Part shown: positions 1-64,000 of the stretch, piece after piece
How the letters are laid out: each line of letters starts with the position of its first letter
How positions within the stretch are numbered: position 1 is the stretch's first letter
Source: Monocercomonoides exilis PA203
Lineage: Eukaryota > Protista > Preaxostyla
Length of the DNA stretch: 64,000 bases
NCBI GenBank assembly: GCA_001643675.2
Contig: LSRY02000017.1
Coordinates: 992,001 to 1,056,000 of the forward strand
Direction: 5' to 3'
The notes under the pieces: generated by a model
What the model was told of the DNA's origin: nothing
Databases searched by the model: none
Seen by the model: only the letters and a program-made list of their open reading frames with translations
Made by a program: the position numbers and the translations under genes

Positions 1-2
1 TA

Positions 3-3000
3 ATTTCTCCACTGCCAACGCTTCCCCTTCCGCAAGGTCATCTCAAGCATTTTTTCGAAAGCCAACAGAAAACTGTTTGGGGTGTTGGGATGAATGTGTT
101 TAGACAGTGCAGAATGGTTCTTTTGAATGTTGTACCAATACCTGGAAGCGTTGGAGAGGTCGCAAGCGGATTGCTTGCTAAGCTTAACGAGGAGGAAAGA
201 GAAGTTATGTCGGATGTGGAAATGTTGGAATGGAACGAAGAGAATCATGAAACACATATCAACAGAGTTAGCGAAAATTGCACAGTTGGAGATGATAAGT
301 ATGCTCAGGCAAAGCATAAAGGCCATATGCATTCCATTAGCAGCATACAAATGCACTCTTCAAACAATTCCATTCTTATGCTGAAACTTCTTGTGCTGAA
401 AGCCAAAGTGCTTCACCTTTATGCTCGATGGGCTCATCGCCTCCATTCGCTTAAATCAATTCTACAAAAATACATTTCTCATACCGAAAAGAGCACTCCC
501 CATCGAACACCATCTCCAACTGTTCCTTCGTCTTTGACTTCCTCTCCGTCTGCATCTTCATTGACTTCGCAATCATCAAATGAAATAACAAAGTCATCAT
601 CCGTCAAGGGATTTCGTACTTCTCGTTCGTTTTCTTCCGATTTGTTTGCTGTTCCTTCAACTTCCTCATCGCTTTCATTGAAATCACAAAAGCAGATTTC
701 AAAAGAAAAAGGCAAAAAAGATAAGACTAAAAGAGGAAAAGAGAGAAGGGAAAAGAAAGGCTCTTCGTTGGAAAAGAATCGCCGAAAATCTTCATTGGAC
801 CTTTCGAAAAAGGTGGATCAATCATCTTCAGTTGCAGCTACTTCTCACCATTCAACAACTTCTCGAGTTGTCAGCTTTTTGATCGGGTCAAAAGGAAGCG
901 ATGAAAGAAAAGAATCAAAATCATTTCAAAATCAAGTCATTCATTCAAAATCAAATGATATGAATGAAAATGATTCAGTAAACACTTTGAATCATAACAA
1001 AGATAAAGCGCACATTTCCAATTCCACTTCGATTTCCGTAAAGAACAGCTTGACGGACAACTCAAATATTGATCAAATTTTATCAGCGGATCTTGCCGAT
1101 ATGCCATTTCTGAATCCTGATACGACAAAAATTCCTGTAATAAATGAAGAAGCACTGATCTTGACTCGGAAAGCGAATACTCCTCGCAAAGAAGCAAGCG
1201 AATTACAAATTGAAAATGAAGAGCTGTTGAGCGATGCTGAAAATTGTGATGAAAGAAGTGTTTTTGACAAAGATGATGCTGCAGACGATGAATATGACAC
1301 AACTGATAAAAGAAATACAGAAAAAGCTGGATTGACTTTTCGAAATGAATGCACAATGAAAGAAAATCCGCAAGCTCAATCAATTGGCATGGTGAGAGAA
1401 ACATTCATGCAAAACGAAAAGGTGCAATTAAAACCCGGAATCGTTCTAAGTACTTTGGTGGACCATCTCACAACCACACCTGTTCCATCTCCTGTTCCTG
1501 TGCCTATTGCTTCGCCAGCTCAATCATTTACCTCCATTTTACTTCCATTGGAATCTACTGCATCATCTTCATCTGTGCTATCATATAACATGCAGCTACC
1601 GCATTCTATTGATTCAAAGGGTTTACAGCTTCAATCATCGTTTTCTCATATCGTTGAAAGAGCCGTGAAAAGTCTTCAGCAGCCATTAGATGATTCTTTA
1701 ATTGATTTTGAGTCATTTGAAAAGAATCTAGAAAAAGAAAGTGGCAACACGAAATTCGAAAAAATGCATTTACAACCTTCATTTGTGGAAGGTTCAACTC
1801 CAATCACGATCGCACAGAATGCAAACCTTGGACCAATTGAACAAGATATAAAGCAAACAAATAATATATCAGAAGATAAAAGTGTTTCCAATGTTTTATC
1901 AAGCAAACTTTCCCATCCATTGTGTGACAAAAAAGTTTCATTTCAATTAGAGGCTCAACCAGAAGCAATTCCAGATACCCAGTCATTTTATACAACAGAA
2001 GAACAGAAGTGCATTCCAATCGTTCAGGATTCTCCCCATATTTCTGTTGACCCAACAGCTTCTTCTCTTCTTCATCAGTCTATGATACCATCTACTCCTT
2101 TTCTACTTCCTTCTTCCCCTTCTTCGTCTTCTTCGTTTTCACATCTCGGAGATCCGAAGCGTCTTGCGCTTTCTCCAGATATTTTGGCACCATCATACGA
2201 AGAATTCGTGAAGTGCTTGTCTTCATCTTGTCAGCATCTCTTTCCTTTCTCTGCTGCCACTTCTTCAAATTCATTGGATTATTTTTTGCCTTCAAATTCT
2301 CTTTTTCCAATGGAACTTTGCATCAACGAGAGGCAATTATCAACAATGATTGCATATTCGTTGCTTACAAGTGAATATGAACAAAAGATGAACGAGCTTC
2401 TGGACGCTGCCGAAACACAACAACAAATTTTCTGTGAAAAACAGTTTACTGAAGAAAAAGAATTGAATGCTGTTGACTTTCAGAAAGGTTCGTTTGGCTC
2501 TCAAATTTTGGTTGATGATTCATTTATAGTTGCTTCAAATCAAACAAATCCAACAGAAAAAATAAAGATTAGCTCTGCTATTAATTCAAAATTAATGCCT
2601 GGAAAAAGAGTTACTTTTTCTGAGCGAATAAAATCCGCTTCTGTTCAGAAAGCTGCATTGCTTTCACCGAAACACAATGTGATCTCTGTGAACATTAGCA
2701 ATAAAGCCATGAATGTTACATGTACTTTTTATTCACCTCTACAATTTCATGCACTTCGAGAATCATCAATTACTCATTCTGCTTTTGTATCTTCATTGGC
2801 AGCTGGATCTTTTTCAGTGAAAATGCTGGGTGGAAAATCAAAAGCGAAATTCTGGAAAACAAAAGACGATCGATTCATATTAAAAAAGATTTCAAAAATT
2901 GAGATGTCTGAAGTGGTTAATTCGGCTGGAGCTTATTTTGAGCATTTTTATGATACAGTCTTTGAAAAGCAGCCATCTCTTATGCTTCCAATTTACGCAA

Positions 3001-3898
3001 TCGTAGGGATAGATTTCAAGCCTTCTTCATCATCTTCATCGTTTTTGACCAGCGCATCACGAACAGCAGCTGCTGCAAGTCTTTCAGAAGAATCAACTTT
3101 TCAGTTCTCTTCCGACGTTTCTACTTCTGCAACTGCCTTACACGATTCAATCAATTTTTCTGAGGATTATTCAAAGCACTCAATTTCTTCTCCTCCTTCA
3201 ATCTCTCATCAGCAGACTTCTTCATTGCAATCATCATCCTCACCATTTCAGTCAAATGTGGAAAAACTGAAAGGGTATTTCATTGTTTTGGAGAATTTAT
3301 TCTGTGGTTCTCAAATGAAGCGAATGTTCGATTTGAAGGGAAGCAGAAGGTCGAGATATGTGAGATTTAACAGATCACAGGACGAAGTGCTGTTGGACTC
3401 GAACTACGTGGTAATGATGGTGATGATGAAAGAAAAACTGGCCGTGCGAGAAAAGGACTGGCAGATGATGATGAAAGGAGCTGAAAGAGACGCTCAGTTT
3501 TTATCGAGGCTGAACGTTGTTGATTACTCTTTGATTGTTGGCGTTGATGAAAATAACCACACGATCAGATGCGGAATAATTGACTATTTGAGACAATACA
3601 CTTGGGACAAGCAATTTGAGGTTTCATCTATTTTATTTAATGTTCATTCTAATATTTTTTTTCTATTTATTTTTCAAATTTATTCTTTATATCTGTCGAA
3701 TATGTTATTTTTCTTAAAAAGTCACGGATTAAAAAATCGTATCTGCTAAATCAAGGCGACGTCTTGCCAACAATAATTCACCCATCCGAATACAAGCTGA
3801 GGTTTATAGATTCATTGAAGGAGTACATTACTTCTATTCCAGAACAATTTAGTTCTTGCGTAATAACGTCTCAAATGTTGAAATATCTTAATGAATAA
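3..3898 (+). CDS. FAB1: Fab1/PIKfyve-like phosphatidylinositol-phosphate kinase, 3' part (5' end outside window; intron 3621-3721)
   Basis: ORF 90-3749 is open back to the window start. PIPK motifs GGKSKAKF..TKDDRFILK, FDLKGS, DYSLIVG, GIIDYLRQYTWDK. A GT-AG intron at 3621-3721 restores the terminal exon SRIKK..PTIIHPSEYKLRF..NE* typical of Fab1. Confidence 0.85.
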
Positions 3899-4120
3899 CG
3901 GTGATTATCTTGGCATTTTTCTCGAATTTATTATTTTGACAGAGAGAATACTTTTACGATGAATAAATGTCCAAAGCCTTTTATTAAAAAATCAATTTGA
4001 AGCAAAGCAATGATGTTATGAATTCTATGACTTTAATCTTAAGTACATTTTTATTCAATTTAAATTCGATGCTTTTAGAAGCTTGCCATTTTTTTAGGTT
4101 TTGAAAGTCTGATAGAATTA

Positions 4121-7100
4121 ATGATGTGTGCGAAAACCCGAACATTTGCAAAAACCCGCACTCTTTGGATTTTTGGAAACATCATAAAATTTTTTGTGTT
4201 AAAGTAAAGTCTTTTTTAATAAACACATGAAATTATGAATGAATTTTTAATAAGAATGAAAATGCATTTGTTATAATGGGAGAAATTCCATATTTAATTC
4301 TCAAAAAGCCAAAAATATTGCAGAAATCAGTCAATTGAAAATATCCAAATTTTTGAAATGCAAAAAGTGAAGACAGAAAATATGAATAATTCCAGAAAAA
4401 AATATTTTCGAAGAAACAGAACAAATCGAATGGAATCTCGCGGTGAGATATCTGGTATAAATGGAAGGCCACGATATTTAACAAAGGAAGAAAAAGAGAA
4501 GCTTGTTCAAATTATATTGAATTGGCACAATGTTTTGAAGCAACCATCAATTTATGACATTCCTTTTTTAGTATGATTTTTATGTTTTGAAATTCTCAAC
4601 TTATTTTTTTTAATCAAGGGAAGACAAATTCGAATCGAAAGATCTCCGGCTTCGTCTGAATATATCGAAACACCGAGTCTAAGATGGGTTTACGATTTTT
4701 TATCAAGGCAAAAACTATTGCGAATGATAAATCCAGTTCGACTTGATCATGCACGCTTGAGAGCATCGTTAAAAGAAAATATACAGTCTTTTCTTTCTCA
4801 TTTGCGAACTTTGATGCTGAAGAAAAAATACCATCCTTCGTTAATATTACAATTGGACGAAATAAGTTGTCAGTCCAATTGTCGTCATCATAGGAAAAGA
4901 ATTGCTAATGAAAAATGCAAATACTTGCCATGTTTAGAAACACCTCCTCTTCGTCAATTAACTCTTTTATTCATTGTGAGAGCTGATGGATATCATCTCC
5001 CCACTCATCTTCTTTTAAGTTCAAAATATGAAAAAGAAATCAACGAACAATGGAATGACTATTCGTTCGTATTGCATTCAACTCAAAAAGGATGGATGAC
5101 AAAGGAACTGTTTGAAAAAATTATGTTAGAACATGTTCTTCCTTTCATACAGAAGCAAAGAAAAATTGTAGAAAGAATTCGACAATGTCAATATGAAATA
5201 TGCCAAAAGAAATCTGGTGAATTGAAAACGAAAGAAAAAAGGTTAGAAAATTGCGAACAGAAAATGAAAAAGAATGAGACTTGTGAAAAAACAACACAAC
5301 AAAATTTTCAAGACGAAGACGATCATGAATCAATAGCATTGCATTCATCAGCTGGATCAGAACTATTTCCAACAGATAACTCAGATTCACCGTCAAAATC
5401 CCCACGATCCAGAGATCAGTGTGATAATGAAAAAAGTCCCAAGGAATCCATTTGTTCTGACAAACTGGAACTTTCGAATACAATGTATTCGGAAGGAGAT
5501 CGAATTCAAGAATTGCAGCAACTGCAACAATCGGCATCTGACACTTCAAAAGAATTTTCAGAGTGTGAAAATTCTATTCGAATCAAAAAGAGTTTTCAAA
5601 TTCCATCAGATGGATTTCCTAAAGTTGATGTTAGTGAAATTTCAAACTTTCGTGATGAAACTCATTCTAATTGTTCTGATGAAGGAATATTTCTATTTGA
5701 AGAAGATGATAATAGAGATTGGTGGATTAAGAATGACGCTCATCTGCAGAAAGCAAACTTAGCGAAAAAAGAAATAACTCAATATGAAAAAATATCTGAA
5801 GAAAAAACAAGCCATTCATTTCCTTCTGCTTTAATTATTCTTGACGGCCATTCTTCAAGACAAAATATCCAGCTGTGGCAAAAGTTTTCTGAAGAAAACG
5901 TTGATGTCGTTGTGCTACCAGCACACACATCACATATTCTTCAGCCACTTGATCTCGGACCTAATGCTGCACTCTAAAAGCAATTGAAAAATGTTCGAAA
6001 TGAACCAAGTGTGAGCAAAATGAAAACAGAATTTTTAGCTTTTGTCCAAGCCATCGCAGATTGCTCTTATTATGCGATGGCCCCAAGAGTAATACGTCAT
6101 GGGTTCTACGAAGCTGAAATAACGTCTTCTCGAATATCTCACGTTCTGAGGCGCACTTTGGATAACCTGCCTTTCGGCGTAAAACCGGCTAGACAGACGA
6201 ACCGATGGTCCATCTCTGGTAAACAAATTACATCAACAGCAGTTCTGAAGGAATGGCAAGCTTTTGAAGAGAAAAAGTCTATTGATGATAATGAAAGAGT
6301 TGAGAATGTTCATATGAAAAATATAAATCAAAAAACAAGAAAAAAATAAAAAGGAAAGACTTTTATCTTCAAATATAACTTCTACTGATTCTAAGCTTTC
6401 AAACCTCACTTCTATTGAAAACACTAGCGAAGATACTGAGCCTGACGATAACTCATGTTCAACAGATTTCGAATCAGATCCAACTGATTCACAAGAAGGT
6501 GAAGAAAATATTTTGGTCGTTCATGTTTTCAGAAGAAAAAACAAACAGAAAAGATTTATTTTGTGCCGGTCAGATCATTTGGATGAAGCAGATGGTCGAA
6601 AACAAGTTTCTGATTTGTCAAGTTCTTCTAATTATTCTGAAGAAGAATCTTCAGAAACTGATCATCATTCCGACAGATTAAACAAATTGAAAGAAAAGAA
6701 AAAAAGAGATCTTGACAGCAGTGAATATATAGAAGAAGATCTTTCATCAAGCAACGAAGAAGAAGGTTCAAATGGAAAAAAATTGCTCAAAAAATATTCC
6801 ATGAGATCAGTGAAAGGTTTGCCCAAAAGATTATCCGAGCAATATGTTCTTTTTACGGATTCTGATGAAAGTGAAAATAATCCAAAGAAATGATTTGTGA
6901 GAAATAAACTATCGTGAAAAGTTGAAAAACATAACAAACCTTTTCAATCTCTTCATATCAAACAATAATCATTCAGGAAATCACTATGCAATTTGATTGT
7001 CAAACATTTTATTAATTGCTTTGTTTCCTACTACAAGTTTCAATAATTCTTGATAAAGAATCAGTATAACTATATTTTTTCTTAAAAAGCAAGGATAAGC

Positions 7101-8094
7101 ATTTTCAATGAAAAGAAACAATAATTTTCAGAAAAAAAAGAAATAAAAACATTTTTGAAAAAAGAAAAACAAAACAGAAAAACAATATATATCATTTTCA
7201 GATTTAAAAATAAATCGCATAATAGTCAATGTTCAAAATTTTTCGACAAAAAAAATAAGTGATCCGCAAACCTGCAACAATAAAAATAAACTTATTTCAT
7301 TGAAAAACTTGTCGAAAAAAATCCACTATGAATTGTCGAACTGCTGTCAATGAAAATAACAAAATAATATTTTTTTGATATCAAAATCAAAATCAAACAT
7401 GAAGAACAAACCACATAAATGCGGTTCTTTTAAGTTGAATAATTTATGAAACATTGTTGGATTGAAATAATTTTATTATGGGTTTTGAACCCATTGTTTA
7501 GATTGAAAACAATGTGATGATCGGGCTTATGATAAATATGCAATTTCATTTCCATTTGAAGTTATAATGCAATAATGGTATTCTTTAGAATCTCATCTAT
7601 TTCATCTATTGACATTTTTCATATTTTTTTCAGTTTAAAAAGAAAATAAGATAAATGTTATTATTTTCCTATTTTTTTCATGTTATAGAAGTGATTTTCA
7701 TGTTTCGGTGTAAGAATGTATTTATATTTTCAGTTAATTCTTTGGCATTTTATTATCTGAGAAAAGATTTCTATTTTTCTGTTTTTTTCACTTCGCATTA
7801 TAAAAAGATGTCAAAGACAAAAATTCTTTAAAAGTTGAGTGATATTTGTTGCAAACAAAAAAAGAATGAAATCATTGAAAGATAACATCAAAATAAAAAT
7901 GAGAAGTTTCAAAATTTTTCTCCAACTGAAAATTGTACCAAAATAGTTAATTTTCAAGAATAAAAATGAATTTTTGAAATCGACATCGAGTTATAACAAA
8001 AATAAACATCATTTTATTAATTTCCAACAACTTTTTTATTATTCAAGATGATATGTGCGGGTTTTTGCAAATGTTCGGGTTTTCCACCATACTA
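4121..8094 (+). mobile_element. pogo/Fot-like (Tc1-mariner superfamily) DNA transposon, copy 1
   Basis: Imperfect TIRs with core GAAAACCCGAACATTTGCAAAAACCCGCAC at ~4132 and inverted at ~8055-8084; flanking TA on both sides; near-identical inverted copy at 15032-19004. Confidence 0.9.
4358..6893 (+). pseudogene. DDE_1/CENP-B-type transposase (DD35D), disrupted; intron 4571-4618
   Basis: GRPRYLT HTH start, PSLRWVYDFL, LDE, TQKGWMT, LDGHSS...LPAHTSHILQPLD. In-frame TAA at 5975 and an apparent frameshift in an A-run near 6340. Confidence 0.85.
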
Positions 8095-8675
8095 TAAAAT
8101 GATAAAAAATAATTTTATCCTACGTTTGAGTATATTTATGAATGGTTCAAATAAATGTAACTTACCAATCAAAATGAAAGGAGAATCATCGAAATGAAAA
8201 ATATTGAACACAAAGAAAAGAAATAGAAATAGAAATACTCATCCAAAACACAAACCTTGTTGTATGAAAAGCAAAATTGAATGTGCTCGCAATTTGCAAA
8301 AACAAAAACGCTTTACTAAACCATTTTACACATTCTCGAAAAGTGTTAATTCTAAATTACTTCAAAAACCGTCGGCAAGCAACAATAATCAAATGAAACG
8401 AATAAGTGTGAAGTGAATGCAAACATTCGCTTGTAAACTAAAAATCCAAACAATTGCCATTTTGTTCTTATTTTCTCTAAAAAAACACTGGAAAAAAGTT
8501 TCCAGCTTCACATTGTATAAATAACAAAGTTTTACATAAATTATTCAAAAATTCATCTAAAATTAGATGGATTTTCAAAAGAAAAAAATTATGTTCAAAA
8601 ATATCTATCAACATTCAAAAAAAAAAAATATCATTCACATTCGAGTGTTTTATTCTAAGCATTCCTTCTTTTCTT

Positions 8676-11600
8676 TCAATCCTTCTCTTTGTGTTCTTTG
8701 CGTTCTTTGTGCTCTTTGTGCTCTTTTTTCTTTTTGTTCTTCTTCTTTCTCTTTCCTTCACCATCCTTTTCTGCCTTTTCCTTATTCTTTGAAACCGTTT
8801 TCTTTTTTTCTATATAAGCAAGAATTTTTGTGGATAGTAAATTGTTAAAGTCTTCATCGTCGTTGCTTTGATAGGCCTTAGTATAGTACTGGATAGTTAC
8901 AATTTTCTCTTTGTATGCAAGCGCCATTGAAAGCAAATGTGTTGGAGAATGATTCAAAATCACATTACCTGGAATCATATTAATCAAATCGCGCTTTGCC
9001 TTTGACATTTCAGTAATGCTTCTTTTGTTATTTGAAGAAGAAGATGATGGAGATGAAGCACTTATGCTCATTGAAGCCGCAGATATAGAGGAACTTGGAG
9101 TCTCGCAACAAACATCACATTCTTTCATAGAATTCTCTGCACCATTCTGTTTCGAATGAGAAGGTGGGAGATACGGAGCTAAAGAAACAGCCATTTGAGT
9201 TTTGCTTCCTTCCAATGGTAAATATTTTGAGGTATCGCAAATGCAAGTGGTTTTCTGTGAAGATTCGCAGTTTTGCTGTGGAAGAGATTGAAATGATGTA
9301 GAACACGTTTGGTCACTCGGTGAATCTGAAATTTCATCAGAATTTCTTCCACCAGAAATGTCAGTTGAATTTCGTTGTTCTTTCTCATCAGTGGATCGAT
9401 TGTTGCTCTGTTTAGAATCTGTATCTTCATTTTGCGCTTCGCCTTCATTTATGCTTTCTCGTTTCTCGTTTCCTTTATGCGTATCACATAGGTCCTGTCT
9501 TTCATTAATCTCATTAATTCTGTCGCTTTCTTCCCGTTCCTCTTCATATCTCCTCCTCTTTATCCTCTTCCTCTCAATACACTTAACACACAAGTGGTTT
9601 GCAAGTTCTCTTCTAACCTTTGGCATAAGATCAGCCTCAAATCCTCTCACACGCCTCATATTCAGTGCATCCACTTCCAACTCGCCAGGCAACAGATAAG
9701 GCTCCAGCTTGTTGCACGAATACAGCCCTGGCGGCGGTGATAGGCATGTCCAGTCGATCATAATGGAATTGACCTTCATTATAAACGGATTCAGCGTGCT
9801 GGCGTGGTTTTTCTTTCGCCCTGATGAGCTTTGCGTCGAACACAGTGAGAACACGTTTCTCTTTCTCGCAGACTTCTCCGTCCGCTCCTCCAGCTGCAGC
9901 AGCACACATTCTCCGTTCACCACCTTTCGCTCATCGATCCCGTCATCAGCTTCCAGCGATGAGTCACTCTCAGACTCCGAATTCCCTGCTTTTCGCCTCT
10001 GCCGCTTGTAGTGCTCGTACCGCCCTTTCCAGTTAGGATCGTAGAACAAGCAGCCCATGCTCCGTAGCTTTGATCCATGCTTTTTGTTGGCTTCTTCCTC
10101 CTCCTCTTCGTCATCCTCGTTTTCTTCTTCTTTCTTCTTGTCATCTTCGAAATCATCCCAGAAATAGTAATATCCTCCACATTTAAAGTAATCCTCATTG
10201 CCAACTTCCGTATTATCTGAACTGAAATCGCTTTCGAAGCTGGATTCGTCTTCATCAAAGTAAGTGTCATCAGACAGATCTTTATCGTTACTTTTATCAT
10301 CATCTTCAGCTGCAGATCTCTCGCTTTCAGGCTTATCAAGCTCTTTTTCTCTTTCTGTTGTTGTTATGCAGTTTCCTTCATCATTCGTTTTAATTAAAGT
10401 GGAGGATTCTTCTTTTTGTTCTGGTGTGGTTTCTCCTTTGCTGTGGTCGTTTGATTTGTTCGCGCTTTCGTTTCTTTTGTTAAATATTACATTAAACAAA
10501 GACTTGCCATTTTTCGCTTTTTCCTTTTTCCTTTTGTTTTGTCTCTGAAAGAACTTGTTAAATAAGTTTTCGATAATATTTTTCCCAGTTTCCTTTTTTT
10601 TATCAATGCATTTTTCTGTCTCTTTATTTTCAGTTATTGGAGGTAATTTATTACCAGCAATAGCCGTTGCAGTTGAATCAGGAAAAGGATGAGAAGGTGT
10701 TGGCGAATAAGTTGGTAGTGAATAAGAAGAGGACGATGACTGAGATTGGCACTGAATAGGAGAAAAAGGCAGAAATGATGAAGGCGGCTGAGAAGCAGAA
10801 GCAGAAACAGTAGCAGAAGGTGAAGGTGAAGGAAAAGGAAAAGGAAAAGGTGAAGGTAAGGGTGAAGGAGAAGGAGAAAGTGAAGATGAAACGGAAGAAA
10901 ATGGCGTGCAAGATTTGTCTGGAGATGGTGAAAAAGATGAGAGAGCCAAAGAATATGAAGAAGTCAAAGACGACGAAGGAGAAGAGGGAGAAACACAAGG
11001 TGGTGAAGCTAACGAATCCGATGTTAGCGGCTGTGGATTCTTCAAAAGGCTGAACACCAAAGAAGGTTCAGAAGAAGGCGAGAATGAAGAAGGAATGATG
11101 CTTGTAGGAGAGCAAATTGGCGAGGGGTGCAGAGAAAAGCAGGGAACAAAACCCGGCGATATGGCAGTCGGTGGAAGAGAATATGAACAAGAAGTTGAAC
11201 GAACAGAAGAAGATGCATAAGTTGATGAAGTGCTCGGAAAATAGAAAGAAGAAGGAAGCGGAAGAAACGAGTTGGGTGTGGGTATCAGAGAAGAGGGAAG
11301 AGAAGAAGGAAGAGAAGAAGAAAGAGAATGAGGCGAGGCGCAGGCTGAGAATAGGGAAGGAGCAGTCGAAGGAGACGGGTAAGGTGTGAGGTTATTGAGC
11401 TGTATTTGCCCAACCGACGGAACCTGAGGGGAGATATTGGGAGAGAGGCGGTATGATGTCGGAGAAGGTGCATTGCACCCAAGAAGCGTGTATGGAGGCG
11501 GCATCAGCAGCGGCGGAGGCCTCCGAGATACGGGGCAGTCAACAGGTACATCAAAATACTCATCGGCAGTCGGCTGCTCATTGGACGCTGGCTCCTTCAC

Positions 11601-13016
11601 GTCGGGTGAATCTGAAAGGCTTGTAGGAGGAGACGGAGAGGCACAGAAAGTAGGAAGGGGAGCCGAAGAGATTGTTGTGCTTGCGGTGTAAGCTGTATCT
11701 AAATGAGTTGAAGCAGCTGAAGAGAATGGACGGCTTTCCTCAAACGGCTTGAAGGGGCTAGCAGATGGAGGCATCTTGCCAGCAGAAGCAGAGCATTGGC
11801 TGACTGATGATGAAATCGAAGAAGACTTAGTCATTGGAGGTGAATAAGATATAGTTGAAGTGGCTTGTGAAAACAGTGTATGAGGTGAAAGTTTTGTGTT
11901 TGCTTTGATGCAGTTTGCGGATTTAGTTGGGGATTGTTGGGTGTTAAGCTTCATCTTGTGATTGAAGGCTGATGAATAGAAGTTAATGGCATTAATCAGA
12001 GATATTGCACTTTTCTGAACTGAAGAGTTTTCAACCACTCCTTTTCCTGAATAATCAGTCTTTTTTTCGCTTGGGGAACTTTGTTCTTCCTCTAAAAATA
12101 TGCATTTTAAACAACTTTTGCTGTCTTCATCAGCTATTTCATTTGTTTCGCGTTCATTCAATTTATCTGCCTGATTTCCAGATGAATAATTTTGAGACTG
12201 AGCAAAAACTTCTTTGGATTCATCTGGACTATGACGTTGCGAATGAATTGCTCCACTGAGTAATCCTGATGTATTCTTTGAATTGAATCCTAAATTGACT
12301 GCAAAATCATCCCGTTTTTCATATGAAAAATCCTGAAAAGAGGTGATATCATGAGAGTGTATTTCATTGTCTGTCAATTGATAGTCTCTTTGACCAAATA
12401 GCGTTGATGCAAATGGTTGTAACGTTAAAATATTGTATATGTTCTCGCAATTGTCCGTGAAAAACGGCTGCTTTGGATCATATTTCCACTGACCATCAAC
12501 AATGAACAAATAAAAGTGATTTCCTTCTGGAATTGTCAATATCACAGACCAAAATTTCGTCCAACTTTTAACTTTCCCCTGATATATGCTTTTCTCTTTC
12601 TTTATTTTTGCCAATATTTCACCTGAAATTTTGCCATTGGTTATATCCTCCTGTGTCGGACCTGAAGTATCTTGAAAACTTTTTTGGGGAATAAGTTTAA
12701 TAGGTTCGGACCAGTGATTAAAAGAACCGATAAGCGATACAAAATTGCACGCTCCATAATTCCATATAAATTGATGTCTGAAAGAAGATTGTTGTGCACA
12801 TGAACTCGTATTTTCGTGACAATGCATGCTTTTAATTCTTGTTGAAAATGTTGAATCTAAAATTGAAGGGAACAAAACATTAACAGCATCCGCTGGAGAT
12901 AAGTGACTTGCAGCTGGAGCACGCGTTGACTTTTTTTCCAAAAATTCTTCTACTTCATATCCAAAATTCTTTTTCAATTTTGCTTGATTAACCGAAGGAA
13001 ACTCAACAAAACGCAT
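8676..13016 (-). CDS. AMPK/SNF1 beta-subunit-like protein, greatly expanded (1446 aa)
   Basis: CBM48 glycogen-binding motif (FIW..GSFNHW...YLFIVDGQWKYDP). C-terminal beta-CTD-like segments (PPP..LLP..ANHL, YKEKIVTIQYY) are separated by Ser/Pro-rich and acidic inserts. Confidence 0.7.
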   Translation of the reverse strand: MRFVEFPSVNQAKLKKNFGYEVEEFLEKKSTRAPAASHLSPADAVNVLFPSILDSTFSTRIKSMHCHENTSSCAQQSSFRHQFIWNYGACNFVSLIGSFNHWSEPIKLIPQKSFQDTSGPTQEDITNGKISGEILAKIKKEKSIYQGKVKSWTKFWSVILTIPEGNHFYLFIVDGQWKYDPKQPFFTDNCENIYNILTLQPFASTLFGQRDYQLTDNEIHSHDITSFQDFSYEKRDDFAVNLGFNSKNTSGLLSGAIHSQRHSPDESKEVFAQSQNYSSGNQADKLNERETNEIADEDSKSCLKCIFLEEEQSSPSEKKTDYSGKGVVENSSVQKSAISLINAINFYSSAFNHKMKLNTQQSPTKSANCIKANTKLSPHTLFSQATSTISYSPPMTKSSSISSSVSQCSASAGKMPPSASPFKPFEESRPFSSAASTHLDTAYTASTTISSAPLPTFCASPSPPTSLSDSPDVKEPASNEQPTADEYFDVPVDCPVSRRPPPLLMPPPYTLLGCNAPSPTSYRLSPNISPQVPSVGQIQLNNLTPYPSPSTAPSLFSACASPHSLSSSLPSSLPSSLIPTPNSFLPLPSSFYFPSTSSTYASSSVRSTSCSYSLPPTAISPGFVPCFSLHPSPICSPTSIIPSSFSPSSEPSLVFSLLKNPQPLTSDSLASPPCVSPSSPSSSLTSSYSLALSSFSPSPDKSCTPFSSVSSSLSPSPSPLPSPFPFPFPSPSPSATVSASASQPPSSFLPFSPIQCQSQSSSSSYSLPTYSPTPSHPFPDSTATAIAGNKLPPITENKETEKCIDKKKETGKNIIENLFNKFFQRQNKRKKEKAKNGKSLFNVIFNKRNESANKSNDHSKGETTPEQKEESSTLIKTNDEGNCITTTEREKELDKPESERSAAEDDDKSNDKDLSDDTYFDEDESSFESDFSSDNTEVGNEDYFKCGGYYYFWDDFEDDKKKEEENEDDEEEEEEANKKHGSKLRSMGCLFYDPNWKGRYEHYKRQRRKAGNSESESDSSLEADDGIDERKVVNGECVLLQLEERTEKSARKRNVFSLCSTQSSSGRKKNHASTLNPFIMKVNSIMIDWTCLSPPPGLYSCNKLEPYLLPGELEVDALNMRRVRGFEADLMPKVRRELANHLCVKCIERKRIKRRRYEEEREESDRINEINERQDLCDTHKGNEKRESINEGEAQNEDTDSKQSNNRSTDEKEQRNSTDISGGRNSDEISDSPSDQTCSTSFQSLPQQNCESSQKTTCICDTSKYLPLEGSKTQMAVSLAPYLPPSHSKQNGAENSMKECDVCCETPSSSISAASMSISASSPSSSSSNNKRSITEMSKAKRDLINMIPGNVILNHSPTHLLSMALAYKEKIVTIQYYTKAYQSNDDEDFNNLLSTKILAYIEKKKTVSKNKEKAEKDGEGKRKKKNKKKKEHKEHKERKEHKEKD

Positions 13017-13663
13017 GTGTTTTCGCTCAAAATAACGCTTATCTTAATAAGATTATAAATAATAATTGGATTCTTACGAACAGATCGAAAATAAAAAATA
13101 TTAAAAACCTTTTTGAAATGAATGATGAATTGCGCTTGAAGTTGAACTTTGCTCTGGTCCCATGATACTCAATGAAAAATAAAAAAATGTTCAGCGTTTT
13201 ATTTATGTTTCGTTCTTCTTTTCGTCAAATACAATAAAACTCAAATTCATTCGATCTTAACTATAACAACTTTTTAATAAGTTTTGATTTCATGTCAAAT
13301 TTTATGATCTTCATTTTTTGTGTTTCATATGTGCTTTTGAATGTCCAACCTTTTATTGCGTGTTTTTGAAAAGAAAAACTCTGCATGTGCCTTGACGATT
13401 CATTAAATCGAATCTCGTATTTTGAATTTTTAAGCTTTAATTTTTCATGTCATTTGTTTACTGCAAGCAAAATAACTTTTATTTGTTGTACACTTTCTAA
13501 AGTTTTTGTTGAAATGCATTGCTGCATTTCGATTCGTTCAATAATTGTCTGTTTTAAGTACCTTTTTGTTATTTCGATCCACATTAAATAAAAAAGTTTT
13601 ATTTTTCTTCCTAAGCGGCTATCTTTGTGTCTAATTTCTTTCTATTTGTGCACCGAAGTTAAT

Positions 13664-14673
13664 ATGGTTAATGCAGCACGAATTTTTTGCATTTTTATCT
13701 TTACAAGTGTTTTTTTGTTGTTGTATTAGTTGGAAAACTCTTTGTTTCATTGCTTCTCAAACAAAGATTGTTCGCATTTAGCCCTTTCTCGAAGAATGTT
13801 TTGTTTAAAAGAAGGACCATTTTCGTGTGATGAAAATACACCTGGCTTGTGTATTTTAAAGCCTCTCAAATTGGAATGTTCAAGTGAAAGGAGGCAATCT
13901 GTGGTTTGATTTGTCATATGTTTTTTTTGAAAGCGAATTTTGATTTGCATACATGTTCAAAGTGTGATTGTTTCGGAAGGCAGTTTAACAGCACATGCGA
14001 AGCTCATTCAAGAGGGATAAATGTGCGGCATATTGGAAGATGCCATTTAAACCAAACAATATTCAACAATTCGCAAACAAAAAAGAATCAACTATATCCC
14101 CTTATCGCAACAAAAGAAACGGATGTTGAAGAACAGCTAATAGGACTACTCGCTCATTTTCCTGATGAGCCAACTGATGGGTGCATCAACGATGATCAAT
14201 GCCCAGAGGGTGCTTTTTGTCTGTTTGTAAGAATATTATACAAAATAAAAAATAAATAAGGACTTATTTTAATTTATGTTCAAAACAGATATCCTGAAAG
14301 CAAATGTCCAACAAATTATCAGAAAAGCACTCCAATTGGAGTGTGCGTTATGCCTCCAACTCGCTGTAAAGCACCTCTTTCAAGACAAACAGAAGAATCA
14401 ATGAATGTTTGCGGATGCGATGGAAATACCTACAAGTGCGTTTTCTTTTCTTTCTTTTTTTTTTATCCGTTTATTCAAATCTTAATTAATCTTTTTAATT
14501 TTGATAGGAATCGTTGTGATGCGTTGAAGCACAAAACAAGCATTGCATCAGAGGGGCCATGCAAAAAAACTGCTTCGTCAAATTCTTATTCGTACTACCC
14601 TTCCGAAAGAATGTCTTCTCGACAAAAACAACCAAAAAGCAGAGCTAGCTTTTTTGCAGATGCAAATAGATAG
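13664..14673 (+). CDS. Cys-rich, probably secreted protein with two Kazal-like domains (multi-exon)
   Basis: Hydrophobic N-terminus; V|CDCFGRQFNSTCEAH..IGRC and VCGCDGNTYK|NRCDA..EGPC Kazal patterns split by short GT-AG introns. Confidence 0.65.
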
Positions 14674-15031
14674 CTTTGAATTATTGCATTTTACAAATAA
14701 TTTATGAGAATTATTTTTGTTTTTAGAAAAATTCAACACCTAAAAAGATAAGTTGGAAATAAAATTAATTATCTTTATAATTTTTATAGAAAATAAATAA
14801 TAATAGATACAATAGATATTATGCAGATTGGATCAAATAATTCAAATTGCATAATTATTAAAAATTTGTTGGGGTTATTTAAAAATACTCCTGTTTATTT
14901 CAATAAACATGCATATTTGGAACGGAATTTTTTGCTTTCAGAATGTTGTTTCACGAAACATTTTTGAATCTTTTCTTTTTGAAACAATTTTGCAATGTGT
15001 TTTAAACAAAACAATTTTCGACTTATAATTA

Positions 15032-18000
15032 TAGTATGGTGGAAAACCCGAACATTTGCAAAAACCCGCACATATCATCTTGAATAATAAAAAAGTTGTT
15101 GGAAATTAATAAAATGATGTTTATTTTTGTTATAACTCGATGTCGATTTCAAAAATTCATTTTTATTCTTGAAAATTAACTATTTTGGTACAATTTTCAG
15201 TTGGAGAAAAATTTTGAAACTTCTCATTTTTATTTTGATGTTATCTTTCAATGATTTCATTCTTTTTTTGTTTGCAACAAATATCACTCAACTTTTAAAG
15301 AATTTTTGTCTTTGACATCTTTTTATAATGCGAAGTGAAAAAAACAGAAAAATAGAAATCTTTTCTCAGATAATAAAATGCCAAAGAATTAACTGAAAAT
15401 ATAAATACATTCTTACACCGAAACATGAAAATCACTTCTATAACATGAAAAAAATAGGAAAATAATAACATTTATCTTATTTTCTTTTTAAACTGAAAAA
15501 AATATGAAAAATGTCAATAGATGAAATAGATGAGATTCTAAAGAATACCATTATTGCATTATAACTTCAAATGGAAATGAAATTGCATATTTATCATAAG
15601 CCCGATCATCACATTGTTTTCAATCTAAACAATGGGTTCAAAACCCATAATAAAATTATTTCAATCCAACAATGTTTCATAAATTATTCAACTTAAAAGA
15701 ACCGCATTTATGTGGTTTGTTCTTCATGTTTGATTTTGATTTTGATATCAAAAAAATATTATTTTGTTATTTTCATTGACAGCAGTTCGACAATTCATAG
15801 TGGATTTTTTTCGACAAGTTTTTCAATGAAATAAGTTTATTTTTATTGTTGCAGGTTTGCGGATCACTTATTTTTTTTGTCGAAAAATTTTGAACATTGA
15901 CTATTATGCGATTTATTTTTAAATCTGAAAATGATATATATTGTTTTTCTGTTTTGTTTTTCTTTTTTCAAAAATGTTTTTATTTCTTTTTTTTCTGAAA
16001 ATTATTGTTTCTTTTCATTGAAAATGCTTATCCTTGCTTTTTAAGAAAAAATATAGTTATACTGATTCTTTATCAAGAATTATTGAAACTTGTAGTAGGA
16101 AACAAAGCAATTAATAAAATGTTTGACAATCAAATTGCATAGTGATTTCCTGAATGATTATTGTTTGATATGAAGAGATTGAAAAGGTTTGTTATGTTTT
16201 TCAACTTTTCACGATAGTTTATTTCTCACAAATCATTTCTTTGGATTATTTTCACTTTCATCAGAATCCGTAAAAAGAACATATTGCTCGGATAATCTTT
16301 TGGGCAAACCTTTCACTGATCTCATGGAATATTTTTTGAGCAATTTTTTCCATTTGAACCTTCTTCTTCGTTGCTTGATGAAAGATCTTCTTCTATATAT
16401 TCACTGCTGTCAAGATCTCTTTTTTTCTTTTCTTTCAATTTGTTTAATCTGTCGGAATGATGATCAGTTTCTGAAGATTCTTCTTCAGAATAATTAGAAG
16501 AACTTGACAAATCAGAAACTTGTTTTCGACCATCTGCTTCATCCAAATGATCTGACCGGCACAAAATAAATCTTTTCTGTTTGTTTTTTCTTCTGAAAAC
16601 ATGAACGACCAAAATATTTTCTTCACCTTCTTGTGAATCAGTTGGATCTGATTCGAAATCTGTTGAACATGAGTTATCGTCAGGCTCAGTATCTTCGCTA
16701 GTGTTTTCAATAGAAGTGAGGTTTGAAAGCTTAGAATCAGTAGAAGTTATATTTGAAGATAAAAGTCTTTCCTTTTTATTTTTTTCTTGTTTTTTGATTT
16801 ATATTTTTCATATGAACATTCTCAACTCTTTCATTATCATCAATAGACTTTTTCTCTTCAAAAGCTTGCCATTCCTTCAGAACTGCTGTTGATGTAATTT
16901 GTTTACCAGAGATGGACCATCGGTTCGTCTGTCTAGCCGGTTTTACGCCGAAAGGCAGGTTATCCAAAGTGCGCCTCAGAACGTGAGATATTCGAGAAGA
17001 CGTTATTTCAGCTTCGTAGAACCCATGACGTATTACTCTTGGGGCCATCGCATAATAAGAGCAATCTGCGATGGCTTGGACAAAAGCTAAAAATTCTGTT
17101 TTCATTTTGCTCACACTTGGTTCATTTCGAACATTTTTCAATTGCTTTTAGAGTGCAGCATTAGGTCCGAGATCAAGTGGCTGAAGAATATGTGATGTGT
17201 GTGCTGGTAGCACAACGACATCAACGTTTTCTTCAGAAAACTTTTGCCACAGCTGGATATTTTGTCTTGAAGAATGGCCGTCAAGAATAATTAAAGCAGA
17301 AGGAAATGAATGGCTTGTTTTTTCTTCAGATATTTTTTCATATTGAGTTATTTCTTTTTTCGCTAAGTTTGCTTTCTGCAGATGAGCGTCATTCTTAATC
17401 CACCAATCTCTATTATCATCTTCTTCAAATAGAAATATTCCTTCATCAGAACAATTAGAATGAGTTTCATCACGAAAGTTTGAAATTTCACTAACATCAA
17501 CTTTAGGAAATCCATCTGATGGAATTTGAAAACTCTTTTTGATTCGAATAGAATTTTCACACTCTGAAAATTCTTTTGAAGTGTCAGATGCCGATTGTTG
17601 CAGTTGCTGCAATTCTTGAATTCGATCTCCTTCCGAATACATTGTATTCGAAAGTTCCAGTTTGTCAGAACAAATGGATTCCTTGGGACTTTTTTCATTA
17701 TCACACTGATCTCTGGATCGTGGGGATTTTGACGGTGAATCTGAGTTATCTGTTGGAAATAGTTCTGATCCAGCTGATGAATGCAATGCTATTGATTCAT
17801 GATCGTCTTCGTCTTGAAAATTTTGTTGTGTTGTTTTTTCACAAGTCTCATTCTTTTTCATTTTCTGTTCGCAATTTTCTAACCTTTTTTCTTTCGTTTT
17901 CAATTCACCAGATTTCTTTTGGCATATTTCATATTGACATTGTCGAATTCTTTCTACAATTTTTCTTTGCTTCTGTATGAAAGGAAGAACATGTTCTAAC

Positions 18001-19004
18001 ATAATTTTTTCAAACAGTTCCTTTGTCATCCATCCTTTTTGAGTTGAATGCAATACGAACGAATAGTCATTCCATTGTTCGTTGATTTCTTTTTCATATT
18101 TTGAACTTAAAAGAAGATGAGTGGGGAGATGATATCCATCAGCTCTCACAATGAATAAAAGAGTTAATTGACGAAGAGGAGGTGTTTCTAAACATGGCAA
18201 GTATTTGCATTTTTCATTAGCAATTCTTTTCCTATGATGACGACAATTGGACTGACAACTTATTTCGTCCAATTGTAATATTAACGAAGGATGGTATTTT
18301 TTCTTCAGCATCAAAGTTCGCAAATGAGAAAGAAAAGACTGTATATTTTCTTTTAACGATGCTCTCAAGCGTGCATGATCAAGTCGAACTGGATTTATCA
18401 TTCGCAATAGTTTTTGCCTTGATAAAAAATCGTAAACCCATCTTAGACTCGGTGTTTCGATATATTCAGACGAAGCCGGAGATCTTTCGATTCGAATTTG
18501 TCTTCCCTTGATTAAAAAAAATAAGTTGAGAATTTCAAAACATAAAAATCATACTAAAAAAGGAATGTCATAAATTGATGGTTGCTTCAAAACATTGTGC
18601 CAATTCAATATAATTTGAACAAGCTTCTCTTTTTCTTCCTTTGTTAAATATCGTGGCCTTCCATTTATACCAGATATCTCACCGCGAGATTCCATTCGAT
18701 TTGTTCTGTTTCTTCGAAAATATTTTTTTCTGGAATTATTCATATTTTCTGTCTTCACTTTTTGCATTTCAAAAATTTGGATATTTTCAATTGACTGATT
18801 TCTGCAATATTTTTGGCTTTTTGAGAATTAAATATGGAATTTCTCCCATTATAACAAATGCATTTTCATTCTTATTAAAAATTCATTCATAATTTCATGT
18901 GTTTATTAAAAAAGACTTTACTTTAACACAAAAAATTTTATGATGTTTCCAAAAATCCAAAGAGTGCGGGTTTTTGCAAATGTTCGGGTTTTCGCATACA
19001 TCAT
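15032..19004 (-). mobile_element. pogo/Fot-like DNA transposon, copy 2 (inverted, near-identical to 4121-8094)
   Basis: Same TIRs, TA flanks and mirror-image ORF set; a 1-bp indel near 16350 and at least one substitution distinguish the copies. Confidence 0.9.
16233..18767 (-). pseudogene. DDE_1-type transposase (DD35D), disrupted, copy 2
   Basis: ORFs 18549-18767, 17148-18407 and 16776-17141 translate identically to copy 1, with the same internal stop. Confidence 0.85.
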
Positions 19005-19027
19005 TACATGAAAGCAGAAAAGTTTGG

Positions 19028-19031
<4 letters not shown>

Positions 19032-19068
<37 letters not shown>
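19032..19068. repeat. (AT)n microsatellite
   Basis: About 18 AT units. Confidence 0.95.
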
Positions 19069-19069
<1 letters not shown>

Positions 19070-19070
<1 letters not shown>

Positions 19071-19925
19071 GCTCCATATTTAATAATTGTTCAACCATCT
19101 ATCACGCCGAATCGTTGTGTGATTAAATTTTGTTAAAACATCAACATTGAAAAATCCAAATCCCCAAACTGTTCAGCTTCACATGGAGGAGCTACTACTA
19201 TATGGTATCCTCAATCACAATCTGTTTGGGTTATTTCAGATAACAGAGTGGAAGGTTGTTCAATAACAAATTGGTGCGGAACTGGTTGGTATTTCTGGCT
19301 CGAAAATATGACTTCAACTTGCCAATTTTTGTTCACCAAATGCAAGTGTATTGCTAATTCATTTAACAATTCTGCTGATTCTCTCACATTCAATTGGCCT
19401 CCTCAAGTGAAGCCAAATCAATTTTTGGTTAATAATTGCCAGTTTATAAACAACAAATTGACATCAACTTCATCAACACGTGGCAGCTCTGGTATTTATT
19501 TGGATGCAACCTTCAATTGGATGAATGAAATAAGATTCATCATTTTTTGTTTCTTCGATTGCAACACTACCAAAAATGGGTGAGGAAATGATGTGTTCTT
19601 TTACGGAAGTGATATTACACAATCCCCATTCCAGCAATGTGGATCAACAACAGAATCAAAAAGAGTGTATAATAATGGACAAGCTGATAATGCTGAATAT
19701 AATAGCTGGCTTCCTATCATCAACCAGAACAAAATCGTTGCAAATGGTGGAAATGATGTCGATGCCTGTGGCAAAACACAGCAAAGCCCCTGTGCCACAG
19801 TTGAGTATGCTCTCGGATGCATTGCTCCCTTCAGCGATGCCTCCCTCACTCTCCTCCTCTCCACTTTCACTCCCGCAAAGACTCTCACCTTCAATTCAGC
19901 AAACACAAAAATTACTGGCAATGAC
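19070..19925 (+). pseudogene. Fragment of Cys-containing beta-helix/surface-protein-like gene family member
   Basis: Frameshifted ORFs 19248-19583 and 19593 onward, with NCQFINN and GGNDVDACGKTQQSPCATVEYAL, resembling pectin-lyase-fold repeat proteins expanded in oxymonads. Confidence 0.45.
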
Positions 19926-20628
19926 GAACTTTTTCGATGGAAATATTATCCCTTTCGTTTTCATATTTGTATTCATTTTTTTAAGAAAATGAAACAATTG
20001 TCTTCAAAAAGTTTCCACTTCGTCTTCTGTGAATCTCTTCATCTATTTCTCCAATGCCTTAGCTTTTCTTCCAACATTGTCCATCGCTCTTTCTCTTTGT
20101 TCTTCCCAATGCTTGTCTCAATCTTCAACTTCTTCTTTCTTTCCTTCTACTATTGCTCCTTTTCCTTTTTCAGTTTTGGAACTTTCATTCTTCATCTCTG
20201 CTCTTTATTTACTTTCGTTCTCTCATCTCTTTGATCATCTCCTTCTTTTTCCTTTTTTCTCCTTCCTCTCTCTTTTCTTCTGATCTGCAATTGATTTGAC
20301 TTGCCTCTTCTTCTTCGTTTGCTCCAAGCTCTATCTTTCTCTTGCTTTCTTTGTTTCTTCCTCCTCTTCTTTAACTTCTCACTCCTCTTCCAATGACTCA
20401 ATTCCGTCTTCTTCTCATCCGCTAACCACATTTTTCCTGCATTTCTTTCTCTTTATTCTTTGATGTGAAAAATTCTGTTTTTGTTGCATCTCATCAGCCA
20501 GACACTTTCTCTTTTCCAAATAAATTAGCAAAGCCTGTTAAAAGAAGGTCTTTATTCTTCATCATCTGTTCTTTTTCCATCTTATATATTCAATCCTTCT
20601 CTGATTTTCCTCATCTCATCCGAACATA

Positions 20629-21593
20629 GGGTCAGTAATTTATCATATCCCCTTTTTTTTATCGGGACCTAAATTTTCTGGCTCTCAAGAGCGCTTTTAG
20701 AAAAAAATAAATAACAGAAAATTATTAATATATTATTATAAGCTATTCCTGAAAATATTTTTTCATATTTTTATTTTAGTGAAAAGATCTGGTGTTTTTT
20801 GTTTTATTTTTCAGATCAAAGACTTGCTCGTATTTTCACGAGCTTTTTGCTTTGAGATTTTTAAGTGTTGTTTTTGTTATTGAACATAACTTCTTTATAA
20901 TTTTGGTTATTTTTCATTGTTTAACACTTCGTTTTTTTATTATTTTTTTCATTTCACTAAATTTCGATAAAATGAAGAATACATTTGAAAAAATAAGTTT
21001 TTTCGTTTATTCAAAATGGTAAGGATGTAAATTATCAACAAATAACGGATATCAGAAAAAAGAAAATCTTCAATTTTCAATGATCGTGATTATTATTAAA
21101 ATAAACATGTTTTTGTGTATTTTTGTGTTTTTAACTTCAAATCATATTTTTTCATTTCAAAATTTTGGTGATAAACATAACAATCAGTTTTTTAACTATT
21201 CTTCAATGAACAAAAACATGGTAACTCTAATTTCACAATTTATTTTAAATTTTATCGAAATTTAGTGAAATGAAAAAAATAATAAAAAAACGAAGTGTTA
21301 AACAATGAAAAATAACCAAAATTATAAAGAAGTTATGTTCAATAACAAAAACAACACTTAAAAATCTCAAAACAAAAAGCTCGTGAAAATACGAGCAAGT
21401 CTTTGATCTGAAAAATAAAACAAAAAACACCAGATCTTTTCACTAAAATAAAAATATGAAAAAATATTTTCAGGAATAGCTTATAATAATATATTAATAA
21501 TTTTCTGTTATTTATTTTTTTCTAAAAGCGCTCTTGAGAGCCAGAAAATTTAGGTCCCGATAAAAAAAAGGGGATATGATAAATTACTGACCC
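20629..21593. mobile_element. Fold-back MITE with ~345 bp inverted arms
   Basis: GGGTCAGTAATTTATCATATCCCC...GGGGATATGATAAATTACTGACCC. Arms to ~20973 and from ~21249, with a ~275 bp spacer. Flanked by TA (an AT duplication reading is also possible). Confidence 0.8.
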
Positions 21594-22575
21594 TATTTCC
21601 CTTCCTCCAAGGCACCCTACCTTTCATTTTCACGCAGTTTTTCTTTTCAATAGCCTGAATAAATCAAAAGACAAGTCAATAGCAATAAAGAAATGATAAA
21701 AAACTTTCAGCATTATTTTTTGTTTGAAACCATTTCAATACTTATCATATTGATAATGTTAATTTTCTCTTAAATAACATCTTTATTTCAATGCTTTTCA
21801 TTGATTCCTTCGTTTTTAAATAGATTCTCCAGCAAATTTTCAAACTATCTCTTTAACCTGCCTTTTTTTCATTCATCTATTTCCGAGTTATCGGAAAAAA
21901 AGTGGATTCCTAATCTCCTTTTCAATTCCTCCAGCTAAGTACAAACATTGGATTATTCACCAAATGTTAGCCAAATTCTACGCCCTTCAAATTCTTCGTT
22001 CTATATATCTTCTAACAGGAATTCGCTGATTTCTGAGTGCAGGTTATTTGATCCTTCAACGTCTTGTTCATCAAGGCGAATTGAAAACTTGTAATTTATA
22101 TTTTCCATTCAGTTTGTGAAATTATGATGGACTTGAATAAGATAATTAGAATAGAATAAATATGAGGCTGAAAGATTGGGGGTTTGGAAAAGCAATGCAA
22201 TGTATGCAAACATCTTAAAAGATATTTCAAAGATTTTGAACATTGACAAAGACGGTATATTCTTGAAAACGAAAGGAAAAAATAAATAAACATATTTATT
22301 CAGTTTGTTAAAAGCGCAATAAAAGGTAAAAACATTCTGCTGTTCAACGAAAAATTTTTAATTCACAATTCAATCCAAAAAAAATCATTTGAGCAATTAT
22401 CTCCAATCAAATCAGGACAAACTGAAAGTAATCATCTTCATCTAACAATATTACTCAAAAAAATTAATATTATTATTTTAAAGCATCATTCAACTTTTCC
22501 CCAATAAAATAAATTTGTTAAATTTTTTTTTTCATATGAAAAGAAATAAAAAAAATTAAAAATCTCAAAAAATTT

Positions 22576-22648
22576 CCTCGATGCCGGGAATCGAACCCGG
22601 GTCTCAGGAGTGAAAATCCTAAATCCTAACCGACTAGACTACATCGAG
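22576..22648 (-). tRNA. tRNA-Glu (TTC)
   Basis: Minus-strand cloverleaf: acceptor CTCGATG/CATCGAG, anticodon arm TAGGA-TT TTC AC-TCCTG, T arm CCGGG TTCGATT CCCGG; T-run downstream. Confidence 0.95.
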
Positions 22649-22660
22649 CTGATATGCAGT

Positions 22661-23655
22661 AGACCTTAAATGAATTGAGCGGGTCAATTCGAATTGACAA
22701 AGTCAAAACGTTTTTCGTTTGTCTTATTGGTTTTGACTCAATCAATTCGGTTTTCCCTCAATCTTATTTGTGATCAAAAATACAAAAATTATATATCAAT
22801 TTTGATCATAACTATTTGATGTTTTTTCTATTTTCGGTTTGAAAACAGCTTGTTTTCAGTTATTTTTAAATATGTGAATCTTTAATATATTATTAATATA
22901 TTTGCGTTAGGTTTTTTTTGGATCATAAATAATATGTCAATAGTTTTGTTTCTGACGTTTTTATTTGTTGATCGTTTGGAAAATGGCTTTTAATATTCAA
23001 ACATTAGTTTTTTAGTATTTTGAAAGGTGGAAATGTTTGTTATTTCCTTTCTTTTATTTCAGTTTTATTTTGAGAACATGTTTTTGATTTGACAATTGTT
23101 TTCATGAAGCCTTTTTTGAATAACAAACAACTTAAGTGATATTTATTCTTTTTTTCATTTGAAATGTTTGTTTAAAGCTATGTCAGAGTTATTAGAAACT
23201 TTTTTGTTGTAACTATCGTTTTTTTCTTTTCTTTTCAATAATGTTTATTATTTTTGATTCTTTAATGATCATTAAATTTTTTTTCGCTTCATAACTATTT
23301 ATTATTAACAAAAAAATGAAAAGAACAGAATAACTTTACGAAATAATGTTTTTTTCAAATAATAATTGAAATATGAAGAATTTTGAAAAAGTCAAAACAT
23401 TGAAACTTTCGTATTTTTTAAAGGAAATAATTTTTATAATAATTCTTATATTATATTATTCATGTATTGATGAAAAATTGACAAAAACATAACTCTTTAT
23501 TTTATTGATTTTCATGTGATCATACACCCAGAATTGAATCAATCTGTCTTGACTCAATCAAAACGGTTTTGAGTCAAACTTTTTGGTTTTATGAACCACT
23601 AATTGGTATTTGATTAAGCTAACGGGTATTGATTAAGTAATTTCGTTTAAGTTCT
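22661..23655 (+). mobile_element. PHIS-type MITE (~990 bp), array unit 1
   Basis: Starts AGACCTTAAATGAATTG and ends TTCGTTTAAGTTCT; AGT on both sides; subterminal TTGACTCAATC repeats. Confidence 0.85.
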
Positions 23656-23885
23656 AGTAGAACTAAAACGAAATGACTCAGTAATGTGGTATTCGATTTG
23701 ACTAATACCAATAAGTTACATAAAAAATCAAAAAGTGAGACTTAAAACCGTTTTGATTGAGTCAAGACCGATTGATTCAATTCTGGGTGTGAGATCAATA
23801 GAAAGTTTCAAAAATTAAGTTGTTCATATCTTTCAATATTTAAAGAATAAATGAATTATATTTCACATATATTATAATGTGAATG

Positions 23886-26800
23886 TAGACCTGTGCGACA
23901 CGACAAGCGAATTTTTGTTGCTGTCGGTCACCAAAAAAAAAAAACATTTTTTTGTCACAAAATCGCTTTTGTCGCATGAAACAATTCAATTAAATTTAAT
24001 TTCAAATATTTCTTTTTTTTATATCATTGATCGTTCAATCCATTATAACATAAACAGATTCATAAAACATTATTTTACAACTAATGAGTTGTGAATCATT
24101 TTATCTTTTTATAAGAAGTGCTAACACAAATGTTGTCATGAGCAATTTTTGATTCGACTTTTCTTTAATTCATTAAATTCAAGCATGTTCAAATACAACA
24201 TTTATGAAGAAATTATATCGTTTCCTGAATGAAATCAATGATGAAAATGCGAAAGATATATTTCAAATAAAAATTCAAAGGTTTGGATCCATTATTGCTA
24301 TTGAATTCATGGTTATTGCATTTCTTTCCTTGTTTTTTATTCGGAATTGAATCTTGAGCTTGAGTATTGCACTGAGGATGAACAGAAACAAAAGATCGAA
24401 AAAATAAATGAAATTGTTGATGGAATGAATAAGGAAGAATTCATATCCATTTTCAAGGCAGAATCGTATGATAAAATAAACAAAATGATTGAAAAAAAGG
24501 AAATGTGTTTGGAAAATGCGTTTGTATTGCTGAAGCACATGAAATACTGCAATTTCATTAAAAATATATGGATTTGTTGCTTGAGAAAGTCTTTGTTGAA
24601 AAAAAGAATAAAAGAGATGATCAGAATTGAAGGAAAGAAGGGAAAGAATGGGAAAAATGAAAAGCTTCCTGTTGGCATCAGCGAATGCTGTGTTTTTCTG
24701 AATGTAAGAATTTCGTTGGAATCGATTTCCGTCTGTGTGCGCTGTCTGCTGAAAGTTGGATCGAAGAAAGAGGAAAACGAGGAGATTCAAAAGGAAGTGG
24801 AAATGGCATTGTAGGTATTGAGCAACATTGGATGTCACGTTTGAGTACTTCTTTTTCATTTTTGATATTTCTTATTTTTCGATTTGATTGTTTTTATATG
24901 ATTCTGATTGGGAAATCAAAAAAGAGCTGTATTTAAATTAGATAACAGAAATCATCAGGAGTATCACAATCTGACGTAACTTGCTTATCAGTTCGCTTGG
25001 TTGTTTTTTTTTTATCAGGAGATTATACAATAACAGCAGCTTTGTGGGAGTGATTGTAAATGAGCTGCATTTTCTGCGTGAGGGAGAAAGAGAGTTGGAA
25101 GAGTCGGTGAAGTGTGTGGATTGGAAGAGAGAGAAGGAAGCGGAGAAAGAGGGAAAAGAGACAAAAGAAGAGCTTGCTTTGATGAGATGGCTTTAGGCAT
25201 TCTCGATTTATTTTGGCGGGTGCCAATTGCAGAATGAAGAATTTGTTTTGATTATAAGTGGAATTCCTGTATAGTTCGAGCAGCTAAGAATAATCGCAGC
25301 GGAATTAGTAACTGGTGCACTTATCCAATGATAAAATCAGCAGAGAGAAGAGTTGTGAAAGTTGATAAGCTGTTGAAGGGAGGAGCTGTTGATGATGTTT
25401 TGGAGGGGATGCAGCAGCCAACGTTTATTGACGGAATGACATTTAATGGATTGAAGTTTTTTTTGAAAATTTCAAGTGGATTGAAAGAAGAGGAGAAAGA
25501 CAAAACGAAGGAAGAGAAAAGAAAAGTGACAAAAATGAAGTTTTTTGAAAAGATGGCAGAAGAAGGATGCGAAGATATCGTAGCTTGCATCCGAGAATTG
25601 ATTCGATTTTTTAACGAAGAAAATAATATTGATGATTTGTCATTGAAATTTTCTAATTATTATGTGAATGTTTGACCAGATTCATTTCATTTTATTTTTT
25701 GCCTCAAAAATGTCATCTTACTTGTTCATTTCACAAAATTGAAAACATGCGCTTGATGGTTTGAGAATGTTTTTTTATTTTTAATAATTTCTTTAAAAAA
25801 TGAAGTGAAACCTAATTACATTAATATATAGAGAAAATTGCATTGAAGATTATTCCACACAATTCTTTTCTTTTTCAGAAAACATCTACAAGAAATTTGT
25901 AACTTCAACGTTTTGGGGGAAAAAATAATGAATTCCATCCTTCATTTTTCTTTCATAACTTCCAGCTGCCTTTCATCTTCTCCTTTAAAAAATTTCATTC
26001 TTTTCTACTGGTTTTTCTCACTTCTTTTCAATTGGAATTATTTCTTTAAATCTTTCCATTTATTTTCATAGAATCTGTTTATTTTCACATTGCATATGAA
26101 TGGAGAGTGCAAAGAAAGAAAAATTACATCGAGGATGATTAGCTATGTGAATAAAATATCAAGCAAACATGAATCGTGTTGCATTCGTGAAGAATTCTGA
26201 GAAGTTGAATGAATGTTCTGTTTTAATATCAATTTTCCAGCAATCAAAAAAAATATATATATAATAAAATCAGCATTCTCCTTGCGAGTATTGATTGATC
26301 ATTATTTCATTAATTTCTTAGAATGACACACATTTTTATGATTAAAATTCAGCACTTTCTGTTCAACTAATAGAATAAACTCTGCCCACTTGTTACATAT
26401 GAGTGAATTTGTTCGATTTCTTTGTTCAAGGGCTGCACACACTTTTATCTTCATCACTAGTTCAAATGCTCCATTAAGTCATTGATAATGCTTTTTTCTT
26501 CCATTTTAAAAAATGAGAATTTCATCCTTTATTTCGAAAAAGATCCGGAACGAACATTCAAAAACTTTGAAAGACATGTTTTCATAATAAAATAAGATAT
26601 GCATTTTCAAGGATAAAATCACATCACATGAAGAAAATTGAAAAATGAGTCAAACAAACAAAAATTAATGAAATAATGAAATTTACAAATATATCCATCT
26701 TCAAACGATCATTAATTTAAAAAGTCTTACAATGAGCATTCTTCAGATATTTTTTGAATATGTATTTGCTTTTTGCTTTTAAAAAGAAGGACTACAAGAT

Positions 26801-27383
26801 ATCAAACGAAAAGTTATGGTTGAAAGAGATGGAAAAATGAAATCTCAAACATTTCATATGCTCGACAAGTTATTTTGTTACTCTGTTTCTATTTAGTACG
26901 TGTTTATTTCATTAACAAAATGTAATGTCAGTGACAGAAGTGACTTCCAGTGACATAAAAAATCCATGTTTCACAGATCTTGTCAGTGAAAAATATATTT
27001 TGGAAAATTTGATATATAGAATTTTCAAAAATATTGCAAAAAATATTTAATATTTCTTTATCAAATATTTTTGATCATGCTCGACAAAGACAAAAAATTC
27101 TATTGATTTCTTTTCTTCTCTTACAGTTTTCTTTCTTTCTTTCATTTTGTTGAAACAAATATTTCCTGCCATGTTCCAACAAAATAAGAAAATTTTGTTG
27201 GAACATGAAACATTCTGTTAATTATTTGAATGAAAAAATATTAAAATATTTTATTTTTCTGTTCGAAAAAACACTCCCAAAAAAGAAAATATAAAAAAAA
27301 TAATGGTTGTGATCGGTAATAATTGTCCTGTCGGTCACCTGTGTCGGTTACTGACAAATTTTGCCACTTGTCGCACAGGTCTA
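23886..27383. mobile_element. Non-autonomous hAT-like element with cargo
   Basis: Perfect 15-bp TIR TAGACCTGTGCGACA; perfect 8-bp TSD TGTGAATG (23878-23885 and 27384-27391); subterminal TGTCGGTCACC at both ends. Confidence 0.9.
24330..25675 (+). pseudogene. Decayed member of an expanded helical hypothetical-protein family, inside the hAT-like element
   Basis: ORF pieces ELEYCTEDEQKQKIE.., KKEENEEIQKEVEMAL*, LKGGAVDDVLE..EEGCED, broken by stops and frameshifts. Confidence 0.7.
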
Positions 27384-28161
27384 TGTGAATGTTTTTTATT
27401 AAAAAAACGAAAGATTCTATGTTTTGATTTTTTCATAATTCTTTATTCAATTTTCTATCTGTCAAAATAGAATGAATTCAAAAAATAAAAAGTGTATATC
27501 ATTCTTTTGATTATTATTTATTGATTTGAAGTGTTCAAATATAATGATCAAAATAGACCAAGGTTATAAAAAATTGAATTAAAAAGAAAAGAAAAACACA
27601 GATTCAAATGACTTAAACAACAAAATTATTCATTGAAAACACATCTATTCAAATAATTACATAAAAATGAATAAAATCGTTAAATTTCACACATTGTTCA
27701 TAAAAAAATGAACAAACTTTATTTTTCTGAGGAAAACATCCATCAAAAACAGAAATTAACTTAAATCATTGGGTTTCTCAACTATTTCAAAATCAGCGGC
27801 TATTACAATGAATGCGAATAAGTAAAAAATGTGTAATTTCAATGGAAAAAACCAAAATATCAATCACCAAATTTATCGACATTTTGTTCGTGATCATCAA
27901 TAAATATCATTCATACACAAAAACAACAATGAAATAAAAAGCATATCAAAAAATTACTATAGACAAACTGCTCTGTTTCAGAAAACATAAAAAACTTCTA
28001 AGAATTTCGATCAAAATAGATACATATTTTTTGATTTTTTGATCACAAATAAGATTGAGGGAAAACCGAATTGATTGAGTCAAAACCAATAAAACAAACC
28101 AAAAACGTTTTGATTTGATCAATTCATATTGACCCGCTCAATTCGTTAAATCTCAACTCCA

Positions 28162-29829
28162 TAGTCGGGGAGGAAACCCGATCCAGGGAGGAAACCCGAC
28201 CCAATGATCTGAAAAACATTTATGAAAAATTGATGAAAATTAAAGTTTTTTTCTCTGAAAAAAACATGTTCAATATATGAAAAATGCACTGTTTCCAGTA
28301 AAAAAAACCTGAATAAAATAATAAACACGATTTTCTTAAACAGAAATTCAAATAACTGGATAATTAACAGAAATTGAGAAAAAGCAATAATTTAAGCAAA
28401 AAGTTGATGACCGTCGTCAGATGAATAATAGACTGCTCCATATGAAGCACCTTCTGGTGCTCTTTTAGGATTTATTTGTGAGGCAGCCCATTGAGGAGGG
28501 GCATCAGGTAAGCGATTCAAAACTTCATTTTTTTCTATTGGAAATAAACCACAAATCCTCCACGAAGCAATTATCGTTGAGGGGTAACTAGCAGCTGATA
28601 GTCCATTTTTTAAAGTTCGAATGAATGCTTCTCTTCTCTCCGCAGCCGTCGTAGCCTTCCCGCTTTCCGTTGCCTTGCTGAAATTCCTCTTTAAACTCGT
28701 AAACACAAATTGGTCGTTGGGCTGAAGAATATGAGAGGTGTGAGATGGAAGTTTTATCAAATCTATTAAACTGTCTCTGCAAACTTTTTTCATTTCATCG
28801 CTGAAATGGCCCACACCTCCATCCATGACCAGCATAGCATGATCATATTGCTTTCCAATGGCGCACCGTTTTTTGTTTATTTCTGGCAAAAATATTTTTT
28901 TAAACAATTCAGCGAATAATGATGATGTTAAATGGCCTGACGTGGTTGGGATAAAAACTTCAGTTGAGGTTGTGGCAAGAAGATATTCTGCTGGAATTGT
29001 TTTGAAGGGAATGAGAATTGGTGCAAGGTATCTGCACCCATCGGCGCTTGTCATTAAAATGATTGATGTGGATGTTGGCAGAGACGATTCTGGAGTGATT
29101 GATGAAGGAACAGAAGAAGATGAAGCGACCTGTTCTTCTGATAAAGCTGAAAAAACTGTTGATGTTTCATCAATATTGAACATCAATTGAGGTATTGGTT
29201 TCACCTTGAAGCAATATTTTTCGTAGGCGTCGAAAAACGGAATTAATACTGCTTTACATGAATGTGCAGCCCTTCCAATGGGTAGCGGTTTCGGCTTTTG
29301 CAAGTTGATTTTTTTATGTCTTAACAAAAAACGATCAACCCAATGCTTATCCACAGTCTTGATTTCTTCTCCTTCGCTTCTTTTTTTGCACAGTAATTCA
29401 TTTGCCTGAAATACAAAAAAAGTTAAAAAAATGATGAAAACACATATTTTCACACCATTTGCATAATATTTCGTTTCGTGTGATAAATTCCGATCCTTAT
29501 GTCCTCCAAAATCCTCTATTCTAACTCATCTTCTTTTGCTTTTGTTAACAATGTTGGTCTACCATTTTTTCTTAAATCTCTCCCTTCTTTTCTTGCTGTC
29601 AAGGCTCTCACCAAACATCCTCTCGAAATTAACCCGCTTTCCTTTATTTCACGACCGGAGTATTGCAAAATATCATAGGCATACAAGGCCTTGACAAATT
29701 CATCTCCAATTGAACGCATATCACTCGATGCTTTAATTCTGACAAGAGAAGGTTTCTTTTCCATTGTTTTGATCAAAAACATTAATCAAAATTTTTGATC
29801 AAAAATGGATCGGGTTTCCTCCCCGACTA
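28162..29829 (-). mobile_element. pogo/Fot-like DNA transposon, family 2
   Basis: 24-bp TIR TAGTCGGGGAGGAAACCCGATCCA at both ends; internal transposase. Confidence 0.9.
28392..29782 (-). pseudogene. DDE_1-type transposase (DD35D); intron 29406-29455; one in-frame TAG at 29516
   Basis: GRPTLLT, WVDRFL, NIDET, MDGG...LPSHTSHILQPND. Confidence 0.85.
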
Positions 29830-32198
29830 TAACTTATGCGATTTGAACTGGTCATATATTATTTGCCTTTGCTAAAGCAGATAAGTTAAATATAATGCAA
29901 ATTAGATCGAGACAAATCGATTTGATTGAGTCAAAGCAAATTACTATAATTGTGGGTGCGAATATGATCGATAATAATTGTTATTAATGGGTGTTTTTGT
30001 ATTTAACTTTTTTGAAACTTCATCATTCATGTCTCAATCTCCATTTTTCGATATTTTGAAGAGCGTGGAGAAAAGAAATGTGATGCCATCTCATGTCGAG
30101 ATTAAATCTGATGATGATCAGCAATCAATCATCGATAAATTTTGTAAAAAATTTTCTGACCCATCTTTCGGTTTTCACCGACTGACTGGGTTTGTTCGTT
30201 ATGAATTCGACTTGCTTCTTCGTCTTCCCTCATCATCAGCCCAACCTCATCGTGGAAGGGCAAAATCAATCGAATCTTTGGATGAACAACTTTTTCTTTT
30301 GTTAGTTTTTCTTCACCACGGCTCCATTTCTTTAACTCACGTCATATCTCAATCAAAACACGAATCTCAAACATCAACTGTTCGACTTCTTCATTCAACA
30401 GCATCAAATTTAAAACCTCAACTTGCAAATCTTTTTCTTTCATTTCGTCCAGATCGATTAGAGCAAATAAAGGAGGTGGGAATTGTGCTTGACTGCACAG
30501 TAATACCTACAAACAGGCCTGGAGGGAGGTTGGAGTTTGGAAAAAAATACTACTCAGGGAAGCATCACATCTATTGTGTCAAGGCGGAGGTGGGAGTGAA
30601 CCCCAAGGTGGGGACAGCAAGTACAATCAGTTCTATCTACTCTGGGTCAACTCGCGATTTCATTATTTTCAAAGAACATCACCCCACATTTGTTCAAAAG
30701 CTTGGAGGAGCAAAGATTTTGGCCGATTCCGCTTACACAGGAGCGAAACCAGAGCTTGGGGCGATTATTACAAAGCCCGTTGGAACTCCTGAGCTTGCAT
30801 CTCATCGTGTTATTGTTGAAAGATTTCTTGGAAGGCTCAAAACTCTCTTTTCTGTCTTCCGTCATCCGTGGGTTTTTGAAATGGAGCGTGTTGGGGACTA
30901 TTTTTCAGTGGCTTGCTGCCTCACAAACTTTCATATCTTGCACAATCCACTCACAAATAAGGATTTTGAAGCAAATTCATTGTTTTTGGAGGAGTTATAT
31001 TCGAATTACTTGAGAAAAGTTGATGCAAAGAAGGTGGCTAATGCTCGATATTTCGCCAAAATGAAAAATAAACTCAATCCAGAAAATACACTGACACCCA
31101 CAATAACTACAATTTTGGCAGAAATTGGAAGCTTATCTTTTACTTTTTTACCATTATTTTTTATTTTTTATTACAATTTTTTCATTTTTATAAACATCAT
31201 TTTACCATATTTTTTTTATTTTAGATGCTTCTGATGATGATCAAAGGGCGTACGAAGCAGAAAAAGCTAAAGAAAGAAGAGAAAGAGCGAATAGCGAAGT
31301 TTTAGTACAAAGAAGCGAGCAAAGGGAACAGGTTTTGGAAAAAGAAAGAAATGATTTTGATGAAAATCAAAATTGTGATAATTCACAAGCTTGGCACCTT
31401 CCGCAGCAATTGAAGTCGATAAGTATTTTTTCTCCATCTTCAACTCAACCTTTTCCTTCATTTTCACAATCACAACCTTCTTCTTCCTTTTCATCATCAT
31501 CTTCATCAACTGCTTCTTCTTCCTCTTCTGTTGGTTCAAAACAAAATAAACCCCCATCTGTTCTTCAATCGTTGCTGAATAAAAAGTGATTATCATTTAA
31601 TTTTTCTTTAACTTCTTTAAGCAACCATCTCATCTTTTCAATAATCTTAAATAATTAATATTTCCAATTCTAATTTTTTTTTTTGAATAAAAAACAAAAA
31701 TTGTGTTCATCAATAAAATTTCTATATATTTTTTAATTTTCTATACAAAATATAGTAATAAAAATGAAATGAAACAAAAAACCAACAATAACAAAAAAGT
31801 TAACGAAATTGGATCGAAAGAGCTTTTTGTTTTTCTGAAATACAGATATATATTAAATTTCAACTGTGATCATCTCTTGCTCGTGTTTAAAACGTAAGTT
31901 TCAAATTGTTCATTATGATCCGAATCGGAAGAAGAGATGTTGATAATAAACAATAAACACTTAAAACAATCAAAAAAAGAATTCACAAACTTGTTGTATT
32001 TTAAAAATCTGCTGACAAGGAAGAGAGTTTGAAAAAATGAGTCAATATCTTGATCGTAATTGACTCATAATTGTTTTCAAAAAAGATCAAAAAAAGATCT
32101 ATTCAAATCAGATTTGATTAAGTCAATTCAAATAAGATTGACTAAATGCAAATTGATTGAGTCAAATCAAAATTATGCACTCAATTCGAAAAAGTTCA
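29830..32198 (+). mobile_element. PHIS-type element with transposase, array unit 3
   Basis: Right end AATTCGAAAAAGTTCA followed by ACT; left end damaged by the pogo insertion; subterminal GATTGAGTCAA motifs. Confidence 0.8.
30029..31589 (+). CDS. DDE_Tnp_4 (Harbinger/ISL2EU/IS5-like) transposase, apparently intact; predicted intron 31131-31224
   Basis: F.RLTG, LDCT, YSGKHH, LADSAY, RVIVERF.GRLK, CCLTNF motifs. Confidence 0.85.
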
Positions 32199-32201
32199 AC
32201 T

Positions 32202-34540
32202 AGAACTTAATTAATTTGACTGCGTCAAGTGGCATTAGATCGGTCAACATCCAATAAGATCGATCTAATGCCATTAAGACGCAGTCAAATTGGATGTGAC
32301 TCAGTCACATCCGATGTTTTCAATTCTGGGTGTCATGATCACTTTAAAAAAAAAATCTTTAAAGGGTCATTTCACTTGCTTGTTTCTATTTTTTTCACAA
32401 AATGTAACAATCAACTTTTTTAGACATTTTAGAGAGAGTGGAAAAGAGAAATGCTATCACTGCACCAGTGCACATCACTCCTTCAACTGCAAAAAAATCC
32501 CTTATCGAATCTGCTTGCAAATATATGAAAATTGATAAAACTCATGCATTTTTCCGACTCACTGGATTTGCTCGTTTTGAATTTGATTTGCTTTATCAGT
32601 TATTAAGCAAAGAAATCCCTCTTCATCGAGGTAAAGAAAAAACAATTGAAAAATTTGAGGATCAACTTTTTCTTCTTTTGAATTTTTTACATCTTGGATC
32701 AACATCCTTCACTCATTTTCTCGTTTCTTCTTTTTATGAAACACAAAATTCAACAATTAAACTACTTCACAGCATTGTTCAAAATATAAAAGTCAATCTG
32801 ATAGATTTGTTTATCACATTTCGACCAGATAGATTGGATGATATGAGAGATGTGGGTGTTGTGGTTGACTGCACAGTTCTTCCAATCAACAGGCCTGCTG
32901 GAAGCTTACAGTTTGGAACAAAATTCTTCAGCGGGAAGCATCATATTTACTGCGTGAAGGCTGAAGTTGGTGTTTACCCGCGCACCGGAACAGCCAGCAC
33001 TGTCAGTTCTATTCATACCGGTTCAACACATGACTTTTCCATCTTCAAGGAGCATTTCCCACAATTTAAGGCGCAGCTTGGGGGCTCAAAGGTGCTTGCG
33101 GACTCGGCATACATCGGGGCGAGGGCTGATTTGGATGCATATATTACGAAACCTGTCGGAACTCCTCAGCTGGCATCGCGGCGAGTCATAGTCGAGCGTT
33201 ATTTTGGTCGTTTGAAGACTCTCTTCGCTGTCTTTCGCCACAATTGGCCATTTCAGGTCGAAAAGATTGCTGACTACTTCATTGTTACATGCGCACTGAC
33301 AAACTTCCACATCCTTCACAACCCATTAACTGGACTTGACTGCGAAGCCAATCAGAGGTTCATCAATGAACGATACCTAATTACAACAAGAAAAACAGAA
33401 GCAAGGAGACTTGTCAACGATAGATATCGGGCTAAACTTAAAAATAGACTCAACCCAGAGGCCTCTCCAACTTCTAGAATTACAGTTCTGCTTGCAGAAG
33501 AAGCTGGCGTGAATTTTTATTTTTTACCCATATTATTCTTTATAACGTTTTATTTCTTCTTTTTCTTATTTCAATAACCATAACTATCTTTTTTAGGTGA
33601 TTCTGATGACCAACAAACCCAAAATAGTGAAAAAGAAGAGAAAGAAGAAGAGAAAGAAGAAAAGGAAAAGAAAAAGAAAATTTCTATTGAAGAAAAAGAA
33701 AAAAGGAATGAAATTATTATGTTGAATAGTGAAAATGATGAAATAGAAGATGAAAGAAATAATGTTGTTGGCACATGGTTCATTCCGAACCAATGGAAAA
33801 GTCTTCGCCTTCTTCAACAATCTTCTTCTTCAACTTTTCCTTCTTCTTCATGTTCATCATCTGATGAGAAAAGAAAAAGAGTAAGTGAATCGCCTTTACA
33901 ATTTCTTTTAGCAAATAAAAAATGAGTTTTTTCTTATTTTTTTATATAAACATTCACCTTCATCACCTTTTTTTATAATCATAATACACTTTTGATGTTT
34001 TAGATAATATTTGTTTTTGTTATTATTAAACATACATAAAAATATAAAAAAATTTGATTGAAAATTGTTTTTAACTCTTTAAAGCTTAAAATAAAAAATG
34101 AAAATATGAAATAAATGAAAATGAACATTTTAACAAACACGTATATGCAAATATTAAAAAATACATTCAAATAAGCTATAACTGTTGTTTTTTTTGTTTA
34201 AAAGTTGGTAATCCTTACAAAAAATGCGTATAAACTTGATATAAATACATAGTATGAAAAATAGATAAAAGTGTAAAAACTGATCAAAAATGGCTTTTAT
34301 AATATCTAATAAACACACAAACCAAATTCTAAAACACAACTAAAAACATTGGTGAAGAAATAAACAAAACAAAAAAAGTTAAGATCACAACACTCAAAAC
34401 AAATTTAATTGATAATTCCGACTCTGAAAACATGTGAGATAGAGGGAAATTCGATTAAAAATAGATAAATTCGATAAACCAGACAAAAATCGATTTGACT
34501 GAATCACATTTTCGCGACTCAGTCAAATCAATCAAGTTCT
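32202..34540 (+). mobile_element. PHIS-type element with transposase, array unit 4
   Basis: TIRs AGAACTTAATTAATTTGACTGCGTC and GACTCAGTCAAATCAATCAAGTTCT; ACT on both sides. Confidence 0.9.
32402..33925 (+). pseudogene. DDE_Tnp_4 transposase with a stop at codon 2; predicted intron 33507-33596
   Basis: ATG TAA CAA TCA ACT TTT TTA GAC ATT aligns to MSQSPFFDI of unit 3. The rest is open, with VDCT, FSGKHH, HD, LADSAY and IVERYF motifs. Confidence 0.8.
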
Positions 34541-34543
34541 ACT

Positions 34544-35536
34544 AGACCTTAAACGAATTGAGCGGCTCAATTCGAATTGATTAAGTCAAAACGTTTTTTT
34601 GTCTATTTTAATGATTTTGACTCAATCAATTCGGTTTTCCCTCAATCTATTTTGTGATCATAAAATCAAAAATTATATATCAAGTTTGATCATAATTATG
34701 AGTAGTTTTTTCTGTTTTCTGTTACAGAGTGGTTTGTTTTTAACTGTTTTTTGAAATGTTAACTTATTAATTGTCATTTTAATGATTATTAGTTCTTTTT
34801 TGTTGCAAAATGATAAGAAGTCCTAAAAGAGCAAAGAACATTTTTTTGCAAATAAGATTGATATGAATTGATATTTGCTTTTGCATTTGCATTGATTTAT
34901 TTGTTTGCTCAAAAACAATCTATTCTATATTTATTTATTCATTCATTTTTTTGTTAAATTGTTTCAATTTTTAAAAGTTTTCATTTAAACCATGAAACTT
35001 AATGATCGATGTTTTTTGCGACTTTCATTTGAAGCAATTCAAACAGACATTGCTTTAAAGCTATTTTTTTATTTTTATTAAAAAACTTTTGTAATTGAAG
35101 TCAAAATTTTAAATTTTTCAAAAAATATTTTTATCTTTTTTCACACTTAAGATCTTTATGTTTAACAAGAAAAAGCATCAAAAATATACTTGTAAGAGTT
35201 AGAAATTAGAGTTTTGCTTGTTTTAATCGAAAAAACTGATTCAAAATTCAAATGTGAAAATCCAAAAAAATTCAGAAAAAAAGAAATTTCGACTTTTTCG
35301 ATGAAATATATATTATTATTAAATGAAATTAAAATTTTTATATATAAAATGATTTCAAAAATGAAAAAAACAAGTTAACAAAAGCTGTAATTTTGATTGA
35401 TCATGCACCCAGAATTGAATCAATCGGTCTTGACTCAATCAAAACGGTTTTGAGACTAACTTTTAGGTTTTATGAACCACTTATTGGTCTTAGACGGAGC
35501 TAACGGGTATTGATTAGGTAATTTCGTTTAAAATCT
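34544..35536 (+). mobile_element. PHIS-type MITE, array unit 5
   Basis: AGACCTTAAACGAATTG start, TTCGTTTAAAATCT end, ACT flanks; homologous to 22661-23655. Confidence 0.88.
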
Positions 35537-35539
35537 ACT

Positions 35540-36528
35540 AGAACTAAAACGAAATTATTAAGTAATGCGGTATTCGATTTGACTAATACCAATAAGTTAC
35601 ATAAAAAATCAAAAAGTGAGACTCAAAACCGTTTTGATTGAGTCAAAACCGATTGAATCAATTCTGGGTGTGAGATCAATCAAAATCACAGTTTTTGATT
35701 ATTTGTTTTTTTCATTTTTAAAAATTATTATATTTATAAATATTTCATTTTCATTCAATTGTTGAACACATTTCTTGAAAAAGTCAATATTTCTTAATTT
35801 CAACTTTTTTGGATTTTTATATCAAAATATTGTATCAATTTTTGAGATTTAAACAAATAAAACTCTTATTATTCACTTTTATATGTAAATTTAGGATGCT
35901 TTAAACATATTAAACATAACGATCTTAAGTGTGAAAAAAGATAAAAATATTTCTTGATAAATTAAAATTTTGACTTCAATTAGAAAAATTTATCAATTAA
36001 AATAAAAAAATAGCTTAAAAGAAATGTCTGTTTGAATTGCTTCAAATGAAAGACGCAAAAAACATCGATCATTAAGTTTCATGGTTTAAATGAAAACTTT
36101 TAAAAATTGAAACAATTTAACTGAAAAATGAATGGAAAAAAAATACAGCATTGAATTTTTTTTATCAAGCCGATAGCATAATGTGAATTCAGAAGTTAAC
36201 ATCTTATAATATCATTCGTATTTGCAGAAAAATGAACTTTGTTCGTGACGGACTTATTTTCATTATGCAACAAAAAAGAACCAATAAACAAATAAAAGAC
36301 AATAAATAAGTGAACGTTTCAAAAAACAGTTTAAAACAAACCACTCTGTAACAGAAAACAGAAAAAACTACTCATAATTATGATCAAACTTGATATATAA
36401 TTTTTGATTTTTTGATCACAAAAAAGATTGAGGGAAAACCGAATTGATTGAGTCAAAACCATTAAAATTGACTGAAAACGTTTTGACTTAATCAATTCGA
36501 ATTGACCCGCTCAATTCGTCTAAGGTCC
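35540..36528 (-). mobile_element. PHIS-type MITE, array unit 6 (inverted relative to unit 5)
   Basis: AGAACTAAAACGAAAT start, CAATTCGTCTAAGGTCC end, ACT flanks. Confidence 0.88.
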
Positions 36529-36731
36529 ACTAGACCTTTGACGATTTAATATAATCAATTTTCATAAGTCGATTCTTTTTCACAAAAGTTTTTCATAATA
36601 CGAATTAGATTTAGAAAATACAGTATTGAATTTCTCACAACCATTGAAATAAATGTTGGGAAAATGATCCTTCAAAAAAAACCTCAATTAATGGGATATA
36701 TTGTTAATAACGCTTTTGAAAAGTGAACATC

Positions 36732-38348
36732 ATGTCCCAAATCAACATTGAAAGCATTCTTGAAAGTGTCGAAAAACGTAATGTTTTACCGAAAGCTCTG
36801 CAAATCAAAACAGAAAAAGTTCAACGTTCTATCATTGAAATAGCTTGTGAAAAACTTGAAGATCCATCTCGCTCATTTTTTCGATTGTCAGGGTTTTCAA
36901 GAAATGAATTCGATCTATTGTTATTACTACTGCAAAAAGAATCTCCTTACCACCGTGGAAGAGACAGAGCAATTAACACTTTGGAGGAGCATTTGTTTTT
37001 GCTTCTGAATTTTTTGCATCATGGTTCACCAACACTAACCTTTTCGCTTGCTTCCCCTTTCTACGATTCTCAGAGTGCGACAAACAGATTGTTACATTCA
37101 ATAACATCTTCTCTCAAACACCAATTGGCAGATTTATTTCTAACATTTCGCAAAGACAGGTTGGATGAAATGAAGGATGTTGGAATTGTACTAGATTGCA
37201 CAGTGATTCCTATTTGCAGACCAGGATGAAAACTGAAGGAAGGAAAGAAGTTCTATAGTGGAAAGCATCATTACTATTGCGTTAAAGTGGAAGTTGGAGT
37301 AAATCCAAGGAAGGGCACTGTGAGCACTATAACCGAGGTTTACACAGGTTCAACACACGATTACAGCGTGTATAAAGAGCACTGTCCAAAGTTCTAGGAC
37401 AAAATGGAAGGATCGAAAATACTCGCAGATTCAGCTTATGTGGGTGCAAGACCAGAGCTGGGGGCCATCATTAGCAAACCAGTTGGGACAAAGGAAATTT
37501 CATCAAAAAGGGTTATTGTTGAACGTTTTTTCGGAAGACTTAAGACATTATTCTCTGTCTTTCGTCATCCTTGGCCTTTCGATGTTGAAAAAATCGGAGA
37601 GTACTTTTTCGTTGCTTGTTGTCTCACTAATTATCACATTCTTCAAAACCCTCTCACTAAAAAAGACGAAGAAGCAAATCAACGATTTTTGGACAGTTTG
37701 GTTTACGATTATTTACAGAAAAAAGAAGCAAAACGGATTGCAAATGAAAGATACAACACGAAAATCAAAAATAAATTGAATCCTGGAAATATGCCAGCAC
37801 CCAGAATTTCTTCTCTAGGAGCCCAAAGAGAAGGTTTACTAATTGAAATATTAACCATAACTTTGTTTTTTATGCAAATAAAACATTTTTTGAACATTCA
37901 CATTAACCATATTTTTTTTTGTTAATTGATAGGGCAAACACAGAATTTAGTCGCCATTGATCATGCCATAAGCAGAGGAGAAGAAGAAAGAGAACAACTT
38001 GAGAGCCAAAGAGAAGAAGAAAGGGTTTGTCGATTGGAAAGAGAAAGAGAAAGAGAAATTCCAGATGCACAATCAAGTGATCACTCATTTGATTGGTTTC
38101 TCCCTGGGCAATGGAAATCAACAAACATTTTCTTGCCGTCTTCTTCTGCTCCTTTTCCAGTTTTTCCTGCTTCCTCTTCATCTTTATCATCAGCTTCTGC
38201 ATCTTCATCTTCATCTTCATCTTCATCTTCATCTTCATCTTCATCTTCATCTTCATCTTCATCTTCATCTTCATCTTCATCTTCAGCTACTCAAAATACG
38301 CAAATTCTGAGTCCGCTACAATTATTATTAAACCAGCGAAATGATTAA
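36732..38348 (+). pseudogene. DDE_Tnp_4 transposase pseudogene; intron 37834-37932
   Basis: Same motifs as units 3 and 4; in-frame TGA at 37227 and TAG at 37395. Confidence 0.85.
38200..38285 (+). repeat. (TCATCT)n repeat encoding poly-Ser in transposase exon 2
   Basis: About 14 hexamer units. Confidence 0.9.
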
Positions 38349-38959
38349 TTGATATATAAATACAATATATTAAAAATTTTTCACTTCAATATCAATAATA
38401 ATAAAAACACTTGGTTTTGTTCAAATTGTTTTATTTTTTAAAATGAACACTTAATTTAAACAAAGAACAAAAAAAATTATTATGAAAAATTTCTTTCAAC
38501 AGCTTTGTTGATTAGAAACTTTATCTCATAAAAATAATTACTCCAATTTGAAATGATAAAAGTTATAAATATAAAAAAAGGAATTGTCATAAAAATATAT
38601 TTCATTCACATTATTTTTTTAAATCGATCATGTTTGTTTAGACGAGAAACTTCTAAAACTGTACTTGTAGTAATCATCTGAACTTTAACGAATTTCAATA
38701 ATCAGTTCAAAATGAAATGAAACATACTTAATAACACTTATTCAAACTTATTGTTCGATTCATGTGAAAGTTACTATTAATAACAGCAAGAACAAAACTC
38801 TAAAAAAACGATCAAATCATTTCCATAATATGCTTATTTGAGATCAAAAAAAAGATAGATCAAATACCGAATTGAGTTCGTCAACACTAAATAGAAAAAC
38901 AGAAAACAAATTGATTGAATCAAAACGAAATTACCCGATAAATTCGTCAAAGGTCTACT

Positions 38960-39665
38960 AGACCTTAAACGAATTGAGCGGGTCAATTCGAATTGATTAA
39001 GTCAAAACGTTTTATGTCTTTTTTAATGGTTTTGACTCAACCAATTCGGTTTTCCCTCAATCTTATTTGTGATCAAAAAATCAAAAAATATGTATCTATT
39101 TTGATCGAAATTCTTAGAAGTTTTTTATGTTTTCTGAAACAGAGCAGTTTGTCTATAGTAATTTTTTGATATGCTTTTTATTTCATTGTTGTTTTTGTGT
39201 ATGAATGATATTTATTGATGATCACGAACAAAATGTCGATAAATTTGGTGATTGATATTTTGGTTTTTTCCATTGAAATTACACATTTTTTACTTATTCG
39301 CATTCATTGTAATAGCCGCTGATTTTGAAATAGTTGAGAAACCCAATGATTTAAGTTAATTTCTGTTTTTGATGGATGTTTTCCTCAGAAAAATAAAGTT
39401 TGTTCATTTTTTTATGAACAATGTGTGAAATTTAACGATTTTATTCATTTTTATGTAATTATTTGAATAGATGTGTTTTCAATGAATAATTTTGTTGTTT
39501 AAGTCATTTGAATCTGTGTTTTTCTTTTCTTTTTAATTCAATTTTTTATAACCTTGGTCTATTTTGATCATTATATTTGAACACTTCAAATCAATAAATA
39601 ATAATCAAAAGAATGATATACACTTTTTATTTTTTGTATTCATTCTATTTTGACAGATAGAAAAT
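38960..39665 (+). mobile_element. PHIS-type MITE, array unit 8 (truncated)
   Basis: AGACCTTAAACGAATTG start; near-identical inverted match to ~27450-28146; cut off by the fold-back element. Confidence 0.85.
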
Positions 39666-41402
39666 GGCATAGGTTCAAACGCGTTCCTTTTGCAATTTGC
39701 GTTTTTAAACCATCAAATTATAACGAATTAATAGATAATAATTATTTAAAAACTTTTTATGGACCGATTTTTCGAAAAAAATTTTTCTTGTTGAAAAAAA
39801 TGACTTTTGAAAAATGACCCATAAAAACAAGAATTTCAATAAAATTTATTCAAATTTAAAAGAAAACGTGATTTTTACACATCCAATGTGCTTTTTTAAT
39901 AATATAAATTTATTTTATTAATTAATTTTCATCAAAAAATATAAATCATAAATAAAAAATTTAATTAAATATCTTTGATCTAACCCACAATAAAAATTTT
40001 AATATCTGGAAAATTTGAATATGCTGTTTTAGTTAAAATAGAACCTAAAAGTATGTAATTCGTTCACTTTTATATGTTAATATAAGTATATTATTATATG
40101 CTAACTTGTATAATATTGAAAACAGATTTTATTCACAGTTTCATTAAGGTGTGCTTTTTGACTTTAATTTTCATTAGCGTGCAGATGTTAATTTCAAAAT
40201 TGGTTGCAATGGAACGCAAAAGGTATTATATGATTCATAATATCAAATAAATATTCATTTTGTTTTTTTCTTTCAAATATTTTCTTTTCCTTTGATATGT
40301 TAATGTATTTTTTTATTAGACTCGATCAAAACATGCATTTATGAATTAATCTTGCAAAAATTAACAATAATCACACAAAATAATTCAATGTTGAATTATA
40401 AAAACAATGAACTTTATAAAAGTTTGTCATTTTTATGTTTCTATTAAAAAAATGAAAAATGAGATTGATTTTGTTTTTCAAGTGGATAGGATGTTGTAAT
40501 ATGTGGAAGTGAAGAAGAACCATGCCAAATGATGTGCAAATGGATGGAAAATATGAAAATGGGAAATGAAAAGAAAATAATTCAGATTGAAAAGCAAAAT
40601 CAATCTCATTTTTCATTTTTTTAATAGAAACATAAAAATGACAAACTTTTATAAAGTTCATTGTTTTTATAATTCAACATTGAATTATTTTGTGTGATTA
40701 TTGTTAATTTTTGCAAGATTAATTCATAAATGCATGTTTTGATCGAGTCTAATAAAAAAATACATTAACATATCAAAGGAAAAGAAAATATTTGAAAGAA
40801 AAAAACAAAATGAATATTTATTTGATATTATGAATCATATAATACCTTTTGCGTTCCATTGCAACCAATTTTGAAATTAACATCTGCACGCTAATGAAAA
40901 TTAAAGTCAAAAAGCACACCTTAATGAAACTGTGAATAAAATCTGTTTTCAATATTATACAAGTTAGCATATAATAATATACTTATATTAACATATAAAA
41001 GTGAACGAATTACATACTTTTAGGTTCTATTTTAACTAAAACAGCATATTCAAATTTTCCAGATATTAAAATTTTTATTGTGGGTTAGATCAAAGATATT
41101 TAATTAAATTTTTTATTTATGATTTATATTTTTTGATGAAAATTAATTAATAAAATAAATTTATATTATTAAAAAAGCACATTGGATGTGTAAAAATCAC
41201 GTTTTCTTTTAAATTTGAATAAATTTTATTGAAATTCTTGTTTTTATGGGTCATTTTTCAAAAGTCATTTTTTTCAACAAGAAAAATTTTTTTCGAAAAA
41301 TCGGTCCATAAAAAGTTTTTAAATAATTATTATCTATTAATTCGTTATAATTTGATGGTTTAAAAACGCAAATTGCAAAAGGAACGCGTTTGAACCTATG
41401 CC
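39666..41402. mobile_element. Fold-back element with ~810 bp inverted arms
   Basis: GGCATAGGTTCAAACGCGTTCC...GGAACGCGTTTGAACCTATGCC; spacer ~40482-40586; no TSD visible. Confidence 0.8.
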
Positions 41403-42090
41403 CACAACCTTCTTCTTCCTTTTCATCATCTTCTTCTTCAACTGCGTCTTCTTTCTCTTCTGTTTCTTCAAAACAAAATACGCTTTCATCTGATTTCCAA
41501 TCATTGTTGAATAAAAAGTGATTATCGTTATATTATTCTTTGTATAATTTCTTCTTCCATCTCATATTTTTGGAAATTGCTCATTATAAGTTTTTTCAAT
41601 TCTGAATTAATTTATTTTGAATAAAGAAACGATAATTGTGTTCACAAATAAAATAACGATACATATGTGTATTTTCTATTCAAAATATACAAATAAAAGC
41701 GAAATGAAAAAAAAAAAAAAAAAAACTTAAAAGTTTTCAAAACTGATTATTAACGTTAACTGCTTTTCTGACATTCAGATATAAATTTAATTTCTTCAAT
41801 TAATCAACTCTCGCTCGTGTCAAATATGTTTGATTTGAATTGTTAATCATGATTCGAATCGGAAGAAGAGATATTGAAAATAAACAACAAAAATATTAAT
41901 CAAAACAACAGTTCACAAATTCGTTTCATTTTTGAGGTGAACCAACAAGGAAGAGAGTGGAAATTTTCTGATTCAATATCTTGATCGAAATTGGTTTATA
42001 ATTGTTTTCGAAAAAGATTAAGATATGATCTATTCTTTTCAGATGTTATAATGTCAAAAAAAAAAAATGCATTCAATTCACAAATGTTCA
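41403..42090 (+). mobile_element. 3' remnant of a PHIS element related to unit 3 (array unit 9)
   Basis: Colinear with 31470-32198 (..QSLLNKK*, CGAATCGGAAGAAGAGAT, end ..GTTCA), followed by ACT at 42091-42093. Confidence 0.75.
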
Positions 42091-42139
42091 ACTTCAATGG
42101 CGGGTGAGTAAATCAGATCAGATCAATTATTATTTTGTC

Positions 42140-45100
42140 GGCAAGATAAAATCTTGTCGACAAATGATTTGAGCTAAAATACAAATAATAAATGAAAAGC
42201 GCTCTTTTTCTAATTATTTTAAAATTATTGTTATTTGGCGAAACTTTGTCTGTCATGTTCAGTTTAAAAATGCTTAAAATAAAAAATAATGGGTGTGATC
42301 ATTGAATAAATTTGTTCTTTCGCATATTTCTGCGTATTGCAAACTAATATTGATGAACTAGGCTGTGTGCAAATTTCTTGTTTATGTATGCTCATTTCTT
42401 CTGTTTTGTAGTTTAATTAATGTTGCACAGGTCGAAATTATCAAAACATGTTTGAATCTTAAGTAAGGACAAATTTTTGGAAAATAAGTTGATACGGGAC
42501 AAAATATGTCTAAATTTTTTTGAAAAGTTCCTTTCGTTAAATTTTCAAATAGAATAATAATTTCATATTTTGATCAAATATCTGTTTCCACTTGCCAAAT
42601 TTTGCTATTATGAAGATAAAATCTTTATAATGTTTATTTTTTCATTTCAGTGATATTTGATGAGTGGGAACATAAATTTGATCAAAATATGAAATTTTTG
42701 TTATATTAGAAAATTAAACAAAAGGAACTTTTCAAAAAAATTTTGACATATATAACTACAAGCATTTTCATCGAAAAATTATGCACTGTTCATTGACTTT
42801 TTGTGATCAAAATATTTGAAAAAACAGGATTATTTTTTGAAATACATGTGAGGTCGCAAAACATAATGTTATAATATCAATGATGTTTGCCTACAGTAAT
42901 GAAAATCAAATTTATTTTGAAATCTGGTTAAGTTTAAAAATGTTATTAGAAAAACATTTTTTTTCATGCTTTGTGCATAAAAAGCTTGAAAGTCCGTATT
43001 TTCCCCCATATATGTTTTTATAATGGATTGAAATGTTCTCATCAAAATTAGTGAATCGATTAAATACTGGTTTGATTTTGTTTCTTGAATATATAATTGA
43101 TGATACTAATATTTTAAATTATTATTAATAAACAGGAAGTTGAATTGCCAGAGTGTATGTGCCTTATAGAATTCACGAAGCGTTGCGAATGAAATCGCGA
43201 GATATTTTAATTGGAGCTGTTAAAAATTATAATATGAACAAAGTGATTGTAAAAAAAAAGAGAGTATTATTAAAGAAGCCAAGAAGAAGGGAGAAAAGAT
43301 TGAAAAATTGGAAAAAGGTTTTTCCAAATTAAATCTTTTGTTTTTCAATGAGTTTTCGTTGAAGCAGATATCAATATGAATGAATTGTCTCATTAAAGTT
43401 GAGTTGAATTAAGAGGAAAACAAAGAAGCACAAAAAGAAGCGGAAATAGCCATGTTGGCTCTGATAACTTTAGGATTAAATGTATGAAAACTATTTTCTT
43501 TTTTATATTATTGATGTTTCCACCCCTCTATTTTCAAAAGAAATTGGTAAAGAACTTAACTTCGATGAAATCAAGATCATGGAATGTTTTAAAGATCATC
43601 ATAATCTCGCATAACTTGCATATCAGTCTGCTTGTGAGTTTTTGATTCGCAGATAGGACACTGACAAAGGTTTGGATGGAGAGATCGTGAATAAACTGCA
43701 TTTTGGAAGAGAGTCAATAAGAAAACTGGTAGATCAGTCTAAGCGTGCAAACTGGATGAAATGAAAAGAATATTATTGAGAGAAATAGGTAAGAATCAGC
43801 AGAAGTGGAAGGAAAGAAGAAAGAATCAGCAGAAGTGGAAGGAAAGAAGAAAGATGTTGTTGTAAATTATTTGAAATGGGTTATTCTTTTTGAAAAGTCG
43901 CAAATGTTTAATTTTCAAATAAACCAAAAATTACATATTTTGCTCATGTTTCTGTTTCAGCTCACAAGTGTCCTCAATAATGTTTGAAATAGATTATCAA
44001 GAAATGGATTCCATTTAAGTGAAATTGGATATTTGTTAACAAAATATTTAACAAAATATGAAAATTTTGAAGTATTAGAAAATTAAACATTTGCGACTTT
44101 TCAAAAAGAATAACCCATTTCAAATAATTTACAACAACATCTTTCTTCTTTCCTTCCACTTCTGCTGATTCTTTCTTCTTTCCTTCCACTTCTGCTGATT
44201 CTTACCTATTTCTCTCAATAATATTCTTTTCATTTCATCCAGTTTGCACGCTTAGACTGATCTACCAGTTTTCTTATTGACTCTCTTCCAAAATGCAGTT
44301 TATTCACGATCTCTCCATCCAAACCTTTGTCAGTGTCCTATCTGCGAATCAAAAACTCACAAGCAGACTGATATGCAAGTTATGCGAGATTATGATGATC
44401 TTTAAAACATTCCATGATCTTGATTTCATCGAAGTTAAGTTCTTTACCAATTTCTTTTGAAAATAGAGGGGTGGAAACATCAATAATATAAAAAAGAAAA
44501 TAGTTTTCATACATTTAATCCTAAAGTTATCAGAGCCAACATGGCTATTTCCGCTTCTTTTTGTGCTTCTTTGTTTTCCTCTTAATTCAACTCAACTTTA
44601 ATGAGACAATTCATTCATATTGATATCTGCTTCAACGAAAACTCATTGAAAAACAAAAGATTTAATTTGGAAAAACCTTTTTCCAATTTTTCAATCTTTT
44701 CTCCCTTCTTCTTGGCTTCTTTAATAATACTCTCTTTTTTTTTACAATCACTTTGTTCATATTATAATTTTTAACAGCTCCAATTAAAATATCTCGCGAT
44801 TTCATTCGCAACGCTTCGTGAATTCTATAAGGCACATACACTCTGGCAATTCAACTTCCTGTTTATTAATAATAATTTAAAATATTAGTATCATCAATTA
44901 TATATTCAAGAAACAAAATCAAACCAGTATTTAATCGATTCACTAATTTTGATGAGAACATTTCAATCCATTATAAAAACATATATGGGGGAAAATACGG
45001 ACTTTCAAGCTTTTTATGCACAAAGCATGAAAAAAATGTTTTTCTAATAACATTTTTAAACTTAACCAGATTTCAAAATAAATTTGATTTTCATTACTGT

Positions 45101-45853
45101 AAGCAAACATCATTGATATTATAACATTATGTTTTGCGACCTCACATGTATTTCAAAAAATAATCCTGTTTTTTCAAATATTTTGATCACAAAAAGTCAA
45201 TGAACAGTGCATAATTTTTCGATGAAAATGCTTGTAGTTATATATGTCAAAATTTTTTTGAAAAGTTCCTTTTGTTTAATTTTCTAATATAACAAAAATT
45301 TCATATTTTGATCAAATTTATGTTCCCACTCATCAAATATCACTGAAATGAAAAAATAAACATTATAAAGATTTTATCTTCATAATAGCAAAATTTGGCA
45401 AGTGGAAACAGATATTTGATCAAAATATGAAATTATTATTCTATTTGAAAATTTAACGAAAGGAACTTTTCAAAAAAATTTAGACATATTTTGTCCCGTA
45501 TCAACTTATTTTCCAAAAATTTGTCCTTACTTAAGATTCAAACATGTTTTGATAATTTCGACCTGTGCAACATTAATTAAACTACAAAACAGAAGAAATG
45601 AGCATACATAAACAAGAAATTTGCACACAGCCTAGTTCATCAATATTAGTTTGCAATACGCAGAAATATGCGAAAGAACAAATTTATTCAATGATCACAC
45701 CCATTATTTTTTATTTTAAGCATTTTTAAACTGAACATGACAGACAAAGTTTCGCCAAATAACAATAATTTTAAAATAATTAGAAAAAGAGCGCTTTTCA
45801 TTTATTATTTGTATTTTAGCTCAAATCATTTGTCGACAAGATTATATCTTGCC
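42140..45853. repeat. Large palindrome: ~1.78 kb arms (42140-43916 and 44078-45853), ~160 bp spacer
   Basis: Arms are near-perfect reverse complements; mirrored ORFs 43805(+) and 44189(-). Confidence 0.9.
43130..43870 (+). pseudogene. Highly decayed member of the same hypothetical family as 24330-25675 (mirrored in the right arm)
   Basis: GAGGAAAACAAAGAAGCACAAAAAGAAGCGGAAATAGCCATGTTGGCTCTG reads EENKEAQKEAEIAMLAL; later AYQSA-like and IVNKLHF segments. Confidence 0.55.
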
Positions 45854-46285
45854 AAAGAAAATAAATAAATAAAATTAACAATTGAAAAACTAACAAATTT
45901 TGCAATTTCTGATGTGACGTGATATATTCCAATAGATGCATCAAACTCCAATCTGGAATTTTTCGTTACTCATCTGATTTGGAAAGCATTGTTGGCATTT
46001 CATTATTTCAAATGAATATTCTTGCGTTTTGTGCTTGTTCCATTTTTTTTATGAATGTCTGGAATTTATTCATCCTTCTTCAACAATTGATACAATAGGT
46101 TCGCAAACAAAGTACAGGAATAATCCCTTTTTATGTGTATGGCTTTGTTGCCTTGCTTCGCTGCATGCATCCAACATCTAGACTTGAGTTTTTTTGCAAC
46201 AATAAAAACAAATACATCTTAGATACGTTATTTCAACACATCATAAGCGTGCTAACTACCCTGAGAGGGTCAATTTGACGAACAA

Positions 46286-47940
46286 TAGTCGGGGAGTTAA
46301 CCCGCTCAGAATAATAAAAATTTTGTTAATTGAGATCAAAATAATAATATTGTTCTTAATGTTTCAAAACCTAAAAAATCCAACTTTTTGTATTTGCAAT
46401 GAATCATATCAAACAAAAATTCAAATTCAGATAAAAAAATGTGGAAAAAATACTATCGACAGAGAAAATGTTCATGGAAAACAGTTATTTCAATAAATCA
46501 TTTAAATCATCTGAACTAAAAAAAATATTTCCACTTCTCGTATTTTCCGCATCTCTAACACGTGAGAAAGAAGTTGTAGACCATTCAGGCGGCTTGTCGG
46601 GTATAATTTTCAAAACAACTTCACGATTGAATGGCTGCCATCCTGTAATCTTCCAGCTGGCTTTTATTGTCGATGGGAAAGATGCCATGGCAATTGCTTA
46701 CTTCAGCAACGAAGCAAATTCCTTTCTTCGATCAGCAGCATTAATTACAGCTCCGCATTTCCATCCAGTTCGAAAGCATTTCTTCATATTTGCAAACACG
46801 TACTGATCGTTAGGTTGAAGTATATGTGTGGTGTGAGAAGGCAGTTGGATCATATCTATAAAATTATCTTTGCAAATTCTTAACATTTCAGGGGGAAAAT
46901 GTCCTGTGCCACTGTCCATGATAAGCACAGCGTGATTATGTGGTTTTCCGATGGCTAGACGTTTTTTCAAAATACTAGGAAGAATAGCCTTTGAAAAAAC
47001 GTCGAAGAATGCTGTGGAAGAAAGATGACCATTTTCGCTAGGTATGAATACCTCCATTTCTGTCTTTGCTTCTTTGAATTCTTCTGGAATTTTAGAATAT
47101 GGAACGATGATAGGTGTGAGATATCTGACTCCATCCGAGTTTGTCAGAAAGACGATGCTTGTTTATCTTGGCAATGAAGGTTCAGGCTGAATAGGCGATG
47201 AAGATGTGTGAATAGGAATGACCACAAAAGGATTAATCTCAGAAAACACCGTTGAATTCTCATCCAAATTAAAAATCAGTTGTGGGATGATACAAACCGT
47301 TTTGAAGAATTTTTCAATCATGACAAAAAATGGTTTCACAGTCTGTTTGGATGTTTGCAGCGCCCTGTGAACCGGAAGTTGCTTTGGAGGCTTCTGAATT
47401 AGATCTGGATATCTTGCAAAAAGCCGTTTTGGCCAATGCTTATCAACGCATTTCACTTCATTTTCTTCAGATCTTTTTTCAGCTCTAATTTCATTCGCCT
47501 GTGAATGTCAAAAAAAACAATTAAAAAACTCAACAAAAAAAAAACGAATAATTTTAGCAATTTCTGGTGTGGTGTGATAAATTCCTTTCGACGCATCAAA
47601 TTCTAATCTGGTTATTATACGTAACTCATCAGATTTTGTGAATATTGTTGGTTTTCCAGGCTTTCCAATGTATCGACCTGCGTTTTGAGCTTTTTCAGCT
47701 CTTTTCAATGAATGTCTTGTAATTTTTCCTCCTTCTTCAACAGCTGATTTCGAAAGTCCACAGACTAAGTGCAAGTATAATCCCTTTTCATGTGGATCTG
47801 TCAACGACCTCGCTTCGCTGGATGCAGCCAATCTCAAGACTTGTGTTTTTTGCAACGACATAAACGAAGTGATCTTTATCCCATTTTTTCAACGTTTCAT
47901 GAGCGGGTTAACTCCCCTGAGCGGGTTAACTCCCCGACTA
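46286..47940 (-). mobile_element. pogo/Fot-like DNA transposon, family 3
   Basis: 23-bp TIR TAGTCGGGGAGTTAACCCGCTCA; the motif is duplicated at the right end. Confidence 0.9.
46485..47861 (-). pseudogene. DDE_1-type transposase pseudogene
   Basis: GKPTIFT, NLDEN, MDSG...LPSHTTHILQPND. In-frame TAA at 47163 and 46698; intron near 47499-47550 with an apparently damaged donor. Confidence 0.85.
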
Positions 47941-47945
47941 AAATC

Positions 47946-48017
47946 GCCTCGGTAGCATAGTGGCAGTGCGTATGCCTTGTAAGCATAAGGTCGAGGGTTC
48001 AATTCCCTCTCGGGGCT
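47946..48017 (+). tRNA. tRNA-Thr (TGT)
   Basis: GCCTCGG/TCGGGGC acceptor, TATGC-CT TGT AA-GCATA anticodon arm, GAGGG TTCAATT CCCTC T arm, T-run terminator. Confidence 0.95.
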
Positions 48018-48405
48018 TTATTTTTATTAATTTCAAATTACATGTATTCTTTCTTGATAAGTAAATACGAAAAGAAGAAATTGTTTAGAATTATTTGTAG
48101 ATTATTTAATTTGACTAAATGTTTTTGATAAAGATCTTTCCTAACTGAATATTTGTTCGAATTATTGGTATTTGCTAAAGCTAATGCCATATGATTTCAA
48201 ACTTAACAAGGTCTTTTATCTCTTTGAAATATTTTTTAAATATATACAGAAATAAAAATTGCAAAACAAATGGCTTAACGAAAGCAATTATGAAATACCA
48301 ATAAACACAAAAGGATTTTCAATAGAAACAAAACAAAATTAAAAAATACTCTGAAATTTGAAAAAAAAAATAAGTGAATTACAATAATTTACACTTCGAA
48401 AAAAA

Positions 48406-51400
48406 TCACCACAAGGGCATCCATCCCAAATACATCTGATACAAATTCTCAATATTAGTCGCTTCCTCAATAAGAAAACGGGCTTGCGAAGCTGGAGATA
48501 ACACTTCTCCCCCAAATTCCTTTCCTTCCAGTTTATCTTCCACTCGAGCAATTGCATCGTTCGCTTTCTCTTTCGTCTTTTCTCGATTAGCCTCACAAGG
48601 AAACGTTTGAGCTCTTTTGTTTGGCCTTCCAACTGTTCTTTCATCAGCGTCTTTGTCCTGCTGGCTGAATGGCAGCTGGTTATCTGCAGGAGGTACAGTA
48701 CGTGTTGCAGGGGGGTGTGTTGCGTCTGTGTCCATTGTGAACCAATTGGCGAGCGGGTCGAGCACAAACGCCTCCAGCATCGCCAAGATGGATTCTTTGT
48801 TTGCCCGAAGCACTGATATGACCCGTTCGCATGTTCGCATAAAAGATCCTCTCAGGGCGCCTATGTCCATCGCGTTGATCATCATGCGCGTCAGCCTGAA
48901 CGGAACACACTCGGCAAACCTCTCTCTGTGCTTAGCCACTTCAAAGCAGTCGCCGAAGTCGATGTGCACCACCCGCGCTGTCTTCCTCTCGAGCATCAGA
49001 TTGCTCGGGTGTCTGTCTCCCAGCCCCAGCTTATGTCCCACAATGCTCATCGCAGCATTCGTCTGGGTGAATGAACGCCTCCGCTCAAACCAGGCATCGG
49101 TTGTCTGTTGGAAGATAATTTGACAGATAGAGTTGAAGCAAAGAAATAAACGATATAAAAATGATAGTTAAAAAAGGGAAAAAGCAAAACAGAGATGTTT
49201 CAATGCACATAATAAAGAAGAAGATGAAATTTATAAAGTAATTATGATGATATTAATCAATTGTTCATACATCGCTACCTAACCACAGGATGTCGTAGAG
49301 ATCTCTTCCTGGAGTGTTTGCTGCAACCCAATTCAGAACATCGAGTTTTTCCATCTTTGTCAGCAGTTCGTAGGCTGTTCTCTTTGGATCCTGATGCTGT
49401 GCAGGTGGGCAGATCTCTTCGGCTATCATTAAATGCTGCAAAAGAATAACAGAAAATACGTTTAAATGAAAATTTGACAAAAAAAGCAGAATTAAATAAA
49501 GATGTATTTTCATAAGCAAAACATTACTGGCATAAAAAATTCAAAAATTTTCTTTCTTTCTTTCTTTCTTTAATAATTTCAATCTTCATGTTTTCCACAC
49601 CTCCAAGTCTGTCTTTATTCCTCTGTCTGCTCTGTACTGCCTGATCAGTGTATGAAACGTGTCGTGACTGTTGAGCATGCCAATCAGCCCCGAGTTCGAA
49701 GACAGAGGCACCACAGGATACTTTCGGATGACCAGCCCTTCCATCATTTCTGTCTGGAAGATTGTATTGATCAGTCCAAACAGCTGCATCACCCGCTCAT
49801 CCAACCGCAGATCTTCCCTTCCTTTCAGCACGAACTGGAAGCTACTCCCATCCGACCCTCTTATCGTCAGAAGGCGAGGCCTCTGCTTCGATGAGAATAC
49901 CGTCAGCGTCTTTTCAAAAGAAGCCACATTCACCCGCGCCTTGTGGCTCAGCCGCGCATCACCTGAGATAGTGCCAGGGACTGCGATGTTGAAGCTGTCC
50001 TTCACATTCAGAATGGGCGAGTGCAGAGATAACTCGATGGTCTGGAACTTCGTGAAGCGCAGCATCTCAAACCAGATCGTCTTGTATACGTTCCATGCTG
50101 ACTCAAAGTTCTGAATCACTTTCGTTGCATCATATTTCTGGATGAATCATAATTTGAATAAAAAAGAAAAGAAAAGAAAAGAAAGAAGAAAAAAAGAAAG
50201 CAAATTAATAAATATATAAATAAAATGGAGAAAAATCCATCTCAAATATAAGGAAGGAATAAATGCCAAACCATCACGTATTGTTTAGCGACGATAAGCT
50301 TTGCCTCAAAGTTAGTCATAAAGTTCATTTCAGGAATGGTGTTGAGGCAGTATGCAAACTGCACAATTATCTCTTCCAAGTCGCTTCGGCTGAGCTGAGC
50401 CAGACTCAGCTTCCCTCTGCAAGACGGAACAGAAGACGATTGGAAGGCATCGAGATGGTCTGCAATCGACAGCTGGATGGGTGCAGCAGTAACCAGGTTA
50501 GAGTTAGTGAGCGGGTAAGCAGAAGAGGAAGAAGCAGAAGCAGAGGAAGAAGATGATGAAGCAGAAGCAGATGAAGATTGTTGATAAGCAGAGGCCGAGG
50601 CGGATGCTGACAGCGATTGCTGACCAGCCAATGCAGCAGCACCTGTCTGCTGTGGAGATGGTATCGTTTCGAGCTCCTTCGGTATCTGCTCTTCTGGAAT
50701 GTACTTGAGGAGGATCTCTCCCACCAGCATGCCTAGCCTGTCCTTCAGCTGCACTAATTCCTGTATTGCCTTTTTGTGGTCCTTTTTGGAGTCTGAGAGA
50801 AGAGAGTATAGATGGCCGAGGTCGTTGTATGCTCCGTCGATGTCTCTCTGTGTGTAGTACTTCCCGCTGATCTCGTCGAGCGCATAGCACCACAGCTCCT
50901 CCATCGTCACAGCCACTCTGATCAGCTCGTGTCCAACAAGCTTCGCATCATATACAATCCCCTTCGATCTGTCCACCATCTTCTGCAGCACATGGTTCGC
51001 AATGTCCTTCCGCAGCCCGTTCTCCGACTTCGAAGCGACAAGCAGAGGAAACAAGATAACATCTGGGTGTGTGCGTGAGATGCCAACGAGCAGCTCTTGC
51101 AGCTGTCCTCTCACTGGAATGTCCAGATCGAGCTGGGCGATGATCTGCGGGATTACACCCACCCAAATGTCCTGATGCGCTTTCGTCATCTCGTCGAAGA
51201 ATGGCTTCAGCGAGTCAATCACAAACAGATTGTGATACGTGGACAGCAAGTTCAGCAGCCTCAGCGTATCCTGCAGAGTGCTCCTTGTATTGTGAACGAT
51301 GGCACGGGTGAATGCCTCGAGTGTTCTGTACAGCAGCTTCAGCCAATCAACCGATTTATGCAGGTCATGGTTCTTCGAATATGCATGTGCCAGCGGAATA

Positions 51401-54400
51401 ACCGCATTTGGTTTGCCAATTGAGCTTAGAAGAGGACACTTGCTTCGCTCAGAATCGCCTCCATTGCTACCTACACCGCAGCCGATGCTGCTGCTGCTAC
51501 TTGCACTTGCACTGCTTATTCCTCTGTTGAGCCCACGGAGTGCCCTGTTTGCATTGTAGTTGACTGCCTCTGACACGCGTCTCTCGAGCTCTTCCTCAAA
51601 GTCTGCAGATGTGCTCATCTCAAACGACGTCTGGCGGAAGAGCATCAAAATCTCATTAAAAAATGGTGTGAACACTTCGCTCTTCTGTCGCTTGAGTAGT
51701 TCATTATAAGCCATCGCCAAGATATGCCATGACTTGTGCCATGTCGGTGCACAGTCTCCAGCATTGATGTAGTAATTTGCTGCTTCTTTTATGTCCTCCA
51801 GAGCTTTGCTCTGCTGCAGCTGCATTCCTTTTTGAAGCCATATCTTCGCATCGATCTTCGTAGGCTCGCTTGTCGTGTGTGATGTTAGGATCTTCTTCGC
51901 ATCTTCTTCCTGCCCATTCGCTAAGAGATTTTTGATCTTTGCATACTTTAGCTCCATTTTTTGCTCCCGCTTCAGCTTCCGCCTTCTTCCAGTCTCAGTC
52001 GAGTTCCCACATATCTCTCCGCTCATCAGCTGGTTGAACACATTCTGCGCCATCACCACGTGCCCATCCTTTCGGCAATGCGATATGAACTTCAGCCAGG
52101 AATGGAGATCATCCATCGGATCCAATACAAGCGAGCGAATGGCCAGCGAGTCTCGCCAGGCAAGGCTGTCAAACTTGGTCGCTTCCAGGCGGGTGCGCCA
52201 CATTGCACTCAGCCGCTCCTTCGTTTCGGCGCTCGACTTGCACAGCAGAATCTCCTCCAAATCCACCAGTTCCTGTGCACGGAATATAGTCGGGTAGATC
52301 CTGTCGTATGTAGTAGAGGCAATGGTAGAGGGGTCAGCACGGAGGGCGCTGCGGGCTTCTTTGATGAAGTTGTGTGCCTCTTCGGCCTGCCCATTGCATA
52401 CCGCCAGAACAGCCGAGAAGAATAAGTGGTCAGACGAGAACTTGTCCATCTCCTCCACAAACACCCCCATCTTCTCAAACTGATGCAGATGTAGCGCTGC
52501 CTGCGCACCGAGCCTCGCCAACTTCTTTCGATCGTCACCGTCCACGCCTTTGATGTGCTCAAGTGCAATGTTCAGTGCTTTCTTCGAATCGCCCAGCTCC
52601 ACTTGAGACCTCACCAGCACCATCACATCGCTCACCATCTTCGGTTCATTCATTGTGAGTGCTTCATCGTACTGCCTTATCGCACTTCCCCAGTCCTTCA
52701 GTATCTCCAGCTTGGAGGAGTCTATCGGGATGTTGAAGAGCTCCTGCCCCAGCCACACCACCCCCCTTGCGGCATCGTCCTCGCACAGCTGCCTATTCAG
52801 AGAGAGCAGTGAGTCTACTAAATCTCGAATGCTGGGTGTATCTGTTGTGATGCCGGTGCTTAGGATGGAATACCCTGGCGATAGGAAGCCAGAAGAAGTG
52901 GAGCGAGCAGAGGCAGAAGAGATAAAAGCTGACTGATCAACAGGTGGCGCATCGACGAACAAGCTGCGAGGGTTTGAGTGGTCACCGAAGCGTGTGCAGA
53001 TCATCGAGTGCCAACAAGGGTAGAGCATGTCTCTGCTCTGCCTGACGTTTTTGATGAGGAGGAGTTCCCAATAGCGAAGAGCACGTGGGAGCGAGTGGCA
53101 GCGCTCAGCCACACGCGCCAGAAGAGCCATACTCAAATCGAAGCTTGTCTCTCTGCGCTCCATGAACTCATCAAGTGCTGTTATGAATGAAAAAGAAAAT
53201 AACAATAAATAAATAAAAAAGAAAATAGCAATAAAAATAATATAATATAATTAAACAAACCAAGAAAAGAGTTAGCCAAGTCAATCGGAAGGTTCCTCTT
53301 GCCGAGCATTTTGTGTATCTTTTCAATCACCTCGCTCTGCCCCGGAGGCTTCAGGTCGTCCCAAAAGGCAGCGAAGGCGTGGAAGAAGAGGGAAAGAGGG
53401 ATGGAAGGGATATTAGTGGACAATGGATAGCAGGCTGAAAGATCATTATGTGGGGAGAATTGAAGCAAGCGTCTGGTGAGTGTGCGGTACCACTCCTGAA
53501 AATCTTCAGCAGTCATCGTCTCGTCCATATCGAGGGCAGTGATGATCGGCTGGAGGAGAACAGAAGGCTTCTCCTTCGCTGCCTCTGAGATGAAAGGTCG
53601 ATAAATCTTCATCCGCTCTTTCTCTTTTTCCACACTCTCGTTCAAGCGCTGTTTGAAGACATCGACGAATTCTGTGTTTTCCTTCCCCACCATCACAAGT
53701 GAATGGCGGAACAGTTCAGTAAACATTTCACTCTGCGAAGACAGTGATGAAGAGATTATCTGCACACCCCCAGTGCATATTCCACCATGAATGGCAAGAG
53801 CATACAGGATTTGGATGACATGTTCAATGATGAAGAGGTCGAGGTAGCTGTAGGCACATCTAGTGTTAGCGGCAGAGGTGGCACTGATGGCAGAGACAGA
53901 TGCCTGAACGATGACTTGAGGAGGGGAGAGAGCGCGAGCGAATTGGGGCTGAAGAGAGGCAGCAGTGATGAAGGTGGGCTTGGGAGGATGGGTGGTGGTG
54001 GATGAGGATGAGGAATGGCCGTATATGAGGCCGCTGCCTGAGAAGGAGGCAGAAGAGGGAATGCTAATCATAGAAGTACCAAAGGCGAAAGGTGTTGCAG
54101 GATTCTCTGTTGATGACGAAGACGAAGAAGATGAAGACGTTGAAGACGTTGAAGAAGTTGAGGAGGAGGAGGAGGAGGAGGAGGAGGAGGAGGAAATTGA
54201 AGAAAGAGAAGGAGAAGACGAGGCAGAAGAAGAAGCAGAGGCAGAAGCAGCGCTTGGCGGGATGCGTGGACAGAAGAGGAATTCAGTTTCGTCTTCTGGG
54301 CGGTGGACGGAGTTCGAGAGGAAATGCTCGCCTTCTGCTAAGATACGAAAGGCCTTCAAAGCGAAGGAAAAGGGATGAACAGGAGGGAGAGCGAACTGGG

Positions 54401-57400
54401 CAAGGCAGTAGGACAAAGGGGCGTCAGCAGGGATGGTGGAGGAGAGGTTGATCAGATGGTCGATCTGCTCAGCCACATTCTGCGGGGTGATTTGTCTGCT
54501 GTGGCCATGACGTGAGGAGCGCGTGGAGGCATTGGAGGAAGAGGAGGAAGAGGAAGAGGAAGAGGAAGAAGAAGAAGTGAAGGGAGCAACAGTGGCAGCA
54601 GCAGCGTTGGATGTGGTGAATGCAGGATGGGCAGGGGTTGGGGCAGATACTGAAGATGAGCCTAAGAAAATTGATGAGTGAAGATTCGAATACACAGATG
54701 TTGAAGCTATTGGCAGAGAAGAAGATGAAGAAACAGGCAAAATACAAGGCATGCTGAATGGAAGAAGACGCAGGATCGGCTGAAGGATCATAGAGGAGAA
54801 TAAGCAAAGATTGTGTTGATGTGCAAGAACCGACAGTGTAAATAGCGCAGCCACACGAGAAGTGAATGGCAATTCGGCATTGTCGATTATGTCGATGATG
54901 GAGCGAACGAGAAAAGGCATGTACCCGTCGAGGAAGTTCGAGACGATTTCGAGCAAGAAGAGCGTTTCGTGAAGATACCCTCTCTTTTGGATGTTGGAGA
55001 GGAGGAGGGGGATAAGGGCAGGCATTGTCATGCGCATTTCCTGATAGACAGAGAGGAGCTGCTCCACAAGCGGGGCAATGAAGATGAAGTGTGTGTGCCA
55101 CAGGCGCTGGATGAGGCTGAGGATGCGTCCAATGTGCTCCCTCATCTCCAGTTTGAGGTGCTTCACTAAAAGAATCAGATTATAGCAAACGTATTCATAG
55201 ATGCCAGCACACTCATCCGAGTCAGCGATGCGGAAGAGGAGAGAGACCAACTGTGAGAGGAAGACAGCAACGGCTTCTGGGTGGGAGTCAACGTTGATGG
55301 CAACCACGCGCAGCAGCTCTCCCACACGGTCGACACTGCCATTTGCTCTCTGCTCTTCGATCTCTTGTAACAGCAGTGATAACACAGGTCGTGACACATC
55401 CCCCCTTTTCGGTCTGAGAAGGAGCATGGCTGTTGTGGGTGGGGCTGGTATCTGCTGTTGTTGTGGCTGTTGTGGTGGCTGTTGTGTCTGTTGTTGTTGT
55501 TGATTCTGCTGTTGATTCTGCTGCTGAGTAGCAGTGTTGTTGTTCTGTCCAGGTGCGTCAGACAAGACACGGTGGATCTCAAACTCTGTCTGTTGCGGAT
55601 GGAGCACTTCTGCTGCATAGAGTGGGGAGATTGCACCAATAATGCCCAAAAGGTGGAGGGTCTCTCTGAACACAGGCAGAGAAGAGGAGTGCAACAAGGA
55701 CATGATCGATTCCAAGAGTGTCTTGAATGTGCGATACGGAGTGACAACACGCCCAGATGCCCGCACAAGCAGCCCAAACGTCCTCAGCGCAGATTCGACC
55801 AAGAACGGCTGCTTCTGAGCAGCGTATGGAGTGAGGCAGGCGATGATGGGCAAGGCGAATGCCTCAAAGTGCTCATTGATGAGGAAGCCGGAAATGCGTG
55901 CGAGTTCACCAGTGATGTCAAGGGAGATGCAGATGAGCTCTGGCAAGCGGTAGTGGATGGGAGGAAGAAAAGAGGCGAGAATGGCTTTGATGTATACGAC
56001 AGCTATGTCTGGGCAACTGCGGATAAGGTGGAAAACACGGAAAGCATACATACGCTTCAAGTCTGTGCTTCGATGAATGCAAAAGGAATCCAGGCTTTCA
56101 TTGAGCAGACTTTGGAAGATTGGGTATATGGATGCACAGTTCTTGGTGGAGAGGCGAGAAAGAAGAGAAATGCATTGCAGACAAACTTCAGAGCTGCGGT
56201 CGTACAGCAGCGGGAAGATGAACGATATGAGGTTCGACTCGAGAGAGAGGAAGAAGTCATACTGGGAAGCGAGCGAACGGATGAGAGTGATGCGCACCTC
56301 TTCTTCGGGGTCAGTGGCCATCATAACGAGCAGTTTTTTGAGTACCTCCCTTGCCATTTCCGAATGCTTCCCATTCACTGGCGGCTTCTGCCCGGTTGTT
56401 ATTACCAGCTTGCAGCACGCTTTTGCACATGCGATTCGGACATCGCGTGAGTGGTGAGAGAGATAAGGGCAGACAACATCGTGCAGATAGTGAATGAGAT
56501 AGCGTTGGGAGAAGTCAAATTCAGAGAGAATGCGAAATGCCTCACAAATCTGGTCGGATGACGCCTCTTCGTTCATTAACGCTGGATGCTGTGGTTGGTG
56601 GGCAGATGAGGAGGATACAAGCATGCTCGATGCAGAAGCAGAAGCAGAGGAAGAGGAAGAGGAAGCAGAAACAGAGGAAGCAGAGGAAGATGCGAGTAGT
56701 GAAGCAAGCGTGCTTGGTGTTGTCACTGTGATTGCAGGTGAAGGCTGCTTATTATTGATGAAGAGCTGTTCAGTGGAGAGGGCGTAGCATCTGACGTCGG
56801 GCAGTTTCTTCACGTTGAAACCGGTGCGGCACATGACTATTGGAGGAGAGTTGCGGATTACGCAGAGGATGCACAGCTCGGTGTCGGGGGTGCTGTTGGA
56901 GGGGATGCAGATAACAGGGGAGATGGAAGAGGAAGAGGAGGAAGAGGATGAAGAAGAAGAGGCAGAGGAAGAAGAAGCAAAGGAAGTGACAGGTGCACGA
57001 GCAGAGGATCCGAGACGAGTGACTGGAAAAGAGACAGATGAAGGGACAGATATACGGGAGACAAGTGGCATGGCTTCATTCTTCTTCTTCTTCTGAGAAG
57101 CAGATGCTGGCACGAGGATTTCGTATTGTGCGATGAGCAGCCTTGTCTGGAAGGAAGGGAGGAGATGAGGAAACACGCTGCAGATGACGCTGATAGTGCG
57201 GCAGAATGCGGAAGATAAAGGGAGCTTGAACAATGACTCAAGGAAGGACTCTGACAGATCCATCTGAGTGCGCAGGCAGAGCAACATCTCGCACAAACAG
57301 TCAAGCACACACACGATGATAGAAGGGGATTTCGATGTCTTGATCGTCTTAGCCATCACATCAGTCAGCCCTTTCTTCAATGATCCAATAGACAGGCTGA

Positions 57401-58006
57401 GTGATGTATCTGAAGAGGGAAAGCTCGCCCGCTGGTTGGTGAGGTTCTTGATGAGGCGGGCAGCGATGGGGAAGGAGAGCTTCTGTGTCTCGTGGTCAGA
57501 CTCGCAGCAGGCTACGACGGCGTTGATGCATCTGGGCAATGCTTTGGCCACACTGGAATGGTCCATCTTGACAAACGGGGGAAGAGTTGCGATTGTCGCC
57601 TGCCGAACAAGATTGTCTGTGTTCGACGTTGCATAGAACACAATCTCAAAAAAAGATTGGTATGTTGATAGAGTATTAAAACATTAACGAATAATTGAGA
57701 TTATCCCAAAAGAATAAGGTATCTTCAAAATTGAAGAAGACACATACAATTTCAGAAACTTTCTGCTGCAGGAGTTGGCTGTACATCGTGTTGAGTGTAA
57801 GCATCTCTGCCACCTCCAACAGCAGCCCGTGGCTCTTCGCAATCTGCTTTGTAGACGACTTCTGTATCATCTCCAGTTCATTCAGACATTTCTCGAACTC
57901 GTCCTGAAAGAGATGGTGGTTACGCAGCATAAGTTGCCCGATGCACTCGCCGAAACAGCGTGCGGCTTCTGAGTGGAAAGCCAAGTCATCAGACTGCAGA
58001 ATGCTC
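48406..58006 (-). CDS. TOR: Target of rapamycin kinase (multi-exon; further 5' exons may extend to ~59450)
   Basis: HEAT repeats, FAT, FRB (ELIRVAV..EELW..LDEIS), kinase SKQRPR, LKGREDLRLDERVMQLF, LGLGDRHPSN, HIDFGD, VPFRLT, FATC YLGWMPLW*. Exons approx. 57748-58006, 53261-57644, 50272-53177, 49601-50137, 49271-49435, 48406-49104. Confidence 0.93.
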
Positions 58007-60029
58007 TGAAGAGATGGAGATGAAATGAAATGAAGAGGAAGTAGTTGAAAGTGGATTGTGGAATAGGATCAAAAATAAAAAAGAAGATATTGTTGTCATA
58101 TGAGTTAATGTTGTTGAAATAGAAGAAAAGAGATGAAGGAAGGGAATTCCACAAATCATTCATATTAAAAATAAATGAAAATTGAATCATAATTATTTTT
58201 CAATGAAACGATTGATTCGTCAAAACCTTCATGATGCTTATTGTTTGTGGCAAATACTTCGCAAACTGCGCAGGTGATTGTCTTGAACATTCTTCCAACA
58301 AAAAAAGTGAAGATGAACATTTTCGTTTATCTTCTTTTTGTTTGAAATTCAGCTCCTGAGTTGAAGTGTTAGAAGATTTTGTTCTATTTGAAAAATTAAT
58401 ATATTAAGCATAAAAGAAAGTGGTAAAACCATTTCTTGATAACAAAAATTAAATTAGCCATACATAATTGATGCTTGTGTTTGGAAATAGTTTTCAAAAT
58501 TTATAAAAGCTTCAGATACTAATTGGTCAATAAACTCTGCAGCTCCTAAAAAATTCTTTCCAATATTCGCTTTTATTTTTAAAAAGCATTCATTCAAATA
58601 AGATTAGAAAAGAAAGAAAAAGAAAAAGCATATGTAATTTAAAGGTTGATGCATGAAACTCATTTTTTCAATAAAAAATATTTATGCTGACCAATTACGT
58701 TTGCAGCTATTTTTGGAATTTCTTTTTGCGTTGAATATAATGAACTTCGCAAATAATCTTTGATCTTTGTGAATGAAAATGCAGCCATGTTAATAACCAA
58801 GTGTTCTTAAAACATGTATCATAAACATGAGAAAAGGTATCGAAAAACAAAACAGCATATTTTAAATATTTACTTTTAGCAATAGGTTTCAAAATTATAA
58901 ATATCAACAACCGGTTGCAAGAATGCACGCAATATTAAAGTTTATGTTATTGGATTTTATAGAAGCCAAAATGACAGGTAGAAAGTCAAATGTTGGATGC
59001 TTGTTTAACAAATAGACAAAATTTATCAATAATTGAAATGAAATAAGAAATGAAATGTTGAAAATCAGTGAATCCATAAAAATATAAAAACACAAAATTG
59101 CAATTGCAATACCTCTCTTATAATTTTTTCAACTTCTTCGCGCATTTCCGGAAGAGAACTTAAAACCACCAAAATTTTCGTTTCTCAATAATTGAGAACA
59201 CAAAACAAAACAATTACACCCCATTTTAACTGTCAAATGAACATTCTCTTTGCATTTTTCATCCATCAACAAAATATGTAATGGGTAATAATTTATAAAT
59301 AAATAAGGGTGCTAATTATGATCCATAACACTTTCCATGTTTGAAACAAAAACGAAAATGAAAAAAACAATAGAATGGAGACTGCTCATCATTATATATA
59401 GTTTGTTCGTTCAATGAGAGGTGGTTAAGAGCTTCTTGATCATTCATTGAATATTTACGTTTTTTGGCTGTGATTATCGTGAATTTATTGATTTTGAAAA
59501 ATTTTGAAAATATCGAGTTCAAATATATATATATGTGTGTGCATATTTGATTATTCAAATTAAATCAAGTATTTTCATATCACTGTATATATTTATTCAA
59601 AACATTGAAGATAGAAAAATTTGATAATTCTTTTCATACAGAAAAATTACGTTAGCTTTATTGGATCCTTCATTGATAAAAGATTGCTTTGTGAATTCTG
59701 GATTTATTTCATCACTTTTTTTTGAAAATTGTTATGCAATTTATTTTGATGCATTTTTTTAATTTTCAAAATCACAAAAAAAATATTCCCAAAAAAAAAA
59801 AAAAAAAATAAAATAAAATAAAATAAAATAGAACTATACTAAATTTATTTAAGTATTTCAATTTGAATATATTCAAAATAAAATATATCGATTTAATTCT
59901 ATTTATCTGCAATCAAATCAGTTTTGATTGACTCAATTCATAATTCAGAAATTCGGGGATAATGATCATTTAAGAAGAAATAAAATAATGGTCAAAATTG
60001 TTATTAATAAATATTTATAAAAATATATC

Positions 60030-61489
60030 ATGTCTCAAAATCCTTTATTATCAATTTTGGAACATTTAGAACAAAGAAATGCCATTCCAAATCAATATCA
60101 TGATGAAGAAGATACAGTTCCTCGAAGTATTATTGACTTAGCATTAAAAAAATATGAAGACCCATCAATTGCATTTTTTCGACTGACGGGCTTTGCTCGT
60201 TCAGAATTCAACATTCTTTTATGTCTTCTTTCCGATTATTCACACCCACAACGAGGAAGAACAAAAGCAATTAATACTCTTGAAGAACAGCTCTTTTTAC
60301 TTCTCAACTTTCTTCATCATGGATCTTGCACATTAACTCATCTTCTTGCAAAGCCAAGACATTCATCTCAAACATCAACAGTTCGTCTTCTTCATTCTTC
60401 TGTTGAAAAATTGAAAAATCAGCTTTCACAATTGTTCATTTCATTCAGACCTGAAAGAATAACAGGATTTGAAAATGTAGGTGTTGTTGTTGATTGCACT
60501 GTAATTCCAATTAATCGTCCAGGAGGAAAATTGGAATATGGAAAAAAATATTTCAGTGGAAAACATCACATGTATTGCGTAAAATCGGAGGTGGGTGTTA
60601 ATCCCAGATTGGGAACAGTCAGCACTGTTAGTTCTGTGTACACAGGTTCAACTCATGACTTCACCATATTTAAGGATCATTATCCAACTTTCCAATCTCA
60701 ACTTGGAGGAGCAAAAATTCTAGCAGATTCAGCATACATCGGTGCAAAGCCCGAACTAGAAGCGATTATAACAAAACCTGTTGGCACTCCAGAGTTGGCA
60801 TCTCATAGAGTAGTTGTTGAAAGATTTTTTGGAAGGTTAAAAACTTTGTTTACAATTTTTCGCCGTCCGTTTGTTTTTGATGAATCGAAAGTTTCTGACT
60901 ATTTTTTGGTTGCATGTTGTCTTGCAAATTTTCATATACTACATAACCCACTAACATTAAGAGATTCTGAAGCAAACAGTCGAATTTTGAACGATATTTT
61001 GAGGGAAAATGCTGAAAGGAAAGATGCAAAAAGAAAAGCGAATGAAAGATATATGGCCAAATTGAAGAATAGACTTAATCCTGGAACTTCCGTGGAACCC
61101 AACATTTCTATAAATTTCGAGGAAATAAGAGGCTTATTTTTCGTTCTTTTACCATTATTGAATTTTTCATTTTGTTAAAAAAACTTTTTTCCTTTTTCAT
61201 TTAACCATATTAATTATTTTTTTGATTCTGTTATAGATCATTTAGATTTACAGAGGCAGCGAGCGAAAGAAAGAAGAATAAACGAAGTCCAGAAAATAAC
61301 ATGTGAAAGAAACGAGAAAAGAGCTGAAATTTTGGATAAAGAAAGACAAAAAGAAGATAATGAACAACAAAAATCAGATTGTTTACACTCCTGGCATCTT
61401 CCGATGCAATGGGACTCTGTAAATCTTTCTTCAGACGATTTAATTAATATTTTATCTTCGCAACCGTCATCTTCATCGATTTCTTCTGT

Positions 61490-61529
<40 letters not shown>

Positions 61530-61865
61530 ACAAACTCAACAAACTCAACAAACTCAACAAACTCAACAAACTCAACAAACTCAACAAACTCAACAAATCC
61601 TTTTATATCATTTTTATCATCGTCTCCAAATTTTGAAACAATTCAATCTTCTTCTTTTTCGATCTTGGAAGATTCTCCTCGATCAGCATCAACAATATCA
61701 TCTTCATCGTCAATTCCTTCATTAAATTCAACATCTTCAAATCAATCACCCTTTAAATCTCAAATGAACTCCGAGAACGAAAGAAGCTTTTCTTTTGGTT
61801 CTTTAGCTTCATTTGTAACTCCGTCTCAAGATAGAATACAATTTCCTGTTTTCAATTCACAATAA
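60030..61865 (+). CDS. DDE_Tnp_4 transposase, apparently intact; predicted intron 61132-61236
   Basis: VDCT, FSGKHH, HD, LADSAY, VVERFFGRLK motifs; exon 2 is in frame with ORF 61332-61865. Confidence 0.85.
61491..61597 (+). repeat. (TCA)n followed by (ACAAACTCA)n coding repeats
   Basis: Encodes poly-Ser then (TNS)n. Confidence 0.9.
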
Positions 61866-62765
61866 AATACGTTGAATCTTATTCTCAGTGCTTTTATATC
61901 TTCATATCATTCATTCATATTTAATGACATGTTTCAAATCATTCATAAATAACAATTATTCATATTTAACAATTTTTTTTTCTTTAAAAAAATTCTGATG
62001 TTTCAAAAAATTATGAATAAAAATCATATTAGTCCATATTGCAGTTTTGATGTTAAATCGAAGTGATATTCAAAAAACCAAAGTTGTAAAAGCTAAAACG
62101 AGATAAAAATAAATATATATTGTTGGTTTTTTTCTTTGGCACAATATACTTCGTTCACAAAAAATTGATTTTGTCCAGCTGATTCGATCCGAATCAGAAG
62201 CAGTTATTAAATTTGATAGTTAGCAAAAATATCGAAAAAAACATTAATAATAAGTTTAAAGAAAGTCTTAATACCCCAAAATGCAAATATCAAACTATAA
62301 AGGACAAACAAAATATTGTCGATCGAAAGTGGTATATAACAAAATTTGAAAGTGATCAAGATTCTGATTGAGTAAAATCATATTTGACTTAATCAAATCA
62401 AATTAATCCTTTCCAATTCACAATCACTCATTCTTTGCAAGTATCATAAATTGAAACGAAAAAGGTCTAATAAAAAAATAAAAACAGACAAACAGTTGAA
62501 CAGCACATGAAGAAAATTAAAAATAAAAACTTTTTTCAATGTATTTATGTCTTTTTCCAATTTTTATTTCCTTTTCTTATCATTCCATTTCATTGCTTTT
62601 TTTAAATTTCTTTTAAAGAGAAAGCACACATGAGTATTATTTTTATTTTTTCTCTTGGAAATTTACAACAGAAGAATTTCCTGAGGTTCAGAATAGTTAA
62701 TGCTATGGGTATATTTGAAATGCTTTTTTTCTATTTATTCTAATAGGAAAAGGTAAAGTTTTTAT

Positions 62766-64000
62766 ATGAATGAAGAAATTGTAAGTAAAACAAATGTATT
62801 AGTGATTGGCGATCATTTTGTTGGAAAAACTTCACTCATTTTGGCAATTGATGCAAAAGAATGTTCAACCATTGAAAGTGGTTTGCTATAATAAATTTCA
62901 AACAATCATAAATGTCTGTTCTTTTTATGAGATTTTCTGAAAAACATCAAAGAATTTAAAAACAATTTTCTAATTTGGAAGCTATTGATTGGAAAAGAAT
63001 CAATTTTTTATTTTTACGAGAATTCCGATGAAAATTTTTCGATTTTAAGTCGGTGTGGTTATTTTATTCTTATTTTTTATGCAAAAGTCATCACTTATCG
63101 ATATTTAAGCATTCTTCCTTTCATTGATATAATTTTGTTTCTTTTTGATTTTTCGAAAAAATCTTCTTTTGATTCATTGAATCAAAAATGGTTCAGCATT
63201 CTTGAAAAATCAAAAGAGTCTTCGTGCATTTGTTTTCTGGTTGGAACAAAAACAGACTTGGCTGAAATGTGTCAAGTTTCTCTGAAAGATGTTTGTAAAT
63301 TTTTTCAATTTGTCTTTTATGAAAAAGAATATTTAGGCAATGACAATTACGAAGCAAAAAAAATTAAACTTTATTGAAGTTTCCGCTCTTGATAATTGCA
63401 ATATACCGTTGCTGAAAATCTTTTTACTGAATGCTGCCAAAACATCTGAGCTTATGAAAGAAAAAAAAGGCACCATCGAAAAAATGCTGCTTGACTCGCA
63501 AAGTAGTGAAGAATACGAAGAAGATACTGAAGACAAAGAAGTAGATGATAGTTCTGAACCGCTTGTGATTAGAAAGATTAAGAAGAAAAAGAAAAAGAAA
63601 AAGAAAAATAGAATTGCAATTGAGCAAACTCCAAAAGAATTAATCCTTGTTGAAGAAACTGAAGACAATGACAACGACAACGACGATGCAGAAGAAGAAG
63701 AAAATGAGAAAAAAGCATACAGCAATAATGATGAAAACCTTGAAAAGGAGATTTCTAAAAGACCAGTTTTCGTGACAACTGCGAAAAAAATTTCAAACAT
63801 TCAGCAAAACAAGGGAAAGAAACAAAGCTCACACAGAAATGCCAGTGATGCCAGAAGCAGTGTGCAGAAAAGTAACCAACCGGAGCAGACACAACAGATG
63901 GCAGAAGAGTCCAGTCTGAGCGATGGCTGTGAGTCAAGCGAGGAGAATTCTGAGGTGAGAAACGAGCCAACCAGCCAAATTAGCATTTTGAAGAGGAAGA
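62766..64000 (+). CDS. Divergent Ras/Rab-superfamily small GTPase with a long acidic C-terminal extension (multi-exon, runs off window)
   Basis: VLVIGDHFVGKTSL (G1), LFLFDFS..SF, LVGTKTDL (G4), IEVSAL (G5), then an open E/D/K-rich frame to the window end. Confidence 0.6.

Follow-up and report, generated by a model that had tools for sequence, protein, structure and literature searches.

An end-to-end chain of PIF/Harbinger-type transposons in Monocercomonoides exilis, possibly a stack of insertions anchored at a tRNA gene

How can several transposons come to lie end to end with only three bases between one terminus and the next? This question is raised by a 64,000-nucleotide stretch of contig LSRY02000017.1 of Monocercomonoides exilis PA203 (here referred to as the window), in which, as assembled, eight PHIS units of the PIF/Harbinger type (DDE_Tnp_4) form a chain of about 19 kb. 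An earlier, sequence-only reading had proposed that the transposase recognizes and repeatedly re-uses the target-site duplication beside the end of a resident element. The chain begins 9 bp and one triplet upstream of the 5' end of a tRNA-Glu gene. That retrotransposons in compact genomes use tRNA genes as safe havens is textbook knowledge, and targeting upstream of tRNA genes has so far been known mainly for retrotransposons. From left to right, the chain and its surroundings comprise the following features:

22576..22648, minus strand: tRNA-Glu(TTC), the left anchor, 5' end towards the chain (ARAGORN, Rfam RF00005)
22649-22657: spacer of 9 bp between tRNA-Glu and the first triplet
22658..22660, unstranded: AGT, tRNA-proximal copy of the U1 duplication
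22661..23655, plus strand: U1, 995-bp non-autonomous PHIS element, AGT/AGT flanks, L-type end towards tRNA-Glu; nearest genomic relative 98% identical
23659..28155, minus strand: X2, non-autonomous PHIS element of 4.5 kb, with AGT on its left side and ACT on its right, pointing right
28164-29827, minus strand: pogo-type element of 1.67 kb (DDE_1, HTH_Tnp_Tc5; TA duplication), between X2 and T1
29829..32198, plus strand: T1, PHIS element with a DDE_Tnp_4 ORF (29978-31234), ACT/ACT flanks; nearest relative 97% identical
32202..34540, plus strand: T2, PHIS element with an intact DDE_Tnp_4 ORF (32438-33577), ACT/ACT flanks, C-terminal motif at 33776; nearest relative 98% identical
34544..35536, plus strand: U3, 993-bp non-autonomous element, ACT/ACT flanks, pointing left, an exception in that part of the chain
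35540..36528, minus strand: U4, 989-bp non-autonomous element, ACT/ACT flanks, tail to tail with U3
36532..38956, plus strand: T3, PHIS element with a broken DDE_Tnp_4 ORF (36723-37229, 37404-37925), ACT/ACT flanks, C-terminal motif at 38094; nearest relative 92% identical
38960..42090, plus strand: X5, a chimera of three segments
42091..42093, unstranded: ACT, right outer flank
46288..47938, unstranded: second pogo-type element, ending, with its TA, 5 bp upstream of tRNA-Thr
47946..48017, plus strand: tRNA-Thr(TGT), upstream side towards the chain (ARAGORN, Rfam RF00005)

Between the two tRNA genes lies a 25-kb transposon graveyard, in which fold-back, pogo and TE3 families also accumulate.

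Termini of the PHIS type (AGAMCTT... and ...AAGKTCT) abut at six clean joints, where exactly 3 bp separate them, namely, AGT at 23656 and ACT at 32199, 34541, 35537, 36529 and 38957. The side-by-side chain described by the sequence-only reading is present in the assembly and recurs elsewhere in the genome; its joint list and element count need correction. At least nine elements had been counted where eight PHIS units are found, and two of the nine listed junctions, AGT at 22658 and ACT at 42091, flank the chain on the outside. A third, 28156, had been called degenerate and is no joint at all: the end of X2 is followed by ACT, CCA, TA and then the 1.67-kb pogo element that separates X2 from T1. 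Two units also need another description. X2, at 4.5 kb, is not a MITE; it has only its ends (about 215 bp and 141 bp) in common with the 1-kb units, and a Pfam scan of its ORFs gave no domain. X5 combines I) 712 bp (38960-39671) that are 98% identical to the inverted segment 27444-28150 of X2, II) a perfect fold-back of 1.7 kb (39666-41402), and III) 688 bp (41403-42090) from the 3' end of a T1-like element (75% to T1). The 9-mer TCTANTAGA occurs four times in the window, against 0.9 expected, and a genome-wide search for the joint motif, which the same reading had suggested, found the strict 15-mer at 18 places, against one with the reversed control. The triplet is ANT in all 18 strict joints, as in the six of the window.

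Neighbouring units in the chain belong to different subfamilies (66-88% identity), the exception being X2 and X5, which are 98% identical over 707 bp. T1, T2 and T3 are mutually about 66% identical, and the end sequences of the units of about 1 kb are 82-88% identical. The chain units are thus independent insertions and not copies generated by unequal exchange, in keeping with the earlier statement that simple tandem duplication does not explain them.

The family assignment rests on PF13359 (DDE_Tnp_4), which gave ORF matches in T1, T2 and the 60030 element (E-values 1e-18 to 1e-22) and a partial one in T3. The PHIS hallmarks, TIRs and a 3-bp target-site duplication, are present, the triplet being ANT instead of the usual TWA. 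Units of autonomous size (2.3-2.4 kb) contain one long ORF and a short downstream exon-like stretch, and a C-terminal peptide, W[FH][IL]PxQ[WL][KD]S, is conserved in the PHIS transposases. PIF/mPIF and Pong/mPing generate a 3-bp TWA duplication, and PIF has an extended palindromic target. The present elements resemble these PIF/Harbinger members in encoding a DDE_Tnp_4 transposase, in having short TIRs and many non-autonomous derivatives, and in duplicating 3 bp of the target; they differ in their ANT triplet. Pfam matched nothing in the other ORFs of at least 90 aa, a scan that covers unspliced genes, and no second ORF of the Myb/SANT-like kind was seen there. The pogo elements carry PF03184 and PF03221 (Pfam) and have TA at both ends in the window and at C7 and C23. 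ORFs of the third family (TE3, an unclassified TIR family) gave no match in the Pfam scan.

The single triplets at the joints can be read against insertions that lack neighbours. Identical 3-bp ANT duplications flank 13 of 14 solitary or two-flank copies elsewhere. Because solitary copies carry perfect ANT duplications, each single triplet at a joint represents one target-site duplication shared by two units, and to that extent the proposed repeated re-use of the duplication holds. The joints have A[C/G]T in 15 of 18 cases and single insertions mostly AAT or ATT, which suggests an added sequence preference at joints. Imperfect joints of 4-6 bp were also seen (ACT AAT; ACT ACT; T ATT), and a positional window fits these better than strict end recognition. 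TCT-ANT-AGA was considered as a self-regenerating palindromic target and rejected, since the flanks of solitary copies lack that consensus.

To place the chain in a genomic context, 60 tRNA genes were sampled, 54 of them with distinct upstream sequence. A transposon terminus lies 5-11 bp upstream in 10 of the 54 (five PHIS, three pogo, two of the third family), and all ten face the gene; none of the 54 has a terminus 12-600 bp upstream. Viewed from the elements, 40 T2-type termini with an adjoining ANT were considered: a tRNA-like 5' end follows 7 of them at 2-9 bp, and none in the reversed control. Eight tRNA types are used without preference (Glu, Trp, Asp, Asn, Gln, Arg, Thr, and Lys). The insertions are all upstream of intact tRNA genes, with their duplications outside the gene. 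No transposon terminus was found within 40 bp downstream at the seven tRNA genes checked, nor any insertion in five dispersed 5S rRNA genes or the 5S array, a small sample. Stacks similar to the window chain lie upstream of tRNA-Trp (9-bp spacer, AGT three times), tRNA-Asp (9-bp spacer, ATT twice), tRNA-Arg (AAT twice), tRNA-Asn (12 kb), and tRNA-Gln, and the architecture recurs with differing members and orders on at least six contigs. Insertions are therefore concentrated in a narrow zone upstream of many tRNA isoacceptors. Within this zone targets are few: any ANT at -14 to -1 occurs in only 11 of 44 unoccupied tRNA genes, versus 85% of background windows, and the re-use of single triplets can be attributed to this scarcity of alternatives.

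Orientation follows the same pattern. Among stacked PHIS elements outside the window whose anchor is known and whose end type could be scored, 10 of 10 turn the same end to the tRNA. The only T3-type end seen beside a tRNA (L041, identified by eye) is likewise turned towards its gene, and two chains with no known anchor are uniformly polar.

In the reading preferred here, to which we assign a probability of about 0.58, the chain is a pile of independent insertions at a tRNA landing site, produced by position-specific integration resembling that of Ty3, with triplet re-use as a by-product. Such a process would link the observed anatomy, ANT duplications, tRNA-proximal position, polarity and recurrence at independent loci. 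A PHIS element would enter an ANT triplet located 2-9 bp before the mature tRNA 5' end, i.e., about the Pol III start, with one particular end towards the gene. The triplet would be duplicated at each insertion, so that one copy would keep the same distance from the tRNA, and the next arrival would take the same triplet because the short spacer rarely contains another ANT. The newcomer would push older elements outward, leaving exactly one triplet between termini, and the newest element would always be the tRNA-proximal one. The transposase may be tethered by a component of the Pol III machinery, either TFIIIB or a subunit of the polymerase, possibly via the C-terminal peptide. In the window, U1 would be anchored on tRNA-Glu; most other units face the opposite way, presumably to the tRNA-Thr side or to a lost anchor, with tRNA-Thr a possible right anchor for the right-pointing elements. 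Fold-back and pogo insertions and some rearrangement would have been added later on top. An attraction specific for position at the tRNA start region would suffice to account for triplet re-use.

Several observations speak against this anchor model. The window chain is of mixed polarity: U3 and the left portion of X5 are oriented against the expectation, and the tail-to-tail joints U1|X2 (23656) and U3|U4 (35537) are not predicted by a strictly polar anchor. The triplet switches from AGT to ACT at X2, and the last ACT is followed by T where A would be expected if the ACT series had begun at the pogo terminus. On its right side the chain adjoins no tRNA, and for two further chains, C22 and C1, the 10 kb examined contain none. 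The enrichment of A[C/G]T at joints, the non-monotonic identity values along the chain and the five dispersed 5S genes free of insertions also count against the model.

Some of these points favor the explanation offered by the sequence-only reading, in which the transposase is drawn to a resident PHIS terminus and inserts into the adjoining duplication, and chains grow at either end independently of tRNA genes. We consider it unlikely, though it ranks first among the alternatives. It could help explain both tail-to-tail joints and the wrongly oriented units, it accommodates C22 and C1, and TCT-A[C/G]T-AGA is found at 15 of 18 joints versus about 40% of all T2-type flanks. IS30 reportedly targets its own inverted repeats. 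However, it leaves unexplained that the chain is anchored at tRNA-Glu and that stacks are tRNA-proximal and polar to the tRNA. PHIS elements also sit upstream of otherwise unoccupied tRNA genes, and between an older pogo element and a tRNA, with no PHIS end to direct them. Away from tRNA genes, six solitary copies stand without neighbours, three copies with AGT duplications lie beside pogo or TE3 with no PHIS element next to them, and the flanks of solitary insertions lack the TCT...AGA consensus. End recognition as originally stated is not upheld by these cases.

A still less probable alternative is that untargeted insertions persist only at harmless sites, such as upstream of tRNA genes or in and near other transposons, so that piles grow passively. 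The graveyard between the two tRNA genes, with its fold-back, pogo and TE3 elements, would suit such survival, but selection cannot position termini to the single base (all 10 lie within 11 bp, and the following 590 bp have none), and it explains neither the exact 3-bp joints nor the uniform polarity. Least probable of all is that segmental duplication, inversion, recombination between copies or repeat misassembly built the chain, as the inverted 707 bp common to X2 and X5, the chimeric X5, and the inverted or tandem duplicates of a tRNA with its element elsewhere (L050/51, L057/58, L084/85, L005/27) might suggest, since the units come from diverged families (66-88%) with intact termini and matched triplets, the architecture recurs with other members and orders, and contigs from four runs of one sample contain 30-63% of the sampled words of 31500-37400 (5.9 kb).

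The tRNA-anchored stack has partial counterparts in known systems. Like Ty3, the present elements integrate position-specifically a few bases upstream of many kinds of tRNA genes, at a site that can be re-used after insertion; unlike Ty3, a retrotransposon that uses an integrase and duplicates 5 bp, they are cut-and-paste DDE elements that duplicate a 3-bp ANT, are strongly biased in orientation, and form long stacks of several families. TRE5-A, TRE3 and DGLT-A of Dictyostelium and other tRNA-targeting elements likewise use tRNA genes as convergent, orientation-specific landing sites, but all of these are retrotransposons that insert about 13-50 bp upstream or downstream (PMC6101501, PMC5006619). 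A term search of the comparative survey turned up no DNA transposons (PMC5006619). Double insertion that re-uses one duplication has been described before, namely, in tandem dimers of P element, hobo, R1, and bacterial IS, which also have one duplication copy per joint and a joint motif tighter than that of single insertions (PMC5932611). These are mostly one-family dimers at sequence-preferred sites (PMC5932611), whereas the present stacks reach eight units, include four PHIS subfamilies with pogo interleaved, and are tRNA-anchored. Among DNA transposons, the literature searched linked only Dada to small RNA genes; Dada elements target multicopy genes of this kind, insert within tRNA or snRNA genes at a specific sequence, and have a transposase superfamily of their own (PMC3706591, PMC8869645); the present elements insert upstream of a gene that stays intact and encode DDE_Tnp_4 or DDE_1, and hence are not Dada. 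The same literature yielded no cut-and-paste transposon targeting upstream of tRNA genes and no description of tRNA-proximal targeting in the PIF/Harbinger superfamily.

If DDE transposases are indeed steered to within a few bases of the Pol III start in a fixed orientation, this would be a new case of convergent evolution and a natural model of transposase tethering to a host complex, with relevance for targeted gene delivery. It would also provide a mechanism for ordered, non-destructive transposon arrays, which may be seeds of satellites or centromere-like repeats. More tentatively, three unrelated families (PIF/Harbinger-type, pogo-type, and the unclassified TIR family) may each have evolved Ty3-like tethering to the Pol III start complex, with PHIS doing so via its C-terminal peptide, and the stacks would then be chronological records. 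In that case, stacks in which the last to arrive lies nearest to the gene would be a readable chronology of transposition bursts.

Order of arrival can be approached at two loci. At the tRNA-Asn locus, a PHIS element with ACT/ACT flanks lies between an older pogo element and the tRNA; subtracting it leaves pogo-TA-8 bp-tRNA, the usual pogo position. In the window, the left ACT of T1 (29826-29828) consists of the last two pogo bases and the T of the pogo TA. The pogo element at 28164-29827 is thus probably earlier than T1 and not, as had been supposed, a later arrival in the chain. Identity to the nearest genomic copy along the chain (98, 98, 97, 98, 87, 92, and 98%) is not monotonic and is uninformative as an age gradient. 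Two further candidates were discarded. Recombination between X2 and X5 that inverted 28156-38959, considered for the change from AGT to ACT, merely moves the mismatch and does not repair the polarity. A mobile U(+)-triplet-U(-) dimer does not agree with the different structures of X2 and U4 or with both end variants being common in monomers, and the genome matches include no further tail-to-tail dimer. Lastly, a second tRNA-Glu was looked for at the right end of the chain and not found there; the TCAA that follows the right-flank ACT matches the spacer between a T1-type element and a different tRNA-Glu gene that it precedes (L084).

Contig C11, to which the window belongs, is one of 101 contigs in an 82-Mb, AT-rich eukaryotic assembly. 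Between 22658 and 42093 it carries PHIS (PIF/Harbinger-type) termini of the form AGAMCTT... and ...AAGKTCT that oppose each other across a gap of exactly 3 bases. The features of this chain and its flanks are as follows.

Features of the chain and its flanks
22576-22648, minus strand: tRNA-Glu gene, with 9 bp between its 5' end and the first AGT
23656: AGT, TIR-3 bp-TIR joint
28164-29827: pogo element of 1.67 kb, with DDE_1 and HTH_Tnp_Tc5
32199, 34541, 35537, 36529, 38957: ACT each, TIR-3 bp-TIR joints
46288-47938: tRNA-proximal pogo element
47946, plus strand: tRNA-Thr gene, facing the chain from the opposite side

The sequence-only reading had proposed that the units are joined by single triplets and are not copies of one block. 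The 3-base gaps were found at all joints listed, and the units are indeed diverged: the transposase-bearing units T1, T2 and T3 share about 66% identity, and the termini of the U units 82-88%. DDE_Tnp_4 (PF13359) ORFs are present in these T units, intact in T1 and T2 and broken in T3; U1, U3 and U4 are non-autonomous elements of about 1 kb, with which the 4.5-kb unit X2 has only its ends in common. TCTANTAGA is enriched in the window (4 matches vs. 0.9 expected), and the joint motif recurs genome-wide, its strict 15-mer occurring at 18 places vs. 1 for the reversed control. A further joint had been claimed at 28156, but there X2 is followed by ACT, CCA, TA and the pogo element. T1 does not begin until 29829 and is flanked by ACT on either side, the left one consisting of the final two pogo bases and the T of the pogo TA. 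The last unit, X5, is a chimera of 712 bp at 98% identity to X2, a perfect fold-back, and the 3' portion of a T1-like element. The X2/X5 identity, the chimeric structure and the fold-backs point to later rearrangement. Three large fold-back palindromes with arms 99-100% identical lie within or beside the transposon pile (39666-41402, 42133-45860 and 20626-21596), and one of these marks the breakpoint of X5. Of the sampled words of 31500-37400 (5.9 kb), 30-63% are contained in contigs of four runs from a single sample, which is probably the source sample; these contigs therefore do not give independent support.

Re-use of a 3-bp target-site duplication, as had been suggested, is upheld by the U family, of which about 19 independent genomic copies were inspected: identical ANT triplets (AAT, ATT or AGT) flank 13 of the 14 copies with both flanks readable. 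Where two termini are separated by a single triplet, this triplet is therefore one target-site duplication common to both insertions, i.e., the double-insertion signature that P elements, R1, and bacterial IS elements are reported to show (PMC5932611). A[C/G]T is in excess at joints (15/18 vs. about 40% of all T2-type flanks), and the triplets re-used may be the hotter ones, as reported for P-element tandems (PMC5932611). Some joints are 4-6 bp long (ACT AAT, ACT ACT, T ATT), which fits a positional window.

The position of the chain beside tRNA-Glu is part of a genome-wide pattern of tRNA-proximal transposon placement. Beyond the window, the 60 tRNA genes that scored best were examined over 600 bp of upstream sequence, which is distinct in 54 of them. 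A transposon terminus lies 5-11 bp upstream in 10 of these, facing the gene every time, and no other termini were detected in the 600 bp. PHIS accounts for five (T2-type at Gln, Arg and Thr, T1-type at Glu, T3-type at Lys) and pogo for three (all ...CCCCGAC-TA, then 3-7 bp); the other two are from a third TIR family, beginning TAGYGTGT. Conversely, a tRNA-like 5' end follows within 2-9 bp in 7/40 T2-type termini with an ANT flank (control 0), and the L end adjoins a tRNA gene or another transposon terminus in 13/19 U copies. No terminus was found within 40 bp downstream of the seven tRNA genes examined.

Pogo-type elements (TIR GTCGGGGAG..., TA duplication) stop 5-9 bp upstream of tRNA genes at at least five independent loci (46288-47938 in the window; L047, L071 and L081; the stacks on contigs C7, L094/L096, and C23, L091), and thus a second superfamily occupies the same tRNA-proximal position. 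In the window, the second pogo element terminates 5 bp upstream of tRNA-Thr. Elements of the third TIR family (about 4.4 kb, termini TAGYGTGT...CCCGG) end 6-8 bp upstream of tRNA genes (L043/L044, L056, L006, L019, and L091 9006 to L092 3432); their ORFs gave no Pfam match. At several loci a tRNA gene and the transposon upstream of it are present in duplicate, in inverted or tandem arrangement and with identical flanks (L050/L051 on C23, L057/L058 on C37, L084/L085 on C45, and L043/L044), i.e., such modules are duplicated as units.

Stacks resembling the chain start at other tRNA genes.

Transposon stacks at other tRNA genes
tRNA-Trp: 9-bp spacer, AGT-(element)-AGT-(U)-AGT-(T2-type)
tRNA-Asp: 9-bp spacer, ATT-(U)-ATT-(element)
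tRNA-Arg, C37: AAT twice
tRNA-Gln, C23: two facing genes separated by 20 kb of PHIS, pogo and third-family elements
tRNA-Asn, C7: 12 kb

Stacked elements are polar. The end turned to the tRNA is, in U elements, the one beginning AGACCTTAAACGAATTGAG and, in T elements, the ORF-distal (R) end; outside the window, this holds for 10/10 stacked elements whose anchor is known and whose end type could be scored. At tRNA-Lys (L041), the upstream T3-type end, identified by eye, is likewise turned to the gene, and both chains without a known anchor are of uniform polarity. In the window, U1 is oriented towards tRNA-Glu, and a rightward orientation, to the side of tRNA-Thr, is shared by X2, T1, T2, U4, T3 and the right-hand end of X5; U3 and the left portion of X5 deviate. 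The tRNA-Asn stack has a PHIS element flanked by ACT/ACT that separates a pogo element from the tRNA. Removal of the PHIS element leaves pogo-TA-8 bp-tRNA, the usual pogo position, and this PHIS element therefore came after the pogo element, on the tRNA-proximal side. PHIS is docked at a pogo terminus in the same way in the window (T1) and on C23, C22 and C12.

Integration is proposed to be position-specific and polar at the Pol III start region, to which a protein tether is presumed to bring the transposase, and the stacks would be a by-product of this targeting. A single triplet would be re-used because ANT is scarce in the target interval: any ANT at -14 to -1 was found in 11/44 unoccupied tRNA genes (25%; sampled loci L031-L090) vs. 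85% of control windows. After a first insertion, the proximal duplication copy would usually be the sole target at the right distance. The depletion itself could reflect promoter constraint (...TTCAACAA motif) or transposon-target avoidance. Downstream of each of the four window PHIS ORFs, a different reading frame contains a charged stretch and then the peptide W[FH][IL]PxQ[WL][KD]S (33776, 38094, 61392 and about 31500), which probably represents a spliced C-terminal exon and is, at most, a candidate tether or targeting motif; pogo elements lack it. Several features of the chain do not fit a tRNA-anchored polar model, namely, the tail-to-tail joints U1/X2 and U3/U4, the triplet switch from AGT to ACT at X2, the non-monotonic age proxies along the chain, the A[C/G]T excess, and the right end, where a tRNA was looked for and none was found. 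The four bases after the last ACT are the same as the spacer at another tRNA-Glu locus.

Among known systems, Ty3 insertions fall 0-20 bp upstream of tRNA genes (PMC7175516), and the tRNA-targeting elements of Dictyostelium and others are retrotransposons (PMC5006619); a term search of that comparative survey gave no mention of DNA transposons. Dada DNA transposons insert within small RNA genes (PMC3706591), whereas the elements described here lie upstream of tRNA genes. The word tRNA is absent from a survey of fungal cut-and-paste elements, and searches of open-access full texts yielded no description of Harbinger or pogo elements targeting sites upstream of tRNA genes.

Elsewhere in the window, a fourth PHIS element, a solitary one whose transposase is intact (ORF 60030-61178), extends from 59830 onward, beginning directly after AAT within an (AAAAT)n microsatellite. 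Two inverted ORFs of 419 aa each with identical Pfam DDE_1 scores (4718-5977, plus strand; 17148-18407, minus strand) flank a long gene with an AMPK glycogen-binding domain (8676-13016). Lastly, the 5S rRNA genes form two long tandem arrays of opposite orientation on contig C15 (1360580-1435538; period about 1.3-1.4 kb), and a few dispersed copies have a TATA-like box at about -28.
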